Source of the DNA: a bacterium
GTDB lineage: Bacteria; Patescibacteriota; Microgenomatia; Woykebacterales; RBG-16-39-9b
Assembly (NCBI GenBank): GCA_030704665.1
Contig: JAUYID010000009.1
Location: 330,460-394,459, forward strand
DNA length: 64,000 bases
Reading direction: 5' to 3'
Shown here: in pieces, positions 1-64,000 of the stretch
Numbering within the stretch: the stretch's first letter is position 1
How the letters are laid out: every line of letters begins with the position of its first letter
Program-made: the position numbers and the translations under genes
The notes under the pieces: model-generated
The model's database searches: none
Seen by the model: the letters and a program-made list of their open reading frames with translations, nothing else
What the model was told of the DNA's origin: nothing

Positions 1-2
1 GA

Positions 3-26
3 TTGAATTTAAGTGAAGGAAAAAGT
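3..26 (+). repeat. Copy 1 of the conserved 24-nt upstream motif TTGAATTTAAG(T/C)GAAGGAAAAAGT
   Basis: Read directly. 23 of 24 nt identical to copies at 777, 1899 and 2493. Lies 88 nt upstream of ORF 115..696, at the window edge. Confidence 0.6.
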
Positions 27-114
27 AAACAAGTTTGCATTTACATTGCAGTAAAAGTAAAATCCGAGGTATCGGAAGGAAATCAGCCGGCTGAGAAGCC
101 AGGAGGGGGATTAG

Positions 115-696
115 ATGCTCAGAAGGTTCAGTGACCTCCGGTTCGCTACCTGGTTTTTCCTGGTATTCGTAACGGTTGTCTGCACACCGTTCGGGTTTGT
201 CATGGTCAACTACTTGGACTACACGCGCAAGGAGGCTGTTTTCTACATGGCGCAGCCGTTCGTGATCGGTGTTTGGGTCCTGATCACGGCGTACGGTATT
301 AGAGGACTAAGCGGTCAACATAGCTGGCGGAAAGCCAGAAGGGAGGTCATTGTGGCTGCCCAAACTGAGGTCAAGGTCAAGTCTTTCAGTTGGTTCGCCT
401 ATATGGAGTCGGATGGCTCAAAGGCGCGTGCCATCTCTCCAATGCTCGGCCTGCTAGTCGTGCGACCAACGGTGCGGGAAGCAGTTGACGAGATGCTCGG
501 TCTCGCCGAGGACTACCTCAAGTTCGCGATCGAAGCTGGTGATGAGGACGTTTCACGCCCAACCCCGGTGGAGGCTGTGGAAGCGCACCTTCTCAAGTTC
601 ATCTGGCAGTGCAGTTCTAGGGCGGAGATGCAGGGACAATTTTGGTCTTGTGGTGTGATTCAGAAGGATCTCTCCAAGGCAGAGTGGGACGAGTAA
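115..696 (+). CDS. Hypothetical protein with two N-terminal TM helices, GC-rich (~55%)
   Basis: 193-aa ORF; hydrophobic N-terminus (FATWFFLVFVTVVCTPFGFVMV, FVIGVWVLITAYGI); no recognisable family. GC clearly above neighbouring genes. Preceded by motif copy 1. Confidence 0.5.
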   Translation: MLRRFSDLRFATWFFLVFVTVVCTPFGFVMVNYLDYTRKEAVFYMAQPFVIGVWVLITAYGIRGLSGQHSWRKARREVIVAAQTEVKVKSFSWFAYMESDGSKARAISPMLGLLVVRPTVREAVDEMLGLAEDYLKFAIEAGDEDVSRPTPVEAVEAHLLKFIWQCSSRAEMQGQFWSCGVIQKDLSKAEWDE

Positions 697-776
697 CAAA
701 CACATAGTAGTTGGATTTCATTTCCAACTCGAGGGTCGTCGCAGTCATGCAGCGACCCTTTCCAATTCCAAAAAGA

Positions 777-800
777 TTGAATTTGAGCGAAGGAAAAAGT
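777..800 (+). repeat. Copy 2 of the conserved upstream motif (TTGAATTTGAGCGAAGGAAAAAGT)
   Basis: Read directly. Followed 0 nt later by TATTAT, which is at -10 spacing (17 nt) if TTGAAT acts as a -35. Lies 47 nt upstream of the RidA ORF. Confidence 0.6.
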
Positions 801-847
801 ATTATATTTTAAAAACTAAGAATTATAGAATAAGGTTGTTTTAAATT

Positions 848-1228
848 ATGAAAACAAAAGTTGAAACTGACGAAGCGCCAAAGGCACCTGGTTTACTTTC
901 CCAGGGAATCGTCGATGGCAATATGATCTACGTTGCTGGGCAAATCCACAGCACGCCCGACGGAAAGGTGATTGAGGGAACCACTGAAGAAAAAACTCAC
1001 CAAGTAATCAAAAATCTATCCGCAATTCTGAAAGCTGCTGGTGCCGATCTGACCCACGTCGTTAAAGTAACTATTTACGTTACCGACATTGCCGAATTGC
1101 CGAAACTCAATGAAGTCTACAAAACCTATTTCACCACTGAGCCCCTGCCGGTCAGAGAAGCAGTCTGCGTCAAAGCCCTTCCTCTCGGTGCAACAATCGA
1201 AATGAGCTGCATCGCCTCCAAAGACTGA
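848..1228 (+). CDS. RidA/YjgF/TdcF-family reactive-intermediate deaminase
   Basis: 126 aa; typical RidA fold signature (GxxxVAGQI..., VKVTIYVTD..., C-terminal PLGAxIEMxCIA). Low-GC coding. Ends with TGA. Confidence 0.85.
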   Translation: MKTKVETDEAPKAPGLLSQGIVDGNMIYVAGQIHSTPDGKVIEGTTEEKTHQVIKNLSAILKAAGADLTHVVKVTIYVTDIAELPKLNEVYKTYFTTEPLPVREAVCVKALPLGATIEMSCIASKD

Positions 1229-1326
1229 TTGAAGTCTTTCACCCCAGCCAAAAACTAACAAATTCTTGAAGACAAACCCATAGTGTTGTATAATCCTTGG
1301 CATCTATACCTGTGTTGGGTGTAGAA

Positions 1327-1836
1327 ATGAAAGGGAGTTGTACTCCCAGAAGGGGAAGAATCGTGAGTAAGATCAGTGTGGAACTGCAGACAGTTGACCT
1401 CGGTCATGGTGATGTACGGCCTATACCGGCGGAGTTCGTGGTGAAAGCCTTCCGCGCAGCTCACTTGTGCCAACACCAGTGGTTGGGCAAGTTCGCCGAC
1501 TTTCTGGAGGCGATCAAGATTCATTGGGGAACTCACTCAACCGAGGTTCAATTCACCTTCTACTTCAAAGGGGCCGTTGCGGGAGGTGGCAAGACGGAGA
1601 TCGAGGTAGGGTGGAATCGGGCCGGTTGTTTCATCAACGAAAACTACATCAACGATTGGCCTTACCGGAAAGTCGTTTGGGAAAGGGACACACCATTGGA
1701 CCTATCGTCCCTGCTGGCCTTGCTGGTGAAGCGAGCCCTTCGGCAGGCTTTCGAGGAGCGGGTTCAGAAGGGCAACGATTCACTAGAGATCGTCGAGACA
1801 ATTCCAGTCACCGACTGGACACCGTCTAACCCGTAG
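1327..1836 (+). CDS. Hypothetical protein, GC-rich (~55%); start uncertain (TTG 1297 / ATG 1327 / GTG 1363 with AGGGGA SD)
   Basis: Open frame 1297..1836 with no family recognised. An extended -10 (TGtTGTATAAT) lies at about 1284-1294. No copy of the 24-nt motif precedes this ORF. Confidence 0.45.
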   Translation: MKGSCTPRRGRIVSKISVELQTVDLGHGDVRPIPAEFVVKAFRAAHLCQHQWLGKFADFLEAIKIHWGTHSTEVQFTFYFKGAVAGGGKTEIEVGWNRAGCFINENYINDWPYRKVVWERDTPLDLSSLLALLVKRALRQAFEERVQKGNDSLEIVETIPVTDWTPSNP

Positions 1837-1898
1837 AGTTCGAAAGACTGCAACACACAAGCGCTACGAGCAATCGTGGCGCTTCCCATTTTCAAAGG

Positions 1899-1922
1899 TT
1901 GAATTTAAGCGAAGGAAAAAGT
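1899..1922 (+). repeat. Copy 3 of the conserved upstream motif (TTGAATTTAAGCGAAGGAAAAAGT)
   Basis: Read directly, 13 nt upstream of ATG 1936. Preceded by an imperfect hairpin (GCGCTACGAgcaaTCGTgGCGC) that follows the stop of the previous ORF. Confidence 0.6.
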
Positions 1923-1935
1923 TAAAATTTATGCG

Positions 1936-2481
1936 ATGGAAACAATCAACTTGGGTAAACTTAGTTTCATTCCTTTTGTAGAAGAACCAGAGCTTGTGGC
2001 TGCGACTGTAAAAGACCTCATTGAAAAGAATAACCTTGCCGATAAAGTTTGGGTTAGCAAAATTGACCCTGGGCTAGCTGATACGGCTGCTTTTTGTGAG
2101 CATTACGAAATTGGCATGGATGTAGCGGCCAACTGTGTGATAGTTGAAGCTAGTCGTGCCGAGCGGTCTTGGTACGCTGTTTGTCTTGTTCTCGCTACAA
2201 CTCGCGCTGATATCAACGGAGTAGTCCGGAGAAAACTTGATGCAAGAAGAGCCTCTTTTGCTCCGATGGAGACTGCAGTGTCCTTGACAAAAATGGAGTA
2301 CGGGGGAATTACACCAATAGGGCTACCAGAAGAATGGCCAATTCTGATTGATGAAGCAGTATGTAAACAAGAGCGAGTAATAGTTGGAAGTGGCATTCGC
2401 GGCTCGAAACTTTTGGTGGCAACAAGCCTATTTACTGAACTTCCCAACGCTGAAATACTTCCTATCACTAAGACCGAATAA
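1936..2481 (+). CDS. YbaK/ProX-family aminoacyl-tRNA deacylase-like (editing-domain) protein
   Basis: 181 aa. GGITPIG and IVGSGIRGSKLLV align with the YbaK GGISPLG / YVSGGKRGLDIEL motifs. Confidence 0.7.
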   Translation: METINLGKLSFIPFVEEPELVAATVKDLIEKNNLADKVWVSKIDPGLADTAAFCEHYEIGMDVAANCVIVEASRAERSWYAVCLVLATTRADINGVVRRKLDARRASFAPMETAVSLTKMEYGGITPIGLPEEWPILIDEAVCKQERVIVGSGIRGSKLLVATSLFTELPNAEILPITKTE

Positions 2482-2492
2482 TTCACAAGAAG

Positions 2493-2516
2493 TTGAATTT
2501 AAGCGAAGGAAAAAGT
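2493..2516 (+). repeat. Copy 4 of the conserved upstream motif (TTGAATTTAAGCGAAGGAAAAAGT)
   Basis: Read directly, 11 nt after the stop of the YbaK-like ORF and 24 nt before a short ORF starting at 2541. Confidence 0.6.
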
Positions 2517-2540
2517 GATTACTAATAGTTTGTGTCGATA

Positions 2541-2711
2541 ATGGTGTTGACGTTGACAACAATGTTGGTGTTGTCACCAGTGTTGACAAAAACGTCTATA
2601 CTGGTAATACTAGAAAAAGATCTGCCTTATGAATTTTCTAACTGTCCAAAAACTCTCTGCAATGTCTCTTTCTGGAATTTCAACTTTAAAAAAAATAAAT
2701 TTGTGGGCTGA
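2541..2711 (+). CDS. Possible 56-aa hydrophobic small protein (MVLTLTTMLVLSPVLTKTSILVILEKDL...)
   Basis: ATG 2541, TGA 2709-2711 in frame, translated by hand; below the 60-aa cutoff of the ORF track. Sits exactly where a fifth cassette ORF would be expected after motif copy 4. The GTTGAC-rich codon repeats could equally be a non-coding hairpin region. Confidence 0.2.
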   Translation: MVLTLTTMLVLSPVLTKTSILVILEKDLPYEFSNCPKTLCNVSFWNFNFKKNKFVG

Positions 2712-2714
2712 CAA

Positions 2715-2815
2715 GGCAAACCACTGGGGTGGGGTACGGGTTCTGACCCCGTTTCTACCGTTTACAAAACGGTTGCATCACCATTATGCTAACCCCACCG
2801 TAAGGTTGGTTTGCC
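2715..2815 (+). ncRNA. Candidate structured RNA: closed multi-branch fold (P1 GGCAAACCA/TGGTTTGCC; P2 GGTGGGGT/ACCCCACC; three internal hairpins)
   Basis: Complementary segments read directly: 9-bp and 8-bp closing helices enclose hairpins ACGGG-TTCTGA-CCCGT, ACCGTTT-ACA-AAACGGT and GCAT...ATGC. No ORF >60 aa anywhere in 2600..3350. Confidence 0.3.
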
Positions 2816-2914
2816 TCGCCAACTCATAAATCGAAAGCTGGTTGACAACCTCAACCACGTCATTAGCTTACTTATTGGCACTTGTCGGGATTAAAAATCC
2901 TGATTTGTGCCAAC

Positions 2915-2952
2915 GAAATCCCGCTGGAGCGCGCCGCTTTTTGCGGGATTTC
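2915..2952 (+). terminator. Strong hairpin GAAATCCCGC-(18 nt)-GCGGGATTTC followed by a T-rich tract; terminator-like or RNA structural element
   Basis: Perfect 10-bp inverted repeat read directly, followed by TTGATTG. Confidence 0.35.
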
Positions 2953-3354
2953 TTGATTGTAATTGATACAATCATTTCAACATCACCTTACCTTTCCGCC
3001 CTGTTGGGCTAATGGCTAAAGACCCTTTTAGGGGAAGGTAGGTTAGACGGATTGAGGTTGCCAAGCAACTATCGACTTTTTAAAGCGCAAAAGCCACCCT
3101 TTTTTGCGAGTGGCTTTACAGCCCGTCGCAAGAATTTCTTAGTCCTCTTGTTTTGCCGCTTTCTAAAGTTATTCAACTTCTTTAGCGACGGGGCAATCGT
3201 TAGATTGCTTCTTTTATTAAAGACATTGAAACTGAGATTGTCAAGGCTAAGGTAGAGTAGTAATTAGGTTCTTAGAGTTGAATTTTCGCTGAATGGGCAG
3301 AGTAAATAGTTATGTAGTAAACAGAAAATTTTACTTCTTTTAGACCTAAGTTTT

Positions 3355-3968
3355 TTGCTCGATCGAGCATCTTTTCTTTTTGCTATACTTTCCCAAATGA
3401 CAGCTGAAGTGCCGCAAATTTATATTCTCGACAGAAAAGCCTGGAGAGAGTGGCTTAGCCAAAACCACGACAAAGTGGGAAGTATTTGGCTCGTTCACGA
3501 CAAGGCCTCCAAAGGTGGAAAACTTTCCTACGACGACTTGGTCGAGGAAGCGCTTTGTTTTGGCTGGATTGACGCTACCCTCAAAAGTTTGGATGAAAAT
3601 CGTTCCATGATTTATGTCTGTGCCCGCAAGCCGAAAAGTATCTGGGCAGCCTCCAATAAAGCTAGAGTTGAAAAGTTAATCAAGAAGGTTTAATGACAAG
3701 GCCCGGCCTTGCAGTGGTTGAGAGGGCCAAAGCAGATGGCTCGTGGTCAGCCTTTGATGTGGTGGAGGATCTAGTCTTGCCAGAGCAGTTGCAAGCAGCC
3801 TTCGCGAAAAACGCTAAGGCCGCCGAGAACTTTGAAAAACTTTCCCTGTCCGTGCGCAAACAAATTCTCTACTATATTTATAGCGCCAAACAAGAAGAAA
3901 CGAGAAAGCAGCGGGTGGAGAAACTACTACCTAGTCTGGCAGAGGGCAAGAATCCGTTTATTGGATAA
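3355..3968 (+). pseudogene. YdeI/OmdA-family (DUF1801-associated, ~190 aa in other bacteria) gene split into two ORFs (3355..3693 and 3693..3968) by a stop/frame change at an overlapping TAATG
   Basis: N-part has the family motif EEALCFGWIDATLKSLDE...KPKSIWAASNKARVEKLIKK. C-part (MTRPGLAVVERAKADGSWSAFDVVEDLVLPE...) continues the same family in another frame. Either a frameshift pseudogene/sequencing error or a genuinely split, translationally coupled pair. Confidence 0.5.
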
Positions 3969-4031
3969 ATTTTGAAGTTGCGCAAAGTTTTCAACGGCTA
4001 AAGTTTGTGTTACGATAAATGCAGTCTGCCC

Positions 4032-5393
4032 ATGACTTACCTCAGGAAATTTCTTCACAACAAAATTTATTTAGGCTCTGCTCTAGCCGCGGTTCTCCTC
4101 TTAAGTATCGGGGGCGGCTACCTTTTACTCGCCAAAAATTCTGCCAACCCCAAAACCAATTCCGCCTCTTCCAGCTCGGCACAAAAAGAAACCCAAGGCG
4201 GTTCACGTATGGGGGACCCCAATTCCACTGACCCAGTTGAGAAAGGAAAAGCTTTGTCTGGCGGTAATTGTTCTGGTACCGGAAGCAAGAAGTTAAACTC
4301 GGCCCCAATGAGAATCAAGGATATTAGTTACATCCAACCCTACGGACTTTTGGCCGGCCCTCACGTGACGCCAATCGATCACGGTTATTACTGGGGCAAG
4401 GTTCCTTTCGGAGATCCAGATCTGTACGACGTTCTAGCACTTTCGGATGGGAAAATCGTCAATATTGGCTATCGGGATCGCAGTGGCGAGGGCAGGAAAG
4501 TAAAAGGGGATTATCGGGTTGTGATCAGCTACTCCTGTACGTTTTTCAGTTACTTCGATCTGGCCACCAGTCTGGATCCAGCAATTCGCAGGCAGCTGCC
4601 AAAGGATTGGGAAAAAGCTGACAACAAAGTCGTTAATACGGATATAAACATTAAAGAGGGACAAGTTTTGGCGAAATTTGGCGGGCAATCCCTAGATTTT
4701 GCAGTTTGGGATACCACCAAACAATTAAAAAACCTGCTCGTTCCAACTGCCTACAACAATGCCGAGCCTTGGAAGATCAACACGGTTAATCCTCTGGAAT
4801 ATTTCTCAGACTCGGTTAAATCACAAATACTACCGTTTTACTTGAGAAAAGTTGAGCCGCTTGATGGGGTGATCGATCAGGATATCGATGGCAAGGCCGC
4901 CGGAAATTGGTTTGCCGAAGGGACCAATGGTTACGCTGGAGTTTTTAGCTATGGTAGTGCCGGTGGAGGACAAAACAACTACTGGGCCGGGCACTTGGCT
5001 TTGGTACACGATCTTTACGAGCCGAGCGGTTGGGTTTTCTCGATTGGGAATTTAAACGGTGAAGCGAAGCAGTTTGGCATTAAAGCACCAAGTCCAACCC
5101 CGGACAAACTTGAAATTGCCAGCGGACTGGTAAAATACGAAATTGGCGCGTGGCAACACGTTGAAACAAACGGCAATGTTTGGCTAGGTAAGGCCTTTCC
5201 AACTGGTGGTCTAAAAATGAAAGTGGGGAATAGTCAGGGAACGGTGTTAGTTCAATTATTAGAAAAAAGAAAGCTAAAAATTGAGGTTTTCCTCAATAAG
5301 ACCCCTTCCCAGGTTTCTGGTTTCACTTCTGCTGCTCGGATCTACGACCGCGGCGACAACGCCAAAATGATTAAATCCAACACTGCCACGTAG
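4032..5393 (+). CDS. Hypothetical secreted/membrane-anchored protein (N-terminal signal-anchor LGSALAAVLLLSIGGGYLLL)
   Basis: Long ORF (track 4005..5393); ATG at 4032 gives an N-terminus followed by a TM segment. No family recognised; Gly/Asn/Trp-rich extracellular region. Confidence 0.55.
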   Translation: MTYLRKFLHNKIYLGSALAAVLLLSIGGGYLLLAKNSANPKTNSASSSSAQKETQGGSRMGDPNSTDPVEKGKALSGGNCSGTGSKKLNSAPMRIKDISYIQPYGLLAGPHVTPIDHGYYWGKVPFGDPDLYDVLALSDGKIVNIGYRDRSGEGRKVKGDYRVVISYSCTFFSYFDLATSLDPAIRRQLPKDWEKADNKVVNTDINIKEGQVLAKFGGQSLDFAVWDTTKQLKNLLVPTAYNNAEPWKINTVNPLEYFSDSVKSQILPFYLRKVEPLDGVIDQDIDGKAAGNWFAEGTNGYAGVFSYGSAGGGQNNYWAGHLALVHDLYEPSGWVFSIGNLNGEAKQFGIKAPSPTPDKLEIASGLVKYEIGAWQHVETNGNVWLGKAFPTGGLKMKVGNSQGTVLVQLLEKRKLKIEVFLNKTPSQVSGFTSAARIYDRGDNAKMIKSNTAT

Positions 5394-5422
5394 CGAAAAG
5401 ATTCAGACTAAGAGTCTCCAGA

Positions 5423-5842
5423 TCACAAAAGCTTTCTCTTTTTCATTTCTTGCAGATTGTGCTCGATTATCTTTTTGAGAACGGATCCATCCACATCGGA
5501 GAGCTTGTTGATGTAGAGACAACCCTTGCTGGTCTTGTGTTTGCCAAGTTTTGCTAGCAGGTTGGGATCGTCCAGACCTAACATTATGTATAGCGTTAGA
5601 TTTTGCTTGCGGGGAGAAAAGCCGGTCAGTGGCCAGTCGCCCTCCTGAGCGCTGCGTTCGGATTTGTAGTGGTATTGCCCAAAACCGACAATGCTTGGAC
5701 CCCACATTTTGGGTCTTTCGCCGGTTACTTCCTCGAAAATTTCCAATAGTTTGAAACTGTCTTTTCTTTTGATTTCTTCCGGAACAGCGTTTAAGAAATC
5801 TCTGACACTGGCATCATTTACCTTTGTCTTCAGTTCGGCCAT
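5423..5842 (-). CDS. DUF1801 (YdhG-like) domain protein
   Basis: 139 aa; N-terminal KVNDASVRDFLNAVPEE...FKLLEIFEEVTGE is characteristic of the DUF1801 family. Confidence 0.65.
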   Translation of the reverse strand: MAELKTKVNDASVRDFLNAVPEEIKRKDSFKLLEIFEEVTGERPKMWGPSIVGFGQYHYKSERSAQEGDWPLTGFSPRKQNLTLYIMLGLDDPNLLAKLGKHKTSKGCLYINKLSDVDGSVLKKIIEHNLQEMKKRKLL

Positions 5843-5871
5843 CTGCAGAGATTATATTAAGACAAGGGAAA

Positions 5872-7086
5872 TTATTCAACAAAGGTTAAGGCAATACCTT
5901 TTTTGTTCGCTCTTCCAGTTCGGCCGATACGGTGAATGTAGTCCTCGTAAGTCTCGGGAAGTTCGTAGTTAATGACGTGAGAAACGTTGTCAATATCTAG
6001 TCCGCGAGCGGCCACGTCAGTTGCCAAAAGAACATTAAACTGGTTATTTTTGAAATCTTTCAGAGTTCGTTGTCTTTGACTTTGCGAGCGGTTGCCGTGA
6101 ATAGCTCCGACCTTAAACCCGCGAGTTTCCAGTTGGCGGGCGAGTTTTTCCACACCGTGTTTGGTACGACCGAAAACCATGACTTTGTCAAATTCCTCTT
6201 GAATCAAAAGATCATGCAAACGCTCCATTTTGGTTCCGGGAGTAACTTTGACCACATTTTGGTCGACATTTTCACTAGTTGGTTGAGTTTGCACTGAAAC
6301 TGTGACCGGATCAGTCACGAAAGCCTGCAGAACTTGTCTGACTTTGGGGTTAATCGTGGCTGAAAAGAAAAGCGATTGTCGAGGACTTGGCAAAAGGGAA
6401 ATAAAGTATTTCACATCATTGATAAAACCAATATCAACCATGAGGTCAACTTCATCAAGAACAATAGTTCGAAAGTTGCCCAGGTTAAGGATTTTTTGCT
6501 GCAGAAGATCTTTCAGTCTTCCGGGAGTGCCGATAACGATGTTTGGATTGCGCTCCAAGTCCCAGCGCTGACGGTTGAGAGAAGCTCCCCCAATACAAAC
6601 TGCTGAATAAATTTTTAAGCCAAAAGAAAAGCTGCGTAGCTCCTCATTGATTTGGGTAGCGAGCTCTCGAGTCGGAGCCACGATCAAAGCTTTCTGGCTT
6701 CGATCACGCCAAATTTTGTTGATGATTGGGATCAAAAAAGCGGCTGTTTTCCCCGTTCCAGTGTTGGCTAGACCAATCAAGTCTCGGCCTTCAAGCATGG
6801 GGCCGATGGCCTTGTCTTGAATTGAAGTAGGTTGAGTGTAACCACGATGCGCGATATTACTTTTTAGTTCTGGGGCAATCGGGAAGCTTGCGAAAGAGTT
6901 GCTCGCTTGATAGCTTTCCGCCTGCAAAACTTCAGCGGCTTTTTTGATAAAGATACTGTGATCAGCACCAATCAATTTACTTTTGTTTTTTCCAGCAAAG
7001 CCAACGGCTTGATTGCCGGCAAATTTGTTATAAAGTTTTCGGCCCTGGTTTGGACGCCCGAATCTACTTCGTTTTTGTCTATACAT
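5872..7086 (-). CDS. DEAD-box ATP-dependent RNA helicase (motif II is DEVD) with a basic RG-rich N-terminal extension
   Basis: Q-motif region GYTQPTSIQ, motif I TGTGKTAAF, Ia APTRELA, GTPGRL, motif II VLDEVDLM, SAT, motif VI HRIGRTGRA. Confidence 0.9.
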   Translation of the reverse strand: MYRQKRSRFGRPNQGRKLYNKFAGNQAVGFAGKNKSKLIGADHSIFIKKAAEVLQAESYQASNSFASFPIAPELKSNIAHRGYTQPTSIQDKAIGPMLEGRDLIGLANTGTGKTAAFLIPIINKIWRDRSQKALIVAPTRELATQINEELRSFSFGLKIYSAVCIGGASLNRQRWDLERNPNIVIGTPGRLKDLLQQKILNLGNFRTIVLDEVDLMVDIGFINDVKYFISLLPSPRQSLFFSATINPKVRQVLQAFVTDPVTVSVQTQPTSENVDQNVVKVTPGTKMERLHDLLIQEEFDKVMVFGRTKHGVEKLARQLETRGFKVGAIHGNRSQSQRQRTLKDFKNNQFNVLLATDVAARGLDIDNVSHVINYELPETYEDYIHRIGRTGRANKKGIALTFVE

Positions 7087-7257
7087 ATTGTTTTTTTGAA
7101 AAGAAAAACTAAGTTGTTAGATGCTTGGTAAAAAGCAAAAGATATCTTAGGAGCTAGTGACCAAAGATATCCGCTAAAGTGGGGATTGAAAGCTTTGTTT
7201 AGCTCTATTTCTGTTTCAACGGGCAGTATATCACGTCTCGTCCAAGAAAGCAAATTA

Positions 7258-8121
7258 CTATCGGTCGTTAGAAGATTGTTTTGGTGGGTTTAGCATCTTA
7301 AGAAATTTTTCTAGTGGGTCATTTTCTTCGTAAAAGAAAGGATCTATCCACACTAGGGAACCATCTTCTGTCTCAACAAAATTGCTTTTCTTGGTTTCGT
7401 GAACCAAAACTTCATCAAGATCGTCTGCCCAGATTTTTTTCCAAAGATCTTGGTCTTCCTTCGTTGAAAGATATCTGTTTGCAATCGCAGCAAATTGTTT
7501 AAACCTTTCAGTATCAAGGAGAGAATCTTCTGGTATGTTTCCTTCCTCGAATCTTACTAAAGAGACCTGTCCTGAAGCAAATAAAAAGTCCGGCATCCGC
7601 ATGTTCAATTTTTCGAAATCTTCTTTCAAATCTGCAGCCATTTCTTGTGTCTGCAGCATTTCGTTTATATAAGGCTGTCGTGCATCTTGATAGTGTGGTG
7701 CCGAAACTCTGTGGGTTTTTAAAATGTATTTTTCGCCTTTGACTTCGAGTAAATAAACATTTGATTGGTTGCCCTGAGAGTAGCGAGATAAGTGATTGCC
7801 CTTTGGTAAATCAGTAGAGTCAAAATATACTGGGTTAGATCCTTCATCTCTTGCATACTCTAACTTTAAAAGACCCTCTTCTATATCCTTAAGGATTCCT
7901 GGATTTGATTTAATAAATCTTTCCCCTTCTTCCGATACCAAAAGAGCAGCTCTCACCTCATCATTTTCTCGATCAAGATAGCCCAGTTTGGGGGATTCAA
8001 AGACTCTATTTCCAAAGCGATCTCTAGAAGAACCTTCGACAGGAGTAAAGTGCTTTACTGGTGCATCAGTTGGTTTTAGTTCTTCTTGGGCATATCTTTC
8101 CGGAGTAAAGAACTCAGACAT
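7258..8121 (-). CDS. Hypothetical cytoplasmic protein; possibly a protein-kinase-like fold (YILKTHR ... LVHETKKSNFV ... WIDPF)
   Basis: 287-aa ORF. Only weak resemblance to kinase/aminoglycoside-phosphotransferase catalytic segments; acidic, no TM. Confidence 0.5.
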   Translation of the reverse strand: MSEFFTPERYAQEELKPTDAPVKHFTPVEGSSRDRFGNRVFESPKLGYLDRENDEVRAALLVSEEGERFIKSNPGILKDIEEGLLKLEYARDEGSNPVYFDSTDLPKGNHLSRYSQGNQSNVYLLEVKGEKYILKTHRVSAPHYQDARQPYINEMLQTQEMAADLKEDFEKLNMRMPDFLFASGQVSLVRFEEGNIPEDSLLDTERFKQFAAIANRYLSTKEDQDLWKKIWADDLDEVLVHETKKSNFVETEDGSLVWIDPFFYEENDPLEKFLKMLNPPKQSSNDR

Positions 8122-8205
8122 AAAGTAAGTATAAGACCAAACTCACCACTAATGGGTTTATTTTATCTTGTTTCTCTCCTGCTAACAAGTTAAATCAAAC
8201 TTATG

Positions 8206-8282
8206 CTAAAGGTAAGACTTTCTTGAGAGCTAAGTTGGACAACGCAAAGCTCAGAGAGATTTATATCAAGAAAGATCTTGCG
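8206..8282 (+). repeat. Copy A of a ~75-nt conserved intergenic repeat (…GTAAGACTTTCTTGAGAGCTAAGTTGGACAACGCAAAGCTCAGAGAGATTTATATCAAGAAAGATCTTGCG)
   Basis: About 72 of 76 nt identical to 11697..11773. Located ~95 nt upstream of the VKOR gene start. Contains a GAGCT…AGCTC inverted repeat and an AAGATCTT palindrome. Confidence 0.7.
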
Positions 8283-8375
8283 TTCTGCGGACCAAAGTTT
8301 TACTGCTGCCATCTTAAGCCTGGTGCTGTGATAAATATCACTGCTTGAGTGGTGGTGTTGGGATAAATTGTTTCT

Positions 8376-8813
8376 ATGACAAAAACAGGACGGCTTCACA
8401 ACCGTTTAATTTTTTTGCTTTCTCTGGTTGGGTTGACTATTTCAGGCTATCTTTTCTACACTTACGTGAGGCAAACGCCAATTCTTTGTGTCAACTCTGG
8501 TTGTGAGCTAGTGCGGGCGAGCGGCTACTCCTACTTTTTGTCTGTCCCCCTGCCAGCTTATGGTGGGCTGATGTACCTAGGAATTTTTATCACCAGTTTT
8601 TCACGCACGCTTTTTGGGGCGCGTTTTTTTCAGACCTCTTCAAAAGTGATTCTCGTTTTAGCGAGCGCTGGCGTGGCTGTCTCAGCCTACCTGACCTATC
8701 TCGAAGCGTTCAAAATCAAAGCTTTTTGCATTTGGTGTCTGGCATCCGCGGTTGTTATCTTATTTTTATTTTTAACTTCTGCTTTTGAAGTTCGGAGGCT
8801 CAATGAAAATTAA
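8376..8813 (+). CDS. Vitamin K epoxide reductase (VKOR) family membrane protein
   Basis: 145 aa, 4-5 TM helices, Cys pair CVNSGC in the first loop and CIWC active-site motif in the last TM. Typical VKOR arrangement. Confidence 0.8.
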   Translation: MTKTGRLHNRLIFLLSLVGLTISGYLFYTYVRQTPILCVNSGCELVRASGYSYFLSVPLPAYGGLMYLGIFITSFSRTLFGARFFQTSSKVILVLASAGVAVSAYLTYLEAFKIKAFCIWCLASAVVILFLFLTSAFEVRRLNEN

Positions 8814-9447
8814 AGGGGAAGTCTTTGTTTTTTCTGCTCTCACTGCTTTGACGATGCTTTTTGTTGTTGGTTTGCTTGCCTTCAATCAGAAACCGACTCA
8901 GGTGAGTGCTGATAAAATAAACAGTTTGGTCAGGGAGGATAGCCAAGTTCTTGGTGTGGCCGATGCCAAGGCGACACTAGTTGAATTTGGGGATTTTCAG
9001 TGTCCGGCTTGTGCCACGGTGGAACCTACCTTACAGGAATTGAGAACTTTGTACAAAGACAAAGTCAAATTTGTCTTTCGCCATTTTCCACTGCCAAGTC
9101 ATGACAACGCTCTTCCAGCTGCGAGGGCAACGGAAGCAGCTAGCGCCCAAGGCAAATTTTGGGGCTATCATGACCTCCTTTATCAACACCAAACAGAGTG
9201 GTCAGCGCTATCTGATCCGACGGCGAAGTTTGAGGCCTATGCAGTTGGGTTGGGTTTGGATTTAGAAAAGTTTCAAAACTCTTACCAGAGTGGGGATTTT
9301 GATGAAAAAATCCAAGCAGACAAAAAAGATGGGCTGGGATTGAATGTTGCGGGAACACCAACCTTTTACCTCAACGGCAAAAAACTGGTTGGGAATTACA
9401 GCCTCAACTTTTTCAAAACTGAAGTAGAAAGAGCCTTGGAGAATTGA
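8803..9447 (+). CDS. DsbA-like thioredoxin-fold thiol:disulfide oxidoreductase (CPAC active site), signal-anchored
   Basis: FGDFQCPACA thioredoxin motif. GGAGG SD 5 nt before ATG 8803 (track ORF begins 8785). Partner of the VKOR gene. Confidence 0.8.
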   Translation: MKIKGEVFVFSALTALTMLFVVGLLAFNQKPTQVSADKINSLVREDSQVLGVADAKATLVEFGDFQCPACATVEPTLQELRTLYKDKVKFVFRHFPLPSHDNALPAARATEAASAQGKFWGYHDLLYQHQTEWSALSDPTAKFEAYAVGLGLDLEKFQNSYQSGDFDEKIQADKKDGLGLNVAGTPTFYLNGKKLVGNYSLNFFKTEVERALEN

Positions 9448-9465
9448 AAGAAAGGCCCCTTTTGC

Positions 9466-9663
9466 ATGGCTAGTTACAAAATATCAGTTGATCGTGCTCT
9501 CTGCATTGGATCTGGTTCTTGTGTTTTGTTTGCCGGACAAACCTTTGAGCTTGACAGTGAGTGTAAGGCTGCTGTCTCCCCTGGGCAGGGAGACGACATT
9601 GAAGATATCAAGCTTGCGGCTGACAACTGCCCCACCCGTGCGATTTTTGTCAAAGAAGAGTAA
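9466..9663 (+). CDS. Small ferredoxin (single Fe-S cluster, CxxGxC…C…CP pattern)
   Basis: 65 aa, MASYKISVDRALCIGSGSCV…DNCPTRAIFV resembles mono-cluster 3Fe/4Fe ferredoxins. Confidence 0.7.
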   Translation: MASYKISVDRALCIGSGSCVLFAGQTFELDSECKAAVSPGQGDDIEDIKLAADNCPTRAIFVKEE

Positions 9664-9920
9664 GTTCTTCTTCGCCAGGTTAGTTTTTCACGCCTTTAAC
9701 TACAACCCCCAAATCCATCTAGCGGACTAACCTCTACCCTTCTGGCAATGGGCGCGGTCATCGGCTACCTTCGCTAAAAAGTAAATCCGCCTGCGGCGCG
9801 ACTGCTTTTTTGAAAAAAGGTAAACCAAGGTTGGGCTACTTAAAAGAAAACCCCGGGTTCCGGAGTTTTCTTTTTTGCTTGCCTAAAAGTAAAATTTCAG
9901 CTACAATAACGCTTCCGAAA

Positions 9921-10871
9921 ATGGAAGCAATCATCTCAGTCAAAGACATCTACAAAAAATACGGTAAGACCGAAGCTCTCAAAGGAGTCAGCTTTGAAGC
10001 TGAAAAGGGCAAGGTTCTTGGTTTGCTTGGGCCGAATGGGGCGGGGAAAACTACCTTGATAAAAATTCTGACTACTTTGCTTAATCCAGATTCAGGAAGC
10101 GCAACTGTGGCTGGCTACAACGTTGTCAAAGATGCTGCCAAACTGCGCAGTGTCATTGGTTTGGCTGGACAGTACGCGGCCGTTGATGAAAACCTCACCG
10201 GAAGAGAAAATCTGGAAATGGTGGCTCAGCTTTATCATTTGGGTAGTAAAGAATCTAAAAAGCGGGCAGAGAGTGTTTTGAAAGAAATGAGTCTGGAAGA
10301 GGCGGCCAACCGGCCGGTGAAAACCTACTCCGGGGGGATGCGTCGCCGACTTGATGTGGGAGCAAGTTTACTTTTTGAACCAAAAGTTCTTTTTCTTGAC
10401 GAGCCAACGACTGGGCTTGATCCACGGACGAGAAGTGACCTTTGGGAATTTGTTCGTAGTTTGGTCGCCAAAGGAACTTCTGTGGTGCTGACGACCCAAT
10501 ATTTGGAAGAAGCCGACGCTCTCGCCGACGAGATTGTTCTCCTCGATAAAGGTAAAGTCATTGCCGCCGGAACTAGCCGTGAACTGAAACGACAGCTCGG
10601 TGGTAGTATGGTGGAAATTGAACCAAAGAGTTGGGTTGACCATGAAAAAATTCGCGATCTCCTCAAAAACAAGTTTGGTGGCCACCAAATCCACGTCAAG
10701 GATAGCCACCAAATGATCACTTTCCCGGCCCCGAACGGGCCCGCGGATCTGCGCGATGCTCTCAATCTTCTCGAAGGGGCGGGGATTGAGCTGGTTCACA
10801 TTAGTTTGACTCAACCAACTCTCGATGAGGTTTTCTTAACCTACACGACGGAGGGAGCAGGCGATGAATAG
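9921..10871 (+). CDS. ABC transporter ATP-binding protein (DrrA/ABC-2 exporter type)
   Basis: Walker A GPNGAGKTT, signature YSGGMRRRL, Walker B LLFLDEPTTGLD, H-loop. ATG 9921 chosen in frame within track ORF 9810..10871. Confidence 0.9.
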   Translation: MEAIISVKDIYKKYGKTEALKGVSFEAEKGKVLGLLGPNGAGKTTLIKILTTLLNPDSGSATVAGYNVVKDAAKLRSVIGLAGQYAAVDENLTGRENLEMVAQLYHLGSKESKKRAESVLKEMSLEEAANRPVKTYSGGMRRRLDVGASLLFEPKVLFLDEPTTGLDPRTRSDLWEFVRSLVAKGTSVVLTTQYLEEADALADEIVLLDKGKVIAAGTSRELKRQLGGSMVEIEPKSWVDHEKIRDLLKNKFGGHQIHVKDSHQMITFPAPNGPADLRDALNLLEGAGIELVHISLTQPTLDEVFLTYTTEGAGDE

Positions 10872-11634
10872 TTTTCTCAATGCAGTTAGTGACGTCTTGG
10901 TGATCACGGAGCGGAATTTGATCCGCTATCGACGCGTGCCTCAGCTGCTCATTTTCTCAACTATTCAGCCAGTGATGTTTTTGCTGCTTTTCAACTATGT
11001 TTTCGGGGGAGCAATTCAAACCGACCAAGCAGGAGAATATATTAACTTTCTTTTGCCTGGAATCATCGTCCAAACCGTTCTTTTTGGAGCCTCCCAAGCC
11101 AGTGTCGGTATGGCCGAAGACCTATCTAGCGGCATCATGGACCGCTTTCGTTCGCTGCCAATCGCGCGTTTTGCGGTCATTGCCGGCCGAGTTCTGGCTG
11201 ACACGATCAGAAATATTTTTGTTGTCCTGATCATGCTTGCCGTTGGCATGTTGATTGGTTTCCGTTTTGGAGACGGAATTGCCAATGGACTGATCGGTCT
11301 TTATCTTGCTGTTCTTTTTGGATTTGCTTTTTCTTGGATTTCCATGAGTGTGGGTTTGCTCGTTCGTGATCCGGAAGCAGCTTTACCAGCTGGTTTTCTC
11401 TGGATTTTCCCCCTTGTTTTTGCCTCCGGTATCTTTGTACCGGTGCGGACTATGCCCGAGTGGCTCCAAGTTTTTGCTCGCAACCAGCCCGTGACCAAAG
11501 TGGCTGAAGCCGTTCGTAGTTTTATGGTTGGTGGCCCCCATGATAGTTTGGGTCCAGCCCTGCTTTGGATGGGTGGAATCACCTTGGCCTTTTTGACTAT
11601 CAGTATTTTCCTCTACCGCCGCAATAACAGTTAA
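10864..11634 (+). CDS. ABC-2 family transporter permease
   Basis: 256 aa, six hydrophobic segments, overlaps the ATPase stop (ATGA); typical ABC-2 permease partner. Confidence 0.85.
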   Translation: MNSFLNAVSDVLVITERNLIRYRRVPQLLIFSTIQPVMFLLLFNYVFGGAIQTDQAGEYINFLLPGIIVQTVLFGASQASVGMAEDLSSGIMDRFRSLPIARFAVIAGRVLADTIRNIFVVLIMLAVGMLIGFRFGDGIANGLIGLYLAVLFGFAFSWISMSVGLLVRDPEAALPAGFLWIFPLVFASGIFVPVRTMPEWLQVFARNQPVTKVAEAVRSFMVGGPHDSLGPALLWMGGITLAFLTISIFLYRRNNS

Positions 11635-11696
11635 CACTGTTGTACAATTCTTCTCAGGCTAAAGTCATTAACTTTTGGAAAGTTCCTGCTTTCATG

Positions 11697-11773
11697 TTGA
11701 AAGTAAGACTTTTTTGAGAGCTAAGTTGGACAACGCAAAGCTCAAAGAGATTTATATCAAAAAAGATCTTGCG
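11697..11773 (+). repeat. Copy B of the ~75-nt conserved intergenic repeat, ~40 nt upstream of the ychF start
   Basis: Near-identical to 8206..8282; an extended -10 (TGTTATAAT) sits a few nt upstream of the ychF ATG. The repeat is in frame with ychF in the track ORF 11675.., but the canonical YchF N-terminus (MLKVGIVGLPNVGKST) starts at 11813. Confidence 0.7.
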
Positions 11774-11812
11774 AACTCCGTTCTTTGGATTGTTCTCTGT
11801 TATAATCTTGGG

Positions 11813-12940
11813 ATGTTAAAAGTTGGTATTGTAGGGCTTCCAAATGTGGGTAAGTCCACTTTGTTTAACGCTTTACTAAAAAAACAAGTTGCGGCTAGTG
11901 CAAACTATCCCTTTACCACCATTGAGCCCAATGTTGGTGTGGTTGAGGTTCCGGACGGGCGTCTAGAAAAATTGGCTCAAGTCGTTAAAACCGAAAAAAT
12001 CATTCCGGCGGCGGTTGAGTTTGTTGACATTGCCGGCTTGGTCAAGGGAGCCGCTGAGGGAGAGGGGCTGGGGAACAAGTTTCTTTCTCATATTCGTGAG
12101 GTTGATGCGATTGCCCACGTAGTGCGGGCTTTTGAAGATCCCAATGTTTTGCGCAGTGATTCGTCAACAGATCCGAAGAATGACGTGGAAACAATTAACA
12201 CTGAACTCATTCTTGCTGATCTAGAAACTGTTACGAAATTAATTGATGGAGCAGAGCGAGAATTAAAGGGAATGCAGAATGCAGAATTAAGAGCTGGGAA
12301 TGAAAAGTTAAAAACCTTGAAGAAAATTAAATCTGGGCTCGACCAAGGGGTTTTGGCCAAGGGGGCTGAACTAACCAAAGAAGAGCTTGAAGCAGTGGGC
12401 CCGCTGCCACTGATTACCATCAAACCTACTATATATGTATACAATGTCAGCGAAGCTGACTTGAATGAAGAATTAAACCCTTCACGAGCTCAGGGACTGC
12501 TTTCTTCGAAAGTAAGAATTGAGAATTTAAAAAAATTCACTCCAAGTGTGGTTATTTGTGCCAAAGTTGAGGCCGAACTAGCAGAACTGAGTGCTGCTGA
12601 GCAAAAGGATTATTTGCAAGAGTTGGGTGTAGATCAGTCTGGGTTGGAGCGGCTGATACGGGAAAGTTACGAACTGTTAGGGTTAATCACTTACTTCACT
12701 GCCGGAGAAAAAGAAGCGCGGGCTTGGACGATCAAAAAAGGAACCAAAGCCCCGACTGCGGCCGGAGTGATTCACACTGATTTTGAACGTGGTTTTATCA
12801 AAGCGGAAGTGATCAATTGGGAAAAACTGGTTGAAGCTCCCGGCTGGAATCCTGCTCGGGAAAAGGGTTGGGTCGCTCTCGTTGGTAAGGACTATCTCTT
12901 CCAAGACGGGGACACCGCTATTTTTAAGTTCAATACTTAA
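11813..12940 (+). CDS. ychF: Ribosome-binding ATPase YchF (Obg-family GTPase)
   Basis: MLKVGIVGLPNVGKSTLFNALL, G-domain motifs, C-terminal TGS domain (GFIKAEVI…); 376 aa. Confidence 0.9.
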   Translation: MLKVGIVGLPNVGKSTLFNALLKKQVAASANYPFTTIEPNVGVVEVPDGRLEKLAQVVKTEKIIPAAVEFVDIAGLVKGAAEGEGLGNKFLSHIREVDAIAHVVRAFEDPNVLRSDSSTDPKNDVETINTELILADLETVTKLIDGAERELKGMQNAELRAGNEKLKTLKKIKSGLDQGVLAKGAELTKEELEAVGPLPLITIKPTIYVYNVSEADLNEELNPSRAQGLLSSKVRIENLKKFTPSVVICAKVEAELAELSAAEQKDYLQELGVDQSGLERLIRESYELLGLITYFTAGEKEARAWTIKKGTKAPTAAGVIHTDFERGFIKAEVINWEKLVEAPGWNPAREKGWVALVGKDYLFQDGDTAIFKFNT

Positions 12941-12996
12941 AAACGCGGTCCTTGCGACCACTGTTTCAAGTTCAATAACTGACTTTTAGGTCGAAA

Positions 12997-13029
12997 GGGC
13001 CGAAGCACGCAAGTGCGTTCAGTCGGCCC
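12997..13029. terminator. Hairpin GGGCCGA-(19 nt incl. GCAC-gcaa-GTGC)-TCGGCCC between convergent ychF and the 445-aa gene
   Basis: Inverted repeat read directly, placed between the two convergent stop codons. Confidence 0.45.
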
Positions 13030-14356
13030 GTCTCGATCTCTCCGTAGTCTCTTCCTGGGGTTGGACAAAGAGTAGCGACCCAGCCCCGTTGCAAGAAGAC
13101 GATTGCTCTCGGTGCGATTCTGTAGCCAAAGTACGCAGAGCGTCCTTCTTCAGCTTCTTGGTTTGGAACTTACCCCTTTTTTCACAGCGTCGACAGTGCC
13201 AGGTGTAGCGTAGGATCCGTGGTGGGCGGCCAACACGGAGAGTCTGCAACCACTCTTCTTGCCGAGACAGAAAACGCTCGCTGAGACGGGGTTGGTAGGG
13301 TAGGTCTTTGACTTCATGCTCCCAACAAAGATGGCCAGCACAAAAGCGCCGTGCGCAGGTCCCACAGCGCCGTCCGTAAGCTTTGCTACACCAGCCCCCA
13401 AAGGAACAGCTTGTGTTCTTTCCCAGTGGGTTGTTAATTGTTAGCGTACTGACATGCGGTTCGGTTGTCGGAACAGTTTCTCTGTTTAGGTTAACTAGCC
13501 TGCGTAGGCTGGCGAACTCATCGACTGGAACAAAAGACCGTCCCCTTCGGTAAGACTGCGGAGAACTCTTCACCACCTGTCCCACAGATTCTGGTTTTCT
13601 GTTTTGTCCCAGGATTACTGCCTTGGCGCGCTTCTCAGAGGCTAACCCTCCGTGAGCTGCAAAGCCAATGACCAGCCTGCGTTCAAGCAATTTCTTGTCA
13701 TCCCAACAGAGACGACACTTGTCGCACTTGGTGCCGTGGGTTTGTTCTCGACAGGGAATAACCTTCAACCCAGCCATGTCGTAAACACTGTTTGAAGCGT
13801 GTTCAGTGACGACGATGGCTGCTGCATAACCTCTTTCCCAGGCAACTTCGACATCGGCCTTGGTTTCGCAGGAAGCCAGGACCGAGACTGGACCCCAGAC
13901 CTCACTGGGGACGAGATGGGAGGCGTGGGTGTAAGTCCAAACGGCAGGCATCTCTTCCTTGGCTAGGTAGCCACGAAGACGATAGCGCTGCACGGCTTTA
14001 ACCAAAAGACGAGTTCCGGCTACGGTAGTTGAGTCTCCAACGACGTGAAGTCGCAGAGCTCGCAAACCACTGAGCTTATCAATTGCGGCTGCTTCCTCGA
14101 CTGCTAGATCAAAGGTTGTTGCCTTTGGGTTGGCCGCATTGAGGCGGCGAGTAGTCGTCATCCCAATGTAGCCGTTTTCGGCATAACAACCGTTGTTCAG
14201 AAGGGGGCAAGTTTTTGGGCAAGAGCCTTGGGAGACGTTGGTAGTAGAAACCGGACCGATCTTGTTGTTGGCCGTCACCTCTTTGGCGAAAACTGAGGGC
14301 AAAGGGGCTTCGGGAGTGTTTGGAACCCCGACCAAGTTTATGGCTTGATTGACCAC
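13019..14356 (-). CDS. Cys-rich hypothetical protein (445 aa) in a GC-rich (~55%) island; N-terminal CPxTCP…GCYA cysteine cluster and several CxxC pairs; possibly phage/plasmid-derived
   Basis: GTG start with strong AAGGAGG SD; own promoter. Recognition of the N-terminal motif as a phage-associated family is from memory and uncertain. Confidence 0.5.
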   Translation of the reverse strand: MVNQAINLVGVPNTPEAPLPSVFAKEVTANNKIGPVSTTNVSQGSCPKTCPLLNNGCYAENGYIGMTTTRRLNAANPKATTFDLAVEEAAAIDKLSGLRALRLHVVGDSTTVAGTRLLVKAVQRYRLRGYLAKEEMPAVWTYTHASHLVPSEVWGPVSVLASCETKADVEVAWERGYAAAIVVTEHASNSVYDMAGLKVIPCREQTHGTKCDKCRLCWDDKKLLERRLVIGFAAHGGLASEKRAKAVILGQNRKPESVGQVVKSSPQSYRRGRSFVPVDEFASLRRLVNLNRETVPTTEPHVSTLTINNPLGKNTSCSFGGWCSKAYGRRCGTCARRFCAGHLCWEHEVKDLPYQPRLSERFLSRQEEWLQTLRVGRPPRILRYTWHCRRCEKRGKFQTKKLKKDALRTLATESHREQSSSCNGAGSLLFVQPQEETTERSRRAD

Positions 14357-14401
14357 TTCCGAGACCTCCTTTCCTTCGTTCTCTCGTCTTCTCTCGAGCC
14401 G

Positions 14402-14430
14402 ATAATATTATTTGTCAGGATAAATTGCAA
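14402..14430 (-). promoter_or_regulatory. Sigma70-like promoter TTGCAA-17-TATTAT for the 445-aa Cys-rich gene (minus strand)
   Basis: Hexamers and spacing read on the reverse complement; ~45 nt upstream of the GTG start. Confidence 0.5.
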
Positions 14431-14462
14431 GATTGTTTTAGGGTTGGCTAAAAATTTGGGGT

Positions 14463-14501
14463 GGGACCGGTTGCTTGAGAGCGAGAAAAGCAACCGGTCC
14501 C
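14463..14501. other. Perfect 14-bp inverted repeat GGGACCGGTTGCTT-(11 nt)-AAGCAACCGGTCCC between the two island genes (terminator or operator palindrome)
   Basis: Read directly. On the minus strand it is followed by ACCCCAAATTTTT. Confidence 0.5.
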
Positions 14502-14766
14502 GGGCGGTGGGTAGGTAGAAAGCGAACTTCAAGTGGCGATGCCAAACTCTTGAGCAAGCGTGACCGCGTTGGTCCAGAGCCGGGTTCCAAGACCATCAGG
14601 ACATGAAAGAGCGTTGCGTCGGTGGGACCGCAGCAGGCGCGTGATCAGGTTCTTGCCCAGACTGAGCTTGCCACTACTCCCACACCGATAACAGCTCCAC
14701 CGCGCGCAGCTTTGAATCTCCTCCGTTTGCGCTAGCATCATGGTAAGCCTTTCTTGTCTTTTTCAG

Positions 14767-15081
14767 CTAGACACCTCTAGGCATCGGGGTCCTGGTTTGG
14801 AAACAGGAGCTACAGTAGACCGGCAGACCTGGCTTTGGTACGAAAGGGACTTTGGCGAGCCCTCCGCAGTCAGTGCAGGTTGTCTCGCTCAGTACTCTGT
14901 CCCCAGATCGGGAAGCCTGCTCCCACTCTTCGAAACGTGCTCGTTTGGCCACTCTGCAGCCAGGACACCGCTTGGGAGGGTTGTTTAACCCCTTATCCCG
15001 GTAAAACTCTTGCTCGCCAGCTGTGAAGCTGAAGTCGTCCCCACAGTCCTTGCAAGAAAGAACCTTGTCTCGAAAACTCAC
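14767..15081 (-). CDS. Tandem zinc-ribbon domain protein (CxxCG…FxFTAGEQEFY…KRCxxCR repeated twice), GC-rich island
   Basis: GTG start with AAGGAG SD gives a 104-aa protein. The upstream part of the longer track ORF 14767..15183 overlaps the rpsF promoter, so it is unlikely to be coding. Confidence 0.5.
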   Translation of the reverse strand: MSFRDKVLSCKDCGDDFSFTAGEQEFYRDKGLNNPPKRCPGCRVAKRARFEEWEQASRSGDRVLSETTCTDCGGLAKVPFVPKPGLPVYCSSCFQTRTPMPRGV

Positions 15082-15161
15082 CGTTCTCTCCTTTTCACCT
15101 TCCCGGATTCTTAGGCGGGATAATATCTCGAAAAGACAAAAATTGCAAATTACAAAAAAGC

Positions 15162-15191
15162 TTGAAGGTGCTTGCTCCCGCATGTTATACT
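15162..15191 (+). promoter_or_regulatory. Sigma70-like promoter TTGAAG-17-TTATAC(T) for the rpsF-ssb-rpsR operon
   Basis: Hexamers read directly ~50 nt upstream of the rpsF ATG. Confidence 0.5.
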
Positions 15192-15240
15192 CGGACTCGG
15201 TTTTTAAAATACCTGAAAACGAAAGGAAACCAAAGCAAAA

Positions 15241-15588
15241 ATGGCTGACTATGAGCTTGCTTTAGTAACTTCTGACGATTTGCCAGAAAAAGACAAAAAA
15301 GAGTTGCTTTCGACAGTCGAAAAGAAAGTTGCTCTCGGCGAAGGAAAAGTGGGAAATATTGAAGAGTGGCCGAGAAAAAGCCTCGCTTACCCAATCAACA
15401 AAAAAACTACAGCCAATTTTACTTTCGTTGAATTTAGTGGAGATGCCTCTGTTCCAGCGGCGATCAGACGAGAACTGAACTTGTCCGAAAACATTTTGCG
15501 TTCCCTTTTAATAAAAAAAGAGGCAGTCAAGGCAAAAGCCAAAGATAGGAGAGCAAGGATCAAAAAGGCCAAGGAGGATCTGAATTAA
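15241..15588 (+). CDS. rpsF: 30S ribosomal protein S6
   Basis: MADYELALVTSDDL…IEEWPRKSLAYPINK typical of S6, with a basic C-terminal tail. Confidence 0.9.
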   Translation: MADYELALVTSDDLPEKDKKELLSTVEKKVALGEGKVGNIEEWPRKSLAYPINKKTTANFTFVEFSGDASVPAAIRRELNLSENILRSLLIKKEAVKAKAKDRRARIKKAKEDLN

Positions 15589-15640
15589 TTTAGAATTAAT
15601 AATGAAGAATTCTGAATTTTAGCTACGGAGGTTAAAAACT

Positions 15641-16198
15641 ATGTCTAGTAGAAGTTTGAACAAAGTGATGCTGATTGGTAATCTGACCCGAGATCCGGAG
15701 TTGCGCTACACCCCGCAGGGAACTGCGGTCTGTTCTTTTGGACTAGCTACGAATCGTAGCTGGATGCCATCAGATGCCTCCGAAAGACGGGAAGAAACTG
15801 AATTTCACCGCATTGTCTCCTGGAACAAACTAGCTGAGCTTTGTAGTCAACTGTTGACCAAGGGTCGTAAAGTTTATATTGAAGGTCGGCTCCAAACCCG
15901 GAGTTGGGAAGGTCAGGATGGAGAAAAGCGCCAAGCAACTGAAGTCGTTGCTGAGGATATGGTCATTCTTGATTCAAAAAGAGAACGAGAAGGTGGTGAG
16001 GCTGAGTTTTCTGAGTCTGGGAGTCAGGAAGTAGCTGCCGAGGCAGCTGGCGAGAAGAAAGAGACCAAGAAAGCCACCGCCGAAAAAGAGGAAGACTCTT
16101 CTGAGAGCAAAGTAGAAAAGAAATCAAAAGACGAGAAAAAAGAAAAGGAAAGTAAAGAGGAAGACGACGTCATTGACCTCGACGATATTCCCTTCTAA
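15641..16198 (+). CDS. ssb: Single-stranded DNA-binding protein
   Basis: OB-fold N-terminus ([32 protein letters not shown]), acidic/K-rich linker, C-terminal DDIPF tail. Confidence 0.9.
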
Positions 16199-16203
16199 AA
16201 ACT

Positions 16204-16434
16204 ATGGCACAGACAAATTCACGAAACAAGCGCAAGGTTTGTAATTTTTGCAAAGAAGAGACAAGCGTTTCTTACAAAGACCTTGAAACTTTAAAAAAGT
16301 TTACTACCGAAAGAGGAAAAATCGTCGGTCGAGCTAAAACCGGAACCTGCTCAAGTCATCAACGGCAGCTTACGAATGCAATCAAAAGAGCCCGCTATTT
16401 GGCTCTGCTTCCGTTTTCCACCAGAAGCCGCTAA
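16204..16434 (+). CDS. rpsR: 30S ribosomal protein S18
   Basis: CNFCKEE…[17 protein letters not shown]…[18 protein letters not shown] is typical of S18. Confidence 0.9.
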
Positions 16435-16530
16435 AGAGATAACAAAAAAAAAACAAGCGGCATCTTTTCATCTTGGGCAAGCCAGTTTTAATGGTATAAT
16501 TTTAAGACCGGAAAAGAAAAACTTGCTTCA

Positions 16531-17580
16531 ATGAGCGTACCAAAAGGCAAACTTGTCACCATCGATATTGGTTCTTCCTGGACAAAAGTTTTTGTCATTG
16601 ATCATGACCGTGGCAACAAACTGGCGATTGGGGGTAGCTACAGTCTTCCAACCTCGAGCGGAGACCTGAAACTCTCTATCGAAGAAATTTTTCAAAAACT
16701 AAAAATCATTCCGAAAGAAAATGTTTTGCTTTTCTCAAGCAGCTTTGAAGAAGCTGATAGTCTTGCCAGCGACTATAAGGGAATTTTCGTTCCTTTGGCT
16801 GAAATAAAGAAAAACTTGGGAGTGTGGCTCAAACAGCAAGGCTACCCAAACTGCAAATTTTTTGACGCGGGTAGTGATATTTTTAAAGCTGACTACAAAG
16901 TAAACGAACTTGGGGCTTTCCTTTCCTTTTCGTTTGGAGAAATTGATCTGGAAAACCATCTTGCCAATCGAGCCATGCATTTTCATACTTTAGCTGAAAC
17001 TCAGAAGGAAATGGAGACGGACCGGGCGGTAATACGCTCTGCTCTCGCGAAACTCGAGGACAGCCTGAATGAGGCGAGCAACGTCTTGATGACGGGAGCT
17101 TTGGTTGCTGCTCAGACCAAGTTTTCAAAACTTGCCTTGGTCATGCTTGACGTTTTGAGTCCACACAAAGTGGCTGAAGTTTTGGTTGATACCAAAAACT
17201 TTGCGAACAGTTGGGGAGCGGCAATTACTAAATATAAAGAACTGCTCGATTTCGAAATCGATTTTGTGGAAAAACTAGGTAGTTTTGTTTCCTTGGGTGG
17301 GGAGGGAACAGTTGGCTTGGACTACGGACTGAAAAATGTGCAGGAAGTCAAGGTCGCCGAAAATGAGATTGCTTTGATCCCAGCCAATGAGGAACAAGAA
17401 GTTCAGGTTGAGTTTTCCATTGGCAAAGAAAAGCGTAAAGTGGAAACCGGTGGAGGACACTACGGAATTTTGCTAGACGGAAGAAAAAAACCTTTACCGC
17501 TGATTTTTGGACAGTCGTCTTCCCAAAAAGCAATGTTGAAATGGGAAGAAGCAATTGAAAAAGTGGAGCTGATCAAATGA
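16531..17580 (+). CDS. Hypothetical protein; N-terminus (LVTIDIGSSWTKVFVI) faintly resembles the phosphate-1 motif of actin-like (ASKHA) ATPases
   Basis: 349-aa ORF with an upstream promoter (TTGGGC-16-TGgTATAAT). Overlaps the next ORF by 4 nt. Confidence 0.5.
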   Translation: MSVPKGKLVTIDIGSSWTKVFVIDHDRGNKLAIGGSYSLPTSSGDLKLSIEEIFQKLKIIPKENVLLFSSSFEEADSLASDYKGIFVPLAEIKKNLGVWLKQQGYPNCKFFDAGSDIFKADYKVNELGAFLSFSFGEIDLENHLANRAMHFHTLAETQKEMETDRAVIRSALAKLEDSLNEASNVLMTGALVAAQTKFSKLALVMLDVLSPHKVAEVLVDTKNFANSWGAAITKYKELLDFEIDFVEKLGSFVSLGGEGTVGLDYGLKNVQEVKVAENEIALIPANEEQEVQVEFSIGKEKRKVETGGGHYGILLDGRKKPLPLIFGQSSSQKAMLKWEEAIEKVELIK

Positions 17581-18635
17581 TCAATCCCACTATCTTGCGT
17601 ATCGGGTCGAGTTCTTATGATCTGGTCAGAAAATTTCCCGGAAAGGGTAAGGCCAGTGTTAAAGTTGGGGACAGTGTGGCCGCAGCTGATATCGTGGCCC
17701 ATTGCGAAGTTTCGGCGGGACAAAGACTAGTAAAAGTGGCACACAGTTTGGGAGTGGGCGCGCGCGAGGTAGAAAAATATTTGATCCGTTCGGTAGGAGA
17801 CAGAATTTACCAGGGGGAAGTGATTGCCCGTAGAACTGGAGTACTTGGCTTGGGTAAAAAAGAGGTCAAGTCGCCAGCCGATGGTTTGATTTTTGGTGTC
17901 GATGTCAACGGAGACTTGATCATCAAATTCATGCCGACTTCGATTCGCCTCGCAGCCGGAGCAAGTGGTAAAGTGACTGATGTGTCCGAAGACGGTGTGA
18001 CGATTTCAACTAATGTGACTGAAGTTGCCGCCCCGATCGCTTCCGGAAAAGAACGGGACGGAGCGCTAAAGGTGGTTGGTTCCCACAATGATTTTCTTTT
18101 GCCTCAGCACATTGATGCTTCGGCGAGTGGAAAAATTATCGTCGGTGGAGCCCTAGTCGAGCGGGCGACGATCGAAAAAGCACTGACTGTAGGTGTGCAC
18201 GGTATCGTTGTCGGAGGAATAAACTACCGTGATTTTTTAAGCCTTGGTGTTGGTAGTGATGTCGGTTTGACGGTTTTAGTTACTTGCGGCTACGGGGCCT
18301 TTCCAATGGGGGAGGATATTCACGATAAGCTCAAAGCCCTCGAGGGTTATTTTGCTTTTATTTCTGGAGAAAAGGCTAAACTGGTAATCCCCGATCTTAA
18401 TGCCAAAACAACCAAAGCCAATCAACCTAGTGTGGAGAGCTGGAAGAAGCTTGGTGTCGGGGATAAAGTTAGGGTTCTCCATGAAAAAGAAGAAAAACTC
18501 CTCGGCAAAGTTTTGGAGTTGAAAGAAAACCAAGTGCTTCCTTCGACCGTGATCGCCGAAACTGCTCTTGTTGAGTTGACTGACGGAAAAAAGGTTGAAG
18601 TGGCAGCAGCCAATTTGCAAATTGTTTTTAGCTAA
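17577..18635 (+). CDS. Hypothetical protein (352 aa), Gly/Val-rich, no family recognised
   Basis: ORF translationally coupled (ATGA) to the preceding gene, followed 2 nt later by the S41 protease gene. Confidence 0.5.
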   Translation: MINPTILRIGSSSYDLVRKFPGKGKASVKVGDSVAAADIVAHCEVSAGQRLVKVAHSLGVGAREVEKYLIRSVGDRIYQGEVIARRTGVLGLGKKEVKSPADGLIFGVDVNGDLIIKFMPTSIRLAAGASGKVTDVSEDGVTISTNVTEVAAPIASGKERDGALKVVGSHNDFLLPQHIDASASGKIIVGGALVERATIEKALTVGVHGIVVGGINYRDFLSLGVGSDVGLTVLVTCGYGAFPMGEDIHDKLKALEGYFAFISGEKAKLVIPDLNAKTTKANQPSVESWKKLGVGDKVRVLHEKEEKLLGKVLELKENQVLPSTVIAETALVELTDGKKVEVAAANLQIVFS

Positions 18636-18637
18636 AA

Positions 18638-19867
18638 ATGAAAGAAAAAATCAAAAGCCTAATAGTTAAACATTACGTTCAAGCGGTTGGGGCCCTGGTA
18701 CTTTTTGCTCTTGGAGTTTGGATCGGGCAAAACTTTGACATCAACGTCGGCCAAAAAACTACCCGTGGTGAGTTCAAACCCCTGATCAGTCTCAGCAATC
18801 GTCAAACTCCGACAAATACTACGGTCAGTTTCAACCAGTTTTGGGAAGTTTGGGATCATCTAACCAGTGAGTACCTGAACAAAAATGATATTGACCAACA
18901 AAAACTTCTTTACGGAGCAATCTCAGGTTTGGTTGAAGCGGCTGGAGATCCCTACACTGTTTACCTTGACCCAGAGTCCAACAAAGACTTTGATTCGCAG
19001 CTCAACGGTACTTTTGAGGGGGTGGGGATTGAGATTGGTTCCAAGGACGGCAAACTTGTCGTCATCTCACCAATTGAAGGCACACCAGCGATGGAAGCTG
19101 GGGTACTGGCGGGGGATATCATCACCAAAATTGACGGTAAGGACGCTTCCAGCCTGTCACTAGTAGAGGCAGTCAAAACTATTCGTGGGCAAGCGGGCAC
19201 CCCCGTCCATTTTGTTTTTTCACGAGCCGGGAAACTAGTTAACAAGACCATCACTCGTACCAAAATCACCATCAAGAGTGTTGAGTTTGCCAACAAAGGA
19301 GAGGAAGTTGCTGTGATCCGGATTAATCGCTTCGGAGACTCAACTCAGGAAGAGTGGGACAGTGCGGTGAACAAATTTACTTCGGGGAAGTTCCAAAAAC
19401 TTATTCTCGATCTGCGCAACAATCCTGGTGGCAGACTGGATACTGCCATTTACATTGCCAATGAGTTTGTCGCAGCCGGAACTAGTGTAGTTTTGGAAGA
19501 AGACTCGGGTGGAAACAGACAGGAATTTAAAGGTGAGCGTAACGGGCGCCTGCAAGAGATTACCCCAGTAGTTTTGCTCAATAAAGGCAGTGCCTCAGCT
19601 TCTGAAATTGTCGCCGGAGCCCTAAGAGACTTGAAAGGTGCACCTCTGCTCGGGGAAACCAGCTATGGAAAAGGGACGGTCCAAAAAGTTGAAGATTTGG
19701 AGGCAGGTGCAGCTCTACATATCACTATCGCTAAATGGCTTACCCCCAAAGGAATTTGGGTTCATGGTAAAGGGCTCAAGCCCGATACCGAAGTTAAACT
19801 AACCGCCAAAGACATCAAAGCAAACAAAGATCCCCAACTAGAGGCAGCCCTCAAACTGCTAAAATAA
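18638..19867 (+). CDS. C-terminal processing (S41, CtpA/Prc-like) serine protease with PDZ domain, N-terminal TM anchor
   Basis: PDZ segment GVGIEIGSKDGKLVVISPIEGTPAMEAGVLAGDIITKIDGK; S41 motifs NPGGRLDTA and NKGSASASEIVAGAL. Confidence 0.85.
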   Translation: MKEKIKSLIVKHYVQAVGALVLFALGVWIGQNFDINVGQKTTRGEFKPLISLSNRQTPTNTTVSFNQFWEVWDHLTSEYLNKNDIDQQKLLYGAISGLVEAAGDPYTVYLDPESNKDFDSQLNGTFEGVGIEIGSKDGKLVVISPIEGTPAMEAGVLAGDIITKIDGKDASSLSLVEAVKTIRGQAGTPVHFVFSRAGKLVNKTITRTKITIKSVEFANKGEEVAVIRINRFGDSTQEEWDSAVNKFTSGKFQKLILDLRNNPGGRLDTAIYIANEFVAAGTSVVLEEDSGGNRQEFKGERNGRLQEITPVVLLNKGSASASEIVAGALRDLKGAPLLGETSYGKGTVQKVEDLEAGAALHITIAKWLTPKGIWVHGKGLKPDTEVKLTAKDIKANKDPQLEAALKLLK

Positions 19868-20059
19868 GATTTCTCCCAGTTTGACAAAAAGAGGCTTCTC
19901 CTGTTAAATTTCTAATATGTTTTCCAGCCTGAACCAGAAGAAGCAAAAGATTTCCAACTAAGTTGGCGGTCTTGTTGTGCCTTGGTTTAAGCTTTCTCCC
20001 CAAACAAATTTCCAGATAAACAAAGACATTATTAGGCTAGCCAAGAGGTAGTTAGTCTG

Positions 20060-21415
20060 GTGAAGGGAGGAGTTAGCTTGACTTCTGGTTGGGCAAAGGC
20101 TAATATCAGCCTCAATTCGTTAAGTGCGGAAGAAAGAGAGGACGAAATGAATAAGGAGATTCTCGCTGGTATTCAAGAGCGTGGGTTGAACTTGCTTGAT
20201 GAGATGAGACAGCACCTCGCGAACAAGTATCCTGGCCTGCCTATCCCCCCGATTGTTGAAGAAGTGGTCATCGACACTACCACCCAAGGACCAGCGATCG
20301 TTGGTGTTTACGACCATTTCCTAGCCCTACAGGAACTGGAGGAAATGCCGATTGCCTTGTTGAGAGCCAGTAGCGCAGTCGGTCTACCGGTGGTCATTGC
20401 TCACGGTGAAGGTTCGCTGCTGCTGGAATCACGTGCCATCTATGTCCAGTGGGGTTTGCGGGAGCGTGAAGGCAGGTGGGAAGTGGTTTACTACGAGCAC
20501 CCTCTCTTAGCTGGCTATGTTCGCCTCTCGCCCTTCGACCTCTTTCTGGAGTGGCGAGATCTTTTTCAGCGGGGGATCCCCGGCATCTTCAACCAGAAGT
20601 TCGAAGAAGCGACTATGGATAAATTCGCCAGCCTTGAATTCTTTGCGAAGGCAAAGGCGCCCTGTCCTGAAACCGCTCATTTTCGGATGAGTCTCAGGCG
20701 GGTTGAGAACCGAGACGAGAAGGTGAAAGCCAGGTTAGTCGAGATGGAGGCTAAGGGCATTTTCACTACCGGCGCGGTTGTTAAACCAGTCGGCTCTTCC
20801 CTGGGAATGGGAGTAGTGATGTTCCCGGAGGGTGTGAGGGTGGAGGAAATCGCCGTCGATATACTCGCCCGTAATCACGATGTTATCGTTCAACGCCGCA
20901 TCAATCCACCACCTCTAGTCATTGAGGGAGAAGATTTCGACTGGAACTTCCGGGTCCTTGTTGCCCGCAACAGCTTGAACGAACCCGCCGTGGTTGCTAT
21001 CGAAATTCGCTACTCCTCAAAGGGTGGTGTCGTCAACGCGGCCCAAGGTGCTAAGCGCCTGACCTTCGAGGATTTCATTTCCCGGATGGGTTGGGATCTA
21101 ACCAAGGTTCGTCAGGCGATAGAGGCCCTAAGCCTGTCGATGTTTCGGGCTATCGAAGATGGTTTGGGTCTGGTCGATCCACAGCAAGATGCAGTGGGGT
21201 TGGACATCATCGTCGATCACGATCGTAAGGCCTACGCCATGGAGATCAACGGTAGCTTGGCGATGGGCTATTTGGGTTTAGACGAGCTTCAACCAGATGC
21301 ATCCAGCAGCGCGCTATCCTTGTTGAAGTTGATGGAGCTGCGAGCTCGGGTCTATGTCCACAATCGAGTGCACTTGCTTGTTTATCAGCCCGAAGTGGTT
21401 GGGGAAGGAGGTTGA
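20060..21415 (+). CDS. ATP-grasp fold enzyme (RimK/YheC-D-like ligase), GC-rich (~54%); real start may be ATG 20147 (MNKEILAG…)
   Basis: VVKPVGSSLGMGVVMF and AMEINGS resemble ATP-grasp ATP-binding/active-site segments. Composition distinct from its neighbours. Confidence 0.5.
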   Translation: MKGGVSLTSGWAKANISLNSLSAEEREDEMNKEILAGIQERGLNLLDEMRQHLANKYPGLPIPPIVEEVVIDTTTQGPAIVGVYDHFLALQELEEMPIALLRASSAVGLPVVIAHGEGSLLLESRAIYVQWGLREREGRWEVVYYEHPLLAGYVRLSPFDLFLEWRDLFQRGIPGIFNQKFEEATMDKFASLEFFAKAKAPCPETAHFRMSLRRVENRDEKVKARLVEMEAKGIFTTGAVVKPVGSSLGMGVVMFPEGVRVEEIAVDILARNHDVIVQRRINPPPLVIEGEDFDWNFRVLVARNSLNEPAVVAIEIRYSSKGGVVNAAQGAKRLTFEDFISRMGWDLTKVRQAIEALSLSMFRAIEDGLGLVDPQQDAVGLDIIVDHDRKAYAMEINGSLAMGYLGLDELQPDASSSALSLLKLMELRARVYVHNRVHLLVYQPEVVGEGG

Positions 21416-21523
21416 GAGACGAGGCGCCCCTTTTTGAACTTCGGTTCGGGGGCGCTTCATCGGCCTTAATATCCTGACAGAGAGACTTGAATTCCCTAGA
21501 TTATTTGTTTAGAATAAATTTTC

Positions 21524-22672
21524 ATGCCCGAAGAAAAAAAGAGACTTTACATCAAAATAGGGGTTTTGCTGGGAGCGGTTCTACTCACTGGGCTGATCGG
21601 TGGGGTGGTCGCCTCTTCTTACCCAAACTGGTACAGTTCCCTTCCTTTCAAAAACTCTCTACCAAACTTTTTAAAACCCCCCGACTCAGAGGTCAACTCA
21701 AGTAAAGAAGTAGTCCGCACTGTTGAGGAATCGGCCGTCATCGACGCAGTTGAGGAGGCTTCTCCTTCGGTCGTTTCCATCATTGCCAAGACAGTAAACT
21801 TTGACCCGGCCCTTGGAGTCGTGACTGACCAACAAGGTATTGGGACCGGCTTTATCGTTGATTCTTCAGGAATTGTCATTACCAACAACCATGTCGTTTG
21901 TGAAACGGGAATTGATTACAACGTCCTGACCAAAGACGGCAAAAGCTACGCCGTGACAAAAATTGATACGGACCCAGCTAATGACGTTGCTATTCTCAAG
22001 ATCAAAGGTAGCAGCTTCCAAGCACTTGCCCTTGCCGATTCAGACCCAAAGATCTTAAAAGTCGGACAAAAAGTCATTGCCATTGGCAATGCTCTAGGAC
22101 AGTTTCAGAATACAGTCACTGTTGGAGTCATTTCCGGTATTGGTCGGGGAGTGACTGCTCAGGGAGGTTGCGGGGGACAATCGGAAGAAACATTGCAAAA
22201 TGTGATTCAAACTGATGCTGCTCTCAACCCGGGGAATTCTGGCGGACCCCTGCTCGATTTGAGTGGAAAGGTGGTTGGCGTGAACTTTGCCGTTTCCACC
22301 AGTGCCCAAAACATCGGCTTTGTCATTCCGATCAACCGGGTCAAAAAAATTCTTGATCAGTACAAAAAAGAAGGCCGCATCATCCGTCCTTTCTTGGGGA
22401 TTCGTTATCGTTTGATTGACCCTCAGGAATCTGCGGCCCGCAGTGTTCCGCAGGGAGCGTTTGTTTCTAGTGTGGTGGTGGCTTCACCCGCAGCCACTGC
22501 AGGTATTGAGGTAGGCGATATCATCACCAAGCTCAACAAGCAAAAGGTGAGTTTAAGTAACGATATTGTTACCATTTTGAATGATGTGGTTGTAGGTAAG
22601 GAAATTTCAGTCGAGGTCTACCGGAATGGGAGAAGCATTGCTCTCAAAATTGTTCCTCGAGAAGCGGACTAA
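21524..22672 (+). CDS. HtrA/DegP-family trypsin-like serine protease with C-terminal PDZ domain, N-terminal TM anchor
   Basis: GTGFIVDSSGIVITNNHVV (His), DVAILKI (Asp), GNSGGPLLD (Ser); PDZ in the C-terminal 100 aa. Confidence 0.9.
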   Translation: MPEEKKRLYIKIGVLLGAVLLTGLIGGVVASSYPNWYSSLPFKNSLPNFLKPPDSEVNSSKEVVRTVEESAVIDAVEEASPSVVSIIAKTVNFDPALGVVTDQQGIGTGFIVDSSGIVITNNHVVCETGIDYNVLTKDGKSYAVTKIDTDPANDVAILKIKGSSFQALALADSDPKILKVGQKVIAIGNALGQFQNTVTVGVISGIGRGVTAQGGCGGQSEETLQNVIQTDAALNPGNSGGPLLDLSGKVVGVNFAVSTSAQNIGFVIPINRVKKILDQYKKEGRIIRPFLGIRYRLIDPQESAARSVPQGAFVSSVVVASPAATAGIEVGDIITKLNKQKVSLSNDIVTILNDVVVGKEISVEVYRNGRSIALKIVPREAD

Positions 22673-22713
22673 AATCATTTGACAGCAGCAGGCATTTCAC
22701 GCTTTAATATAAA

Positions 22714-23253
22714 TTGATGTCTGACAACGGTTTATTTGGACTACCCAGCTTCCGACGTAGAATTGGAGTAGTCGCCTCTTTGTTCATTCTTTTTGCTATT
22801 CCAGTCACAGTCATTGCCACTTTGCAAGGCCGTTCCGATCTCTCCCGGGCCGCGGCTTGTCTGGATATCAGCAATGACGGTGGCGTTGACTCAGCTGATA
22901 GCAGTCTCTTGAAGAATCAAATTGAGACCAAGATCTATTCAAAGGCAAGCGACTTTGATAGTGATGGGGTGGTAAACGAAACTGACCAGCTGATTCTAAA
23001 CGAAAGTTTGGGCGAAACCTGCTCACCACAAGTAACCTTCTTTGCTAGTCCGGATAGTATCAAGATAGGTGAAAGTGCTGTTTTGACCTGGACGGTTGCT
23101 CACGCGAGCAAAGTCGAGATTGAGGGGGTCGGAGAGGTTGCTAAAGAAGGCGAAATCAAAGTTAACCCAACTGAAAGTAAAACTTACCAATTGAGCGCAA
23201 GCGGCCCCGGTGGGCAAGTAGTTGGGGCCTCAACCCTAAAAGTCACCCATTAA
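22714..23253 (+). CDS. Secreted protein with a dockerin-like double Ca-binding repeat (DISNDGGVDSAD…DFDSDGVVNETD) followed by an Ig-like domain
   Basis: Signal-anchor N-terminus. Both 12-residue loops fit the D-x-[DNS]-x-D-G-x-[VI]-[DN]-x-x-D dockerin/EF-hand-like pattern and are spaced ~29 residues apart. Confidence 0.55.
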   Translation: MMSDNGLFGLPSFRRRIGVVASLFILFAIPVTVIATLQGRSDLSRAAACLDISNDGGVDSADSSLLKNQIETKIYSKASDFDSDGVVNETDQLILNESLGETCSPQVTFFASPDSIKIGESAVLTWTVAHASKVEIEGVGEVAKEGEIKVNPTESKTYQLSASGPGGQVVGASTLKVTH

Positions 23254-23296
23254 TTCTCTTTGACAGGTTAGATCCGTCTTGTTAGCATATTAATTA

Positions 23297-24919
23297 ATGC
23301 CCAAGATTCAAGTGGCGAAAAAACTTTGGTTCTCTCTTTTTGTTGTTCTAGTACTTTTTGTCTCTGTCATTTTTACCCAACTGGCGAGTTTGAACAGCCG
23401 TGATACACGCACGCAAGCAGCCTCGGCTCCAACTACAGTGACTTGGACCGATCCGATCCGCTTCCGCGATACTGTTTGTTTGCACGGAACCAGTGTTTGT
23501 CAGCCTTTTCATACAACGACCTCTACTTCAGATACTTGGACGGTAGCTGACAATGTCAGCTATGATCTCCACGTTGATGTGAGTAAAGACGGCTCAACTT
23601 GGTACGGTTGGGAGCAAAACAACAATTTGAGCAAGGATTGTCCCGGTTCGACCTGCTCAAGAACCTTTAGTTGGGCTCAAGTGGACTTTGTGGTGCGCAC
23701 GACAATCGACAACATTGATCACGCGGTGAGAAGACCGACAACAAGCTATACTTACAGTTCAGCTCCGCCGAATTTTAGCTACACTGGTAGTGTAGTTTTC
23801 CACTATTTGGACAATTTAAGTCCTCAGGGAATTACGATCAAGAATTTGTCGGGTAATACCGGTCCTTGTACTGTCAGTTGTCCGGTTCCACCACCAAGTG
23901 TTGATATCAAGGCAAACAATTCAGATAGCTCAATTACGATTCCCTACAACTCAAGTGTGACGATAAAATGGACTTCCTCCGGCTCACCAACCTCTTGTTC
24001 AGTTTCACCGACCGGTTGGACTGGAACGAGCGGTCAGCAGAGCCAAACTCTGACCTCAGCGCGTACTTACAAGGCGACTTGTAGTAACAGTGGCGGAAGC
24101 GATTCAGACTCAGTGACTGTCAATGTAAGTGCTCCGGGTGCTCCTTCAGTCAACATCAAAGCCAATGGCTCCGATGGCCCAATCAAAATTACCAAAGGCA
24201 AAACCGTGACGATCAGTTGGACCAGTGGGGCCAACACCACTTCATGTACGATTGCGCCGTTTGGTTGGACCGGGTTGAGCGGGTCAAAAAGTAGTGGGGC
24301 ATTGAGTAAATCGACCACCTTCAAAGCTAGTTGTACTGGTCCTGGGGGGAGTGGGTCAGATTCAGTTGTAGTCAATGTCGAGACCGCCTCAACTAGTCCA
24401 ACTAGCGGTAGTTCTGTTCCGATCATCAAAAGCACGACTCCGAAGACAACTTCAATAAGTAAAGACGCACTTGCCGGGTCAAAAACCAAGGTTACTTCGA
24501 AGACAGCCTTGGATATTGTTTTAAGCAGTGGGACCAACCGCTTTTTGATTGGAGCTAAAGAAGTTAGGGTTTCAATCACTGCGACCAAAGTCAGCAAAAA
24601 ACTGGTTATCAACCACGACAACGAGTATTTTAGAATCAGTGCCTCTGAACTGAAGGTTGGTAAAATTTACACTTTGGAAATTTCTGGAGACTGGCTTGTT
24701 TCTCAGACCCAACGTTTCAAAGTAAACGCAAAGGGAACCAATTTAAAGCTAGAACCACTTATTATCGGGGATTTGACCGGCGAAGGTCGGATCAATGACG
24801 ATGATATTTTTGAGTTTTTGAACGGCTTTCTCAGCGATAAATTTTATGATTTTAATGTTGATGGGGTAGTCAACAGTTTTGATTACTCTATTTTGATTGG
24901 CAACTCGGAAGGAACCTAA
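23297..24919 (+). CDS. Secreted Ser/Thr-rich protein with two tandem ~85-aa Ig-like repeats and a C-terminal dockerin-like module (DLTGEGRINDDD…DFNVDGVVNSFD)
   Basis: Signal-anchor; internal repeats VDIKANNSDSSITIPYNSSVTIKWTSSG…/VNIKANGSDGPIKITKGKTVTISWTSGA…. C-terminal 120 aa paralogous to the next gene. Confidence 0.55.
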   Translation: MPKIQVAKKLWFSLFVVLVLFVSVIFTQLASLNSRDTRTQAASAPTTVTWTDPIRFRDTVCLHGTSVCQPFHTTTSTSDTWTVADNVSYDLHVDVSKDGSTWYGWEQNNNLSKDCPGSTCSRTFSWAQVDFVVRTTIDNIDHAVRRPTTSYTYSSAPPNFSYTGSVVFHYLDNLSPQGITIKNLSGNTGPCTVSCPVPPPSVDIKANNSDSSITIPYNSSVTIKWTSSGSPTSCSVSPTGWTGTSGQQSQTLTSARTYKATCSNSGGSDSDSVTVNVSAPGAPSVNIKANGSDGPIKITKGKTVTISWTSGANTTSCTIAPFGWTGLSGSKSSGALSKSTTFKASCTGPGGSGSDSVVVNVETASTSPTSGSSVPIIKSTTPKTTSISKDALAGSKTKVTSKTALDIVLSSGTNRFLIGAKEVRVSITATKVSKKLVINHDNEYFRISASELKVGKIYTLEISGDWLVSQTQRFKVNAKGTNLKLEPLIIGDLTGEGRINDDDIFEFLNGFLSDKFYDFNVDGVVNSFDYSILIGNSEGT

Positions 24920-24960
24920 GTTTTTGACAAGGGGAAAACCCCCTGCTAGCATGTATTTAA

Positions 24961-26301
24961 GTGAGCAAGTTTGGAAAATTTCAAAAACGAAGAGTTTGGC
25001 TCAGCCTTATTACTACCTTTGTTCTATTGGGGGCAATTGTGTTTACTCAATTTGCTGCTAAAAACTCTGGCGATTTGCGTATCAAAGCAGCTACCTGCGC
25101 TTCAGGAGAAAATTTGGTGAGTCTACGTCCAGTTGCCAACAGCTACGTCAAGCTTTGGTCCCAAAGTCCCAGTAGCGGTACAGAGTTTGACAAGGTAGAT
25201 GAGGCAGTTGCTGATGGAAATAATACTTATATCTGGGATGATACGAAACCTTCCAATTTCGTGGCTTTTTCTCACCAAAGCCTAAGTTTGAGTTCAGACA
25301 AAGCTGTCAAAAGGGTTGCTGTTTACCTCGTCGCCAGAAGAAGCGGTAATGCCGCCAGTGTGGCGCCCGGACTTTATCTGGGAGGTAATTTTTACTCTGG
25401 AACTACAAATTCGGCTGGGCCCAATTACTCAGAGTACAGCAACACTTGGCTTTCCAATCCAGCTGGTGGGTCTTGGACCGCCAGTTCGGTAAATTCGGCG
25501 GGTGTGGCTGCCCGTTCCAGTCGAGTCAATCAGGGAAACGCACTCTCGATCACGCAAATGTGGATGGATGTTTGTTGGGTTTATAAAGCTCCGATGGTTA
25601 ATATCAAGGCCAATGGTTCCAACGGGCCAATTACTATTCCCTACAACAGCGCCGCAACTTTGAGTTGGAGTAGTAGCTACGCTACTTCTTGCCCTGGTTT
25701 TTCAGCTACGAGTGGTTCCAAATCAATCGGTAAACTGACCTCGTCGCGGACTTTTAGTATTACTTGTACGGGTAAGGGGGGAAGCGGAAGCGACTCGGTC
25801 AGAGTCAACCTTTCGGCTCCTCCTACTTCGGGTGGTGGCGGTTCTGATTCTAGCCCCCCACCCTCGTCTGGAGGCGAAACAAAGGCAAAGCCGACGGTTG
25901 CTAGTATTAGTCTCCGAACCTCAGCCAACGCGTTTTTGATAAATGGTAAAGAAGTCGAGGCAACCATCAAAGGTACAAGCGTCACCAAAAAGGTTACCTT
26001 TTCCAAAGATGCGACTAGCGTTAGTCTTAAGACCTCGGCTTTAACCGTGGGTAAAACCTATATTTTGGAACTCAAAACTCCGTGGTTACTTACACAAAAC
26101 TTTAGTTTCAAGCTAAAATCAGGGGTGAAATTGGCTGCAGGGCCTTTGATTTTTGGGGATGTAACCGCAGACAACAGAATATCGGAAACTGATATAGTAG
26201 AGTTTTTGGCGGGTTTTATCAACGATCAAAACTACGATTTTAACGCAGATGGGGTGGTCAACAGTTTTGATTATTCAATTTTGATTAACAACCTAAAATG
26301 A
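24961..26301 (+). CDS. Paralogous secreted protein with one Ig-like repeat and a C-terminal dockerin-like module (DVTADNRISETD…DFNADGVVNSFD)
   Basis: C-terminal region ~50% identical to that of 23297..24919; the same VNIKANGSNGPITIPYNS repeat type. Confidence 0.55.
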   Translation: MSKFGKFQKRRVWLSLITTFVLLGAIVFTQFAAKNSGDLRIKAATCASGENLVSLRPVANSYVKLWSQSPSSGTEFDKVDEAVADGNNTYIWDDTKPSNFVAFSHQSLSLSSDKAVKRVAVYLVARRSGNAASVAPGLYLGGNFYSGTTNSAGPNYSEYSNTWLSNPAGGSWTASSVNSAGVAARSSRVNQGNALSITQMWMDVCWVYKAPMVNIKANGSNGPITIPYNSAATLSWSSSYATSCPGFSATSGSKSIGKLTSSRTFSITCTGKGGSGSDSVRVNLSAPPTSGGGGSDSSPPPSSGGETKAKPTVASISLRTSANAFLINGKEVEATIKGTSVTKKVTFSKDATSVSLKTSALTVGKTYILELKTPWLLTQNFSFKLKSGVKLAAGPLIFGDVTADNRISETDIVEFLAGFINDQNYDFNADGVVNSFDYSILINNLK

Positions 26302-27242
26302 AAAAACAGAGACGACAATTTTACTTTTTTAACAAAGTCATGACCGCAGGCTTTTGTTTACTGGTCTTTTTGGCTTTGGCCAAGGCAGCTTCCGCTGCGG
26401 GTTTATCGCTTACTCCAAGTTCAGGCAACGTGAAATCAGGAGAAGAGCTTAAAGTTCAACTTGTTCTTGATACTGACAGTACTGAGACAGTTGATGGAGC
26501 TGATGCTATCCTCACTTTTGATGACAACCGACTCAAGCCAAAGGAAGTAAAGTCAACTGGAGAATTTAGCAATTTGATTACCAAAGAAAGTCCAGGGAGA
26601 CTACAAATCACCGCTTTAGCTTCCAAAGAAGGGCAAAATTTTGAAACCTCGATTCCTCTCGCCGAAGTGACCTTCACTATTCTTCAGTCAGGTGTAGCTG
26701 CGGTTGGTTTTGATTTTAGCGAAGGCTCGACGACTGATTCAAATGTAGTCCAGCACAAAACCCTCAAAGACATTCTCCAAAGCGTCAACGGCGGAAACTA
26801 TTCTGTGACAGCGACTCCTGGGCAACAAACGGTCAGTCTTTTGAAAAGGATTTTTCCAATTTTGATCATAATCTTTGTCCTGTTCTTAATCGGGTTTGGG
26901 GTTTTCTGGTTCGTCCGAAGAGGGGGTTTTGGTTTCTTTGGTGGAGGAGGGCAGGATGAGGATGTCTTTTATCCAGAATCAGTGCCAATGGACGAAGTTC
27001 CAAAGGATGTAGAAATTCCAAGTGGGCAGCCTCTGACAGCTCAGGGCCAAGAAGAGCAGACGGCTGCCTCACTACCAACTGAGACCGCGGCAGCTGACTC
27101 GCAACCGCCTGTTTCTGTCCCACCAGGTCCTGAGGAAACTCCCGAACAACAGTCATCGGACCAGCCCTACAACGCCTGGACCGCCGCCCCACCGCCAACA
27201 AATCAGCCTCCGACTCCGCCGGTGAGTGGAGAGGGTAGCTAA
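26298..27242 (+). CDS. Type-I membrane protein with an extracellular cohesin-like beta-sandwich domain, single TM, Pro/Thr/Gln-rich cytoplasmic tail
   Basis: Signal peptide, then TPSSGNVKSGEELKVQLVLDT…AILTFDDNRLKP…AEVTFTILQSGVAAVGFDF resembling cohesin modules. TM IFPILIIIFVLFLIGFGVFWFV. Overlaps the upstream dockerin gene (ATGA). Confidence 0.45.
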   Translation: MKKQRRQFYFFNKVMTAGFCLLVFLALAKAASAAGLSLTPSSGNVKSGEELKVQLVLDTDSTETVDGADAILTFDDNRLKPKEVKSTGEFSNLITKESPGRLQITALASKEGQNFETSIPLAEVTFTILQSGVAAVGFDFSEGSTTDSNVVQHKTLKDILQSVNGGNYSVTATPGQQTVSLLKRIFPILIIIFVLFLIGFGVFWFVRRGGFGFFGGGGQDEDVFYPESVPMDEVPKDVEIPSGQPLTAQGQEEQTAASLPTETAAADSQPPVSVPPGPEETPEQQSSDQPYNAWTAAPPPTNQPPTPPVSGEGS

Positions 27243-27967
27243 AAAACTTTGGTCAAAAGCTGTCCGTCGATTTCGTAGACTAGCTTGCAACCCTTCTTCA
27301 GTTTACTTTTTGCTTCTTCAAAAAGCCGTTTGTAAAAAGTCATTTGGGATTGACCGGAGTCAAGAGCACTTCGTGGTTCGTAGTTTCTCACCTCTTCTTT
27401 TAAGTTCAGATAATTCCTTGTTGGGATGTAGGGTAGGTTGGCCACAATCAAATCAAGTTTTTCCTCTATTCCCTCGGTTAAATCAGTTTGGATAAACTCA
27501 ATTCTGTCTAAAACTAAATGAAGGGCGGCATTTTTCCGAGCCACAAAGAGAGCAGCCGTGGAAGTATCAGTAGCCATGATTCTAGCGGAAGGAAGACTGA
27601 GGGCGAGAGAAACCGCGATACAGCCACTGCCGGTTCCAACGTCAACTAGAGTTGGGTTTGGGAAATTTTTTACTGACTGAATTACTTCTTCTACCAAATC
27701 TTCACTTTCCGCACGAGGAATCAAAACCTTTGGGTTGACCAGAAACTTGAAGCCAAAAAACTCTTTATAACCAAGAATATAGGCTAGGGGTTCGCTTTTG
27801 GCTCGTCGGTCAACTAAATTCTTGAAGTTCGTTGTTTGGGTTTTGGTTAAATCTTGTTCCGGATGAGCAAAAAGAAAGGAACGATCTTTTTTTAAAAGCT
27901 CAGCGAGCAGAATCTCAGTTTCGGTTCGATCAATCGTTGAGGCAGCCAAGGTCCACTTAATTGTCAT
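27239..27967 (-). CDS. prmC: Release-factor glutamine N5-methyltransferase PrmC/HemK (catalytic motif NLPY instead of NPPY)
   Basis: SAM-binding VDVGTGSGCIAV; LIVANLPYIP; lies immediately downstream of prfA with a 4-nt overlap. Confidence 0.75.
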   Translation of the reverse strand: MTIKWTLAASTIDRTETEILLAELLKKDRSFLFAHPEQDLTKTQTTNFKNLVDRRAKSEPLAYILGYKEFFGFKFLVNPKVLIPRAESEDLVEEVIQSVKNFPNPTLVDVGTGSGCIAVSLALSLPSARIMATDTSTAALFVARKNAALHLVLDRIEFIQTDLTEGIEEKLDLIVANLPYIPTRNYLNLKEEVRNYEPRSALDSGQSQMTFYKRLFEEAKSKLKKGCKLVYEIDGQLLTKVF

Positions 27968-28869
27968 TGGTCTTGAGATTGGAAGGCGGTGATGATGGGT
28001 TTTAAATTGCCTTCAAGTATTTCTTCGATGTTGTGAAAGCTTTTGCCGAGACGATGATCAGTGATACGGTCTTGTGGGAAGTTGTAAGTACGAATCTTTT
28101 CTGACCTATCCCCAGAGCCGATCTGCTCTTTTCGAGTAGAATCTATATTACTTCGTTTTCTCTCTTCTTCGGCTTGATAAAGGCGGGCGCGGAGAACACC
28201 TAGTGCGCGCTGCCGGTTTTGCAACTGACTGCGCTCTGAAGAACAAGTGGCGACTAATCCAGTGGGAAGGTGGGTGATTCTTACCGCGGTCTCAACTTTT
28301 TGAACATTTTGTCCACCATGGCCCCCGGCGCGGAAAGTGTCAATTTTGAGATCGGTTGGGTTAATTTCGAAGTCTTTTTCTTTTATTTCCGGTAAAACTG
28401 CCACCGAGGCAGTGGAAGTGTGAATCCTTCCGCCAGACTCAGTTTCAGGTACTCTTTGAACACGATGGACTCCGGACTCGAGCCTTAGATCTTCGTAGGC
28501 CGCAGGGTTGCCAATTCGAAAAATCACTTCTTTAATATTGCCAAGCCCACCTTCGTTGATGGAAAGTTGCTCTACCTTCCAGCCTTGGTTGTCGGCAAAA
28601 CGAGTGTACATTCGGTAGAGAACACCGGCGAAAAGGCCAGCCTCGTCACCTCCAGCGGCAGCTCTGATTTCAAGCAGCGCTCCTGAGGCGGTTTCGACTT
28701 CGCCGGGGTTTGAGCCGGTCAATGCTTTCTCAAGCGCTTCCTTCTGCTCTTGGAGAGCCTTAACTTCCTCTTCTGCTAGTTGTCTCAAACTTTCATCAGA
28801 AGCAATCAGCTCTTTGAGATCTGCAATTTTTTTGTCTAACTCTTCAATTTGGGATTGGAGATAGTCCAT
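27964..28869 (-). CDS. prfA: Peptide chain release factor 1
   Basis: GGQ motif (RAGGHGGQNVQKVETAVRITH) and RF1-type PxT region (RVQRVPETESGGRIHTS). Confidence 0.85.
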   Translation of the reverse strand: MDYLQSQIEELDKKIADLKELIASDESLRQLAEEEVKALQEQKEALEKALTGSNPGEVETASGALLEIRAAAGGDEAGLFAGVLYRMYTRFADNQGWKVEQLSINEGGLGNIKEVIFRIGNPAAYEDLRLESGVHRVQRVPETESGGRIHTSTASVAVLPEIKEKDFEINPTDLKIDTFRAGGHGGQNVQKVETAVRITHLPTGLVATCSSERSQLQNRQRALGVLRARLYQAEEERKRSNIDSTRKEQIGSGDRSEKIRTYNFPQDRITDHRLGKSFHNIEEILEGNLKPIITAFQSQDQ

Positions 28870-28893
28870 CTAACTTATAGAATAGGGGAAAAT

Positions 28894-29346
28894 TTAAGAA
28901 GCTTCAATCAGTTCCAGCATTTCTTTGAGAGATTTTGGTCTCTCCGCCGCCTTGGTTTCGCTAGGCTTTTTTGCTTTTCGATCTTTTTTAGCAGTCAGAC
29001 GGCGCTCAAAAGCTTCAACTCGACCCTCAGTATCGACAAATTTTGCTTGCCCGGTGAAGAAGGGATGGCATTTGCTGCAGACTTCAACGTGAATCTCGGG
29101 TCGTGTGGAACCAACCGTGAAAGTTGTGCCGCAAGAGCAAGTTACTTTGGCGTTTTCGAAGTACTCGATCGGCCCAAGTTCGCGCTTTTCTAGACCTTTT
29201 TCTTTTTTGACTGGAGTTTCGGCCACGGCTTCGCTAGCTTCTTCTTTTTCGAGAACTGCAGTTTGGACGGAGTCTTGAGTTGTTGCTACTTGTTTCTGCT
29301 CTTCCATAAAATTAGCTTCAAAATTTTGTCCCAATGATTCTAACAC
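28894..29346 (-). CDS. rpmE: 50S ribosomal protein L31 (Zn-ribbon type) with a ~65-aa acidic N-terminal extension and a Lys-rich C-terminal tail; start uncertain
   Basis: Core [12 protein letters not shown]…[10 protein letters not shown] matches L31. No internal Met near the core, so the extension may be real. Confidence 0.65.
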
Positions 29347-29378
29347 AGGAATTGTGATTCTACAAGTTCAAAATCAAA

Positions 29379-30299
29379 TCAATTGCGCTGGTGTTTACGC
29401 AGGTGGTGGTGCGGTTTGTTCAAAGTTGAGAAGTAAACTCCGAGAAGAATTATTACTCCGGCCAGGAGAAAGAAGGGATCGAGCTTTTCATGCAAAAAGA
29501 TTGCTCCGAGGGCAATCGACACAATTGGCGTGATATAGCTGAGCGAGGAAACCAAGTGGACTTTGATTCGTGCTAGCCCCCAATCGAAAAGAAGATAGGC
29601 GAAAAAGGAGGCAAAAAGAGCAGAAAAGAGAATGGCGAGGATTCCGACCAAAGTTACTTCCCGAATCCAAAAAGGGTGGGTGGCGGTTTCAACTAGAGAA
29701 AAGGGAAGAAAAGCTAGACTGGAGACAAAGAAGGCAAAGCAAGTGACAGTCAACGAAGAGTAGCTTGCATAGAGTCTTTTCGAGCCAATGATATAGACCG
29801 AGCCAAAAATTACTGATAAAACAAGCAGAAAATTCCCGAGCAGTGGAAACTCAAAGTCACCTCCGTTGGTCAAGATAGGTCTGATCACGAGCAAAGCGGT
29901 GCCCAAAAAACCAAAGACAATGCCGGCTTTGTTGAGCAAGGAGATTTTTTCTTTCAAAAACCAGCTAGCCGCAACTAAATCAATGATTGGTTCCGTTGAA
30001 ATCAAAAGAGCTGCAGTCACGACAGTAGTTAAGTTCAAACCGAGAACCAAAAAGCCAATATGAAAAGCGAGCCCGAAGAGGGAAACAAAAATTAACGAGA
30101 CGGAGTCCTGCCGACTGACTTTTTGAGGAGGATGCAAAAGTAAGATTGGGGTGATCAAAAGAGCTGCAATCGCAAAACGGATAAAAACAGCTGAAAAAGG
30201 AGGGATTTCGGACAAAGCAATTTTTAAAGCCGGTGTGGTCAGGCCCCAGATGGTGGAAGCGAGAAGGACAGCGAGAAAGCCGGCAGTTTCTTTCTTCAT
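29379..30299 (-). CDS. DMT-superfamily (EamA-like) transporter, 10 TM
   Basis: Two EamA-like repeats; ATG start MKKETAGFLAVL chosen (the track ORF starts two codons upstream at TTG). Confidence 0.75.
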   Translation of the reverse strand: MKKETAGFLAVLLASTIWGLTTPALKIALSEIPPFSAVFIRFAIAALLITPILLLHPPQKVSRQDSVSLIFVSLFGLAFHIGFLVLGLNLTTVVTAALLISTEPIIDLVAASWFLKEKISLLNKAGIVFGFLGTALLVIRPILTNGGDFEFPLLGNFLLVLSVIFGSVYIIGSKRLYASYSSLTVTCFAFFVSSLAFLPFSLVETATHPFWIREVTLVGILAILFSALFASFFAYLLFDWGLARIKVHLVSSLSYITPIVSIALGAIFLHEKLDPFFLLAGVIILLGVYFSTLNKPHHHLRKHQRN

Positions 30300-30380
30300 T
30301 ACCAATTAGTTTAACAAAAACGTAAAAAGAAAGTTTCCGCTTGCCAGGTTAGGATCTTTTCCTCTATAATTTATGTAACT

Positions 30381-30926
30381 ATGAATGAACCTGCCCAGGC
30401 TGCTTCGATTGAGCATGGCTTGCCCAAAGGAGCAGAAACAGCTTCAACCTTTTCTACTTCTCTGGAAACAAATCCCCCGCAACCCCAAGTTGAGGTGAGA
30501 CCACAACTAAGCAATGAACAGCAAGAGGCTGACGAAGCACGAAGAATTCAAGAGTTAACCAGCCAAGTTCGTCAAGCTCAAGAACGGACGGAAGAACCAG
30601 TAAATTTTGCTCAGAGCCTCGAAAAAAGAGCTGAGGTACTAAACAAGCAAGCAACTGGTCTGCGGGCAGAACACGAGCCAGTAGACAAAGGACCCAGTGT
30701 CAGTCCAGCCACACACTTCCTTTTGGAGGCGGAAGAAAGAAGAGCCGCTCACTTAGCTGCCTTGGTTGGGGTAGATGCCACCGAGCCAGTCAAGCAAGAG
30801 AAACAAGTGCCCCCTCCGACTCAAGACAGAGGGGAAGCTGCTCCGAGCACCCCAACTAACTTAGAAGATAAAGCTAGAGCACTAGAAGCGCAATTTGAAA
30901 GTGGCGGAGGGCAAAAGGCTGCCTGA
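30381..30926 (+). CDS. Hypothetical Gln/Glu-rich predicted coiled-coil protein, stop overlaps the start of the following ATPase (ATGA)
   Basis: 181-aa ORF, low complexity; translationally coupled to 30926..33418. Confidence 0.5.
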   Translation: MNEPAQAASIEHGLPKGAETASTFSTSLETNPPQPQVEVRPQLSNEQQEADEARRIQELTSQVRQAQERTEEPVNFAQSLEKRAEVLNKQATGLRAEHEPVDKGPSVSPATHFLLEAEERRAAHLAALVGVDATEPVKQEKQVPPPTQDRGEAAPSTPTNLEDKARALEAQFESGGGQKAA

Positions 30927-33418
30927 TGTTTGATTTTACTGTTTACGCACAGACTCCAAATTCTCCTGATCTGGGCCAAAGTCTTTTGGGTTTGACGGTT
31001 TTGGTTTTAAGCCTACTTTTTGGCTTGGTTCTCTTTGCCCTTTTACCCTTTGCTTTTATCCTTTTTCGTCGTTACCAAAAAAGAGAGAAGCGTAGTTGGG
31101 ATTACGTGCTCTTGCAGGTAAAACCGACCAAGTACAACGAAATTAAAATCGAAGCCGCGGAAGCGATGTTCGCTTCTTTCTACGGACTTTTTCGGGCGGG
31201 TGCCCAGGGTTGGATAAAGGGGCAGGATCACATCGGGTTTGAGATTGTTTCCAAAAATGGCGAAATTGTTTTTTATGTTTCTACCCCCAATGAGCTTTCC
31301 GACCTAGTTGAAAAGCAAATCCACAGCTTTTACCCTGAAGCAGAGATTGTCCCAGTTCCGGACTACACAATCTCAACTGGAAAATATACTGATATCGTGG
31401 AGCTGTCTTTAAAGGCCAAAGCTTTCAAGCCAATCCGGCGCTTTAAAGAGTTTGGGGAGGACGTTGACCCGATGAACTCAATCACAACGGCTCTCTCCAA
31501 ACTTGAGCAAGGAGAAGCAGCAGCTTTACAGATACTGATTGCTCCGGCGGGAAGTGGCTGGCAAGGCCGCGGTTTTCGTGAAATTCACAGAGTCCAGACG
31601 AGTGCCTCAAGCTCAATTACTGCCCAAATCGGCAAAAGTATTACCAGCCCCGGGCAACCCCAACAGCCTGATCTACAACAACCCGAGGCTAGAACCAATT
31701 CAGTGACTATGGACCCTTACAAAAAAATTGAAGAAAAATCCTCAAAGCCTGGTTTTGACACCGTGATCCGTTTCGTGGTTTGCGCGAACAACAAATACAA
31801 CGCTGAAGTTTATATCAACAATATGATTGGCTCTTTCGCGCAGTTTGCTGATCCGGTAGGCAACGGTTTTCGGCGCCGTCGTTGGCCTTGGACTCTGACC
31901 AAAAAACAATCTCTTTCTGATTTCGTCAACCACATCATGCCCCTATTTTTTGGCAAAATGATTCTTAATACTGATGAGCTGGCAACAGTTTTTCATTTTC
32001 CCAGCAAAAAGGTCATGACCCCGAACATTATCTGGGCACTAGCCAAAAAATCCGCAGCCCCAACCACCGTTCCTAGCCAAGGTTTGTACCTTGGTAAAAG
32101 TGTCTTTCGGGGAGTGGAAACCCCGATCAGAATTACCGAGGATGATCGCCGTCGCCATACTTACATCATCGGGCAAACCGGTACTGGAAAAAGTGAGCTG
32201 CTCAAGCACCTGGCTTACCAAGACATTGTTGAAGGCAAAGGGGTGGCTTTTATCGATCCTCATGGGAGCGCAATTGAGGATTTGATCAATATGATTCCAG
32301 CTTCTCGAGCCGAAGACGTGATTCTTTTCGACGCGGGCGATACAGAAAGGCCGCTTGGACTCAATATTCTCGAGGGTGAAACTGACGAACAGAAAAACAT
32401 GGTGGTGAACTCTTTTATTGCCTTGCTCTACAAACTCTATGATCCAAAAAAAGTTGGCATCATGGGACCGAGATTGGAGCGGGCCATTCGCAACGTCATG
32501 CTTACGGCTATGGTGGAGAAAGGGAACACTTTGGTAGAAGTTTTGCGCTTGCTCATCGATCCGAAATTTGTTCAGGAGAAACTGCCGCTCATTACCGACC
32601 CCTTAGTACGTAGATATTGGACCGATGAGATCGCTCAAACTTCGGACTTTCATAAAAGCGAAACCATGGGTTACTTCGTTTCCAAATTTGACCGTTTCGT
32701 CACTGACAAACTGTTGCGCAATATTGTCGGTCAAAGTCAATCGGCTTTTGATTTTCGCAAATTGATGGACGAAGGCAAGATTTTGCTTGTTGACCTCTCC
32801 AAAGGAAAAATAGGGGATGAGAATTCCAATTTCTTGGGACTGATCTTAGTTCCAAGAATCCTCATCGCCGCCATGAGCCGGATTGATGTACCTGAGGAGC
32901 AACGCCGTGACTTTTATCTCTACGTGGACGAGTTTCAGAACTTTGCTACTCCTGACTTTGCGGTCATTCTTTCGGAAGCGAGAAAGTATCACCTCAACTT
33001 GACTGTCGCCAACCAGTTTATTGCTCAAATCGAGCAGGATATCAAAGACGCGGTTTTTGGTAACGTTGGAACTACGATTGCCTTCCGAGTCGGTATTGAT
33101 GACGCTACTTACCTGGAACATCAGTTTGAACCGGTTTTCAACAAGCAAGATCTGATCAACAACCCGATCGGGCACGCCTACATTCGCCTGCTCGTCAAGG
33201 GTCAACCGACGCCACCGTTTTCTTTTTCAACTGATTGGAACCAGATTCAGGGAATTGCCAGAAACAAAGAAACCGGCTCGGCCATTGCTGAGCTCTCTCG
33301 ACTCAGATTCGGAAAAGATAAAAATATTGTTGAAGCTGAAATAAATCGGCGGGCGGAGCTGGATAAACCAGTCCCCCTACAAAAACCAAATCCAGAGCCG
33401 ATCACAAAAAATGTTTAG
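30926..33418 (+). CDS. Membrane-anchored FtsK/HerA/VirD4-superfamily P-loop NTPase (type IV coupling-protein-like, TraG-D_C-type C-terminus)
   Basis: N-terminal TM; Walker A YIIGQTGTGKSEL, then AFIDPHGS…VILFDAGD…LGLNIL (coupling-protein-like pattern), Walker B YLYVDEFQNF, then ARKYHLNLTVANQFIAQ…GNVGTTIAFRVGIDDATYL. Paralogue of 59340..62288. Confidence 0.6.
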   Translation: MFDFTVYAQTPNSPDLGQSLLGLTVLVLSLLFGLVLFALLPFAFILFRRYQKREKRSWDYVLLQVKPTKYNEIKIEAAEAMFASFYGLFRAGAQGWIKGQDHIGFEIVSKNGEIVFYVSTPNELSDLVEKQIHSFYPEAEIVPVPDYTISTGKYTDIVELSLKAKAFKPIRRFKEFGEDVDPMNSITTALSKLEQGEAAALQILIAPAGSGWQGRGFREIHRVQTSASSSITAQIGKSITSPGQPQQPDLQQPEARTNSVTMDPYKKIEEKSSKPGFDTVIRFVVCANNKYNAEVYINNMIGSFAQFADPVGNGFRRRRWPWTLTKKQSLSDFVNHIMPLFFGKMILNTDELATVFHFPSKKVMTPNIIWALAKKSAAPTTVPSQGLYLGKSVFRGVETPIRITEDDRRRHTYIIGQTGTGKSELLKHLAYQDIVEGKGVAFIDPHGSAIEDLINMIPASRAEDVILFDAGDTERPLGLNILEGETDEQKNMVVNSFIALLYKLYDPKKVGIMGPRLERAIRNVMLTAMVEKGNTLVEVLRLLIDPKFVQEKLPLITDPLVRRYWTDEIAQTSDFHKSETMGYFVSKFDRFVTDKLLRNIVGQSQSAFDFRKLMDEGKILLVDLSKGKIGDENSNFLGLILVPRILIAAMSRIDVPEEQRRDFYLYVDEFQNFATPDFAVILSEARKYHLNLTVANQFIAQIEQDIKDAVFGNVGTTIAFRVGIDDATYLEHQFEPVFNKQDLINNPIGHAYIRLLVKGQPTPPFSFSTDWNQIQGIARNKETGSAIAELSRLRFGKDKNIVEAEINRRAELDKPVPLQKPNPEPITKNV

Positions 33419-33446
33419 GCAAGTTTTGTTATTATTAAAGTAACTT

Positions 33447-36422
33447 ATGTTAAACCCTGAATCATTCCGACCAGACCTGGCCCCTCAAAGTGGTGAGGGC
33501 GGTGCTTCTGGTGGGAAAGAAGTTTCTTTAGATGCGGCAAAGTTTACAGCCTGGAAAGAAAGGTACGAGGGGGGAAAATCCTTCACCAAGAAAGATGTAG
33601 CTAGCATGGCTAGTTATGTCTCTCGAAGTGGTGGTACTGGTGAACCCGGAGCACCAAACCCAAACGATTTGGACCCGCGTCGACTCTTTGAAAAAATTGT
33701 TGAGAGAACAGAAAAAGAAGAGGGTAGCCCTACAAGAATTTCTTTTAGGGAAGAGGCGGTTGCACAGGATTCAGATGAGACTAGACCAGCTACTGAGGAG
33801 GATTTAGAAAGACTAGCCAAAAATGGAATTGGAGGGCTGCGCGAGGAGGAGTCTCCAAGTCCTCTCGACACAAGTCGCCCACCCGTTGAGCTCGAGGATG
33901 CTTCCCAAGGTCGAGCTCCAGCAGCAGAAGATGTCGATGAAACTGAAGAAGAGCCACAGGGTGGCGTGGTTAAGCAACCTTCCCAAGGTCGTGGCAGAGC
34001 GAGAAGAGCTGATGAGGCTGATCTAGAAGCTGGACAGCCAGGAGGACGAACCCACCGAGCACCGAGAATTCCAGCCCCACCTGAACCACCAGTCGAAGCC
34101 AATGCTGGTGCGGTAGGACCACCTCCAATTGACCGCCAACCTCCAGCTCCACCTGCTCCTGAAGATGATGAGCGGAGACAAGAAACTACTGCGACTACAC
34201 CGCCTGCGCTTCCTAGAGTTGAACAGAGCCAGCCTGATCCGGAAGACCTAGAAAGACACCAACAAGGTCTAAAGACTTACGGAGATTTGAAATTTGGTGC
34301 TGAGTTTCAGTCAGTTGATGGTAGAAATTTTAAAGTAATGGAAACAAAGTTTGTTGATGTTAGTAAGGAAGAAGCAGAAAGACTCCATAGTATAGAAGTA
34401 GAGAAGGGTTTGAGGGGAGTATGGGAAGAAAAGCCAGGGGTACAAATAGAGCTTGCTTTGGGAGAAGAAGGTGGGAAGCAAAGCCGTCATCGCTACGATG
34501 CTAGGGTTGACGGAAATGAGTCGATGAGAGAACTACTAGGTATCAGCGCTCTTGATCATCAGGGAAGAAGAACCGCCGCAGTAGGTGAGCCAAGACAAGA
34601 GCAACCACCTGGGCCGCCAGGACCACCGTCCCGAGTGCGGGTTGTCCCGCCTCCCGAGACTCAACCACAGGCCCCTCAACTAGAAGAGCGGCTACCACCT
34701 CTCTTGGCGAGATTTGATTATACCCAACTGAGCGAAGTCGAAAAAGCTGACAAAGTCGAAGAATTCCGGCAAAGAATTCAGGCAGTGGAAGAAGAAACCA
34801 GAGAACTGCAACCAGGCGATAAAGATGCAATTGTTGACCTGAAGCGAGACTTTCTTCGGGGTGGAGGAGAAATGTTTTGGGCCAGGCCACTAAATCAAGA
34901 GGGACATTGGGGGGACACCCCAAATGAGGCAGCACGAGATTTTGTTAGTTACCTTGGACAGGGAGGCATTTTTACTGATGGGGTAAATACCTACCGAGTT
35001 AACGAGCTTATTCTTACGGGTAGTGACTTGAGTTCGTTGACTCCGGAGCAATTAGAGGCTCTTCGGGAGGATGTAAATCTTTTCGGTTACCGAGCGGTTT
35101 TACATGCGTTTCCGGGTAAGTCTATCAGCGTCCAGTACGCGGTCAGTAATGCAGAAGACCAAGAGCAGGTTTTTCCTCGGAAAGACGTAGTTGGAGCCGT
35201 GCGAGGAACATTTTCTAGAACTGCCGCCCAAACAGCTGCGGAAACCGGAGTTGGTGGAGTAGCAGCGGGAACTGGACCGACTGGAACCGAAACTGGTGGA
35301 GGAGGAATTCCACCGGAAACTCCACCGACGACAACGGCAGGTGGGCCTGAAGGGGAGCCGCCTTCAGAGCGAACGAAGCAAGCTTATGACGCGCTTCTCA
35401 AAGAAGCTCTTGAGGACCTCTCCCGGCGCGGAGTGGGGGCAGGAGCGGAAAGAGAGCCTATCAGCGAAGATTTGTTCAAACGAATTTTGCAAGTACAGAA
35501 TTTTTATTTAGCCAATCACCGTCCTGAAGTTTTCAAAGATCCGAACTTTAACCCGCTGGAAGACCCGGTCATTCAAGCGATCATGACTTTGCGGCAGCGG
35601 GAGAGCTTTGGTTCAGGACAGAACCTGGTGCGAGCGATTTTGATGCTTGAAGGTATGAAGAGTGACGCCATCGGTACCGGAGGAGAGGGAGGAAAAGTCA
35701 GCCCAACCCAGCAGGATCGTTTGAACGAGCTCAACAACCTTCAAAAAGAACTGGAGAAGAATTTGCGCGCTGAGCCACGACGGGGCCTCGTCAAGAGCAT
35801 GGCTGAGTTGATGAGAAGGGCCAACCCACTCAAATGGCGGGAGATTGGAGTCGAAAGAAGATTTCAGAGGGCAGCAGCTTTTGGTTTTGATTACGATCTT
35901 TTGCAGGTGCTCGAAAAGGCTGACTATTCCAGAGAGAGAATTGATGACACACTAAAAAGAAACCTGACTAAGTGGGAAGATGAGCTGATTGCTGCTAGAG
36001 CAGCCGGTTCCGCTCCACTCCCGGTTGCAGCCGAAACTAACGCACAAAGTTCAGGAACGCAAACTGGGGGAGGGAGCGAAACCACTTCCAGCCCTGAGGC
36101 GGCAGCGGCGGCCAAGACTGCCGCAAGTGCTTTTGCTCTTGAGCTGATGAGGACTTGGTTGCGAACCGGCGGAAAAATGTCGCAAAAGGAGATGAATGGT
36201 TTGCTGACTAGGGGAGTAGCCATCTTGGCGGGAGCAGCCAACACCAATCCAGCCCTGGCACCACTTTTCCAAGAGCTTTCAGCAGAGTCACAGGAAAAAG
36301 GTAGGAGAATTGCTTTCTGGCGCTTTGGCAAAAAAGCAGCGGCGACAACTGGTATACTTATGTTAATTACGGTTGCGGTGATCGGTTTAACCAGCTATGA
36401 GGCCTTTCAACAAAAACAATGA
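33447..36422 (+). CDS. Giant (991 aa) Pro/Glu/Gly/Arg-rich, largely disordered protein with a C-terminal TM tail-anchor; GC-rich coding
   Basis: Long uninterrupted frame; low-complexity PAPPAP, GGxGG and acidic tracts interspersed with short globular-looking segments. C-terminal GILMLITVAVIGLTSY. Confidence 0.55.
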   Translation: MLNPESFRPDLAPQSGEGGASGGKEVSLDAAKFTAWKERYEGGKSFTKKDVASMASYVSRSGGTGEPGAPNPNDLDPRRLFEKIVERTEKEEGSPTRISFREEAVAQDSDETRPATEEDLERLAKNGIGGLREEESPSPLDTSRPPVELEDASQGRAPAAEDVDETEEEPQGGVVKQPSQGRGRARRADEADLEAGQPGGRTHRAPRIPAPPEPPVEANAGAVGPPPIDRQPPAPPAPEDDERRQETTATTPPALPRVEQSQPDPEDLERHQQGLKTYGDLKFGAEFQSVDGRNFKVMETKFVDVSKEEAERLHSIEVEKGLRGVWEEKPGVQIELALGEEGGKQSRHRYDARVDGNESMRELLGISALDHQGRRTAAVGEPRQEQPPGPPGPPSRVRVVPPPETQPQAPQLEERLPPLLARFDYTQLSEVEKADKVEEFRQRIQAVEEETRELQPGDKDAIVDLKRDFLRGGGEMFWARPLNQEGHWGDTPNEAARDFVSYLGQGGIFTDGVNTYRVNELILTGSDLSSLTPEQLEALREDVNLFGYRAVLHAFPGKSISVQYAVSNAEDQEQVFPRKDVVGAVRGTFSRTAAQTAAETGVGGVAAGTGPTGTETGGGGIPPETPPTTTAGGPEGEPPSERTKQAYDALLKEALEDLSRRGVGAGAEREPISEDLFKRILQVQNFYLANHRPEVFKDPNFNPLEDPVIQAIMTLRQRESFGSGQNLVRAILMLEGMKSDAIGTGGEGGKVSPTQQDRLNELNNLQKELEKNLRAEPRRGLVKSMAELMRRANPLKWREIGVERRFQRAAAFGFDYDLLQVLEKADYSRERIDDTLKRNLTKWEDELIAARAAGSAPLPVAAETNAQSSGTQTGGGSETTSSPEAAAAAKTAASAFALELMRTWLRTGGKMSQKEMNGLLTRGVAILAGAANTNPALAPLFQELSAESQEKGRRIAFWRFGKKAAATTGILMLITVAVIGLTSYEAFQQKQ

Positions 36423-36751
36423 TCGACAATCTTGAATTTACCAAATTTGTTTTGAAAACGAAAAAAATGACTCCCGAGCAGAAAAATCTCTTTTTGGAGG
36501 CGGTTCCGAACATGACTGAGGAAGATAAAACGAACCTGATTCTTTCCTTGGGCTTGCAAAATTTGGCCGCAATTTATGAAGATGTTTCCGATACCGAGGA
36601 CAAGGCTGCCCTTTCCGGAAAAGACATTGACCAGGAAGTGGATAATTTTCTGCTCAAAAGAGGAGAGAGTATCGACAACGACCAAATTGAGCAGCTGCGT
36701 GATCAACTGAAAAGCGCGAGTGACAGAACCCCAAAACCCGAACAAGTTTAA
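36419..36751 (+). CDS. Small acidic hypothetical protein (110 aa), start overlaps the stop of the 991-aa gene (ATGA)
   Basis: Coupled ORF. The antisense ORF 36407..36745 is judged spurious. Confidence 0.5.
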   Translation: MIDNLEFTKFVLKTKKMTPEQKNLFLEAVPNMTEEDKTNLILSLGLQNLAAIYEDVSDTEDKAALSGKDIDQEVDNFLLKRGESIDNDQIEQLRDQLKSASDRTPKPEQV

Positions 36752-36850
36752 ACCTCTTGAACCTCAGTTTAAGTTGACATCCAATCTCATAGTGTGATAT
36801 ATCATGCCTATTCAATTCGGTTGGTAAGCCATGGATAAGGAGAGTGAAAC

Positions 36851-37450
36851 ATGGATACTTCCCTAGGCCAAAGAATTCAGGACTTCATCCTGTCTTTGGT
36901 GGGAGTTCGGCCTGAACTGGTCAAACACTTGCAGGAGGCCGCGGATGGGGATCAGGGTGAGGTCATGAAGATCTCACGGGCGATTTCCGCCATCGACAAT
37001 ACCTCCGAGCTTCCGCAGCGTTTCGAGGCACTTTCGCCGAAGGTTCGTTTAGCTTTGGAATTCGCGGATGCATCTGCGACAGTTCGAGCAGATCTGGATT
37101 CGGCAGACGAATCGGTTCCAGATTCGCGTGGGCGTCCTCAAAAAGCAGCTGCGAAGAAGACCGCCCGCAAGACCGCCAAGAAGACGCCGAAGAAGGCGCG
37201 CAAGGCGGCCAAGAAGAAGACTGCGGCGAAGAAGACTGGGACACGCAAGAAGGCAGCGAAGAAAACCGCTGGCAAGCGTGCTGCCGGGGAGACTGCGTCC
37301 AAGAAAGCGGCGAGCAAGGGCAAAGTCGACCCCGACACTCGGGTCAAGATCGCGGCGGACTTGAAGAATGGTCACTCGCCGAAAGATATCGCCGCTCGCT
37401 ATGGGGTCACGGGTCAGGCTGTCGGCAACGTCAAGCGTTTTGGACCCTAG
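36851..37450 (+). CDS. GC-rich (~62%) DNA-binding protein: N-terminal domain, histone-H1/HU-tail-like (A/K)KKT(A) repeat tract, C-terminal helix-turn-helix
   Basis: KKAAAKKTARKTAKKTPKKARKAAKKKTAAKKTGTRKKAAKKTAGKRAAG… then GHSPKDIAARYGVTGQAVGNVKRF (HTH). K is encoded by AAG and A by GCC/GCG, unlike native genes. Own promoter TTGACA-17-TGtGATATAT and downstream terminator. Confidence 0.6.
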   Translation: MDTSLGQRIQDFILSLVGVRPELVKHLQEAADGDQGEVMKISRAISAIDNTSELPQRFEALSPKVRLALEFADASATVRADLDSADESVPDSRGRPQKAAAKKTARKTAKKTPKKARKAAKKKTAAKKTGTRKKAAKKTAGKRAAGETASKKAASKGKVDPDTRVKIAADLKNGHSPKDIAARYGVTGQAVGNVKRFGP

Positions 37451-37488
37451 TCGGAATCAGACGGAGAGAAAGAGAGCGATCGCTTTTC

Positions 37489-37526
37489 AGGACCACAACT
37501 CCACTTTGTGGTCCTTCTCCGTTTTT
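37489..37526 (+). terminator. Rho-independent terminator AGGACCACAA-ctccac-TTTGTGGTCCT + TCTCCGTTTTT
   Basis: 10-bp stem plus T-run read directly, 40 nt after the stop of 36851..37450. Confidence 0.65.
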
Positions 37527-37536
37527 AGATTGAAAG

Positions 37537-38745
37537 TTACTTAATTTTTTTGACGAGGTTGGCCAGAGTGAGGGTTTCCTGTTTTTGGGTAGAAAAATCT
37601 TTGAGAGTAATTTTTTCCTCTTTGATTTCCTCAGGTCCGAGAAAGGCTACAAAAGGAATTTTCTTTTGGTCGGCATATTTGAGTTGTTTATCAAGTTTGG
37701 CGTTTGGATCCAGGTAAATTTCCGAATTAATTCCCCGTTTGCGCAGTTCGTTGACCAGTTCCAGTGAATTAACCAAATATTTTGCTTCAAAGATGGTGAC
37801 GAGAACTTGGGTTGACGAGCCAGCCTTCGGTAGTAAACCGTTCTCTTCGGCAGCCTCAAGCAGGCGATCAAAGCCAAAGGAGAAACCAACCGCCGGTACA
37901 GTTTCTTTACCAAAGATACCGATTAGTTTGTCGTAGCGACCACCACCACCGACACTGCCAGAGCCATAACCCTCAATTTCGACTTCAATGATTGCCCCGG
38001 TGTAATAGTCGAGTCCGCGGGCCAGAGTCGGGTAAAAAGCAAAATTTTCTTTTGGTAGCCCGCAAGCTTCCAAAAGATCGAAAAGTTCGTTAATTGCCTC
38101 AGTAGGTGCGGCCCCCTTGATTTTTTCGAGAGTTTCGAGAGCAGCGCGCTGGTTAAAACCTTGTTTCTTGATTTGTTCAACCACTCCAACCTCACCGATT
38201 TTGTCTAGTTTGTCTAGGGCGACAACTATTGCTTTTGGCAAAGAAGTAAAAAGGCTGCGATCGTTGATTTTAAAAGTAAATTTTTCAAAACCAATTGCTT
38301 TGAGTACTGAGGCAGCAGCCAAAATCACTTCGGCATCGGCCAGTAGAGAAGTGGTGCCGACAGTGTCGATATCGACTTGGAGAAACTCACGGAAGCGTCC
38401 CGCCTGCGTGTTTTCCGCTCGCCAAACGGGTTGGATTTGGTAGCGTTTGAAGGGTTTAGTTAAATTCGGATATTGAGCCATGACTCGGGCGAGGGGAACG
38501 GTTTGGTCGTAGCGCAGCGCAACTTCCCGTCCACCGCGATCCTCAAATTCGTAAATGAGTTTTTCTTCTTCGCCGTACTTACCTTTGAGAATTTCAGCGT
38601 ACTCCAGGGCTGGGGTTTCCAGGGGTTCAAAACCAAATTTAGCAAATTCAGCGACCATTTTTCCCAGCAAAAAAGACCGCTTGCGCGCGGCTTCTGGTAA
38701 AAAGTCTCGAAACCCTTTCGGGGTTTGCAAACTTGATTTGTTCAT
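37537..38745 (-). CDS. hisS: Histidyl-tRNA synthetase
   Basis: GFRDFLP N-terminal motif, class II motifs, GGGRYD, C-terminal anticodon-binding domain; 402 aa. Confidence 0.9.
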   Translation of the reverse strand: MNKSSLQTPKGFRDFLPEAARKRSFLLGKMVAEFAKFGFEPLETPALEYAEILKGKYGEEEKLIYEFEDRGGREVALRYDQTVPLARVMAQYPNLTKPFKRYQIQPVWRAENTQAGRFREFLQVDIDTVGTTSLLADAEVILAAASVLKAIGFEKFTFKINDRSLFTSLPKAIVVALDKLDKIGEVGVVEQIKKQGFNQRAALETLEKIKGAAPTEAINELFDLLEACGLPKENFAFYPTLARGLDYYTGAIIEVEIEGYGSGSVGGGGRYDKLIGIFGKETVPAVGFSFGFDRLLEAAEENGLLPKAGSSTQVLVTIFEAKYLVNSLELVNELRKRGINSEIYLDPNAKLDKQLKYADQKKIPFVAFLGPEEIKEEKITLKDFSTQKQETLTLANLVKKIK

Positions 38746-38855
38746 GGTCGCAATTATAGCGCAAGTTAGGGCTATTTGGAAGTTGTTGGTTGGGACAAAG
38801 GGGTCGGGGGAGAGGAGCTCACAGTTGTGAAAACTCCTCTCCGGGCCTTGGTTGT

Positions 38856-40970
38856 TTAGACAGCGATCTCTACTCCTTCCCGTTTGTTCGATCTGTCGCT
38901 TTCCCGGATCAATTCGATCAGCTCATCTACCTCCCATCTGCTACCGTAGCGTTGAGAGAGACGGATCATCAGGGTTTTGGCAGTGTTGTCGAGCACTTCT
39001 CCGTTCTTTTCCGCTTCTCGTGCTTTCCCGAGCTCTTCAAAGGCAGTGGGTAGAAGCTTCGGGACAAGACCTGCTGGGATACCGCAGCGGTTGTCGATCA
39101 GACGAGCATTGAAGGTCAAGTCGCGGTTGACGACACTGGCTAGAAGAAGTTCCCAACTCGAGGTTGTGAACTTGAACGGAGGTTTGTTGCTCGGCTTGGC
39201 ACCATTGGCCCCGACTAGCAATGGGATCGAGCTGATCGTGGGCGTCTGACCTTTGGGGGTCAGATGGATGATGACCTCAGCGATACTTCCAAAGGTCCCA
39301 AGCCATTGGGTCCTAAAGCTATCCAGGAATTGCGAAAATTCCGGAGAAGTGCTCAAGGATGGATCATACAGGGCGTCATTTACCTTCCTCACCACCGAGT
39401 TTAGGTACATATTCGCATCGTCCGGCTTGGTGGGCCCACCTACTGCTTGAGACAGTTGGTACGGGTTCAGGTTTTTTCGGGTAAGAAAGGCAAAGCGCGC
39501 AATCTTGAGCTCTTCGGCGCTGAAGTTCAGATCAAAGCCTGAGGCCGCGACTTCTTCTTCTTCTTCTTCCTCGTCTGCCTCCCCAGGATCTTTACTCTCA
39601 GCAGATAATCGAGCTGCGGCCGCTGCCTGCTCCCTTTCTCTCTCAAAGTCCTCAAACCCAACTGAGTTTGCCCTAACTCTTGGTACTTCCCTGGGATCAG
39701 CTGTGCCTCGGGTGAAGCGCGTGGCGAAAGCTTCAAGAGAAGAGAAGCGGACGGTCTCTCCGAATTTCTCGCGGATATCGGAGAAAAGAGTGCGAGTGGC
39801 TGCATCAAGTGATTCTTCGAGCGTGCCCCACACATGAACCATTTTCTTGATAGCTTGGTCTCGATTGATCCGGGCTGTACCGCGTGACCAACCGAATTTT
39901 TCGTCGATCCCTGACAGAGTAGTAGTGGTTGAGACGAGGAGAACCTCCCGCATTGTCTCAACCTCACGCCCGGTCAGGCTCTTCGAAGAGTCGGTTCGTT
40001 GCCTTGACGCAGGTTGTGATCGGGGAGTAGCCGGTGTAGCAAGGGTTCGCCTACTCAGAGGTGGAGACGGTGGTCTCTGAACCGGTTCTTGCGAAACGGA
40101 AACAGAAGCGGCCATTTCCTCCGTGTCTTCGTTATCACCCCGAATACCCCCTTCCGAGGGAAAAGGAAGAGCTACTCTGTCCAGAATGTCGGGAAAGGTC
40201 TGCCTGAGTTTGGAGATCAGATCCTCTCGGCTGCTTACTCCCAAGACGCGCATGACGTTAAGGATGATGCTCCCAACTGCCAGCACGGATCTACCGGTTT
40301 GCTCGGCGATCTCAGCGTTTTCCAAACCCGCAACGATGAGTTGTGCGACTTCCCATTCTTGGGCGGCTAGAGTCTTGCCGTAGAAGACATGAGAGAGCTT
40401 GGGTTCGGTCGAAGTAGAGGGCTCAGCTGTTCCTTGAGCGTTCTTCGAACCCTTGGGTCGACCGGCTCGTCTGGCCTGAACGACCGGAAGGGTTGCTTCG
40501 GCTTTGGGTTCTGTCGAAGCAGGAGTTGGCGTTTGTTCTGGCTCTGGGTCAGCAGATGGGACTTCCTTCACCGCCGAAGGCTTATCGGCTCGAAGAGCCT
40601 TTTTGGCGGGCTGAAGTCTTTGCTGTTCCTGCCTAGGAGCCTTCAAAACCTTGCCTTCTCGGACCAGCGGCCGTAGTCTGTGGTAGAAGAGCAGCTCGGT
40701 AGAGAGTTGCGCTCCGGACAGTCCGTCTGGGTTGCGTAGAGCCGTTTCAAGGCTAGCCTGGAAAAGCTCATCAGCTTGGTCAGGGTGTTTGCCGAGCCGC
40801 GTCAAGAGACGTTTGCGTTCCCGCAGACGCTCCAGACAAGCCTGATCTGGATTGGCCTTTCTTTTCTCCTGTTTCTCTGCCTCAGAGAGGAAGCTGAGAA
40901 GGGCATTTGCAGCAGTTCTGAACTCAATACTGGTCATGGGGTCTCCCTCCCTTTCATTTCCAGAATCCAT
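38856..40970 (-). CDS. GC-rich (~55%) large regulatory protein with AT-hook (RRAGRPKGSKN), LuxR/GerE-type HTH (EWEVAQLIVAGLENAEIAEQTGRSV…) and an uncharacterised ~300-aa C-terminal domain
   Basis: 704-aa ORF (likely start at the second Met, MTSIEF). Motifs read from the translation; acidic EEEEEE tract. Composition unlike the neighbouring hisS. Confidence 0.5.
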   Translation of the reverse strand: MDSGNEREGDPMTSIEFRTAANALLSFLSEAEKQEKRKANPDQACLERLRERKRLLTRLGKHPDQADELFQASLETALRNPDGLSGAQLSTELLFYHRLRPLVREGKVLKAPRQEQQRLQPAKKALRADKPSAVKEVPSADPEPEQTPTPASTEPKAEATLPVVQARRAGRPKGSKNAQGTAEPSTSTEPKLSHVFYGKTLAAQEWEVAQLIVAGLENAEIAEQTGRSVLAVGSIILNVMRVLGVSSREDLISKLRQTFPDILDRVALPFPSEGGIRGDNEDTEEMAASVSVSQEPVQRPPSPPLSRRTLATPATPRSQPASRQRTDSSKSLTGREVETMREVLLVSTTTTLSGIDEKFGWSRGTARINRDQAIKKMVHVWGTLEESLDAATRTLFSDIREKFGETVRFSSLEAFATRFTRGTADPREVPRVRANSVGFEDFEREREQAAAAARLSAESKDPGEADEEEEEEEVAASGFDLNFSAEELKIARFAFLTRKNLNPYQLSQAVGGPTKPDDANMYLNSVVRKVNDALYDPSLSTSPEFSQFLDSFRTQWLGTFGSIAEVIIHLTPKGQTPTISSIPLLVGANGAKPSNKPPFKFTTSSWELLLASVVNRDLTFNARLIDNRCGIPAGLVPKLLPTAFEELGKAREAEKNGEVLDNTAKTLMIRLSQRYGSRWEVDELIELIRESDRSNKREGVEIAV

Positions 40971-41087
40971 TCAAAAGGTTAAGGTGCCAAACAAACTAGC
41001 CTAGCGGCTAAGCAGGCGAGATTATATTTGCACATCGGGAGGTAAAAATCCAGACGCTTGTTTAGCTCGTGGTTTTTAAAAGGAAGC

Positions 41088-41798
41088 TCAGCGAGCGGAG
41101 GGAGTTGCTGAGGCAGTAGAAATTTTTATTTTTGCCAAAGAGGGGAGTGAATAAATTAAATTGGCAACTAAATTGCCTCCACTCTCAAGAGTTCCGGCAA
41201 CAACGACAATGTCGCCAACTTTCAGATCCGAGACCAGTAAATCCTTATTTTTCTGCTTGATTTTGGTTTTGGTGGTGAAGAGGGCTGTTGCCAGCTTCTC
41301 TTCAGTTTTTCGGATGTGATTGACCACCAGTCCAGAAGCGTTCAGCTCTCTGATAAAACCAAAAACCGCTCTTCGTTGCGGCTCTTTAGAAAGTTTGCCG
41401 ATCAAAAGAGCAGTTCCGGAAGAGTCTTTTTTCCCGACTCCGTAGACTGCGATTCGGTCACCAATTTTTAGATTGGGGAGTTTAATCTTTGTTTTCTTGC
41501 TGCCGAACTGAAAGTATTTGGTGCTTGAGAGAGTCAAGACTGATTTTTTGCTTTTTCCAAAAAGGACAAAGATAGTCGAGCCATCAATTTGGTCAATCAA
41601 GCCAACGAAGTGGTCTTTGCCAAAACCAACTCTAGTTTCGGCGTTACCTGCTGATTTGCTCGCGAGGCGTCTTTCAATCTCTTCAAGCCTTGATTTGGCC
41701 CGGCTTTCCACTGAGTTGTCCGGGTCCTGTCCAAAAACAACTCCGACCGAAGAAACGGTAAAAAGGACAAGCAAAGTAGTGAAAACTAGTTTAATCAT
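41088..41798 (-). CDS. Secreted hypothetical protein (signal peptide), Lys-rich beta-rich
   Basis: 236-aa ORF, N-terminal signal MIKLVFTTLLVLFTVSSVGVVFG; overlaps the upstream gene by 4 nt. Confidence 0.5.
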   Translation of the reverse strand: MIKLVFTTLLVLFTVSSVGVVFGQDPDNSVESRAKSRLEEIERRLASKSAGNAETRVGFGKDHFVGLIDQIDGSTIFVLFGKSKKSVLTLSSTKYFQFGSKKTKIKLPNLKIGDRIAVYGVGKKDSSGTALLIGKLSKEPQRRAVFGFIRELNASGLVVNHIRKTEEKLATALFTTKTKIKQKNKDLLVSDLKVGDIVVVAGTLESGGNLVANLIYSLPSLAKIKISTASATPSAR

Positions 41799-42196
41799 AG
41801 ATTTTTGATCTCAGGAGAATAAAAAACTTCTCGGGAAAGAGTTTTGGCCTCACCAGTCTTTTGGTCGAAGGCAATGATGTTGATCTGATTTTCGCCTTCG
41901 GTGAGAGTATAGGTGAGACTAAACTTTCCGTCCGTGGTTTCGGTACTAGTATCTTGCGCCCCACCGCTGACCACGACAACTGAGTCGCTACCGGTTGAGC
42001 CCTCAATGACAACCTCTTTCTCAAAAGTTGAGGAACCGTCAGCGGGGGCATCAGTCAGAATTAGGGAAAAGCTTTTAGCACTGTTTTGAGTTGAAGTGTC
42101 CGAACCTTTTGAGAAAAAGCGGAAATAAACAAAGGTGCCAAGGGCCAAAATCACCAAAAAGAAAATTAGAAAAGTGATTAGACTGCGTTTGTTCAT
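41795..42196 (-). CDS. Signal-anchored hypothetical protein with Ig-like Ser/Thr-rich ectodomain
   Basis: 133 aa; TM LITFLIFFLVILALGTFVYF. Confidence 0.5.
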   Translation of the reverse strand: MNKRSLITFLIFFLVILALGTFVYFRFFSKGSDTSTQNSAKSFSLILTDAPADGSSTFEKEVVIEGSTGSDSVVVVSGGAQDTSTETTDGKFSLTYTLTEGENQINIIAFDQKTGEAKTLSREVFYSPEIKNL

Positions 42197-42307
42197 AGAA
42201 TGATTAGAAAAAGAACTTTACGAAATTAGCACCTTTTCAAAAATTTTTCAAGTGGTCCTTAAGGCATTGATCTAAATAAAAAGGAGTGTTAATATCTCTC
42301 TACCTTT

Positions 42308-42958
42308 ATGGATATTACTTTTTTAGGACACGCGGCTTTTAGATTGAAAGGAAAAAGCGCTAGCTTGGTGACTGATCCCTTTGACCCAAAAGTGGGCCTG
42401 AAATTCCCCAAAGTTGAAGCTGATATCGTCACCGTTTCCCACGAACACTTTGATCACAACGCTTCTGGTCTTGTCGGTGGTGCGCCCTACATAATCAACG
42501 GCGCGGGTGAGTACGAGATCAAAGGAGTCAGTGTCGTGGGGGTGGATTCTTTTCATGATGACAAAGAAGGCGCGGAACGTGGCAGAAACACCCTTTACAA
42601 TATCCAGATGGATGGAGTAAATGTCGCTCATCTCGGAGATTTGGGCCAGGCAAGTTTGAGCAATACTCAAGTGGAAGAGCTGGGAAATGTGGATATTTTG
42701 CTTATTCCGGTTGGAGGTTTTTTTACCATTGATGCTTCTAGTGCAGCAAAAATTGCCGCCCAACTCGAGCCAAAAATTGTCATTCCGATGCACTATCAAG
42801 AGATCGGTTCGCAAATCAAGGAGCTCGAAGGACCAGAAAAATTCTTCAAAGAAATGGCCAAAGAAAATGTAGAAAAACTCGACAAACTCTCAATTTCCAA
42901 AGAAAAATTTCCGGAAGAACTCAAAGTCATTCAGTTAGTTCGGCCGGGAAGCAGTTAA
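42308..42958 (+). CDS. MBL-fold metallo-hydrolase
   Basis: TVSHEHFDHN metal-binding motif; typical ~215-aa beta-lactamase-fold hydrolase. Promoter TTGATC-17-TTAATAT upstream. Confidence 0.8.
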   Translation: MDITFLGHAAFRLKGKSASLVTDPFDPKVGLKFPKVEADIVTVSHEHFDHNASGLVGGAPYIINGAGEYEIKGVSVVGVDSFHDDKEGAERGRNTLYNIQMDGVNVAHLGDLGQASLSNTQVEELGNVDILLIPVGGFFTIDASSAAKIAAQLEPKIVIPMHYQEIGSQIKELEGPEKFFKEMAKENVEKLDKLSISKEKFPEELKVIQLVRPGSS

Positions 42959-43001
42959 AAGCTTACCAACCAACAACTGCATTACAACTTAGTCAAAACT
43001 C

Positions 43002-44357
43002 ATGGTCCAAGGTAGAGCAGGTTTAAAAACAGTCGAAATAAAATCAGTGGCTGGAAAGATTCCTCCCCAGGCCCTTGAAGCTGAGCAGTCAGTACTGGGG
43101 GCATTACTTCTTGATAGAGACGCGATTGTCAAAGTGGCGGAGTCTCTCAAACCAGGACACTTTTACAAAGAAACCCACGCTGAGATCTATCGTGCGATTC
43201 TGACTCTTTACGAAAAAAGATTGCCCGCTGATCTGGTCACTATCACTGACGAGCTCAAAAGAATTGATAAGTTTGAAATGGTTGGTGGAGCGGGGTATCT
43301 TTCTAGTTTGGTGAACCTGGTTCCAACCGCAGCTCACATCGAACACTACGCCAACTTGGTCAAAGACAAAGCGACCAAAAGAGCCCTCATCTCGGCGGCG
43401 AATGCCATTTCGGAAGAAGCTTACAACGAAGAAACCGAAGTAAAAGATTTGCTGGACAGCGCTGAATCGACTCTTTTTGGGATTTCTCAAAACAATTTAA
43501 AACAGAATTTTTTGGCGATCAAAGACGCACTGGCTGAAAGTTTCGACCGGCTTGACGAGCTCCACAAGCGCGGTTCTGGGATGCGAGGCATTCCTTCTGG
43601 TTACACGGAGCTCGACAAAAAGCTTTCCGGTCTGCAGGACTCGACCTTGATTGTTCTCGCGGCTCGACCTTCGATGGGTAAGACTACCTTGGCAATGAAT
43701 ATGATTCAGCACATTGCTACCAAAGAAAAAGTTCCGGTGGGAATTTTCTCTTTGGAAATGGGCAAAGAACAGTTGGTTGATTTGATGCTTGCTTCCCAAG
43801 CTGATGTTGACGCTTGGAAAATCACCACGGGAAATTTGGAAGAGAAAGATTTTGAAAAAATTTCCGATGCGATGGGGGAACTAGCTGAAGCACCAATTTA
43901 TATTGATGATACGCCAGGAGCTTCAATCATGGAAATGCGCACCAAAGCACGAAGACTGCAAATGGAAGCAGGGTTGAAAGTCCTTTTCGTTGACTATCTA
44001 CAACTGATTCACGGTCGAGATTTGGAAAACCGAGTCCAGGAAGTTTCCGAGATCTCCCAAGCTCTGAAAAACTTAGCGCGCGAACTCAAAATTCCGGTGG
44101 TGGCGATCAGTCAGCTTTCACGGGCGGTTGAATCGAGGCAAACTAGAAATCCTCAACTCTCCGATCTACGAGAATCAGGCGCAATTGAGCAAGACGCCGA
44201 TGTGGTCATGTTTCTTTACCGAGAAGACGTAGATGATACCGAAAACGTTAAACTCAATATTGCCAAACACCGCAACGGTCCTTTGGGTGAGATTGACCTC
44301 AAATTCAAAGGTGAGCGCCGACGTTTTTACGCAGTAGAAAAAGCTAGACTTTCTTAA
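43002..44357 (+). CDS. dnaB: Replicative DNA helicase DnaB
   Basis: N-terminal PPQALEAEQSVLGALLLD; Walker A ARPSMGKTTLAMN; Walker B LVDYLQLI; RecA-like C-terminal domain. Confidence 0.9.
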   Translation: MVQGRAGLKTVEIKSVAGKIPPQALEAEQSVLGALLLDRDAIVKVAESLKPGHFYKETHAEIYRAILTLYEKRLPADLVTITDELKRIDKFEMVGGAGYLSSLVNLVPTAAHIEHYANLVKDKATKRALISAANAISEEAYNEETEVKDLLDSAESTLFGISQNNLKQNFLAIKDALAESFDRLDELHKRGSGMRGIPSGYTELDKKLSGLQDSTLIVLAARPSMGKTTLAMNMIQHIATKEKVPVGIFSLEMGKEQLVDLMLASQADVDAWKITTGNLEEKDFEKISDAMGELAEAPIYIDDTPGASIMEMRTKARRLQMEAGLKVLFVDYLQLIHGRDLENRVQEVSEISQALKNLARELKIPVVAISQLSRAVESRQTRNPQLSDLRESGAIEQDADVVMFLYREDVDDTENVKLNIAKHRNGPLGEIDLKFKGERRRFYAVEKARLS

Positions 44358-44370
44358 AAAAACAGATCTC

Positions 44371-45573
44371 ATGAGGTATTTTTTCAGGCCGAAAATCTTC
44401 ATCCCTCTTTTTATCTTGATTCTAACCCTGGGCGTTGCTATTTTTCTCTTTCTTCTCAAAACCAAAGTTGGGGATTTGCGCCCAGCTCTTTTTCCACCGA
44501 GCAAAGATCTTGTCTCTGAAATTGAGAAACAAAAAATCGGAGAGAATGTTTCTATACCCTTAAAATTTGATACTAGTTTTAAAATTGGAGTCTTTGCCAA
44601 AAAACTTGGGCCAGTGCGGGATTTGCAGTTTTCCCCAGGTGGGACTCTGCTTGCTTCTGTACCCGCTCAGGGGAGGGTTGTTGCTTTGCCTGATGTCGAT
44701 AATGACGGGAAAGCTGATAAAGTTGTAAACCTGCTCACAGGACTTAACAAACCTCACGGTCTAGCTTTTTACCAGGGGAAGCTTTTTGTTGCTGAACTTA
44801 CCAAAGTGAGTCGGTATTCTTTTGATGAGAAGAAATTGACCACCTCTTTTGACAAAAAGCTTTTTTCTTATCCCTATCAAGGCGGTCACAGTACGAGAAG
44901 TGTTGTTATTGATAAAAATGGCGTGCTTTTCGTGACCGTGGGTTCGAGTTGTAATGTTTGCGTGGAAAGCGAAGAATGGCTGGCCGGGGTAGTGGTTTCT
45001 GATACTGAAGGAAGAAAACCAAGACTTTTTGCTAAAGGTCTACGCAACAGTGTCTTTCTCAAAATTAGCCCGGAGACAGGTAAACTTTGGGGAACAGACA
45101 TGGGTCGAGACCTTCTCGGAGACAATACTCCGAAAGAAGATATCAACATTATTAAAGACGGTGGGGACTATGGCTGGCCCTTTTGCTATGAAAACAAAGT
45201 TCACGATGACAAATTTGATCCAGGCAACAACCATAGTTGTGAAAGTACTTCTGCTCCGGTTTGGAGTATGCAGGCTCATTCAGCTCCCTTAGGCTTAAAT
45301 TTTATTGATTCGCAGCAGTTTCCGGATTCCTGGCAGGGGGACATGCTCGTTGCCTTTCACGGTTCTTGGAACCGCACAGTTCCAACTGGTTATAAGATAG
45401 TTAAACTGGATGTAAAAGGTAGTTCGGTCATTTCACAAGAAGATTTCATCACTGGCTTTCTTGCTGGTTCTTCTGCTCTGGGCCGACCAGTTGATTTGGA
45501 ATTTGATTCCAAAGGCAGTCTCTTTATTTCCGATGACAAAATTGGGGCGATTTACAAGTTAGTAAAAAAATAG
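44371..45573 (+). CDS. Soluble quinoprotein (PQQ-type) sugar dehydrogenase-like beta-propeller, signal-anchored
   Basis: GSDH-family segments (RDLQFSPGGTLLAS…, DGGDYGWP, DLEFDSKGSLFISDD…IYKL). Confidence 0.6.
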   Translation: MRYFFRPKIFIPLFILILTLGVAIFLFLLKTKVGDLRPALFPPSKDLVSEIEKQKIGENVSIPLKFDTSFKIGVFAKKLGPVRDLQFSPGGTLLASVPAQGRVVALPDVDNDGKADKVVNLLTGLNKPHGLAFYQGKLFVAELTKVSRYSFDEKKLTTSFDKKLFSYPYQGGHSTRSVVIDKNGVLFVTVGSSCNVCVESEEWLAGVVVSDTEGRKPRLFAKGLRNSVFLKISPETGKLWGTDMGRDLLGDNTPKEDINIIKDGGDYGWPFCYENKVHDDKFDPGNNHSCESTSAPVWSMQAHSAPLGLNFIDSQQFPDSWQGDMLVAFHGSWNRTVPTGYKIVKLDVKGSSVISQEDFITGFLAGSSALGRPVDLEFDSKGSLFISDDKIGAIYKLVKK

Positions 45574-45840
45574 TTATTTCGAAAAATACTTAGTAAGTTT
45601 AATAACAATTTCAGATACTCCAACCATCAAGATTAGAATTAGAAAAGAACTCAAAAACCAAAAAGGCCAAAAACTTTTTATAAACAAAGTTTTACCCATT
45701 ATTTGGGTTATGGTCATTGGCTCAAAATTCTGATAGTCATAGTAATTAATGATTGAAGAGAAAAGGAAACCCAGGAAAAGGGAAGCAAGTATATAGACTG
45801 CAATTTTTAAGTAAGGAGTTTTCATTTCTTTGGTGGGCAA
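45574..45840 (-). CDS. Possible small membrane protein (88 aa, 2 TM); N-terminal codons overlap the tRNA 3' end
   Basis: ORF only; hydrophobic composition; AT-rich. Confidence 0.3.
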   Translation of the reverse strand: MPTKEMKTPYLKIAVYILASLFLGFLFSSIINYYDYQNFEPMTITQIMGKTLFIKSFWPFWFLSSFLILILMVGVSEIVIKLTKYFSK

Positions 45841-45916
45841 GGAGGGAGTCGAACCCTCATGAGTTTGAGCTCACAGGTTTTTGAGACCTGCGTGTCTACC
45901 ATTCCACCACTTGCCC
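45831..45916 (-). tRNA. tRNA-Leu (anticodon CAA), CCA encoded
   Basis: Reverse complement reads GGGCAAG…anticodon loop CTCAAAA…long variable arm…GGTTCGACTCC…CTTGCCCACCA. A 7-bp acceptor stem pairs perfectly; the T-loop is canonical. Confidence 0.85.
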
Positions 45917-46004
45917 AGTGAAACCCGATTATATAGTTTTGAGCCTGGTTTTGCAATTTAGTCAATTGACACCCTAGCGTTTCTTTGCCATTATAGATGG
46001 GCCT

Positions 46005-46859
46005 ATGTTTGACCCAAACGGAGATTCTAGCCCGGCTCCGTCAGTGCCGGGAGCAACTCTTTCACAAAACAATCCAAACCCACCCGAGCCTAGCAGCTCT
46101 TTACCGACTAATTTACCTGACTCGACAGCAACCGTTGTCCCACAACAACCTTCTTGGGTAGTTCCTTCTCCGCTTGATGGATCGGGGGTAGAGCCTTTAC
46201 CAGTTCAGGAAAAGCCGCTGACTGTCTCAGATGCAGCTCAAGTTGCCTCACCAGACAGTTTAGGGGTGGCTATTGATGCGCCACTAACTGGCGAAACACC
46301 CGACTCGTCAGTCGAAGAGGAGCGGGTGATTTCTTCACCACCGACACTGGACAAACTGGCCGATACGGCGGTGGAGGTAAGTAAACTTTCGAGTGAAGAA
46401 ACCCTGAAAAAAGCTTCCTTTGATGTGACTATTCTTTATTTGGATTATCGGCAAAAGCTTGCCTTGAGTGGCGAAGCAAACACGGCGCAGTGGGAGGAGG
46501 TAGCCAAAGCCTATCCAGACTTTGCTGGTAAGATTCAGGAACTAGCCGCTACCTTGCGGGAGGTGGAAAAGGTCAAGAAAGAGGCTTATCCGGAAACTGA
46601 TCAGATCTTGCAGAAAGTGAGTTTTCACAACGTTGAAGATGAGGCTAGTCGAATGCTGCTAACCGATTTTCTCTGGAGGCGAGCGACGAACCAATCAGGA
46701 AAGTTTGATAAAGAGATGAGCTTTGCCAAAGAAGCAGTTTCGATTCTGCGAGAGCTTGGAGTTTCAGAAGAAAAACTGCGTAGCAAAGTTGACCTATCAC
46801 CCGTGCAAATTCTTGAAGAAGTCCTCAAAGGCAAACTCCGCCTGAGCAAAATTCAATAA
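46005..46859 (+). CDS. Hypothetical protein with Pro/Ser-rich N-terminal half and alpha-helical C-terminal half
   Basis: 284-aa ORF with upstream promoter TTGACA-17-CATTAT; no family recognised. Confidence 0.5.
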   Translation: MFDPNGDSSPAPSVPGATLSQNNPNPPEPSSSLPTNLPDSTATVVPQQPSWVVPSPLDGSGVEPLPVQEKPLTVSDAAQVASPDSLGVAIDAPLTGETPDSSVEEERVISSPPTLDKLADTAVEVSKLSSEETLKKASFDVTILYLDYRQKLALSGEANTAQWEEVAKAYPDFAGKIQELAATLREVEKVKKEAYPETDQILQKVSFHNVEDEASRMLLTDFLWRRATNQSGKFDKEMSFAKEAVSILRELGVSEEKLRSKVDLSPVQILEEVLKGKLRLSKIQ

Positions 46860-46957
46860 ATTTTAAGCAAAACAAAATGTCTAGGCCCCGGCAGTTTTTG
46901 TCAGGGCCTATGGGTAAGTCCAGGAATTGTTCTCACCTTTCTTCTTGTCAGAGGCTG

Positions 46958-47257
46958 TCAGCTACTGGTTGGTCGGCTACTCAAGCTGAGGGTTAGCCGA
47001 ACATCCTTCAGGATTTTCCTGGCTGCGGCACCCTCATCAATGTCCACACAGTCGCAGTAGGCAGCAAAGATGGACCGATCAAGGAGCCGCAGGCCTTGTT
47101 CATTCAGCTCGTCGAAATGATCTTTGCGCAGTCGCAGGAGACGGCGTAGGCGGTTGAGATAGCCATCGCGAACCTGGCCCCGGCCTGGTGTGTGGGCTAT
47201 CTCTTCGACCCCCAGCTTCAGTTCCTTGAGATCTTCTCTCGTCCTTGTGGTACTCAT
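46958..47257 (-). CDS. GC-rich (~54%) small hypothetical protein (99 aa)
   Basis: ORF with GC-biased codons unlike the flanking genes. The overlapping N-terminal part of track ORF 47192..47935 is not coding (efp starts at 47375). Confidence 0.35.
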   Translation of the reverse strand: MSTTRTREDLKELKLGVEEIAHTPGRGQVRDGYLNRLRRLLRLRKDHFDELNEQGLRLLDRSIFAAYCDCVDIDEGAAARKILKDVRLTLSLSSRPTSS

Positions 47258-47374
47258 GCAAAGGCCTCCTTTCTCAAGTTAATTTTACTCTGCTCGAAGA
47301 CTAAATTAAACACCTTTAAAATAAAGAATAAAGCTTGCGAAATGCCCTCGGAAATGGTTAAATGGCGACCAATT

Positions 47375-47935
47375 ATGATTAATGTTACTGACTTACGGTC
47401 CGGAGCTGCTTTCAAAGACCAGGGTAACCTTTGGGAAGTGCTCGAATACCAACATATTAAAGTCGGTAGGGGAAGTGCGAACATCAAGGTCAAAGTGCGC
47501 AATCTTCGTAGCGGGACAATTACTGAAAAAAGCTTCATGTCTGGGGCTAGGGTTGATCCAGCTGAGGTTGAAAAGAAAGAAGCTCAGTTTCTTTATCTTG
47601 ATGGAAGTTTGGCTTACTTTATGGACCCGAAAAGCTACGAGCAGTTTTCTTTACCGCTATCAGCTTTGGTTGGTCAAGAAAAATATCTCCAGGAAGGGGG
47701 AAATTACAACCTAGTCTGCGTAGATGAGGAAATTTTGAGTGTTGAGATGCCCCGAACAGTAGAGTTGAAAGTAGAAGATACTGGACCGGGAATCAAAGGC
47801 GACAGCGTTTCGAGTGCCTACAAGGCAGCTACTCTTGAAAACGGAATGACGGTGCAGGTGCCTCTTTTTATCAAAGAAGGAGAGAAAATTCGTCTTGATA
47901 CGCGTAGTGGTGACTACCTAGAGAGAGCAAAATAG
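47375..47935 (+). CDS. efp: Elongation factor P; Arg at the beta-hairpin tip (KVGRGSA)
   Basis: MINVTDLRSGAAF…VLEYQHIKVGRGSANIKVKVRNL… has the three EF-P OB/KOW-like domains. ATG 47375 in frame within the track ORF. Confidence 0.85.
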   Translation: MINVTDLRSGAAFKDQGNLWEVLEYQHIKVGRGSANIKVKVRNLRSGTITEKSFMSGARVDPAEVEKKEAQFLYLDGSLAYFMDPKSYEQFSLPLSALVGQEKYLQEGGNYNLVCVDEEILSVEMPRTVELKVEDTGPGIKGDSVSSAYKAATLENGMTVQVPLFIKEGEKIRLDTRSGDYLERAK

Positions 47936-48382
47936 CTAAACTTTTACCAAAAGGAAAATTGCCAGCCCGACCGCGACTGCGGCAGTCACAAAACCGCTCG
48001 CCGGAGGTACGTTGCTTTGAATCCCACGGTGGAAGTTGTTCAGCTTTTTGTACCAAGCCCACTTGTTCCAAGGGAGAAACTCAAAACCTCGAAAGCTAGC
48101 CAGCATAAAATCAGGAGCTGTACCAAGAAAACCACCAAACATTATTAACGGAAGCTGGGGATTACTTCTGGCAAACCACCAAATTAAAAACAAACCAAAA
48201 AGATAATCGAGCCCGACCCAAAAATAAAACTTTTTCCCAAAGGGTGGGTGAGGCGAGCCGTCCCAATGAGGAGTTGCGTCCAGAACGAAATGAGAAGCAA
48301 AGGCGGCCGGCAAAGAAATTGCCGGATTGGGTATGGCTTTGACAAGAGCGGCACCGATAAGTAAATGGGGAGTCGAAAGCAT
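47936..48382 (-). CDS. Membrane protein, possibly DUF457/YdjM-like metal-dependent hydrolase (His-rich HFVLDATPHWDGSPHPP)
   Basis: 148-aa ORF, 3-4 TM; weak family resemblance. Confidence 0.45.
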   Translation of the reverse strand: MLSTPHLLIGAALVKAIPNPAISLPAAFASHFVLDATPHWDGSPHPPFGKKFYFWVGLDYLFGLFLIWWFARSNPQLPLIMFGGFLGTAPDFMLASFRGFEFLPWNKWAWYKKLNNFHRGIQSNVPPASGFVTAAVAVGLAIFLLVKV

Positions 48383-48521
48383 AAGAGTTAGTCTTTCGCT
48401 AGACTAACAACTAAAAATTCTAGGCCAAGAAAACGTTTTTGTCAAACAAATGACTTCTAAGCAAACCTATTGCCAAAGACAACCAAGTTTAGTATAACTG
48501 TTCCACTTAATTTTTTTATCT

Positions 48522-49169
48522 ATGGCGGATTTAATTAGCTTATTGACCAACATAACCGTTTTGGTGATTTTGGTCTCCTACATCTTTCTTATTTGGCTGG
48601 GACTGATTGTTTGGACCTGGGTTGATATCAGCCGGAGAAGTGACAATTGGTTTTACCGGCTTGCAATGTTGCTTTTGGTTGCTCTGGGAGCCTTTGTGGG
48701 CTTTGCTTTTTATCTGATGATTCGACCGAGTCTGACCAAAAAAGAATCTGAAACCCAGGAGCTAGAGGAACAGTTTCTTCTTGCTAGTTCCTTAGCTTGC
48801 CCGAAGTGTGGGCAGATTACTCCTGAGAACTTCCTCTTTTGTATTCGTTGCGCGACCAGTTTAAAGAATAAATGTAAAAACTGTGGTTTTTTGGTTCATG
48901 CCAGTTGGTCAGCTTGTCCTAACTGTGGCAATCTTCAAGCTGAAGTACCCTTGTTAAATGTGATTGAGGCCCAGACTAAATCAGTCGAAACTAAACCCCT
49001 ACACCTAGGAGTAGATTTTTCTGGGGTTTTTCAAGTGATCAAAAATATGCGTTCAATTGCTCCTGAGCTCAGAAAGGAAAGCAATGGTGAGACCCGCAAG
49101 CAAGTTAGAAAAGCCAAAAGAGCAAGATCCAAGCCGAGAGCAAAAAAGGCTGAAGTGGCTGCAAAGTAA
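48522..49169 (+). CDS. Membrane-anchored double zinc-ribbon protein (PLDc_N-like N-terminal TM pair; CPKCGQ…C..C and CKNCGF…CPNCG); 3' end uncertain
   Basis: 215-aa ORF. The K-rich C-terminal tail overlaps the likely start region of the downstream peptidase gene. Confidence 0.5.
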   Translation: MADLISLLTNITVLVILVSYIFLIWLGLIVWTWVDISRRSDNWFYRLAMLLLVALGAFVGFAFYLMIRPSLTKKESETQELEEQFLLASSLACPKCGQITPENFLFCIRCATSLKNKCKNCGFLVHASWSACPNCGNLQAEVPLLNVIEAQTKSVETKPLHLGVDFSGVFQVIKNMRSIAPELRKESNGETRKQVRKAKRARSKPRAKKAEVAAK

Positions 49170-50217
49170 ACTAGATAAAACTTCTCTCGACGGCTTTTTA
49201 GTTTCAAAAACTGAGAACAAAACCTATTTAACTGGTTGGGAAGCGGACCCGGAAAGTGGTTATCTTTTAATCACACCCGGCCAAGCCTTTCTTTTTACCG
49301 ACTCGCGTTACACTGAACAAGCAATTCAGCTGGTAGACGGTTTTGAGGTAGTTGAGGTTCCCGGGAATTTTTCCTCTTTTGCAGTCGAGTTTATCAGCAA
49401 AAAGAAGCTAAAAAGAATCGCATTTGAAAGCCACAATCTTTCCGTTTTTGACTTTAAACGCTTTAAGAAACTTTTCCCCTCAAAATTGATCCCTCTTGCC
49501 CACTTGCTTGAAGAAAGACGAGCGACCAAAGACCAAGATGAAATTGAGGCGATCAGGGCAGCAGTTCGGCTGGACCAAAGTGCTTTTGAATACATTTTGA
49601 ACTTCGTTAAAACCGGTCAGACAGAAGCAGAGGTAGCTTGGGAGTTGGAAAGAAAATTAAAAGAGCTTGGGGCGCAGAGAATGGGTTGGCAACCTTTTAT
49701 TGTGGCTTCTGGAGCAAACTCTTCTATTCCGCATTACGGAAATAGCTCAAAGGTAAAAATCAAAAAGGGAGACCTTTTGCAGCTAGACTTCGCTAGTGTA
49801 GTTGAAGGTTATCATTCAGACACTTCTCGGGTTATTTTTATTGGAAAACCAGACGAAGAAAAAATCAAAATTTACAACTGGGTCAGAGAGGCCCAAGAAC
49901 TAGGGGAGAGCTTGGTTCGACCAGGTAAAAGTGGAGAAGAGATTGACACAGCGGTACGAAATTTTCTTAAAGAAAAAACCCCAAACTACTTCCAGCATGG
50001 TTTGGGTCATGGTGTTGGTTTGGAGATTCACGAGCTACCGAAGCTGAGCTTGGCAGGGAAGAAAAAACTCGAAATTGGAAATTGTTTTACGGTCGAGCCG
50101 GGGATTTATCGTCCTGGTTGGGGTGGGGTTCGGCTAGAAGATATTGTTGTTTTAGGAAAAAACGGGGCCGAGATTCTCACCAAAACTACCAAAGAGATCA
50201 AAGACGTAACTATTTAA
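49084..50217 (+). CDS. M24-family Xaa-Pro aminopeptidase (PepP-like); start uncertain (ATG 49084 or GTG 49087, overlaps upstream ORF)
   Basis: N-terminal creatinase-like domain (KRLKWLQSKLDKTSLDGFLV), pita-bread fold with metal ligands (…DFASVVEGYHSDTSR…HGLGHGVGLEIHE…VEPGIY). Confidence 0.8.
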   Translation: MVRPASKLEKPKEQDPSREQKRLKWLQSKLDKTSLDGFLVSKTENKTYLTGWEADPESGYLLITPGQAFLFTDSRYTEQAIQLVDGFEVVEVPGNFSSFAVEFISKKKLKRIAFESHNLSVFDFKRFKKLFPSKLIPLAHLLEERRATKDQDEIEAIRAAVRLDQSAFEYILNFVKTGQTEAEVAWELERKLKELGAQRMGWQPFIVASGANSSIPHYGNSSKVKIKKGDLLQLDFASVVEGYHSDTSRVIFIGKPDEEKIKIYNWVREAQELGESLVRPGKSGEEIDTAVRNFLKEKTPNYFQHGLGHGVGLEIHELPKLSLAGKKKLEIGNCFTVEPGIYRPGWGGVRLEDIVVLGKNGAEILTKTTKEIKDVTI

Positions 50218-50230
50218 GGCCAATCACTCT

Positions 50231-51724
50231 TTGACTGAACTCAAACTTGTGTTAAAATTGCCAGCAATGCAAGTAAGAGTCTCGAATCAAAATTTAAAAA
50301 ACATTGAAGCTGACGCTCTCTATTTGGCGGTTTTCGAAGACAAAAGCCTTTCTGAAAAGATGGTCCAGCTAGACAAGCAACTAAATTCTGCTCTCAGTGA
50401 TTTTCTCAAACTCAAAGAATTCAAAGGGAAACTTTACGAAACTGCAGTTCTTTATCCCCAAGGTTTGAATTTCCAAAGACTCATATTAGTTGGGATGGGC
50501 AAAGAAGAGGATTTTGAAGCTCCACGAATGACCAAGAATGTGGCTGGTGCTGCGGCTAAACGGGCAATCAAGTTGGGGGTGAAGAAGCTAGCGACACTGT
50601 TGAACCACCCTGAAGAAACGGCTGGTGTCGTCGAAGGAGTCGGGCTTGCCAGTTTTGATGCCGGGATGCACAAAACCAAAAAAGAGAAACTGGAAATTCA
50701 AGAACTTATTCTTGTCGGTGCAGATGAAAAAGTCGTTGGAGAGGCTCAAGCAGCGGCCGAAACAATTAACTGGGTTCGCCACCTTATTGCCGAGCCAGCC
50801 AACCTGATGACTCCGGCTCGTGTGGTTGAAGAAGCAAAAAAGATCGCCAAAACCTACAAACTAGGGATTGAAATTATCGACGAGAAAGAAGCAAAAAAGA
50901 GAAAGATGGGAGCCTTTCTTGCGATTGCGCAAGGGAGTGATGAATCATCCTATATGATCGTTCTGCACTACAAAGCGCCAAAACCAGGTAAGACTGTCCT
51001 TGGCATTGTCGGAAAAGGTATTACTTTTGATAGCGGTGGCATTTCGATCAAACCTTCAGCCAAAATGGCGGACATGAAGATGGATATGTCTGGGGCAGCC
51101 GCTATGCTCGGAATCATGAAATTGGTGGGGGAGTTTAAACCCAATCTTGATATCATCGGCATTGCCCCGGTGACTGAGAACATGCCGAGTGGAAAAGCGG
51201 CCAAACCGGGAGATGTCTTTAAATCTTTGTCCGGTCGGACGATTGAGATCCTCAACACTGACGCTGAGGGTAGGGTAGTGATGAGCGATGCTTTTACTTA
51301 CGTTCAAAAACTGGGGGCGAAGAAGATTTTTGAACTCTCGACCCTGACCGGAGCAGTGAACGTTGCTTTGGGTCCGGAAGCTACGGCTATTATCGGGTCT
51401 TCGCAAGAATGGGTTGATACAGTTATTTCTGCTGGAAAGAGGGCGGGGGAGAGAATTTGGCAGCTGCCGATTTACTCCGAGCACAAAGAAATGTTGAAAA
51501 GTGATATTGCTGATCTTGCCAATATACCTCCAACCCGGGCAGCCGATGTCATTGCAGGAGGAGTTTTCCTCGGAGAGTTTGTTGAAAAGGAAAATGATTG
51601 GGCGCATTTGGATATTGGAGCAACTGCCTGGTTGGAAGGGGACAAACCGTATTTGACTAAGGGCCCGACTGGAGTAGGGATTGAAACTGCGCTTGCTTTG
51701 ATAAAGGCTTTGGAAGGAAATTAA
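50231..51724 (+). CDS. pepA: Leucyl aminopeptidase (M17)
   Basis: NTDAEGRVV motif, GKGITFDSGG, C-terminal catalytic domain; 497 aa. Confidence 0.85.
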   Translation: MTELKLVLKLPAMQVRVSNQNLKNIEADALYLAVFEDKSLSEKMVQLDKQLNSALSDFLKLKEFKGKLYETAVLYPQGLNFQRLILVGMGKEEDFEAPRMTKNVAGAAAKRAIKLGVKKLATLLNHPEETAGVVEGVGLASFDAGMHKTKKEKLEIQELILVGADEKVVGEAQAAAETINWVRHLIAEPANLMTPARVVEEAKKIAKTYKLGIEIIDEKEAKKRKMGAFLAIAQGSDESSYMIVLHYKAPKPGKTVLGIVGKGITFDSGGISIKPSAKMADMKMDMSGAAAMLGIMKLVGEFKPNLDIIGIAPVTENMPSGKAAKPGDVFKSLSGRTIEILNTDAEGRVVMSDAFTYVQKLGAKKIFELSTLTGAVNVALGPEATAIIGSSQEWVDTVISAGKRAGERIWQLPIYSEHKEMLKSDIADLANIPPTRAADVIAGGVFLGEFVEKENDWAHLDIGATAWLEGDKPYLTKGPTGVGIETALALIKALEGN

Positions 51725-51736
51725 GGTTAAAAGTTT

Positions 51737-52978
51737 TTGTGGGGGGAACAGATTAAAAGATTCTTTCCGAGTATTGTCACGAATATAGATTTTCTCAAGC
51801 TCTGGTTGGCGCAGATTACTTCGCAAATAGGTTTGAACGCGCTCTATTTTATTTTAGCTCTCAAAGTTTATGAGCAAACTCAGGGCTCTAATACCGCGGT
51901 TAGTTTGTTGATTTTAGCTTTTACCGTTCCTTCCGTGTTCTTTGGTTATTTGGCCGGAGTCTTGGTTGACCATCAAGATTTAAAAAAAGTTTTGATTTAT
52001 ACCAATCTTTTCCGTGCTTTGGTCGTCTTCGGTCTTTTGTTTGTTTACACCAATATTTTTTTCATCTACGGCCTAGTCTTACTTTTGGCTTTGGTGACTC
52101 TTTTCTTTTTGCCAGCTGAGGGATCTGCTTTGCCGGCCTTGGTAAAAGAAAAAAAGGATCTGATTTCAGCAAATTCTCTTTTTACACTCACTCTTCAAGG
52201 AGCGCTCATAATTGGCTTTGTTGCCGCCGGCCCTTTACTTTCTTTACTTGGAGAGACAACTACTTTGATCGTTCTGGTCGCTTTCTTTTTGATTGCACTG
52301 GCCTGTGTTTGGTTTTTGCCTGATTCAATCAGATCGATTGAAGAAAAAGAGGGAGTGAGTTCGTGGCGCAGTTTTCTTGATGGTATCATCTTCTTTTTCA
52401 AGACTCGTTCCGTCCGAGACGCTATTTTTTTCTTGACCAGTACACAGGCGATTACTTTGGTTTTGGCAACAATCGCTCCGGGCTTTGTTGATCGAGTTTT
52501 GGATTTGGATGTTCGCTTGACTAGTCTAGTTTTGGTAGCACCGGCGGCAGTGGGAATGATTGTCGGGTCGGTTTTTTTGAGTCATCGTGCCGGCAAACAC
52601 AAAGAGGCAGTTTTGGTGACTTGGGGACTATTCGTGGCTGGTATTTCCTTTTCGGCTCTGTCTGTGCTGGAAAGAGTAAAGCTGAGCAATTTCATTTTTC
52701 TCTTGGCAATTTTGTTCATTGTTTTGCTTGGTGTGGCGGCGTCTTTGATCACTATACCAGCAACAACTGAGCTTCAACACGACACTCCTGAGCGGTTTCG
52801 GGGGCGAGCCTATGGGATACTAGGAACGTTTGTTAGTGGGGTCTCGGCCCTGCCGGTGATTTTGGCTGGAGCGATTGGGGACACTTTTGGTGTGCGCTCG
52901 GTGATGATTGCTATGGCTATCGTCACCATCGCGGCTGGTGTTTACCGTTTGCGGGGAAAAAGTTATACTGAAGGTTAG
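51737..52978 (+). CDS. MFS transporter (12 TM)
   Basis: 413-aa hydrophobic ORF with MFS-like repeats; no substrate assignable. Confidence 0.75.
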   Translation: MWGEQIKRFFPSIVTNIDFLKLWLAQITSQIGLNALYFILALKVYEQTQGSNTAVSLLILAFTVPSVFFGYLAGVLVDHQDLKKVLIYTNLFRALVVFGLLFVYTNIFFIYGLVLLLALVTLFFLPAEGSALPALVKEKKDLISANSLFTLTLQGALIIGFVAAGPLLSLLGETTTLIVLVAFFLIALACVWFLPDSIRSIEEKEGVSSWRSFLDGIIFFFKTRSVRDAIFFLTSTQAITLVLATIAPGFVDRVLDLDVRLTSLVLVAPAAVGMIVGSVFLSHRAGKHKEAVLVTWGLFVAGISFSALSVLERVKLSNFIFLLAILFIVLLGVAASLITIPATTELQHDTPERFRGRAYGILGTFVSGVSALPVILAGAIGDTFGVRSVMIAMAIVTIAAGVYRLRGKSYTEG

Positions 52979-52983
52979 TAAAA

Positions 52984-53811
52984 ATGTTACCAATACTTTT
53001 TAAGCTCGGACCGTTTTCAATTTACTCTTACGGATTTTTTTTGACACTAGCTTATTTGGCCGGGACTTTCTTTTTCTGGCGAGAAGGAAAAAAAAGGGGC
53101 TTTAGCGAGGAGAAACTTCTGGATCTTTCGGTCCTGGCCCTTTTGGCTGCTCTCGTTGGAGGGAGGATTCTTTACGTTTTAATAAACTGGAATCTTTTCT
53201 CTTTAGATCCAAAATCAAGCCTTTTTCTTTGGCAAGGAGGCTTTGCCTATTTTGGGTCTTTGTTCGCGGCTGTGGTTGTGGTTTGGTATTTTGTGCGAGC
53301 CTGGAAGTGGCCTTTTTTTCAGATCGCTGATCTGGGAGCAATTGCCGCGGCTCTGAGTTTTACAATTGGTAAGTTCGGGACCTTTCTGGCGGGAACTGAT
53401 TATGGTAGCCAAACCAATTTACCTTGGGGTGTAGTCTTTCCAAACTTAGTTGGTTCGCGCCACCCGGTCCAACTTTACGAAGCTTTTGTGAGTTTGCTTA
53501 TTCTCTTTTTTCTGATTCGTCTTTACTTCAAAAATATTGAAAAAAGCGGGAGCATGCGTTCGGGAGTGGTCTTTTTTGACTACTTAATACTTTCCGGGGT
53601 CGCTCGGCTCGTTTTGGAGTTTTTCAGAGCTGACTCAGACTTTGTTGCCGGAGTTGCTTTAGCACAAATTCTTAGTTTAATCGTTGCAACAGTAGGAGCA
53701 GTTTGCTTATACTATTTCGGGTTGCGCAATCTGCGGACCGATCTAAGGGTCGTCCTGAAAAGATTGAGCAACCTTGATTTTAAATTAAGAGGAGTTCTAA
53801 CAAGGAGGTAG
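52984..53811 (+). CDS. lgt: Prolipoprotein diacylglyceryl transferase
   Basis: SIYSYGFFLTLAYLAG…, GGRIL, LPWGVVFP signature segments of Lgt. Confidence 0.85.
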   Translation: MLPILFKLGPFSIYSYGFFLTLAYLAGTFFFWREGKKRGFSEEKLLDLSVLALLAALVGGRILYVLINWNLFSLDPKSSLFLWQGGFAYFGSLFAAVVVVWYFVRAWKWPFFQIADLGAIAAALSFTIGKFGTFLAGTDYGSQTNLPWGVVFPNLVGSRHPVQLYEAFVSLLILFFLIRLYFKNIEKSGSMRSGVVFFDYLILSGVARLVLEFFRADSDFVAGVALAQILSLIVATVGAVCLYYFGLRNLRTDLRVVLKRLSNLDFKLRGVLTRR

Positions 53812-53812
53812 T

Positions 53813-54151
53813 GTGCAAATTCCGGTCCAGAAGAGCAAGCTAGAGAGTGGAAAAGCCAAACTGCTAAAACAACTTGATCACTACAAAAAGGAAGACCCAT
53901 ATCTGATTCCCGATCGGCAAAGCTCGAACACTGTCGATGATGATATAACTGAGATAGAGGGTCACGACCGTATCACGGCGACGAGAATTGCTTTGGAAAC
54001 AGATCTGAAGGCAGTTGAAGAAGCTTTGGGACGTATTAAAGACGGTACTTACGGAAATTGTCAGAATTGCGGGAAAAAGATCGAAGAGAATAGATTGAGT
54101 ATTATGACCACCGCAAAATTTTGCTTGGATTGTCAGGAAAAGCGCAAGTAG
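53813..54151 (+). CDS. DksA/TraR-family C4 zinc-finger protein
   Basis: C-terminal CQNCGKKIEENRL…CLDCQ four-Cys finger preceded by a coiled-coil. GTG start directly after the lgt stop. Confidence 0.65.
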   Translation: MQIPVQKSKLESGKAKLLKQLDHYKKEDPYLIPDRQSSNTVDDDITEIEGHDRITATRIALETDLKAVEEALGRIKDGTYGNCQNCGKKIEENRLSIMTTAKFCLDCQEKRK

Positions 54152-54216
54152 GTCGTTAGATAAACTTGTTGGTTTCCGCAGAGTTTGTGGTAAAATTCCT
54201 TATGAGGAGGATTTAA

Positions 54217-54609
54217 ATGGCACAGAAGATATTGGTAGTTGAAGACGATCAATTTTTGAGAGAACTCTACGACGAACTTCTTTCAGGAGAGGGTTATGAG
54301 GTAAGTGTGGCCGCCGACGGTCAAGAAGGTTTTGATAAAGTTTCCGCTGGTGGTTTTGACCTAGTTTTACTTGATATTATGCTGCCAAAAATTGATGGTC
54401 TGGAAGTACTACGCAAACTAAAAGAAACTCCTCCAAAACAAGCAAACGGTCCCACGGTTTTGCTGACCAATTTGGGTCAAGACTCGATCATCAAAGAAGG
54501 TTTTTCTTTGGGTGCGGCGGGTTATCTAATAAAATCAGCTATGAACCCAGACCAAGTTCTCAATGAGGTAAAAGTATTTTTAAGTAAGAGTAACATCAGC
54601 CACAAATGA
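54217..54609 (+). CDS. Stand-alone response-regulator receiver domain (CheY-like)
   Basis: ILVVEDD…, phospho-acceptor D in LVLLDIMLP, T/K positions conserved. No output domain; no histidine kinase in the window. Confidence 0.75.
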   Translation: MAQKILVVEDDQFLRELYDELLSGEGYEVSVAADGQEGFDKVSAGGFDLVLLDIMLPKIDGLEVLRKLKETPPKQANGPTVLLTNLGQDSIIKEGFSLGAAGYLIKSAMNPDQVLNEVKVFLSKSNISHK

Positions 54610-54663
54610 TACTTTTTCAGGTCTTTTTAATGTCTACCATTCTGTCAGCCAAAGAATAAGAAG

Positions 54664-55566
54664 ATGCAGATTTTTAAAGTTCGAGTTAAGCCTGTCGAAG
54701 ACAGACTAGACCGTTTTTTGGCTTCGCAAACGAAAAACCTCTCCCGTTCCAAAATCCAAAAGCTGATCGTTGAGGGAAAAATCTTGGTGAACAAAAAAGG
54801 GGTCGGCCAAAACTACAAGATTCATTCAGGAGATACCATTACCCTGAATTTACCTCCCCCAAAAGACACTGAGATTAAAGCTGAAGATATGCCCGTAAAA
54901 GTTCTCTATGAGGATTCAGATTTGCTAGTTATCGAAAAAGAATCTGGAGTTGTTGTCCATCCAACTTCTGATCACACTTCCGGAACTATTGTAAACTGGC
55001 TTCTTTTTCACACAAAAAATTTGGCTGTGGCCGAGGAGGGGATTCGTCCTGGTGTTGTCCACCGCCTGGACAAAGGTACCTCAGGGCTACTTATTCTTGG
55101 CAAAAATTCACAAACAACGCAGGAGCTTAAAAAACAGTTTGCGGCGAGACAAGTGACCAAAAAGTACACCGCCTTGGTGATCGGAGAAATGGCTAAACCT
55201 TTTGGTAGTATCAAAACTAATATTGGTCGCCATCCGCGCTCTTTCCAGAAATTTGCTGTTCTGGAAGCGGGAAAAGAAGCTGAAACAGACTACCGTGTTG
55301 TGAAACAATTTCAAGGCTTTACCCTTGTCTCTGTTTTTCCCAAGACTGGTCGCACCCATCAAATCCGTGTTCATCTTTCTTCAATTGGCTTTCCGATCGT
55401 CGGGGACAAGCTATATGGGGCGCCGGCGGACTTGGGGAGACTATTTTTACACGCCAGTGAAATTGAATTTAGCCACCCAAGGACCGGAAAAATCTTGAAA
55501 TTCTTTTCCGAACTGCCAGACGCTTTGCAAGCTTATTTAGATGGGTTATCATTAAAGAAAGACTAA
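54664..55566 (+). CDS. RluA-family 23S rRNA pseudouridine synthase (RluD-like, N-terminal S4 domain)
   Basis: S4 (RLDRFLASQ…SRSKIQKLI), catalytic HRLDKGTSGLLIL motif. Confidence 0.85.
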   Translation: MQIFKVRVKPVEDRLDRFLASQTKNLSRSKIQKLIVEGKILVNKKGVGQNYKIHSGDTITLNLPPPKDTEIKAEDMPVKVLYEDSDLLVIEKESGVVVHPTSDHTSGTIVNWLLFHTKNLAVAEEGIRPGVVHRLDKGTSGLLILGKNSQTTQELKKQFAARQVTKKYTALVIGEMAKPFGSIKTNIGRHPRSFQKFAVLEAGKEAETDYRVVKQFQGFTLVSVFPKTGRTHQIRVHLSSIGFPIVGDKLYGAPADLGRLFLHASEIEFSHPRTGKILKFFSELPDALQAYLDGLSLKKD

Positions 55567-57264
55567 ATGGAAACTTCCTCTGCCTTTTTCTTGATCGGGA
55601 TCATTATTGCTTTAGCTGCCTTTCTCGGGGCCTGGGCTAGTTTCCTCAAACAGCCAATCTTTATTGCCTATATAGTGGCTGGTTTGATTGCGGGGCGTCT
55701 TATTTTTGGCAGTGCGCAAAATGTCGAGATCTTCAACCTTTTACGTGATTTAGGCTTGTCCTTTGTTCTTTTTCTGGTTGGTTTGGATATACGGACCAAA
55801 GAGTTGCGACGTTTTGGCTTTCCGGCCTTTAAAGCTGGTCTTGGTCAAGTCTTGGTCACCGCGGTTGGGGGTTTTCTCGTTGCTAATCTTCTTGGGTTTG
55901 GCGGAACTTCTGCTCTTTATATTGGAATAGCCCTCGCTTTTTCAAGTACGATTGTGACGGTAAAACTTTTGCTTGAGAAAAGGGATTTTGACTCTCTCTA
56001 CGGCGGTTTGACCGTGACAATGCTTTTGCTGCAGGACTTACTCGCCATTTTCACCCTTATTTTTATTTCAAGTTTTTCGGCTGGAAGCTCTTCTTTTCTT
56101 GATATTTTCATCACTGCCACGGTTGGGGCAATCTTTTTGGGAGTTGGGTATTTTCTCAACCAAAATATTTTGCCCTATATTTTCGAAAGAATTGCTTATC
56201 ACAGTGAGCTGCTCTTTATTGGTGCCTTGGCTTGGCTTTTCATCGTCGCTGCCGCAGCCTCCTTCGCTGGGTTTTCTATTGAAATTGGGGCTTTCTTGGC
56301 CGGAGTTGGTTTGGCGAATTTGCCGCAAGAGCATCAAATCGCGGCTCGGGTACGACCTTTGCGTGATTTTTTCATTCTAATCTTCTTTATTTTGATAGGG
56401 GCTAGGCTTGCTCTAGTTGATATAGGTTCAATAATTTTTCCCGCGGTGGTACTTTCACTTTTGGTTCTTCTGCTTAAACCTCTCTCAACAATGTTTTTTC
56501 TATCTCGTCAAGGTTTTCAGGCTAGAACTAGCTTTTTGAGTGGTATTTCGATTGCTCAGGTCAGTGAATTTTCTCTAGTGATTCTTTATTTAGGACAGAA
56601 GGTCGGTCAAATTTCGCAGGAAGTGGTTGGAGTCGTGACACTTTCCGCGCTGATCACGATTGCCGTGAGTTCGTATTTAGTCAAAAATTCCAATCGGGTC
56701 TATCGCCTTCTGATGAAGTATTTGACCTTTTTTGAACCCAAACACAGGCTTGTAGAGCCTAGAAAGAGTAGTGAGTTACGGGAGCATTTTGTTTTGGTTG
56801 GTTTAGGACGGCTGGGGTGGGATATTTTGAAGACTTTGAAAAAACACGGGGAAAAAGTTTTGGTAGTTGATTTTAATCCAGCGGTGATTGAGAAACTCGA
56901 TGAAGAAGGAACTGACTGTCTTTTCGGGGATATAACCGATCCGGAAATTCAAAAGGGCGCCAATATCAGTTCGGCCAAGATGGTAATTTCTACTGTCTTC
57001 GATCCAGAGGACACAGAGGAACTTCTTGATCTAGTGAGCAAACTGGAAATAAAAGTTCCGGTAGTAGTCACGGCAGCTACGGAGATCAAAGGTATTGATT
57101 TTTACAAGTCCGGTGCTTCCTACGTTATCGTTCCTAGAGTCATCTCAAGTAAGGTCGTTTCAAGTTTACTTTCCGGAGAAAACTTGAAGGAAATTGTTTC
57201 TGGTGAAGCTAGGATTGAGCAAATTGAGTTGCTTTCTGATCGTATCAAGGATCGTACTGGTTAA
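55567..57264 (+). CDS. CPA2-family cation:proton antiporter (Kef/NapA-like) with C-terminal TrkA-N/RCK domain
   Basis: About 11 TM segments; HFVLVGLGRLGWDILKTL Rossmann motif of RCK/TrkA-N. Confidence 0.8.
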   Translation: METSSAFFLIGIIIALAAFLGAWASFLKQPIFIAYIVAGLIAGRLIFGSAQNVEIFNLLRDLGLSFVLFLVGLDIRTKELRRFGFPAFKAGLGQVLVTAVGGFLVANLLGFGGTSALYIGIALAFSSTIVTVKLLLEKRDFDSLYGGLTVTMLLLQDLLAIFTLIFISSFSAGSSSFLDIFITATVGAIFLGVGYFLNQNILPYIFERIAYHSELLFIGALAWLFIVAAAASFAGFSIEIGAFLAGVGLANLPQEHQIAARVRPLRDFFILIFFILIGARLALVDIGSIIFPAVVLSLLVLLLKPLSTMFFLSRQGFQARTSFLSGISIAQVSEFSLVILYLGQKVGQISQEVVGVVTLSALITIAVSSYLVKNSNRVYRLLMKYLTFFEPKHRLVEPRKSSELREHFVLVGLGRLGWDILKTLKKHGEKVLVVDFNPAVIEKLDEEGTDCLFGDITDPEIQKGANISSAKMVISTVFDPEDTEELLDLVSKLEIKVPVVVTAATEIKGIDFYKSGASYVIVPRVISSKVVSSLLSGENLKEIVSGEARIEQIELLSDRIKDRTG

Positions 57265-57269
57265 AAAGT

Positions 57270-57968
57270 TTACTGCTCTTTTTTGATAAGGCTTTGGTAT
57301 TCGAATTTTAGAATCGAGTTGATTTTGTTCACGTCTAGATTTTTTGGATAAGTTTCGTAGCGGAACTTGTTTTGTTCCCAGTTTACTTTTTCAGCTCTCG
57401 AGCTAGAAATCTCTAAAGTCATTGCTGGAGTAGTGGATTGGCCTTGAGAATCAATGATACCAGTAGCGTAGAGGATTAAAGTCAGCTTTTCTACTTCTTT
57501 GATATTGAAAACCCTACCGGCGAAATCTGCAAAATTTTGATAGCCAGTCTTTAAAATGGTCAACTTGTCAGTTTCGTTGATAGTGTAGCGAAAGGTGGCT
57601 GTTCCATCAATCAAGGTGATTTCTTTGAGGAAGTCAGGGGCACCAACGATTTCATTGTAAGCTTTGTTTAGTTGAGCTTGAGGGGTTTTTTCTCGTTGAG
57701 CAGCCTCAGAAGCTTCTTTTTGCCTTTGTTTTTCCAACTCAATATTTTGTTCAGGGTTGGTATCAGGAAGAGTGTCAGGTGGAGGTTTTAAGAGTAGAGA
57801 AAGCAAAGACCAAATGAGAATTACCACCAAAATGAGGATAAAAAATAGCAAAGAAGCGGCGAGACCGATCTTTAATGTGTCCGGCTTGGAAATTGGCTGT
57901 TTGGTGGCAGGGTCGACTTTAGCCTTATAAAAGTATTTTTTTAACAAGATCGACCAAGTACTAGGCAT
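57270..57968 (-). CDS. Hypothetical membrane-anchored protein with Glu/Lys-rich coiled region
   Basis: 232-aa ORF; TM ASLLFFILILVVILIWSLLSLLL. Confidence 0.45.
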   Translation of the reverse strand: MPSTWSILLKKYFYKAKVDPATKQPISKPDTLKIGLAASLLFFILILVVILIWSLLSLLLKPPPDTLPDTNPEQNIELEKQRQKEASEAAQREKTPQAQLNKAYNEIVGAPDFLKEITLIDGTATFRYTINETDKLTILKTGYQNFADFAGRVFNIKEVEKLTLILYATGIIDSQGQSTTPAMTLEISSSRAEKVNWEQNKFRYETYPKNLDVNKINSILKFEYQSLIKKEQ

Positions 57969-58043
57969 TGCTTCTATGTTAAGTTCTTCTGCCTTTGGCT
58001 GTCAAGCAAACCTGTGCTAAACTAAAAGCCTTAAAGGAAAGAA

Positions 58044-59063
58044 GTGGAAAACTCTCCCAGCGAAAAAAATTTAAAATCAGTAAACCCGGTTAGAAATAGG
58101 AAAAAAATCTATTGGCGGGTCTTTCTTTTTATTATCCTGATCTTTTTCTTGGCCAATCTGGTTCTGCAGGTACTGCGTTTGGTTGGGGCGATCCAGAAGC
58201 CCTTTCCCTCTTTGGCAGGTGCTTTTGCCAGTGAAAAAAGACTCGATCTAAAACAGAAATCGAATCTTTTGCTTCTGAGGTATTCTGCGGAGAAGACCCT
58301 ACAAGAAAGCTGGGTATTAAGCTACGAGAACTCCTCAAGGCAGCTCCACTTCTTCAAACTTCCTCACCAAGCTTCTTTAGCAAATGAGGAAAAGAGTTTG
58401 AGTGAGGTTTTTTCCGCAAGTTTCGACCAAAACTTCTGGCTCAGCGCCAACCTGATTGGTGCACCGCTCGATGGTTATCTGGCCTTTCGAGATCTTGAAG
58501 CGTTCTCAAAAGAGGCCTTCTTAGAATCGAGAAGGGAACTTTTCTCTTTATCCTTCTTTTTCAATTTTTTTGGACAAAAGGCTTGGCTTGATCAGCACCT
58601 TGCGACGAACCTGTCTAGCAGCCAACTGATCGGTGTCGCTCGAATTTTTAAAGCAGTCAGTCTGGACAAAATAGATTTTACTGATTTGTCCGGTTTCGCC
58701 GAAAAAGGAGTTGTCGAAGCAGAGAAGATTGATCGGGAAATCGGCTCTTTATTGATTGATCCGGACATCGCAGAGGAAAATTCCTTAGTAAAGATTGTCA
58801 ACGGTAGTGGGGTTGCTGGGTTAGGCAGCAACTTAAAACGGATTGTAACTAATTTGGGTGGAAGATCTTTGACAGTTGAGTCCGGTAATGAAAAAATGAC
58901 AAAAGTTTTGGCGGTTGATGAAGACAGCAAGCTAGCCAGAAGAATAGCGGGATTTTTGGGAGTTGGGGTAAGCAAAACAAACCAAACCTCTGAAGCCGAG
59001 GTGGAGATATTTCTAGGTTCAGATTTGGCTGAAAGACTAAGCCTAGCTAGCCTCAAGAAGTAA
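58044..59063 (+). CDS. LytR-CpsA-Psr (LCP)-like cell-envelope protein with C-terminal LytR_C domain
   Basis: N-terminal TM, degenerate LCP core, C-terminal VKIVNGSGVAGLGSNLKRIVTNLGGRSL typical of LytR_C. Confidence 0.5.
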   Translation: MENSPSEKNLKSVNPVRNRKKIYWRVFLFIILIFFLANLVLQVLRLVGAIQKPFPSLAGAFASEKRLDLKQKSNLLLLRYSAEKTLQESWVLSYENSSRQLHFFKLPHQASLANEEKSLSEVFSASFDQNFWLSANLIGAPLDGYLAFRDLEAFSKEAFLESRRELFSLSFFFNFFGQKAWLDQHLATNLSSSQLIGVARIFKAVSLDKIDFTDLSGFAEKGVVEAEKIDREIGSLLIDPDIAEENSLVKIVNGSGVAGLGSNLKRIVTNLGGRSLTVESGNEKMTKVLAVDEDSKLARRIAGFLGVGVSKTNQTSEAEVEIFLGSDLAERLSLASLKK

Positions 59064-59073
59064 AACAGAAATA

Positions 59074-59191
59074 TTGACTTTTTGAGCTCTTTGTGGTAGT
59101 ATATTAAACGATCTCTCTCCTTTCTTCCGAGGAGGGGCCAAAATAGCCTCTCCTAATTTGAGAAAACCCCTTCGGGGGTTTTCTCGTTTTT
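59074..59191 (+). ncRNA. Candidate small RNA: promoter TTGACT-17-TAGTAT, ~80-nt transcript with internal hairpin GGAGGGGC/GCCUCUCC and intrinsic terminator AAAACCCC-ttcg-GGGGTTTTCTCGTTTTT
   Basis: All elements read directly. A second promoter (TTGACT-16-TAAAAT) further downstream likely serves the 982-aa ATPase gene, so the short transcript would be independent. Confidence 0.4.
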
Positions 59192-59339
59192 AGAGGCAAA
59201 AAACTCGAAATTTTTCTGAAGCTGAGACAAAGACTTTCAAGATTGACTCCGAACGTGATTTAGGTTAAAATCCTTCTCATGAGGAGAAAAATAAAAAGGG
59301 AGGGTCGCCTGTCAGCTTGGCAGGGAAAGAGACAATAAA

Positions 59340-62288
59340 ATGGCTCCATTGTACTTTCTTGCGATCATAGTGATTTTGGCGATTTGTTTCTTCTTTGCTT
59401 GGAGAGCGGCGCGCAGAATTGAGATTGGTGACCGCAAGTCGCAAATACAACAAGGTATTCTACTTTCAATCCAACTCCCAAAAGAAAACGAAAAACTTCC
59501 GGTGGCGGCCGAACAGATGTTCGCGTCTCTTCATGGTTTGTTACGGTTTACCCCGGATGCCCAAGAGCATATTTCTTTGGAAATGGCTTCGTCGGTGGAT
59601 GGTTTACGATTTTATGTCTATACTCCAACTGAGTTTAAAAGTTTTGTTGAGAGTCAAATTTACGCTCAATACCCAACTGCTGAAATTCGCGAGGCTGTCG
59701 ACTACACCAAAAGTATCGGGGACAACTCCCACGTGGCGGCTTCTGAGATAACTTTAAGCAAAGACTTCATTTTTCCCATTAAAACTTTCCGAGATTTTGA
59801 AGTTGATCCGCTCGCAGCGATTACAAGTGCCCTTTCTTCCTTGGGAAATAGTGAGCAACTTTGGTTACAAATACTAGTTCGTCCTGTTGATGACTTTTGG
59901 CAGGACCGCGGCCATGAATACGTAAAACTAGTTAGAGAAGGAACTCACCCGGTTAGTATCAACCCACAAGACATAATTATTGATGTTGGAAAACAAATAG
60001 TTTCTGTTGGAGCGAATATTTTCCCTTATATCGCCAAAGGCCCAACTCCAGTCGACCCTCATCCCGGGCCGGTCCGGACACCACCGCCTCCAAGGCTCTC
60101 CGCCGGCCAAGAACTCGAGCTCAAAATGATTGAAAACAAACTTTCTAAGATAGGTTTTGAGACCAAAATACGAGCTGTGGCTGTAGCGCAAAGTGAAGAT
60201 TCCGCCCGCCAAAAACTAGGAGGAATACTTGGCGCCTTTAAGCAGTTTACGACGGCAAATTTGAACGGGTTTATAGCTGACTCAGATTCTCCTTCCTCCT
60301 CTGCTGTTGTCACCAGTTTTCAACAGCGCTCTTTCCCAGAGAAAGAGAGTGGAGACTTTATTCTTGACATTGAGGAGTTGGCCTCTATTTTCCACTTACC
60401 GAACTTGTCAGTTGAAACCCCGACTATTTCTTGGACCCGAGCCAAGAAGGGGGAGCCACCACTCAACCTCCCAACAGAAAACGCTACTCTCTTGGGAGAG
60501 ACTATGTACCGCGACTTAAGTACTAGATTTGGAATCAAAAAAGCAGATCGTCGCAAACACATGTACTTAATCGGAAAAACTGGAGTAGGGAAGTCCACCC
60601 TGATCAAAAATATGATCATTCAGGATATGCGTAATGGTGAAGGTGTTGCAGTCTTGGATCCTCACGGGCAACTTATAGAGGAACTTTTGGAATTTGTACC
60701 GGAAAATCGAATTGATGACGTCGTTATTTTCAACCCAGCCGATGCAGATTATCCGGTCTCTCTCAACATGTTGGAGATGGTGGATCCAAGACAACGAACC
60801 TTAATGGCCGACTCCTTGGTTGATGTCTTTAAAAAATACTTTGCGAACTCTTGGGGACCGCGACTTGAGTATATTTTAAAAAACTGTATTTTGACCCTTC
60901 TTGAGGTTCCGAATACTTCTTTGCTTTCAATTACTCGGCTTTTGACCGATAAAGACTATCGGAAATTTATCGTTGATAAAATTAATGATCCGCAGATGAA
61001 AGCTTTTTGGAGGGACGAGTACGCTCGGATGGAGCAAAACGAAAGATTAATTACTGAGGCTATCAGTCCGATTCAAAATAAAGTAGGGCAGTTTTTAAAT
61101 TCAGAGTTAATCCGCAACATTGTGGGACAAGCCAAGAGTACAATTAAAGTCGACGATATCATTAACAGACGCAAGCTGTTTTTTGTAAACCTAGCCTCGG
61201 GTCGTATTGGAGCCAACAACACGTCTTTGTTGGGAGCGATGATTGTTTCCCAGCTTCAATTTGCAGCCATGCGACGGGTTGATATTCCAGAACAGCAACG
61301 AGTCGATTTCTTTCTTTATGCCGACGAGTTTCAGAGCTTTGCGACTGAGAGTTTTGCCGTTATTCTTTCTGAAGCACGTAAATACCGCCTAGATTTGACT
61401 ATTACCCATCAATATATTGAACAAATGCCTGAAGAAGTGCGCGACGCCATTTTTGGTAACGTTGGTACCTTGATTTGTTTTGGGGTAGGAAATCAAGACG
61501 CTCATTTCCTTGAGAGAGAGTTTTCTCCAGTTTTTTTGGAAAACGACTTTATCAACTTGGGTCGTTTTGAAATGTATTTAAAACTTCAGATTGATGATTT
61601 TTCCTCAACACCGTTTTCGGCCCGCTCTCTGGCTCCTTATACTGATGCAACCAACCTTCACGAGCGAGCGGTTCAGATTTCCAGAATGAACTATTCCAGA
61701 CCAGTTGAGAGGGTAGAGAAGATGATTAAAAAATGGACTGAAACCAAGTTTCGTCTTGGCCAGCCGCCACTTCTTCCGGCCTGGGCAGTTGAGGAGGAAA
61801 AGCAAGCTCTTATTTCCGGACGGGAAATAGACTCTCCGGTTGAAGGAGAAGTTATCCCAACCCTAGAAACTACCACTCCTCCAACGGAACAATCTTTATC
61901 GATCCCGGTTCCTTTGCAAGAACAGCAGGTTAGACTAGAGACGATTCCTGAAACGGGGCCGCTGGGCGTTCCTGAAGTTTCTCAGACACCAGTTTCTGAA
62001 CCAGCGGTGAGTCCACCACTGCCCGTAAGCGAACTAGCTGATTCGGACCAAGAAGAAAAAGTCGAAAAGGCTCCGTCCGTGGGGGCCCAAGTCTCTCAAA
62101 CCAACTTAGAACCTCAGCTCCCAGCGCCTGCAGATCTAGCACCGCCTGTTTTTTCGCGGGAAAATACTGGCCTTGGTTTAGGACAGAGCGTTGGTTCAAG
62201 TGGTGAAGTGGAAATCTTTCGTTTTCCTATCCAACAACCAAGCCAAAAAGAATCAGAGTCAGGCGAAATTTTGATGCCGAGAAGATAA
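59340..62288 (+). CDS. Second membrane-anchored VirD4/TraG/FtsK-HerA-like P-loop NTPase (paralogue of 30926..33418) with a ~180-aa Pro/Glu-rich C-terminal tail
   Basis: Walker A MYLIGKTGVGKSTL; VAVLDPHGQ…VVIFNPADADYPVSLNML; Walker B FFLYADEFQSF; ARKYRLDLTITHQYIEQ…GNVGTLICFGVGNQDAHFL; N-terminal TM. Confidence 0.6.
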   Translation: MAPLYFLAIIVILAICFFFAWRAARRIEIGDRKSQIQQGILLSIQLPKENEKLPVAAEQMFASLHGLLRFTPDAQEHISLEMASSVDGLRFYVYTPTEFKSFVESQIYAQYPTAEIREAVDYTKSIGDNSHVAASEITLSKDFIFPIKTFRDFEVDPLAAITSALSSLGNSEQLWLQILVRPVDDFWQDRGHEYVKLVREGTHPVSINPQDIIIDVGKQIVSVGANIFPYIAKGPTPVDPHPGPVRTPPPPRLSAGQELELKMIENKLSKIGFETKIRAVAVAQSEDSARQKLGGILGAFKQFTTANLNGFIADSDSPSSSAVVTSFQQRSFPEKESGDFILDIEELASIFHLPNLSVETPTISWTRAKKGEPPLNLPTENATLLGETMYRDLSTRFGIKKADRRKHMYLIGKTGVGKSTLIKNMIIQDMRNGEGVAVLDPHGQLIEELLEFVPENRIDDVVIFNPADADYPVSLNMLEMVDPRQRTLMADSLVDVFKKYFANSWGPRLEYILKNCILTLLEVPNTSLLSITRLLTDKDYRKFIVDKINDPQMKAFWRDEYARMEQNERLITEAISPIQNKVGQFLNSELIRNIVGQAKSTIKVDDIINRRKLFFVNLASGRIGANNTSLLGAMIVSQLQFAAMRRVDIPEQQRVDFFLYADEFQSFATESFAVILSEARKYRLDLTITHQYIEQMPEEVRDAIFGNVGTLICFGVGNQDAHFLEREFSPVFLENDFINLGRFEMYLKLQIDDFSSTPFSARSLAPYTDATNLHERAVQISRMNYSRPVERVEKMIKKWTETKFRLGQPPLLPAWAVEEEKQALISGREIDSPVEGEVIPTLETTTPPTEQSLSIPVPLQEQQVRLETIPETGPLGVPEVSQTPVSEPAVSPPLPVSELADSDQEEKVEKAPSVGAQVSQTNLEPQLPAPADLAPPVFSRENTGLGLGQSVGSSGEVEIFRFPIQQPSQKESESGEILMPRR

Positions 62289-62328
62289 CTTTAATAAAAT
62301 ACAAAGCGCCAAACTATAAGGAGGTAAA

Positions 62329-63111
62329 ATGGCCAAAAACAACAATAAATTTGATTTGATCAGACAAGCCTTGGGGTCAGCCGAGTCCAGTATCAAGCTA
62401 GCCAAGCAGCTCTTGGAGGAACTGGAAAGCCCTTCCGCTGGTAGCCACCACCAAAAGACAAACCCTAGCAAAGAATTGCCGGGTGTAGTTGGTATTTTTG
62501 ATGGCGAAAAGATGGTCGCTGAGAGTGGGGAAAGCTTTCCCGTGGCAGAAAACTATGCCTCCAAAAGTTTATTGGTTGCTGGGGACACTCTAAAATTGGT
62601 GGAGGAGGGGGGAGAAAAGAGGTTTAAACAAATTGAACACGTAAAAAGACACAAATCAGTTGGTATTCTTACCAAAAAGGATGGAAAATGGAGGGTCGTC
62701 ACTTCAGAAGGATCCTACAAAGTTTTGCCCGCAGCGGTGACTCATTTTGACGGTGAGGTTGGGGACGAAGTCAGTTTACATTTACCAGCAACCAACCTCT
62801 CGACCTCCTTTGGTGCGATAGAATCGATAAGTAAAAAATCCACGAGCGTTTCTGAAGCCCCTCCCGTACCAGAAGACATTGTTTCACAGCAGAGTAAGCA
62901 AAAGGTTCATAATGAGCCAAGGAAAAAGCCAGGCAAGCCAAAACCGTCTGGTACCAAAAAAGAAATTGCCAAGGAGACAAGCAAAAAAGAAGCTCCCAAA
63001 AAAGAAATAGAGTACAAAGAGGTTGAAATAGCTCAGGCAACAGTACCAAAGGCAGAAAAGGTTGAACTCCCACCAGTCAAAGAAGTCGTCGATGAGGACG
63101 AGTTGACTTAG
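62329..63111 (+). CDS. Hypothetical protein with globular N-terminal half and Lys/Pro/Glu-rich low-complexity C-terminus
   Basis: 260-aa ORF immediately downstream of the second ATPase, with an AGGAGG SD. Confidence 0.5.
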   Translation: MAKNNNKFDLIRQALGSAESSIKLAKQLLEELESPSAGSHHQKTNPSKELPGVVGIFDGEKMVAESGESFPVAENYASKSLLVAGDTLKLVEEGGEKRFKQIEHVKRHKSVGILTKKDGKWRVVTSEGSYKVLPAAVTHFDGEVGDEVSLHLPATNLSTSFGAIESISKKSTSVSEAPPVPEDIVSQQSKQKVHNEPRKKPGKPKPSGTKKEIAKETSKKEAPKKEIEYKEVEIAQATVPKAEKVELPPVKEVVDEDELT

Positions 63112-63992
63112 TTTTCTTCCATTTCGTTAAAACCAGGACCATTTTCTTCAATTTCTTTGTGGTTCAAGTTGTCAAAACTTGAGTTCGCCGCAGGGATGTC
63201 TTTGATTTCGACTTCTTCAATTGACTCATCAGATTCGGTTTGAACCGGGTCTTGGTTGGAGAGTAAACCCAAAGCCTCTTCTCTGACGTAGGGAGTGAAG
63301 GAATTGTCAATTGGAAAAATTGGTTGAGAGAGCTTGGGACTTCGCCTGGTTTCACGAATTAAAACTGAAACACTAGATTGCTTTTGAATTGTAACCGCCT
63401 TTATTACCGCTGAGAATTCGGCCCCCAAATTTATTGCCTCCGCGATTTTTTCGCCCCAGAGGTTGTTTAATTTACCAATTCTTTTCCCAGCTGAAGAAAC
63501 AACAGTCACGTCTTTTTTGCTAGCCTTGAGATCGACGGGGTCGCCGGTTTTGAGGGTTGCAAGAAGTTGTGTCATGGCTAGATCTTCAACTTCGATAACT
63601 TTAGTTTTACCGGGTTCTTCAAGAAAGGTGTCAAGATTTACCACCGGTGAGGGAAGATTTTTTAAATCTTCCGCCTTGACACTGGAGAGACGTTTTAGAT
63701 TGTTGGTCGCGATTCCATTGTAGGGATCCAGCTTCAAAACTTTTTGATAAAAAGATTTGGCTTTGCTGATGTTGCCGGTTTCGGTATAGGCTTTGCCCAG
63801 GCGATTTAGGGTATCAACATCGTCAGGATAATCGTTTATTATCTCTAGGTTCAATTTCAAGGCTTGGTCCCACTTGGCTTCGAGAGCGAGTTGGATGGCC
63901 TGCTCGGATCTAGGATCAAGTAAAGCTTCGTTCATAGTTACTAGTATAAGAATTAAAGGGCGAGTTTTGTCAAGACCTTGACAGAGGAGCAA
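63108..63992 (-). CDS. TPR-repeat protein
   Basis: N-terminal TPR-like helices (LGKAYTETGNISKAKSFYQKVLKLDPYNGIATNNL). The stop overlaps the convergent upstream gene. Confidence 0.6.
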   Translation of the reverse strand: MLLCQGLDKTRPLILILVTMNEALLDPRSEQAIQLALEAKWDQALKLNLEIINDYPDDVDTLNRLGKAYTETGNISKAKSFYQKVLKLDPYNGIATNNLKRLSSVKAEDLKNLPSPVVNLDTFLEEPGKTKVIEVEDLAMTQLLATLKTGDPVDLKASKKDVTVVSSAGKRIGKLNNLWGEKIAEAINLGAEFSAVIKAVTIQKQSSVSVLIRETRRSPKLSQPIFPIDNSFTPYVREEALGLLSNQDPVQTESDESIEEVEIKDIPAANSSFDNLNHKEIEENGPGFNEMEEN

Positions 63993-64000
63993 AAAAGACG

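Follow-up and report, generated by a model that had tools for sequence, protein, structure and literature searches.

A repeated 26-bp junction element bounding a variable array of small gene modules in Microgenomates-like CPR bacteria

Genes and features of the array

The window, i.e. the whole 64-kb stretch of DNA analysed here, begins within a row of small gene modules separated by copies of a short repeated element. The conserved anchor of the locus is a DEAD-box helicase gene, and the modules lie past its 3′ end (Table 1). The protein of module H combines N-terminal hydrophobic segments with a C-terminal HicB-antitoxin-like domain; homologues of its gene are present in the array of a related genome (L026) as well as in L033, and the arms of the hairpin following it are identical in the homologous L026 module. 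The module between copies D and E pairs the RidA gene with an orphan ORF, the protein of which found only itself among 5.8 billion proteins, and it is followed by the single-gene module with the YbaK/ProX-like domain. The tRNA-Thr(UGU) gene falls between copy F and the helicase gene, a stretch that is variable; no tRNA is found at the corresponding place in the relatives.

Concerning the composition, the earlier note on this DNA had set two ORFs of about 55% GC against about 40% for the others; the former values stand, but the RidA and YbaK genes have 47.5% and 44.7%, the window average being 46%. It had also placed the repeated motif ahead of each of four ORFs, always on the + strand. No copy, however, precedes ORF 1327–1836, which shares the module with RidA; the copy at 1899 precedes the YbaK-like gene, and the one at 2493 only a dubious 59-aa GTG ORF and then the opposite-strand tRNA-Thr, while the genes of the two modules upstream are on the minus strand. 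After forward genes the element is preceded by terminator-like hairpins; of those reported after stop codons, the ones behind ORFs 115–696 and 1327–1836 were confirmed, and none follows RidA or YbaK.

Table 1 Features of the array and its surroundings (window positions unless the upstream-extending contig L002 is named)
Feature	Position	Strand	Remark
Junction element copy A	L002 25–50		upstream of the window
Junction element copy B	L002 607–632		upstream of the window
Junction element copy C	1–26	+	GATTGAATTTAAGTGAAGGAAAAAGT; third copy of the array
Own promoter-like site of ORF 115–696	34–63 (L002 1092–1121)	+	TTTGCA-18-TAAAAT
Module H gene	115–696	+	193 aa; 54.8% GC
Terminator-like hairpin	733–758	+	imperfect, GC-rich, then T-rich tract; after ORF 115–696
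Junction element copy D	775–800	+	GATTGAATTTGAGCGAAGGAAAAAGT
Hybrid promoter-like site	777–805	+	TTGAAT-17-TATTAT; −35 and spacer from element D, −10 from module
RidA (Ribonuc_L-PSP) gene	848–1228	+	first gene of the module between copies D and E
Promoter-like site of ORF 1327–1836	1266–1294 (L002 2324–2352)	+	TTGAAG-17-TATAAT; internal, without junction element
Orphan ORF	1327–1836	+	169 aa; 54.1% GC
Terminator-like hairpin	1859–1884	+	after ORF 1327–1836
Junction element copy E	1897–1922	+	GGTTGAATTTAAGCGAAGGAAAAAGT
Hybrid promoter-like site	1899–1928	+	TTGAAT-18-TAAAAT; ATG of next gene 7 nt after −10
YbaK/ProX-like aminoacyl-tRNA editing domain gene (tRNA_edit)	1936–2481	+	single-gene module
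Junction element copy F	2491–2516	+	AGTTGAATTTAAGCGAAGGAAAAAGT; last recognisable copy
tRNA-Thr(UGU) gene 2725–2798 in ~24-bp leader/trailer stem	2699–2831	−
'Degenerate copy' of the earlier note	3287–3312	+	only GTTGAATTT matches; not counted in the array
DEAD-box helicase gene	5872–7086	−	conserved anchor

The element and its copies in four genomes

The conserved 24-mer described earlier is indeed present at 3–26, 777–800, 1899–1922 and 2493–2516, always on the + strand, with no match expected by chance (0 in 100 shuffles). Its variation exceeds the C/T alternative originally given, the copy at 777–800 having one mismatch, a G at position 9. No other copy at up to 3 mismatches occurs in the 64-kb window, which speaks against a motif standing ahead of many housekeeping genes, and the supposed degenerate copy at 3287 is missed by the profile of the 18 copies described below (E > 50). 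At full length the element measures 26 bp, the 24-mer forming its core, and reads ATTTGCTTTC-AAGCGA-AGGAAAAAGT, with two 10-bp arms around a 6-bp centre. Weaker similarity extends to about 37 bp, and the repeat has no sharp edges. The arms, the left one reading GATTGAATTT in the window genome, are conserved across four genomes; the centre is AAGCGA in three of them and C-N-A-G-S-C in L005, the five copies of which differ from one another in it. The best-conserved part, above the −35-like hexamer described below, is the would-be promoter spacer AAGCGAAGGAAAAAG. There is no convincing dyad symmetry between the arms, just a weak TTTCC/GGAAA in some copies that the window variant no longer has.

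Three related Microgenomates-like CPR genomes, L004, L026 and L005, have three, four and five copies, respectively, at the orthologous place, i.e. beyond the 3′ end of the orthologous helicase gene. The window genome has six, since the Logan contig L002—the same genome, shifted by 1058 nt—adds two upstream copies and bears out the suspicion that the array continues in that direction. All 18 copies are intergenic and read on the opposite strand to the helicase gene, i.e. in one orientation as direct repeats. They score 21.6–36 bits with a position matrix, against a background of at most 16.7 in about 450 kb, and have E-values of 1e-6 to 5e-3 with the profile, which was built from these same 18 copies. 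Copies within a genome are more alike than those from different genomes, copy A being the exception: five window-genome copies share a derived left arm absent from the other genomes, whereas copy A is of the L026 type, left flank included (95% over 39 nt), together with an L026-type module to its left.

The content of the modules differs completely between the genomes at this locus, covering RidA, YbaK and orphans in the window genome, PIN_3+RHH and DUF4258+DUF2283 in L004, two HicAB pairs and a DUF2283 pair in L005, and DUF488 and orphans in L026. Toxin-antitoxin modules are common and some orphan genes have a higher GC content; the modules occur in either orientation, many with promoters of their own. 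Only two modules are shared, in a different order, and in both of them the window genome and L026 are homologous up to the element, the homology ending directly after it. Since the homology stops there, the locus is, judged from the sequence, a variable cassette array bounded by the element, and this hypervariable locus belongs to a small Microgenomates-like clade within the CPR bacteria. The general proposal of a recombination-driven cassette array is thereby upheld by the upstream extension, the toxin-antitoxin modules, the homology breaks and the comparison of orthologous loci, in which the same element bounds different modules in the three other genomes.

The element as a proposed half promoter and probable recombination junction

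All copies carry the −35-like hexamer TTGNNT at a fixed position, and three were called promoter-like by the scan tool. A −10 hexamer of at least 5/6 at 17–18 nt from TTGNNT accompanies 5/18 copies (wD, wE, Y2, Y4 and V5), and these five are the ones that have a promoterless forward gene close behind them, a class assigned partly by eye; none of the remaining 13 has a good −10. Taking gene orientation alone, the counts are 5/10 forward vs 0/8 (Fisher p about 0.03), the eight being copies followed by reverse-oriented genes or no gene, and five of the forward modules bring a promoter of their own, placed farther downstream. The promoter alternative of the earlier note is therefore kept in part: TTGNNT is a plausible −35 for five copies, but eight face reverse-oriented or no genes, and the strongest conservation, that of the 'spacer', is left unexplained. 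As for its two spacings, both sites were called by the scan, the one at 777–805 with the 17-nt spacer and the one at 1899–1928 with an 18-nt spacer before TAAAAT; because of the ATG 7 nt past the −10, a transcript from the latter would be leaderless or nearly so.

It appears probable that the element is a recombination junction of some kind. The version tentatively preferred here is the one in which modules shuffle at the element by homology-driven recombination and the element doubles as half a promoter; both the promoter activity and the recombination with its enzymology are what we infer. Modules would be lost, gained and re-ordered via recombination between copies: since these lie as direct repeats, a crossover joining any two would remove the intervening module as a circle with one copy, and DNA bearing a copy could re-enter at any resident copy. 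By analogy with the promoter-early stem-loop (PeSL) cassettes of phages, homology at short conserved regulatory junctions, rather than a dedicated adjacent integrase, may drive the process. The element would simultaneously be a portable half promoter, with TTGNNT as the −35 and the conserved body as the 17-nt spacer, so that a forward module starting with a TATAAT-like hexamer would be transcribed from a hybrid promoter, insulated by the terminator hairpin that closes the module before it.

Several observations weigh against this preferred reading. The spacer is conserved above the −35, which recognition by a sigma factor cannot account for and which suggests a sequence-specific protein; only 5/18 copies resemble working promoters. 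The element, with its 26 bp, or up to about 37 bp if the weaker similarity is included, is close to the minimum length for RecA-type recombination. The arm-centre-arm layout with a lineage-specific centre looks like a core recombination site, PeSLs have been described only in phages, whose genomes recombine very actively, and the acquisition of flanking copies by new foreign genes is left unexplained.

Alternatively, a dedicated site-specific recombinase with its gene elsewhere in the genome may use the element as its core site, much as host XerCD serves dif modules; two copies would then recombine to release a module as a circle, any copy could take it up again, and the −35 would be secondary and co-opted. 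This we regard as only slightly less likely than the homology-driven version. The 10-6-10 layout with its conserved arms and lineage-typed centre, the spacer conserved more strongly than the −35, the single orientation of the copies, the homology breakpoints at the element and copy A, the left arm of which goes with its left module as if the module travelled with the site, would all fit, as would the richness in toxin-antitoxin modules, shared with chromosomal integrons and dif-module plasmids (PMC13141974). Neither a tyrosine or serine recombinase nor an IS608-type TnpA or a Cas1 relative was, however, found in the 64-kb window or, for L004, L005 and L026, within 4–10 kb of their arrays, which is a moderate test, and no gene resembling the integrase envisaged by the earlier note was detected in the same sequence. 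Upstream of the window, 1 kb of this genome was seen, and a recombinase could lie beyond it. It should also be noted that the arms are not inverted repeats, that the L005 centres vary, and that the −10 correlation would have to be coincidence or later adaptation.

A purely regulatory element, i.e. a promoter or operator shared under one regulator, with element-unrelated insertions and deletions behind the differences between genomes, is improbable. The fixed TTGNNT, the three scan-called promoters, the five copies with a good −10 and a spacer that could be an operator agree with it, but not the 8/18 copies before reverse-oriented or no genes, the five forward modules with downstream promoters, the single orientation kept regardless of gene orientation, the confinement to one hypervariable locus or the end of homology precisely at the element in the two shared modules.

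Even less probable is that the copies are dif-like and the array consists of chromosomal dif modules or of stacked Xer-dependent integrated elements (IMEX), despite a size and layout resembling the 11-6-11 dif site, small modules that are often toxin-antitoxin pairs as in Acinetobacter, and the lack of a nearby dedicated recombinase, expected if host Xer acts. The GC skew does not change sign anywhere in the window, or from one side of the array to the other in L004, L026 and L005, and the locus therefore is not at the terminus. The arms lack inverted repeats and any resemblance to the inner dif consensus, ATAA-N6-TTAT, the copies are all direct where dif modules alternate, and no Xer-like gene was seen in the available sequence.

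That each insertion duplicates a fixed 24–26-bp target, as in CRISPR spacer integration at the repeat or casposon target-site duplication, the copies being made by the integrase and not carried by modules, is very unlikely. It would explain copies nearly identical within a genome yet genome-specific, including the derived left arm of five window copies, and higher-GC foreign genes flanked by the resident variant; against it stand the undetected Cas1 or transposase relative, the blurred repeat edges, copy A with its foreign-type left arm and module, and modules without any terminal inverted repeats inside.

A classical integron array or CALIN, with the motif as the R′ end of attC sites, is hardly tenable and already refuted on attC structure: single-strand folds of 80–130 nt ending in the element gave no stem including it, no R″ partner (ATTCAAC) lies upstream, and the conserved sequence sits past the supposed crossover, where integron cassettes are unrelated. 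The match to GTTRRRY holds for the GTTGAAT of two copies but not for the other window copies (GATTGAAT) or any relative (ATTTGCK); close to half the modules lie reversed or are self-promoted, no IntI-like gene was found in the sequence searched, and the layout, variable content and toxin-antitoxin cassettes do not outweigh this.

Comparison with known systems

The array shares with integrons and CALINs the tandem small cassettes with a repeated element in one orientation, the content varying between relatives, the toxin-antitoxin cassettes and the foreign genes of deviating composition. It differs from them in lacking the attC hairpin and a conserved GTTRRRY, in a 26-bp repeat conserved in sequence rather than structure, in that no intI, attI or Pc was found next to it, and in many modules with their own promoter and terminator in either orientation.

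Ends of insertion sequences can carry outward-facing −35 hexamers and thus create hybrid promoters. The array resembles them in that the boundary of a mobile element gives a −35 correctly spaced from a neighbouring −10, but here the −35 lies in a repeated junction, with neither transposase nor terminal inverted repeats.

The dif modules of Acinetobacter Rep_3 plasmids and the Xer-dependent integrated elements have comparable arm-6-bp-arm sites and small modules, many of them toxin-antitoxin, with the recombinase not encoded beside them; the dependence of their reactions on matching spacers is also counted as a likeness (PMC13141974, PMC6449649). Their pdif sites are, however, alternating inverted-repeat XerC/XerD sites, whereas the arms here are asymmetric, all copies direct, and the array chromosomal, away from the terminus and without sequence similarity to dif.

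The PeSL cassettes of T4-type phages comprise small, often orphan genes in a hyperplastic region (PMC2839356, PMC4122927). They number dozens over several regions of phage genomes, and their promoter is conserved as a whole. Here there is one locus, on the chromosome of a cellular CPR bacterium, only the −35 and the spacer are conserved, the latter above the former, and the −10 comes from the module; mini-circles are a PeSL feature, the circles proposed for the present array being hypothetical. Both systems nevertheless place small, often orphan genes between conserved ones, with a terminator stem-loop and, behind it, a conserved promoter motif of the sigma-70 kind at each junction, and have the breakpoints between related genomes within these motifs, without a dedicated integrase.

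The element in the window genome and its relatives

The 24-mer TTGAATTTAAGYGAAGGAAAAAGT, matched 0 times in 100 shuffles, was found at the four positions already reported in the earlier note, all on the plus strand and one of them with one mismatch; allowing for as many as three mismatches revealed no others in the 64-kb window. It is the core of a 26-bp junction repeat, hereafter the element. The suspicion that the array runs on upstream was borne out by L002, a Logan contig of 9.3 kb from this genome that was found by an exact match to the ORF 115-696 protein; it corresponds to the window shifted by 1058 nt and shows two more copies. The six copies, designated A to F, are spaced by 582, 452, 774, 1122 and 594 nt, and the genes of the modules—the gene units between the copies—have the locus tags Q8P13_01895 to 01920 in the NCBI MAG.

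The description of a copy ahead of each of four short plus-strand ORFs had, however, to be revised. No copy precedes ORF 1327-1836, which shares the module of RidA and has its own TTGAAG-17-TATAAT site; the YbaK-like gene stands after the copy at 1899; copy F is followed by no credible ORF, only by a tRNA-Thr gene on the other strand; and both upstream modules in L002 hold minus-strand ORFs, with terminator hairpins directly after the element. Concerning the contrast in GC content, the high values of the two plus-strand orphan ORFs were confirmed (54.8% and 54.1%, the mean of the window being 46%), but the other genes are not near 40%, RidA having 47.5% and the YbaK-like gene 44.7%. The supposed degenerate copy at 3287 has only GTTGAATTT in common with the element, and the profile of 18 copies does not pick it up.

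The DEAD-box helicase gene anchoring the locus has its relatives only in Microgenomates-type CPR/Patescibacteria MAGs (Daviesbacteria, Woykebacteria, Levybacteria), and in three of these genomes, L004, L026 and L005, the same type of array occupies the same place: it follows the orthologous helicase gene on its 3' side, and the element runs on the strand opposite to that gene (see the table). The arms of the L005 element are the same, the central 6 nt being different. With a position matrix derived from the 18 copies, these scored 21.6-36 bits and everything else in ~450 kb of loci no more than 16.7 bits, while an nhmmer profile recovered 18/18 copies on a single strand (E 1e-6 to 5e-3). No copy was found in five other relatives—L031 and L032, where the search covers just 1.5-2.8 kb past the helicase, L036, L038 and L039—nor in 17 more distant helicase loci. 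The exact motif gave 0 matches in the genome_contigs collection; the lone match in metagenome_contigs (L001), lying within a coding region of an AT-rich genome, was rejected as chance, and scanning viral_contigs with the window, ancestral and L005 variants returned just single chance matches within genes (L025, L034, L035). There is no link of the element to phages or plasmids, and its setting is a cellular CPR chromosome, with contigs of 915 and 938 kb and with ribosomal protein, SSB and YchF genes nearby. It should be noted that several CPR MAGs (L004, L005, L012, L013 and others) bear wrong organism labels, such as 'uncultured Gammaproteobacteria' or 'Candidatus Nanoarchaeia', their helicase, YchF, S6 and SSB neighbourhoods matching Microgenomates-type genomes.

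Copies of the element, arrays and neighbouring features of the locus
Feature	Location	Strand	Details
Copy A	L002 25-50	+	variant ATTTGCGTTCAAGCGAAGGAAAAAGT; from the sequence of L002
Copy B	L002 607-632	+	perfect; from the sequence of L002
Copy C	window 3	+	24-mer
Copy D	window 777	+	24-mer, one mismatch
Copy E	window 1899	+	24-mer
Copy F	window 2493	+	24-mer
GTTGAC(A) repeats	window 2540-2620	+	three repeats; TTGACA-17-AATACT promoter-like site
tRNA-Thr(UGU)	window 2725-2798, within 2699-2831	-	stem of ~24 bp, then U-run
Terminator-like hairpins	window ~2916-2953, 3093-3118		
YdeI-like gene	window 3397-3968	+	ORFs 3397-3693 (DUF8412) and 3693-3968 (OmdA)
Helicase	window 5872-7086	-	DEAD-box
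L004 array	OZ246414.1		helicase identity 78%; 3 copies, ATTTGCTTTCAAGCGARGGAA..; modules PIN_3+RHH (reverse), DUF4258+DUF2283 (forward)
L026 array	ENA k141_834234 (+ JGI, Logan contigs)		helicase identity 78%; 4 copies and one decayed, ATTTGCGTTCAAGCGAAGGAAAAAAT and variants; two-gene reverse module, 241-aa orphan, DUF488, 166-aa orphan
L005 array	DATBWR010000013.1		helicase identity 69%; 5 copies, ATTTGCTTTC-C[GTA]AG[GC]C-AGGAAAAAGT; two HicB-HicA pairs (one forward, one reverse), DUF2283 pair (reverse), 1.3-kb composite
Hairpin AGGACGACCAAC..GGCCGTCCT	L002 66-89; L038 2177, 9705; L039 9775		terminator-like, after small ORFs
Leader TTGCAGAATTAACTTCTGTGTGAAATAATTTTCTTAATG	L036 12100-12145, 12753-12798, 14815-14860		~45 nt, near-identical, ahead of three genes
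Leader GGCGAAAGCC(N)AAGGAGG	L026 17700-18560; L033 460-490	- (L026)	before each gene of the L026 operon
Direct repeats AAGCAAAGCTTGC	L004 12270-12330	-	two repeats

Probable exchange of modules, and their cargo

When the four arrays were compared all against all, only two modules, H (that of ORF 115-696) and Z (to the left of copy A), were found common to any two of them; the four genomes have four different module sets at this locus. The order of the two differs: the window genome has Z-A-x-B-x-C-H-D, and L026, whose copies are denoted Y1-Y4, has H-Y1-Z-Y2. The ORF of module H has a 119-aa homologue in L026 and the arms of its downstream hairpin are identical in both, the homology stopping ~14 nt ahead of the element; to the right, the window continues with RidA and L026 with a reverse module unrelated to it. 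In the case of module Z, copies A and Y2 have left flanks that agree to 95% over 39 nt, and the identity spans the element and ends at its right end, with unrelated modules beyond. In general, copies within a genome are more alike than copies from other genomes; for example, the left arm GATTGAATTT is common to five copies of the window genome and absent elsewhere. The exception is copy A, which has an L026-type arm and an L026-type module at its left. That left flank, CAAGAAGTTTTGATTACTA (L002 1-24), is for the most part the promoter region of the reverse-oriented module Z, present also in L026. The flanks of copy F (CAAGAAG / element / TGATTACTA, window 2491-2530) resemble it as if the element had been inserted into that sequence.

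At 90% identity, every module protein forms a cluster of its own. A search of 5.8 billion proteins with the 169-aa ORF returned that ORF and nothing else, the H protein has only two other homologues, one of them (L033) without a recognisable element, and no Pfam match was obtained for the orphan module proteins at relaxed thresholds. The C-terminal domain of H, modelled with a mean pLDDT of 84, has its best PDB matches among the N-domains of HicB antitoxins (6g1c, probability 1.0, E 0.012), so that the window array, too, has antitoxin-like cargo.

Several features were observed beside the arrays. The leader/trailer stem encloses the tRNA-Thr gene, the RNA fold of the region having -63.4 kcal/mol (z = -6.4); since there is no tRNA at this place in five related loci, the gene itself lies within the variable stretch beside the array. 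The GTTGAC(A) repeats and the promoter-like site listed with them point right, antisense to tRNA-Thr, with no credible ORF ahead, and share an 880-nt non-coding region with the two terminator-like hairpins. The two domains of the YdeI-like gene are united in L036 in a single 187-aa gene, so that a frameshift or a real split is likely in the window. The recurring hairpin AGGACGACCAAC..GGCCGTCCT, located just right of copy A and found also in an array-less relative (72% helicase identity), is accompanied by small ORFs of weak similarity (tblastx E 4e-4) and may mark another kind of small mobile two-gene unit. Past the helicase of L036 (70% identity), a promoter/leader unlike the element likewise makes a recurring regulatory junction at this locus, and in L026 another leader belongs to a higher-GC three-gene operon with the H homologue and is kept in L033. 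Finally, the direct repeats of L004, placed between the element and the DUF4258/DUF2283 module's own promoter, look like a putative operator for autoregulation of this toxin-antitoxin pair.

Anatomy of the element and its putative half promoter

The 26 nt are arranged as arm(10)-centre(6)-arm(10), positions 3-5 (TTG), 8-9 (TT) and 17-23 (AGGAAAA) being the best conserved. The two arms do not form inverted repeats; some copies have a weak TTTCC/GGAAA dyad, which the window variant has lost. An RNA element was rejected, there being no Rfam match at gathering score or E <= 1 and the small internal stem not being kept among the variants.

A -35-like TTGNNT occupies a fixed position in 17/18 copies. 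If the best -10 at 16-18 nt from it is taken for each copy and called good when 5/6 or more of its positions match, A2 and T6 included, a good -10 is present in five of the 18, namely window D and E, L026 Y2 and Y4, and the L005 copy V5, and in none of the remaining 13. These five are, in a finer classification made partly by eye, the copies standing closely before a forward gene without a separate promoter; by orientation alone, the distribution is 5/10 versus 0/8 (Fisher p ~0.03). Copies D, E and Y4 were independently scored as promoter-like, by consensus match, with a scan tool. For E, Y4 and V5, 7-10 nt separate the -10 from the start codon, which would make the transcripts leaderless or almost leaderless. 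Where a forward gene ends ahead of the element, a GC-rich hairpin with a T-rich tail, terminator-like by consensus, lies between the two (D, E, Y1, Y3, Y4). Downstream of seven of the 18 copies the genes are in reverse orientation, downstream of one there is no gene at all, and at least five forward modules possess their own promoter-like site.

Probable recombination and the known systems

Based on the comparison of four array-bearing genomes, we conclude that the element is a junction where modules are exchanged and, at the same time, the -35 and spacer of a hybrid promoter; that it is a recombination junction of one kind or another is probable. The exchange may tentatively be seen as homology-driven, as in the promoter/stem-loop cassettes (PeSL) described for T4-type phages (PMC2839356), given the promoter correlation, the terminators, the missing dyad symmetry and the fact that no recombinase was found nearby: in a test of moderate strength, tblastn searches using XerD, IntI1, Hin, gamma-delta resolvase, IS608 TnpA and Cas1 as queries detected nothing in the window or the array loci, and the genes called within 4-10 kb of the relatives' arrays include none with a Phage_integrase Pfam domain. 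It is possible, if somewhat more doubtful, that a recombinase encoded elsewhere acts on the element in the way the host Xer acts on dif modules (PMC13141974), to which the arm-centre-arm layout, the lineage-specific centre, a 'spacer' conserved beyond promoter needs and the shortness of the repeat all point. The two mechanisms remain close in likelihood.

With a recombinase elsewhere, one could speculate, with doubt, about a gene-capture platform of CPR/Patescibacteria independent of integrons, consisting of an att-like 26-bp element, mobile modules and the hybrid promoter. Its cargo would comprise toxin-antitoxin pairs, higher-GC foreign genes and perhaps even a tRNA gene, and the -35 and spacer of the element would let promoterless modules be expressed upon insertion. 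CPR bacteria have very small genomes with few recognised mobile elements, and their acquisition of accessory genes is poorly understood; no description of comparable arrays in them was found in the literature. A single locus gathering different small modules in several related genomes, many of them toxin-antitoxin pairs or of foreign composition, would be a dedicated site of gene turnover and would exemplify an integron-like organisation without attC or an adjacent integrase. If the element is both a recombination site and a half promoter, the design for capture and expression is compact, and its sequence would offer a handle for finding such arrays in metagenomes.

A purely regulatory motif is improbable; a generic promoter or leader was rejected, the element being confined to the array locus within the 64-kb window and the ~450 kb of loci scanned. 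Xer/dif itself is quite unlikely. Sites of that kind are 28 bp long and resemble the host dif, a 6-bp spacer separating XerC and XerD arms that are imperfect inverted repeats; the 10-6-10 layout with its lineage-varying centre is reminiscent of them, and the arms here are not inverted repeats. In dif modules the site orientation alternates, and Xer-dependent integrated elements (IMEX) lie at the replication terminus. Here all 18 copies are direct repeats, and the GC skew does not change sign across the array in L004, L026 or L005, nor anywhere in the window, so that the locus is not at a replication terminus, which argues against a stack of elements at dif. A target duplication by an unknown integrase is very unlikely.

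A classical integron with the motif as the end of attC is hardly tenable, even if the module content varies between related genomes as in cassette arrays. The attC sites are imperfect palindromes of 57-141 nt, pairing as single strands (R''-L''/L'-R') with extrahelical bases, and an integron has the intI tyrosine recombinase with attI and Pc beside the array, a requirement not applying to an attC cluster without integrase (CALIN). In single-strand DNA folds of eight junctions, the element was unpaired or inconsistently paired, with no consistent stem, the upstream hairpins being separate terminator-like stems, and no R'' partner ATTCAAC lies upstream of the element. Only copies E and F have the GTTGAAT noticed earlier; GATTGAAT stands in its place in B, C and D, and ATTTGCK, ATTTGAT or similar in A and in 12/12 copies of the relatives. 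The GTTRRRY core is not kept at the module boundaries. The conserved sequence, in addition, falls where integron cassettes would be unrelated, and the modules do not show the common orientation and general lack of promoters of integron cassettes, many having promoter-like sites of their own. IntI1 and XerD gave no tblastn match (E <= 1) in the window, L002, L004, L005 or L026, 1 kb upstream of the window being covered. As for CRISPR, with repeats of 23-47 nt, spacers of 25-75 nt and usually cas genes, it was rejected on account of spacings of 452-1122 nt holding whole genes and of the absence of any Cas1 or Rfam match.

The PeSL cassettes combine a terminator stem-loop with a sigma-70-like promoter; here the hairpins stand before D, E, Y1, Y3 and Y4, TTGNNT is found in 17/18 copies, and a good -10, by consensus match, in only 5/18. 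PeSL sit in hyperplastic regions between conserved genes, and related genomes differ with breakpoints within the motifs; the shared locus past the helicase in four genomes and the homology ending at the element agree with this. PeSL belong, however, to phage genomes and form mini-circles by exchange between neighbouring motifs, whereas the array described here resides in a cellular CPR chromosome and is therefore not a strict member of that group.

Follow-up and report, generated by a model that had tools for sequence, protein, structure and literature searches.

A tRNA gene and a second highly structured module in non-coding DNA of a cassette-type island in a Patescibacteria genome

Positions 2517–3354 of the window (the whole 64-kb stretch of DNA that was analyzed) are non-coding and form the inner end of a cassette-type, strain-specific island in a Patescibacteria (Saccharimonadales-like) genome. 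In the core of this region (2688–3078), two modules lie side by side. A long, near-perfect duplex closes each of them, and the arms of the two duplexes are related. Module A holds, on the minus strand, a tRNA gene with anticodon UGU; module B (2830–3078) lies directly upstream of module A on the same strand. Our tentative explanation, to which we give a little less than an even chance, is that they form a horizontally acquired, minus-strand tRNA-plus-RNA unit that would be released by cleavage of the duplexes.

Borders, setting and coding content

The left border is the innermost copy (TTGAATTTAAGCGAAGGAAAAAGT, 2493–2516, plus strand) of a 24-nt repeat. Four copies, all on the plus strand, are present in the window, where none is expected by chance, and further copies occur upstream in Logan contig L001 (two) and in the relative L002 (three). 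Across the array the repeat is 24–30 nt long, non-palindromic and resembles a −35 box plus spacer; the copies keep a constant orientation and separate unrelated single genes, which lie in either orientation. A RidA cassette is common to a relative, in a different order, and a separate cassette on the strand opposite to the tRNA (1936–2481) encodes a YbaK/EbsC-family protein of the ProRS-editing-domain superfamily. The cassette proteins gave no PHROG or Pfam signal as phage or defense genes, and no integrase was found in the window or in L001, which ends 1058 bp to the left of the window; the array head lies beyond. Genome and metagenome collections contained no exact match to the repeat, and a degenerate version of the pattern returned 57 single-copy, chance-like matches and one viral match inside a gene.

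Several other features were considered and rejected. A fifth, degenerate repeat at 3277 has a PWM score of 0.5 bits, versus 39–41 for the true copies. An att-type derivation of the array repeat from the tRNA 3′ end was discarded, as inspection revealed no similarity. A replication terminus or dif site was set aside, there being no GC-skew switch within the window. A Tn7/CAST-type end at 2530–2600 is unsupported: the repeats there are too short and irregular, and the window and L001 show no tns genes.

Inside the left border, repeat search detected a cluster of short GTTGAC(A)-type repeats on the plus strand (2552–2565, 2570–2583 and 2582–2595; families D1–D3). A promoter-like site on that strand, TTGACA-17-AATACT (2583–2611; 10/12 in a promoter scan), is aimed at the tRNA in antisense, and 4 of the 20 TTGACAA sites in the whole window fall in 2553–3244. 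The right border (3356–3399, plus strand) comprises a terminator-like hairpin (3356–3369, terminator scan), an extended −10-like box read from the sequence (TGcTATACT, 3381–3389) and the ATG, at 3397, of a YdeI/OmdA-family gene called at position 4455 of L001. This gene is split into two ORFs.

The first-pass annotation had stated that no ORF longer than 60 aa exists here in any frame. Strictly, this does not hold: the ORF listing contains plus-strand ORFs of 66 aa (2629–2829, ATG), which crosses the tRNA gene in antisense, and 67 aa (3052–3255, TTG). The region is nonetheless effectively non-coding, because a gene caller run on the identical Logan contig called zero genes between window positions 2481 and 3397.

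We found no homologue of 2517–3354 in 154 loci or in collections of genomes, metagenomes, viral contigs, phages and plasmids. Blastn against the syntenic loci of relatives (53–76% anchor identity) and 80 GTDB Patescibacteria loci gave no match. The two closest relatives carry nothing similar at the syntenic site, and synteny with the closest, L002, resumes at ~3381 (L001 position 4439 opposite L002 position 9330, blastn). Exact patterns of the tRNA and the arms gave 0 matches in viral contigs, or 3 chance ones inside coding sequence, and phage and plasmid collections had no match to the segment. A single further copy, with 100% identity, was found, in the Logan assembly of run SRR13727534; exact-protein look-ups of the flanking genes returned that same contig alone. 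Of the origins suggested at first pass, a degenerate cassette remnant was partly right in spirit, in that the variable, cassette-type island has this segment as its innermost part. A self-splicing-intron remnant has no support, as Rfam gave no intron match.

The tRNA gene and its enclosing duplex

The tRNA gene occupies 2725–2798 of the minus strand (to 2799 with G−1). It matches RF00005 over its full length (1–71/71) with 53.6 bits, versus a gathering score of 29, and ARAGORN calls it as tRNA-Thr(tgt) on the same strand. Reading the plus strand, the first-pass annotation had reported a closed multi-branch fold at 2715–2815 without recognizing it. The fold is real, with an outer closing helix GGCAAACCA/TGGTTTGCC (2715–2723/2807–2815, sequence reading), but it is the minus-strand tRNA cloverleaf: the T, anticodon and D arms account for the three enclosed hairpins, and the acceptor stem plus the G−1:C73 pair for the closing helix of 8 bp. 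The Rfam/Infernal search that had been proposed as a check therefore makes this part a routine annotation.

The cloverleaf is complete, with 24 Watson–Crick pairs, a 7-nt anticodon loop (UUUGUAA), an encoded CCA (2725–2727) and, in the fold, an 8-bp acceptor helix that includes G−1 (2799) paired with the discriminator C73 (2728). The conserved tertiary nucleotides of tRNAs are U8, A14, G18G19, U33, purine 37, G53–C61, T54-Ψ55-C56 and A58. Here U8, A14, G18G19, U33, A37, G53–C61, U55 and C56 are kept, and the T-loop, GUCAGAA, has G at positions 54 and 58 in place of T54 and A58, which by its sequence makes it aberrant. Since G54 and G58 would disrupt a canonical T-loop, the tRNA may be a pseudogene.

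Judged by its nucleotides, the acceptor end is tRNA-His-like while the anticodon arm is that of tRNA-Thr. The acceptor end reads G−1:C73, G1–C72, U2–A71, G3–C70 and G4–C69 (GUGG/CCAC), and by alignment positions −1 to 4 and 69 to 76 equal those of E. coli hisR (GGUGG...CCACCCCA). The genome-encoded G−1 opposite C73 is as in tRNA-His; the anticodon, in a standard 7-nt loop, is UGU and not GUG. In E. coli, C73 is confined to tRNA-His, and HisRS recognition depends chiefly on the G−1:C73 pair, which also guides cleavage by RNase P (PMC3064791, PMC4357726). C73 is absent from all other control tRNAs with an identifiable encoded CCA in our list of 34. By sequence comparison, the lineage's HisRS (37537–38745 of the window) keeps the equivalents of Gln118, Arg121 and Arg123, with Asn replacing Arg116.

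The E. coli ThrRS identity set is G1–C72, C2–G71, G35 and U36. G35 and U36 are present in our tRNA, and the core of its anticodon arm (GUUUUGUAAAC) is identical to that of a genuine Patescibacteria tRNA-Thr(UGU), but C2–G71 and a U or A discriminator are replaced by U2–A71 and C73. For housekeeping tRNA-Thr(UGU) genes of Patescibacteria the scores are 66.8 and 70.3 bits, 13–17 bits more than for this one, and these genes have GCCG... acceptor stems, U73 and the T-loops TTCGAGT or TTCGAAT; those of loci L023 and L040 carry G1–C72, C2–G71 and U73. By these marks, the gene encodes something other than the housekeeping tRNA-Thr of the lineage.

Stem A frames the tRNA precisely, with linkers of 7 and 4 nt. 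Its minus-strand arms are a leader or 5′ arm (2806–2832; core GUUGGCGAGGCAAACCA at 2807–2823) and a trailer or 3′ arm (2698–2724; core UGGUUUGCCUUGUCAGC at 2707–2723). Stem A is a 25-nt inverted repeat with 80% complementarity, which on the minus strand gives 17 contiguous pairs (~25 bp overall). Three of these 17 inner pairs are G·U and become A·C mismatches on the plus strand. Compared with the 17 bp found here, the leader/trailer helix is at most 9 bp in 34 control tRNAs, taken from ~1.8 Mb of mostly Patescibacteria loci, and in the window's own tRNA-Leu. Directly past the 3′ arm of stem A lies a U-run read from the sequence, UUUAUUUUUUUU (2688–2699), which contains a U8 stretch on the minus strand only and is unpaired or weakly paired in folds. 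Stem A followed by UUUAUUUUUUUU has the form of an intrinsic terminator on the minus strand, and the U-run is likely to be where a transcript would end.

Module B, fold statistics and strand

Module B is closed by stem B, a 27-nt inverted repeat with 81% complementarity that is the longest of the window and folds into a duplex of ~33 bp. Its minus-strand 3′ arm (2830–2863) contains, in plus-strand reading, GGTTGACAACCTCAACCAC, and its 5′ arm lies at 3046–3078. The innermost arms of stems A and B are alike (GGCTGACAAGGCAAACCAC versus GGTTGACAACCTCAACCAC, 14/19, family D4) and in the same register at their inner ends. The interior (2864–3045) is a five-way junction with four hairpins (2875–2913, 2915–2952, 2955–2973 and 2985–3044) and has 65 Watson–Crick and 8 wobble pairs; MFE and centroid folds of the module are concordant on both strands.

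Rfam 15 was searched at gathering score over the whole window and at E≤10 over 2300–3600, 2810–3100 and 3070–3360. In the region it returned the tRNA only, the remaining hits being noise (E 1.2–7.6; 11–16 bits versus thresholds of 45–149), and no family was assigned to module B (2810–3100, 291 nt, E≤10). ARAGORN, run with introns, in tmRNA mode and with lowered thresholds, found nothing beyond the one tRNA, so module B is neither a tmRNA nor a second tRNA by this test. We saw neither GNRA nor UNCG loops, nor any other motif of RNA tertiary structure. Module B is an extraordinarily stable element that belongs to no described RNA family, and the first-pass description of a structured RNA of unknown class is thus fair for 2830–3078 and wrong for the tRNA part.

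The helices named at first pass are all present within 2–3 nt of where they had been placed, among them, by sequence reading, the 10-bp hairpin AAATCCCGC.../...GCGGGATTT (2915–2952). The picture of ~800 bp packed with strong stem-loops is borne out for 2690–3090, which is the most structured part of the 64-kb window, and fails for 3080–3360, which is weakly structured (z of −2.0 and −2.7). In a GC-regressed MFE scan of the whole 64 kb (2554 windows of 200 nt), the seven most extreme values all fall in 2651–3100. The z-score is −6.4 for 2690–2840, −9.0 on the minus and −8.5 on the plus strand for 2820–3090, and −11.1 on the minus strand for 2650–3250. The two long inverted repeats of the region, with uninterrupted duplexes of 17 and 19 bp, rank first and third in the window, whose other top inverted repeats are unstructured (z of +0.2 and −0.9).

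We read the region on the minus strand because the tRNA lies there, stem A has its G·U pairs there as does stem B (4 on the minus strand, 0 on the plus), the MFE of 2660–3100 is lower (−180.0 kcal/mol on the minus strand versus −171.2 on the plus) and the U-run is present on this strand only. A strand call from wobble pairs over all helices was rejected: stems A and B, the tRNA and the interior of module B together have 134 Watson–Crick and 19 wobble pairs, of which 10 favor the minus and 9 the plus strand, and inside module B the plus strand is favored, 6 versus 2. Both strands fold nearly equally, with clean Watson–Crick helices as in young DNA palindromes, which counts against a tRNA-plus-RNA unit, as do the balanced wobble pairs, the lack of tertiary motifs, the disruptive G54 and G58 of the T-loop, the lack of a homologue in the searched sets and the lack of a convincing minus-strand promoter. 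For the latter, the promoter scan gave no convincing candidate; the best by eye, a TTGACA at 3244–3239 with a poor −10, was not among the sites that the scan reported.

What remains, 3080–3354, is spacer that carries hairpins of terminator-like form, on either strand, and the promoter for the gene that follows. An 8-bp GC-rich hairpin (3093–3119; arms AAAGCCAC at 3093–3100 and GTGGCTTT at 3112–3119) forms in the computed folds and is followed on the minus strand by UUUUGCGCUUU; read from 3119 to 3093 it has the form of an intrinsic terminator and looks terminator- or attenuator-like. The minus-strand fold of 2650–3250 contains a long-range hairpin with a 56-nt interior (3122–3193; CCCGTCGC at 3122–3129 and GCGACGGG at 3186–3193), and the terminator scan detected a plus-strand hairpin of 9 pairs, GGGGCAATCG..GATTGCTTC, followed by TTTTATT (3190–3211). 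In all, 8 terminator-like sites fall in 1800–4100, versus 2.5 expected. Rfam assigned no family to 3070–3360 at E≤10.

Explanations and comparison with known systems

If the modules are a tRNA-plus-RNA unit, they would have been gained by horizontal transfer and would be transcribed together, from right to left. By analogy with rRNAs, the long duplexes could be processing stalks for a double-strand-specific RNase of the RNase III type; RNase P and 3′ trimming would then finish the tRNA, and stem A with the U-run would end the transcript. A transferred, accessory origin is suggested by the atypical tRNA and by the lack of similarity at the syntenic site of the closest relatives.

It is also possible, although on the unlikely side, that modules A and B act as DNA, as foldback, MITE-like or recombination structures of a mobile island, with the arms as terminal inverted repeats or hairpin sites, the tRNA as a passenger or old target, and no discrete RNA product that would matter. 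Such an element would fit the nearly all Watson–Crick helices (134 versus 19 wobble pairs, the latter split 10 to 9), the similar folding of the strands, the related arms of the two modules, which resemble copies of one element, the location in a strain-specific island with shuffled cassettes and the absence of the segment from all relatives searched. At 3171–3182 the left edge of the last array repeat recurs, inverted and perfect over 12 nt, which also points this way, but 12-mer matches of this kind arise by chance across the window. While inverted arms are present, as in MITEs and foldback transposons, dispersed copies are not, since neither arms nor hairpins recur in the window's remaining 63 kb or across ~1.8 Mb of loci, and no target-site duplication was seen at the ends of either module. 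Pfam scans of 37 ORFs in the window detected neither a transposase nor a recombinase; they left out the last three ORFs of ≥150 aa (59.3–64 kb) and overlapping alternative-frame ORFs. Moreover, a DNA element does not explain why the arms frame the tRNA at 7 and 4 nt or why the U-run lies on the tRNA strand.

Unlikely too, in our view, is a decaying acquired element, in which a pseudo-tRNA and leftover hairpins and terminators would at most insulate the island from core genes. The tRNA without T54, A58 and C2–G71, 13–17 bits below housekeeping tRNA-Thr, would be expected of such a relic, as would the occurrence in a single genome, the split in the neighboring YdeI/OmdA gene and the several terminator-like hairpins on both strands. 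However, decay should erode helices, yet the 17- and 19-bp duplexes are unbroken, 65 of the 73 hairpin pairs are Watson–Crick, and the cloverleaf is intact, with its 24 Watson–Crick pairs, key nucleotides and encoded CCA. That the hairpins are incidental to small proteins is hardly credible. Although ORFs at 2842–3012 (56 aa), 3052–3255 (67 aa) and 2629–2829 (66 aa) do exist, two of the three start with TTG (2629–2829 has ATG), none was seen with a ribosome-binding site or promoter geometry like that of neighboring genes, and the gene caller passed over all three on the identical contig; one crosses the tRNA in antisense, and their sequences are dominated by palindromes.

On the ordinary reading, little is gained beyond the correct placement of one tRNA gene, on the minus strand, and an account of the 800-bp gap as island-borne non-coding DNA. 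A more far-reaching reading, which we consider very unlikely, takes together a functional dual-identity tRNA with an HisRS-type acceptor, which retains G−1 paired with C73, and the Thr anticodon UGU, a new RNA excised from a duplex, and an integron-like array. The cassette island of a CPR bacterium would then deliver a tRNA beside a YbaK-family aminoacyl-tRNA deacylase. Such a tRNA could insert His at ACA codons or, given its non-canonical T-loop, might instead be a non-ribosomal decoy or aminoacyl donor. The tRNA and a ~200-nt five-way-junction RNA would each be cut from paralogous long duplexes, and the array, whose 24-nt repeat looks like a promoter, would amount to a gene-capture system of Patescibacteria, integron-like and so far undescribed. 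If this were true, the union of a tRNA-His acceptor signature and the anticodon of Thr would add a new natural example of ambiguous tRNA identity, found in a phylum whose translation machinery is minimal. Cutting one tRNA and its neighboring RNA out of long, paralogous duplexes would be an unusual way to mature them, and the cassette array with its short promoter-like repeats would point to a gene-shuffling mechanism as yet undescribed in ultra-small bacteria.

Like integron arrays, the island has single genes parted by a repeat of constant orientation, and modules A and B take the form of long, imperfect hairpins whose interiors vary. The hallmark of attC cassettes is an imperfect hairpin with RYYYAAC...GTTRRRY cores, with an IntI integrase at the array head. 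Sequence reading found no such cores in stems A and B or beside the array repeat, which, unlike attC, is a non-palindromic 24–30 nt resembling a −35 box plus spacer. The modules are also like RNase III stalks, in that at least 17–19 unbroken bp enclose a stable RNA, here as two units in tandem on one strand. Bacterial RNase III stalks are, to our knowledge, known around 16S and 23S rRNA and not around a single tRNA.

Y RNAs (YrlA, Yrn1 and Yrn2) have a long end-to-end stem with a multi-branched or tRNA-like interior and can share a transcript with a tRNA, as in Yrn2-tRNA-Asp-Yrn1 of D. radiodurans (PMC4201824). Here too a long stem is formed from the 5′ and 3′ ends, the interior is branched or a tRNA, and a tRNA lies beside. 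However, in YrlA the stem departs from the tRNA-like domain where the anticodon would be; here it prolongs the acceptor end. A Y RNA is also only about half as large as module B. Y RNAs are marked by a neighboring Ro60/Rsr (TROVE) gene and a Ro-binding stem motif; no TROVE gene turned up in the 37 ORFs scanned against Pfam (last three of ≥150 aa left out), and Rfam gave no match to Y RNA.

With tRNA-Thr(UGU), the tRNA shares the full cloverleaf, the loop UUUGUAA, the encoded CCA and the anticodon arm core GUUUUGUAAAC, but it differs in U2–A71, C73, the GUCAGAA T-loop, a score 13–17 bits lower and the enclosing duplex of 17–25 bp. With tRNA-His, it shares G−1 opposite C73, the 8-bp acceptor helix and ends identical to those of hisR, but the anticodon is UGU instead of GUG and the rest of the body is unlike hisR. 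Dual-identity (mistranslating) tRNAs are represented by tRNA-ProX of Streptomyces and Kitasatospora, which pairs Pro with Thr, Asn or Ala (PMC10404621). In contrast to tRNA-ProX, the pair here is His/Thr, no dedicated synthetase is adjacent, the neighboring gene lies in a separate cassette on the other strand, and the tRNA is a single occurrence with an aberrant T-loop. What it has in common with tRNA-ProX is that the body marks are those of one amino acid and the anticodon that of another, and that it lies in accessory DNA beside a gene of the ProRS-editing-domain superfamily, here the YbaK/EbsC-family gene at 1936–2481.

An atypical tRNA gene and its folded neighbour

The non-coding segment at 2517-3354 is real but heterogeneous, with an atypical tRNA gene at its centre and a strongly folded neighbour. 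The first-pass annotation, made from sequence alone, counted a multi-branch fold here among candidate structured RNAs that it could not assign to a class; it is a minus-strand tRNA at 2725-2798, which matches Rfam RF00005 with 53.6 bits (gathering score 29) and is called by ARAGORN as tRNA-Thr, anticodon UGU. In reverse reading, the T, anticodon and D arms account for the three hairpins of that fold; the acceptor stem with one additional pair accounts for its 8-bp helix, and the inner part of the leader/trailer duplex for its 9-bp helix. NCBI locus tags 01905 (a 193-aa gene) and 01940 (the protein gene at 4005-5393, our anchor) leave space for exactly one annotated feature, which, from the numbering, is presumably this tRNA.

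The leader/trailer duplex, stem A, pairs 2807-2823 with 2707-2723 on the minus strand over 17 uninterrupted pairs, extends to ~25 bp (2698-2832) and is followed directly on that strand by the U-run UUUAUUUUUUUU. Among 34 other tRNAs (~1.8 Mb, mostly Patescibacteria loci), the longest such helix is 9 bp, and the window's own tRNA-Leu has none.

Directly upstream of the tRNA on the minus strand lies module B, whose closing duplex, stem B, pairs 3078-3046 with 2863-2830 (~33 pairs, 19 uninterrupted) around a five-way junction with four hairpins (2985-3044, 2955-2973, 2915-2952 and 2875-2913). Aligned in one register, the plus-strand arms of stem B (GGTTGACAACCTCAACCAC) and stem A (GGCTGACAAGGCAAACCAC) agree in 14 of their 19 positions, so the two duplexes look paralogous. 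Covariance models, put forward earlier as a check, placed the tRNA part in RF00005 but matched module B to no Rfam family, even at E<=10 (291-nt search); neither a tmRNA nor a second tRNA was found in it. Module B folds strongly, and its class is unknown.

Relative to dinucleotide shuffles, folding z-scores were -6.4 for 2690-2840 (minus strand), -9.0 and -8.5 for 2820-3090 (minus and plus), -11.1 for 2650-3250 (minus), and -2.0 and -2.7 for 3080-3360 (plus and minus). The seven most extreme of 2554 200-nt windows in a GC-corrected scan of the whole 64 kb all fall within 2651-3100. Of the window's inverted repeats, the two long ones of the segment come first and third; other top-ranking repeats, used as negative controls (42014-42119 and 54235-54409; one intergenic, one inside a 130-aa ORF), show no folding beyond that of shuffled sequence (z +0.2 and -0.9). 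All helices listed in the first-pass annotation are present in the sequence. Its statement that no ORF exceeds 60 aa does not quite hold, as there are ORFs of 66 and 67 aa, but the gene calls for an identical Logan contig (L001) include neither.

On the left, at 2528-2611, short repeats of the type GTTGAC(A) accompany a TTGACA-17-AATACT that resembles a promoter and is oriented antisense to the tRNA. The window has 20 TTGACAA sites, and 4 of them are in 2553-3244 (~0.26 expected; P ~ 2e-4, Poisson estimate). On the right are hairpins at 3093-3119, with a U-rich tail on the minus strand, and 3122-3193, and plus-strand terminator-like sites at 3190-3211 and 3356-3369. The next gene, of the YdeI/OmdA family, starts with TGcTATACT at 3381-3389 and ATG at 3397.

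The cassette array and its genomic setting

The segment starts immediately after the last copy of a 24-nt direct repeat, TTGAATTTAAGCGAAGGAAAAAGT, that lies between cassettes (3-26, 777-800, 1899-1922 and 2493-2516, all on the plus strand; 0 copies expected by chance). L001, which reaches 1058 bp further left, adds two copies flanking minus-strand genes (27-50 and 609-632 of that contig), and L002, a close relative, has three (5760-5783, 6190-6213 and 6712-6735). In its longer form (24-30 nt, AAARN-TTGAATTTAAGCGAAGGAAAAAGT) the repeat keeps one orientation, even around inverted genes, while the enclosed genes lie in either. It is known from two related Patescibacteria genomes only: 80 GTDB loci lack it, and searches of genome and metagenome collections did not find it. 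In the window and L001, no recombinase was found near the array; the array head lies beyond this DNA.

The array genes left of the segment are small and mutually unrelated: a 193-aa gene without family, RidA, a 179-aa gene without family, and a YbaK/EbsC-family deacylase. RidA is common to the window (848-1228) and L002 (5797-6177), with 78% DNA identity and a preceding repeat in both; in L002 a repeat also stands directly 3' of the stop codon, and in the window 1229-1256 (TTGAAGTC...AAAAAC) is possibly a decayed copy. Because RidA, repeat-flanked in L002, has other neighbours there, inter-repeat genes are shuffled between genomes. The YbaK/EbsC-family aminoacyl-tRNA editing-domain protein (1936-2481), which scores below NCBIfam equivalog cut-offs, adjoins the atypical tRNA in convergent orientation and may or may not be functionally linked to it.

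With TTGAAT and a conserved 17-nt spacer inside it, a -10-like hexamer just outside and start codons 7-9 nt beyond, the repeat resembles a portable promoter that would serve leaderless mRNAs. In several genes, -10-like hexamers (TAAAAT, TATACT, TAGAAT) end 7-9 nt before start codons (window 1899-1936 and 3381-3399; L002 5760-5799 and 6712-6751), a promoter geometry that suggests leaderless mRNAs. The left edge of the last repeat (2487-2498, AAGAAGTTGAAT) has a perfect inverted counterpart of 12 nt at 3171-3182, right of module B, and the two bracket 2499-3170; the significance of this match is doubtful, since such 12-mer matches arise by chance window-wide.

Homologous regions, which were to be aligned for compensatory changes, did not turn up: the syntenic sites of L002 (76% anchor identity) and a second close relative, L003 (66%), carry no tRNA and nothing similar to 2517-3354, and the same holds for 80 GTDB loci. 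Homology between L001 and L002 returns only at window ~3381, the promoter of the YdeI/OmdA gene. Because relatives lack the segment and homology resumes only there, the whole segment is accessory DNA of the island. No match came from collections of phages, plasmids, viral contigs, genomes and metagenomes; the sole other copy, 100% identical, is in the Logan assembly of run SRR13727534, possibly from the same sample.

The window is from a Saccharimonadales-like Patescibacteria genome. MAG hypothetical protein Q8P13_01940 [bacterium], encoded on a 938-kb contig, has the same sequence as the anchor protein, whose relatives are nearly all from Candidatus Saccharimonadales/Patescibacteria. The anchor protein has 462 aa, 0 Pfam matches, invariant motifs GGHVTP[IV]DH and YSCTFFSY, and >600 homologues across Patescibacteria, some in MAGs labelled DPANN archaea and a few with weak Peptidase_M23 matches. 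Core genome lies to the right of the segment (DEAD-box helicase, YchF, SSB, RF-1, L31, HisRS, DnaB and EF-P). The YdeI/OmdA-family gene falls into two ORFs (3397-3693, 98 aa, DUF8412; 3693-3968, 91 aa, OmdA) overlapping in TAATG, which are either a coupled pair or the pieces of a pseudogene with a frameshift; in L002 the only ORF called for it is a 68-aa OmdA. Since a DUF1801 gene lies right of the anchor in the window (5423-5842) and within the variable island in L002 (2641-3075), the anchor's surroundings are rearranged on both sides. L002 also carries a defence-island-like insertion (13700-19500) right of the anchor/helicase pair, with ThiF, E2-CBASS and AAA/nSTAND-like genes, that is missing from the window.

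RNA unit or DNA element

Our leading, though tentative, reading is a horizontally acquired minus-strand tRNA-plus-RNA unit, in which cleavage of the stem A and stem B duplexes would free the tRNA and the module B RNA. The strand of the tRNA, the U-run, three G.U pairs within stem A's inner 17 bp, the G.U pairs of stem B (4 on the minus strand vs 0 on the plus) and the lower MFE on the minus strand argue for RNA on the minus strand. However, wobble pairs are balanced over all helices (10 vs 9), those inside module B favour the plus strand (6 vs 2), folding is nearly equal on both strands, and 65 of the 73 internal pairs of module B are Watson-Crick. Because this pattern of pairing and strands also fits young DNA palindromes, a DNA-level foldback or recombination element, although improbable, is kept as a serious rival; against it, no further arm copies were found in the window or ~1.8 Mb of loci, no target duplication was seen, and Pfam scans of 37 window ORFs showed no transposase or recombinase. 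That the segment is a relic seems less probable still.

Threonine anticodon, histidine acceptor end

The tRNA departs from the usual pattern in its context, its T-loop and its identity marks. The T-loop, GUCAGAA, retains U55, C56 and G53-C61 and has G at 54 and 58; T54 and A58 are near-universal in tRNAs. A genuine Patescibacteria tRNA-Thr(UGU) at locus L040 has exactly the same anticodon arm core, GUUUUGUAAAC. Housekeeping tRNAs of this kind (66.8 and 70.3 bits) have GCCG... acceptor stems, C2-G71, U73 and canonical T-loops. The acceptor end here is G(-1)-GUGG.../...CCAC-C-CCA, with an encoded G at -1 (2799) pairing with discriminator C73 (2728).

In E. coli, C73 occurs in tRNA-His only; G-1:C73 is the main HisRS determinant, the anticodon being a weak one, and directs RNase P to leave G-1, with which ThrRS clashes in modelling (PMC3064791, PMC4357726). 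In the HisRS of this genome (37537-38745), the residues equivalent to E. coli Gln118, Arg121 and Arg123 are retained but Arg116 is replaced by Asn; the enzyme may or may not read G-1:C73. The identity marks of this tRNA are mixed: it has a threonine anticodon, and its positions -1 to 4 and 69 to 76 are those of E. coli hisR.

Follow-up and report, generated by a model that had tools for sequence, protein, structure and literature searches.

The occurrence of two cysteine-rich genes between two sets of housekeeping genes raises the question of how they came to be there and what their products do. The locus lies in a stretch of 64,000 nucleotides (here called the window) of a metagenome-assembled genome (MAG) from a Woykebacteria-like bacterium (Patescibacteria; candidate phyla radiation, CPR). 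According to the sequence and its open reading frames (ORFs), an islet at 13.0-15.2 kb carries two minus-strand genes antisense between ychF and rpsF. The reading favored here, which we consider probable with some reserve, is that the islet occupies a variable slot, consists of two units, and includes a captured phage-type gene of the DUF7227 family that would encode a DNA-acting metalloenzyme.

Layout and transcription signals of the islet

The islet and its flanks contain the following features (coordinates of the window):

11810-12940, plus strand: ychF, left flank, outside the islet; ORF for a YchF-type GTPase, matching ychF in at least 80 genomes
12922-12977, no strand: left boundary, 14-nt direct repeat TTTTAAGTTCAATA / TTTCAAGTTCAATA that flanks the terminator hairpin (repeat search and sequence reading)
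12945-12961, minus strand: hairpin resembling an intrinsic terminator, at the end of the 445-aa gene and convergent with ychF (terminator scan)
13019-14356, minus strand: 445-aa gene (DUF7227, zinc finger, and basic tail); GTG start, Shine-Dalgarno (SD) site AAGGAGG approx. 8 nt upstream
13019-13315, minus strand: unique Arg/Lys-rich C-terminal tail, aa 348-445, including WHCRRC; low pLDDT
13316-13408, minus strand: eight-ligand Cys/His zinc finger, aa 317-347, C-x5-C-x7-C-x2-C-x4-C-x2-H-x-C-x2-H
13628-14284, minus strand: DUF7227 domain, aa 25-243 (PF23872, E 4e-23; phrog_2554, E 3e-15)
14402-14430, minus strand: P2, promoter-like (TTGCAA-17-TATTAT), ahead of the 445-aa gene (motif search)
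14463-14501, minus strand: inter-gene hairpin with a perfect 14-bp stem and an 11-nt loop (arms 14463-14476 and 14488-14501)
14529-14741, minus strand: unannotated 70-aa ORF (ORF70) or 3' untranslated region, located after the zinc-ribbon gene and before the hairpin
14767-15081, minus strand: 104-aa zinc-ribbon gene (zf_Tbcl + zf_Tbcl_2); GTG start preceded by AAAAGGAGAG; likewise called at 104 aa by NCBI
15120-15148, minus strand: P1, promoter-like (TTGCAA-17-TATTAT), ahead of the zinc-ribbon gene and divergent from rpsF (motif search)
15241-15588, plus strand: rpsF, right flank, outside the islet; followed by ssb and rpsR

The motif TTGCAA-N17-TATTAT occurs twice in the 64 kb (0.01 matches expected), once ahead of each islet gene, and the leaders of the two genes are similar (repeat family D12). 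The inter-gene hairpin, which is predicted to be very stable by RNA folding (dG -26.8 kcal/mol, z -6.7) and is followed 9 nt further on by UUUUU, is probably the terminator of the upstream, zinc-ribbon unit. On the minus strand, the hairpin at the ychF boundary (dG -16.9 kcal/mol, z -4.4) is followed by GUUUUU. No repeat copies of either hairpin were found elsewhere in the window. Judged from these signals, the islet appears to be organized as two independent minus-strand transcription units, each with this type of promoter, an SD site, and a hairpin terminator. ORF70 has no match in protein families, PADLOC-DB, isolated phages, or Rfam, and Rfam matches are absent from the islet as a whole. 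The initial annotation had described a GC-rich 2.2-kb island containing a 445-aa protein with a CPxTCP...GCYA cluster, a 104-aa tandem zinc-ribbon protein, the SD site, a 14-bp palindrome between the genes, and a hairpin at the ychF boundary. Each of these elements was found in place; the promoter, of which a single copy had been listed, proved to be present twice, one site per gene.

The composition of the islet is distinct from that of its surroundings. In 200-bp windows from 13000 to 15099, the GC content is 47.5-59.5% (mostly 52-59%), compared with 36-47% in the flanks. The mean of the 2.2-kb islet is 0.536-0.537 versus 0.460 over the 64-kb window (SD 0.028), i.e., approx. +2.7 SD, a value equaled in the window only by the stretch at 38.8-41 kb. 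The two genes are of similar GC content, and the excess is partly due to amino-acid composition, as GC at second codon positions (GC2) is 0.50; GC3 is merely +1.3 to +1.5 SD. Of the compositional checks proposed initially, the GC content thus deviates as described, and codon usage gives a modest signal: the 445-aa gene departs only slightly from the other genes (rank 10 of 60, z -1.7), and the zinc-ribbon gene is further off (rank 5 of 60, z -3.3).

As the source is a metagenome-assembled genome and composition shifts at both edges of the islet, an assembly chimera or a contaminant fragment has to be considered. However, in a separate Logan assembly of run SRR13727534, the genes for S6, the zinc ribbon, DUF7227, and ychF follow one another as they do in the MAG, on a contig of 26 kb, and the 445-aa protein is identical in the NCBI MAG (Q8P13_01990) and in this independent assembly. 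Moreover, both boundaries are intergenic and carry functional-looking signals. An artifact of this kind is therefore extremely improbable.

Two proteins of different families

The profile searches proposed in the initial annotation assigned both proteins to families. The 104-aa protein matches PF13451 (70.3 bits, threshold 24, E 1e-19), PF23477 (51 bits, threshold 27, E 1e-13), and TIGR04272 (48.8 bits, threshold 36, E 4e-13). It is a member of a widespread family of small cellular zinc proteins (zf_Tbcl), the homologues of which stand alone in ordinary, unrelated cellular neighborhoods. The same domain is found in Methanosarcina mazei A00184 and A01980 (zf_Tbcl, TIGR04272), whereas the protein encoded in the window has two such domains in tandem. 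The M. mazei CxxC-x17-CxxC proteins have been shown by ICP-MS to bind zinc (PMC12704099). The zinc-ribbon gene may be either acquired or native.

The 445-aa protein contains 17 cysteines, including the cluster C46-x3-C50-x6-C57 (CPKTCP...GCYA), and has no NCBIfam match. Its PF23872 score (82.6 bits, cutoff 27) spans profile positions 6-218 of 223, and the DUF7227 domain, contained in the first 250 residues, is intact. Across three alignments of the family, with 35, 120, and 9 (remote) members, the residues Lys32, Gly34, Cys46, Cys50, Cys57, Arg102, His104, Tyr142, His144, Cys202, Cys211, Cys214, Cys217, and His235 are invariant, and all of them are present in the window protein. The AF2 model of the domain (pLDDT 94.7, pTM 0.89) consists of seven beta-alpha units. 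A Foldseek search of BFVD with the model retrieved the DUF7227 protein A0A6J5RX07 (E 2.6e-24, TM 0.88, rmsd 1.7 Å) and four more viral members of the family at E <= 1e-4. PDB sequence searches gave no match for the 445-aa protein, the family profile, the zinc finger, or either of two fusion proteins. The zinc finger (pLDDT 67-78) has no Pfam or PDB match and aligns solely with the C-termini of the phage homologues P0007 and P0008. In isolated phages, no match was found for the C-terminal half of the protein. The region comprising finger and tail (aa 251-445) is basic, with 37 Lys and Arg versus 19 Asp and Glu. DUF7227 also overlaps with the GP88 family (PF17338), as 15 of 35 close homologues match GP88 (best E 2.6e-8); the window protein does not match it at E <= 1.

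DUF7227 is a large family (approx. 3,100 clusters at 50% identity) that is mostly phage-borne. Homologues of the window protein (41-54% identity) are found in phages, prophages, and an ICE-like contig; the contigs of the closest ones have 62-65% GC. One homologue is located on an 81-kb tailed-phage contig with a tape-measure gene and another on the ICE-like contig with TraG and an integrase. The domain is also present in 62 IMG/VR viral contigs and in isolated phages; in Prochlorococcus phage P-SSP7, gene 001 adjoins a DNA methyltransferase gene. In a Gemmata prophage, the order is integrase...DUF7227-Rad52-exonuclease-DnaB. Neighbors of DUF7227 genes include RecA (5), uracil-DNA glycosylase (UDG; 4), UvdE (1), Rad52, a D12 methyltransferase, dCMP deaminase, and ThyX, and no obligate partner gene emerged from this survey. 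Moreover, DUF7227 is fused to Dam, C5, and N6/N4 DNA methylases, HNH nucleases, and HTH domains; a methyltransferase is the partner in just a few per cent of the representatives. The family lives in the replication-recombination-modification modules of phages, prophages, and ICEs. Tunturiibacter phage Tunturi_2 gp85, P-SSP7 gene 001, and IMG/VR UViG_3300012232_000011 (PF23872 / PHROG 2554) share the domain at 25-54% identity, together with the invariant Cys/His/Lys/Arg set and the predicted fold, and the C-terminal zinc finger is also seen in the phage contig protein P0008. In contrast to these phage proteins, the window gene resides in a CPR chromosome between housekeeping operons and has an additional, unique basic tail of 100 aa.

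The label 'DNA methyltransferase' carried by Tunturi_2 gp85 was rejected as evidence because this 244-aa protein is DUF7227 alone. Inteins before the invariant Cys202 were considered for homologues with a split DUF7227 match and were likewise rejected: the inserted segments are loops of low complexity and match neither inteins nor LAGLIDADG. Literature searches on DUF7227, GP88, and the Tunturiibacter phage found no paper or experiment.

Origin of the islet

In the lineage, the position between ychF and rpsF is conserved as a slot but varies in content. In Woykebacteria-like relatives (loci L089, L090, and L092-L095), an unrelated ORF of 104-129 aa separates ychF, the product of which carries MMR_HSR1 and YchF-GTPase_C, from rpsF, and in a Saccharibacteria genome (L032), ychF directly adjoins rpsF. 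The DUF7227 gene is absent from this slot in the nearest relatives, a comparison that comprises four relatives' loci with 58-68% protein identity and sets neither the timing nor the direction of the change. A ychF search of genome contigs gave, among the matches listed, only proteins of at most 56% identity from many phyla, none of them from a close relative, and of these only Saccharibacteria L032 was of use; an S6 search of metagenome contigs returned one locus. The relatives' slot ORF was also considered as a homologue of part of the islet or as the source of the C-terminus of the 445-aa protein, and this was rejected since an HMM of three such ORFs had no match anywhere in the window, inside or outside the islet.

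Because relatives fill the slot with an unrelated ORF and Saccharibacteria lack an insert, acquisition of the DUF7227 gene by the window lineage is well supported. We infer that a phage-type element from a donor of higher GC content was the source of the 445-aa gene, which the lineage then retained. The opposite reading is that both genes are native, i.e., lineage-specific residents of a fast-evolving slot, their GC content being that of Cys/Arg/Gly/Pro-rich proteins. Consistent with it are the GC2 and GC3 values and the codon rank of the large gene given above, and the ordinary cellular nature of zf_Tbcl proteins. As the small gene in the relatives' slot is also GC-rich, and on the minus strand, GC richness in the slot is not unique to the window genome. 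In addition, since DUF7227 genes exceed their own phage loci by a median of 3.7 GC points, part of the compositional signal is a property of the family. Insertion scars were not found in the repeat search either. No short direct repeats of the kind that the initial annotation proposed to look for at the boundaries bracket the 2.2 kb as att sites; there is just the local 14-nt duplication at the ychF end, the second copy of which re-reads as the 3' end of ychF (FKFNT* vs FKFNN*), and the edges carry a 12/15 imperfect inverted pair. Yet DUF7227 is missing from the slot in all four relatives' loci, its nearest homologues belong to phage and ICE contexts of other phyla, the zinc-finger extension is common to phage proteins only, and CPR organisms are absent from the other NCBI-named DUF7227 matches. 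A native origin of the islet is thus unlikely.

The two genes might also form one functional system, such as a defense or toxin-type pair with the zinc-ribbon protein acting as regulator or partner of the enzyme. They lie next to each other on one strand and have in common a rare type of promoter, similar leaders, and similar GC content. Such a pairing is very unlikely, however, as none of 71 DUF7227 loci contains zf_Tbcl, which otherwise stands alone in unrelated neighborhoods, a strong hairpin and a second promoter lie between the genes, and neither protein (nor ORF70) matches PADLOC-DB defense models at E <= 1. The initial suggestion of a horizontally acquired, phage- or plasmid-derived module is therefore retained in part: the 445-aa gene is foreign and of a mobile-element type with relatives in phages, but the two genes are not a conserved module, and there are no plasmid matches to the islet. 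Likewise, the proposed nucleic-acid-binding or defense role agrees with the domain fusions in its first half, and defense-system matches are absent.

The islet resembles orphan phage genes stranded in bacterial chromosomes in being foreign, in having its own promoter and an atypical composition, and in its absence from the relatives' locus. It differs from them and from prophage remnants in that att repeats and an integrase are lacking, no tRNA target marks the insertion (the closest tRNAs being at 2.7 kb and 45.8 kb), and codon usage is largely ameliorated. The neighboring genes are those for an ABC transporter, ychF, rpsF, ssb, rpsR, and others that are conserved in the lineage; they include no integrase or other mobility gene, and no methyltransferase, recombinase, or other phage gene is found near the islet.

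Predicted activity of DUF7227

In the proposed scheme, the first unit would produce the 104-aa double zinc-ribbon protein and the second the 445-aa protein, in which DUF7227 is followed by the zinc finger and the basic tail. DUF7227 is predicted to be a TIM-barrel-like metalloenzyme with three invariant cysteines after the first strand, four around strand 6, and three invariant histidines at strand ends. We infer from the sequence that the domain binds metal; together, the invariant residues may form Fe-S and/or Zn centers. The barrel-like model, the seven invariant cysteines, the three histidines, and the fusions point to a DNA-acting metalloenzyme. Most likely, it would modify or process DNA alongside DNA methyltransferases, thereby marking or protecting it, and the zinc finger and the basic tail would tether the enzyme to nucleic acid. 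A more specific proposal, which is fairly unlikely, is that DUF7227 represents an unrecognized class of Fe-S-dependent DNA-modifying enzymes with which phages, beside or fused to methyltransferases, evade restriction, and that the CPR lineage domesticated a zinc-finger-tethered copy that marks or processes its own DNA.

Two known enzyme groups offer different explanations. DUF7227 might be a phosphodiesterase of DNA repair or recombination instead of a modification enzyme, namely a metal-dependent TIM-barrel nuclease like endonuclease IV (Endo IV) or UvdE that acts on abasic sites or damaged ends within the recombination modules of phages, with the CPR copy serving as an extra repair nuclease. 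The top PDB folds are xylose-isomerase-like or Endo IV barrels (4ovx, probability 0.85; 4hno, probability 0.54; also 8z1i, 8tct, 3l23, and 7cj9), which have a beta/alpha barrel with conserved histidines and acidic residues at strand ends in common with the predicted DUF7227 fold; the invariant histidines and the neighboring UDG, UvdE, RecA, and Rad52 genes argue in the same direction. However, all PDB fold matches are insignificant (best E 2.4e-3, TM approx. 0.26), those to these barrels having E 2.4e-3 to 2.7e-3, TM 0.20-0.27, and rmsd 10-13 Å. Neither the window protein nor any of the 35 members matches Pfam AP_endonuc_2. Moreover, Endo IV lacks Cys clusters, the seven invariant cysteines being confined to DUF7227 within this comparison, and the repeated fusion to three methyltransferase families would be left unexplained. 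A repair nuclease is thus doubtful.

Alternatively, DUF7227 could be a divergent radical-SAM-type enzyme akin to DUF5131 (Gp37/Gp68), in which three cysteines would ligate a [4Fe-4S] cluster whose open iron binds SAM, four would hold an auxiliary cluster, and radical chemistry would be directed at DNA. Both are phage proteins of approx. 250-300 aa from recombination/replication modules, near phage recombination genes, and both have a three-Cys loop after the first strand: the invariant cysteines of DUF7227 between strand 1 and helix 1 end in GCYAE, and DUF5131 has C-x7-C-x2-CYAE in the same place. In addition, the C-x2-C-x2-C plus CP motif of DUF7227 resembles ferredoxin-type cluster sites. 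The Cys spacing in DUF7227 is nevertheless C-x3-C-x6-C rather than CX3CX2C or the C-x7-C-x2-C of DUF5131, with which just the terminal CYAE is shared. DUF5131 is a subgroup of the radical SAM superfamily (PMC9477430). A relationship of DUF7227 with either was not borne out, the profile comparison being insignificant: hhalign of 204 DUF7227 against 11 DUF5131 sequences gave a probability of 1.8% (E 0.028), and a single-sequence comparison gave 0.2%. In addition, none of the 35 members has a Radical_SAM or DUF5131 Pfam match, and radical SAM structures are absent from the top 50 PDB fold matches of either model. Radical chemistry of this type is therefore distinctly unlikely.

The islet itself is a modest, ordinary instance of a phage gene that ended up in the reduced genome of a CPR bacterium, and the sharper picture of DUF7227 is the more useful product. 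DUF7227 is a large, mostly phage-borne family with a predicted barrel that has no solved relative. Its independent fusions to three families of DNA methyltransferases, to HTH domains, and to HNH nucleases make it a concrete target in the search for a new DNA-directed activity of phages, and with the CPR copy, DUF7227 may be tested in a cellular setting.

Layout and composition of the islet

The GC-rich islet between ychF and rpsF carries two minus-strand genes and is arranged as follows:

11810-12940 (+): ychF, left flank
12945-12961: hairpin then U-run (dG -16.9, z -4.4), ending the large gene and facing ychF
13019-14356 (-): 445-aa ORF, the DUF7227 gene
14463-14501: intergenic hairpin, perfect 14-bp stem and 11-nt loop (dG -26.8 kcal/mol, z -6.7), between the two transcription units
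14529-14741 (-): ORF70, unannotated, 70 aa, with C-x4-C-x2-C, flanked by the zinc-ribbon stop and the strong hairpin
14767-15081 (-): 104-aa ORF, the zinc-ribbon gene, GTG start with a Shine-Dalgarno site
15241-15588 (+): rpsF, right flank

All the elements named in the initial annotation (GC-rich antisense segment, two Cys-rich genes, promoter, Shine-Dalgarno site, palindrome and hairpin) were found, and both islet junctions are reproduced in an independent assembly of run SRR13727534. The promoter reported in that annotation, TTGCAA-N17-TATTAT, exists, but in two copies rather than one: the 64-kb window contains exactly two matches (0.01 expected), one upstream of each islet gene. The leaders of both genes also share the stretch GAGAGAACG (repeat family D12). 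The zinc-ribbon gene is annotated by NCBI as 104 aa; an alternative ATG start, yielding 138 aa, would overrun the promoter. For ORF70, the libraries searched gave no homologue; its stretch either encodes a small protein or is a 3' UTR of 265 nt. Elsewhere in the window, the near-identical promoter-like sequences TTGAATTTGAGCGAAGGAAAAAGTATTAT and TTGAATTTAAGCGAAGGAAAAAGTTAAAAT (777-805 and 1899-1928, plus strand) precede two unrelated genes, 848-1228 and 1936-2481, and may be a shared regulatory element.

The window has a GC content of 46%; 200-bp windows range from 47.5 to 59.5% in the islet (mostly 52-59%) and from 36 to 47% in its flanks. The 2.2-kb mean of about 0.537 lies ~2.7 SD over the window-wide mean, and the only other stretch with comparable GC is at 38.8-41 kb. 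The foreignness signal is nevertheless weaker than raw GC implies. GC2 is 0.50 in both islet genes, which reflects the abundance of Cys, Arg, Gly, and Pro in the encoded proteins, and GC3 (0.54-0.55) is only 1.3 to 1.5 SD high. In a synonymous-codon likelihood test of 60 genes, the zinc-ribbon gene ranks 5 (z -3.3) and the large gene 10 (z -1.7), and four other window genes are more atypical in codon usage. The elevated GC originally noted is confirmed, but GC3 and the codon usage of the large gene are only mildly shifted. DUF7227 genes exceed their own phage loci by a median of 3.7 GC points (n=55), and contigs holding the closest homologues have 62-65% GC. The composition is consistent with a higher-GC donor and later amelioration, and is not decisive by itself.

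The second GC-rich stretch (38856-40970, minus strand, 53-55% GC) encodes a low-complexity protein of 704 aa that contains a GerE/LuxR HTH (PF00196, E 6.5e-7). This gene ranks fourth among the 60 for atypical codon usage (z -3.8) and may also have been acquired. The plus-strand genes at 115-696, 1297-1836, and 36851-37450 exceed all others in the window in GC3 (0.63-0.67) and deviate most in codon usage (z -4.8 to -5.7); two of these have no Pfam family, and the third is histone H1-like (HC2), Lys/Ala-rich, with a C-terminal HTH.

The ychF-rpsF slot and its occupants

S6, the rpsF product, has few close relatives, one of which belongs to Candidatus Woykebacteria (61% identity) and assigns the organism to the Microgenomates group within Patescibacteria. 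Four Woykebacteria contigs carry ychF(+), a 119-aa ORF(-), rpsF(+), and ssb, then a pair of conserved unknown genes and one for an S41 peptidase; their downstream order is that of the window, and their ychF-to-rpsF gap is ~960 bp. In two more relatives (S6 66-67%), a minus-strand ORF of 129 aa or 104 aa lies ahead of rpsF. The slot ORFs, all basic, GC-rich (51-66%), 104-129 aa long, and divergent from rpsF, are:

L092, 7018-7377 (-)
L090, 922-1311 (-)
L089, 602-916 (-)

They are weakly homologous to one another (E 1e-8; 0.015-0.03), have no Pfam family, and constitute a lineage-specific gene family; their HMM matches nothing in the islet or the remainder of the window. The Woykebacteria-like loci lack both DUF7227 and zf_Tbcl. 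The ychF-rpsF slot is therefore conserved and variable in content, and what the window carries in it is unique among available relatives, none of which has the islet at this position. On the question whether ychF adjoins rpsF in relatives, it does so in a Saccharibacteria MAG, in which rpsF-ssb-rpsR immediately follows ychF; the Woykebacteria-like contigs hold an unrelated small ORF instead. Downstream, plus-strand genes at 16531-19867 for a protein of 349 aa with a faintly MutL/actin-like ATPase N-terminus, an unknown of 352 aa, and a CtpB-like S41 peptidase come after rpsF-ssb-rpsR both here and in every relative (L090, L092-L095), forming a conserved lineage-specific cluster.

No integrase, tRNA, or bracketing direct repeat was found at the islet. 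The search for boundary repeats suggested earlier gave only a local 14-nt direct repeat around the boundary hairpin (12922-12977), which duplicates the ychF 3' end so that the second copy again reads as the ychF C-terminus and stop (FKFNT* vs FKFNN*). This sole scar-like feature may be what a small insertion left behind there.

The 104-aa protein matches zf_Tbcl (PF13451, E 1e-19) and zf_Tbcl_2 (PF23477, E 1e-13; TIGR04272), and CxxC-x17-CxxC group members of Methanosarcina mazei bind zinc (PMC12704099). Its homologues (~50% identity) are encoded by small genes that stand alone amid ordinary cellular ones. Since zf_Tbcl occurs in none of 71 DUF7227 loci, the islet genes do not form a conserved module; no link to known defence systems (PADLOC-DB) emerged for the defence-related role tentatively raised earlier.

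Occurrence and architecture of DUF7227

In the 445-aa protein, residues 25-243 form DUF7227 (PF23872, 82.6 bits; phrog_2554), and the remaining 200 residues match no family. The 461 scored homologues (~250 aa, 41-54% identity) match only its N-terminal half. An eight-ligand Cys/His finger (aa 317-347) aligns with the C-termini of only two homologues, one from an 81-kb phage contig, and the rest of the C-terminus is a poorly modelled Arg/Lys-rich tail.

Searching 1.84 billion representatives with the family profile returned 3,116 matches, and IMG/VR yielded 62 DUF7227 loci. Close homologues occur in a tailed-phage contig amid glycosyltransferases and a methyltransferase, in an ICE-like contig with TraG and integrase, in a Gemmata prophage (integrase...PAPS reductase...DUF7227-Rad52-exonuclease-DnaB), and in a phage-like contig with Rad52 and C5 methylase. 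The family is also present in isolated Tunturiibacter phages (47% identity), a Microcystis phage, Prochlorococcus P-SSP7 and P-GSP1, Thermus phiFa, and Pseudomonas Otagovirus and PAK_P1-type phages; P-SSP7 carries it as gene 001, immediately ahead of a DNA methyltransferase. A plasmid search gave zero matches, leaving the suggested plasmid origin unsupported. Counted over 150 non-redundant neighbours in viral loci, the leading families are RecA (5), UDG (4), DUF932 (3), and RNA ligase (3), then D12 MTase (2), dCMP deaminase (2), and ThyX (2), a replication, recombination, and nucleotide module without an obligate partner. In the phage contig of P0008, the homologue of closest architecture (L082, 4011-15280), DUF7227 lies amid genes for sugar epimerases, multiple glycosyltransferases, and one Methyltransf_24 protein, a cluster that could serve DNA or surface glycosylation.

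Horizontal, phage-related acquisition is well supported for the DUF7227 gene, with its phage/ICE homologues and a slot lacking it in relatives; the zinc ribbon, which is of an ordinary cellular type, may be acquired or native. We propose that a phage-derived DUF7227 gene, extended by a zinc finger and tail that would tether its product to nucleic acid, was captured into the variable slot of this CPR genome, where it sits by an unrelated small zinc-ribbon gene, each having its own promoter.

Predicted chemistry of DUF7227

The high-confidence AlphaFold2 model of the domain (pLDDT 94.7, pTM 0.89) comprises seven beta-alpha units. Invariant residues lie in the loop following strand 1 (C46-x3-C50-x6-C57) and at strands 2 (R102, H104), 3 (Y142, H144), 4 (S162), 6 (C202, then C211-x2-C214-x2-C217), and 7 (H235). 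From these catalytic-type residues at strand ends and the 3+4 cysteines, we infer an enzyme that would hold Fe-S and/or Zn centres. Homologues P0167, P0197, P0188, and P0178 carry low-complexity, Arg/Gly/Ala/Pro-rich insertions of 60-230 residues between barrel strands 5 and 6, just ahead of the invariant PC(P) motif; none of these is an intein, and P0167 and P0188 also have a C-terminal HTH domain.

Fusion partners of DUF7227 are all DNA-directed: Dam (P0117, P0173), C5 DNA methylase (P0176), N6/N4 methylase (P0255), HNH endonucleases or HNH repeats (P0248, P0193), N-terminal HTH_17 (6 of 35), and C-terminal winged-helix or sigma-r3-like HTH. The finger and basic tail of the 445-aa protein fit this pattern. 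Most likely, the enzyme acts on DNA, and a role in DNA modification or processing, allied to methyltransferases, is favoured. A repair nuclease resembling Endo IV is a rival reading: Foldseek against the PDB placed xylose-isomerase-like and Endo IV barrels first, yet only as insignificant TIM-barrel matches (E 2.4e-3, TM ~0.26), and against BFVD it retrieved other DUF7227 models only. A radical-SAM-like enzyme is the other; DUF5131 (Gp37/Gp68), which belongs to the radical SAM enzymes as a subgroup (PMC9477430), has in common with DUF7227 a three-Cys loop ending CYAE, for which reason a profile of 11 phage DUF5131 members was compared with that of DUF7227. The profile-profile probability of 1.8% (E 0.028) leaves homology unsupported, and radical SAM enzymes are absent from the PDB matches.

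The islet first described is real and its interpretation mostly correct. It represents a modest case of gene transfer.
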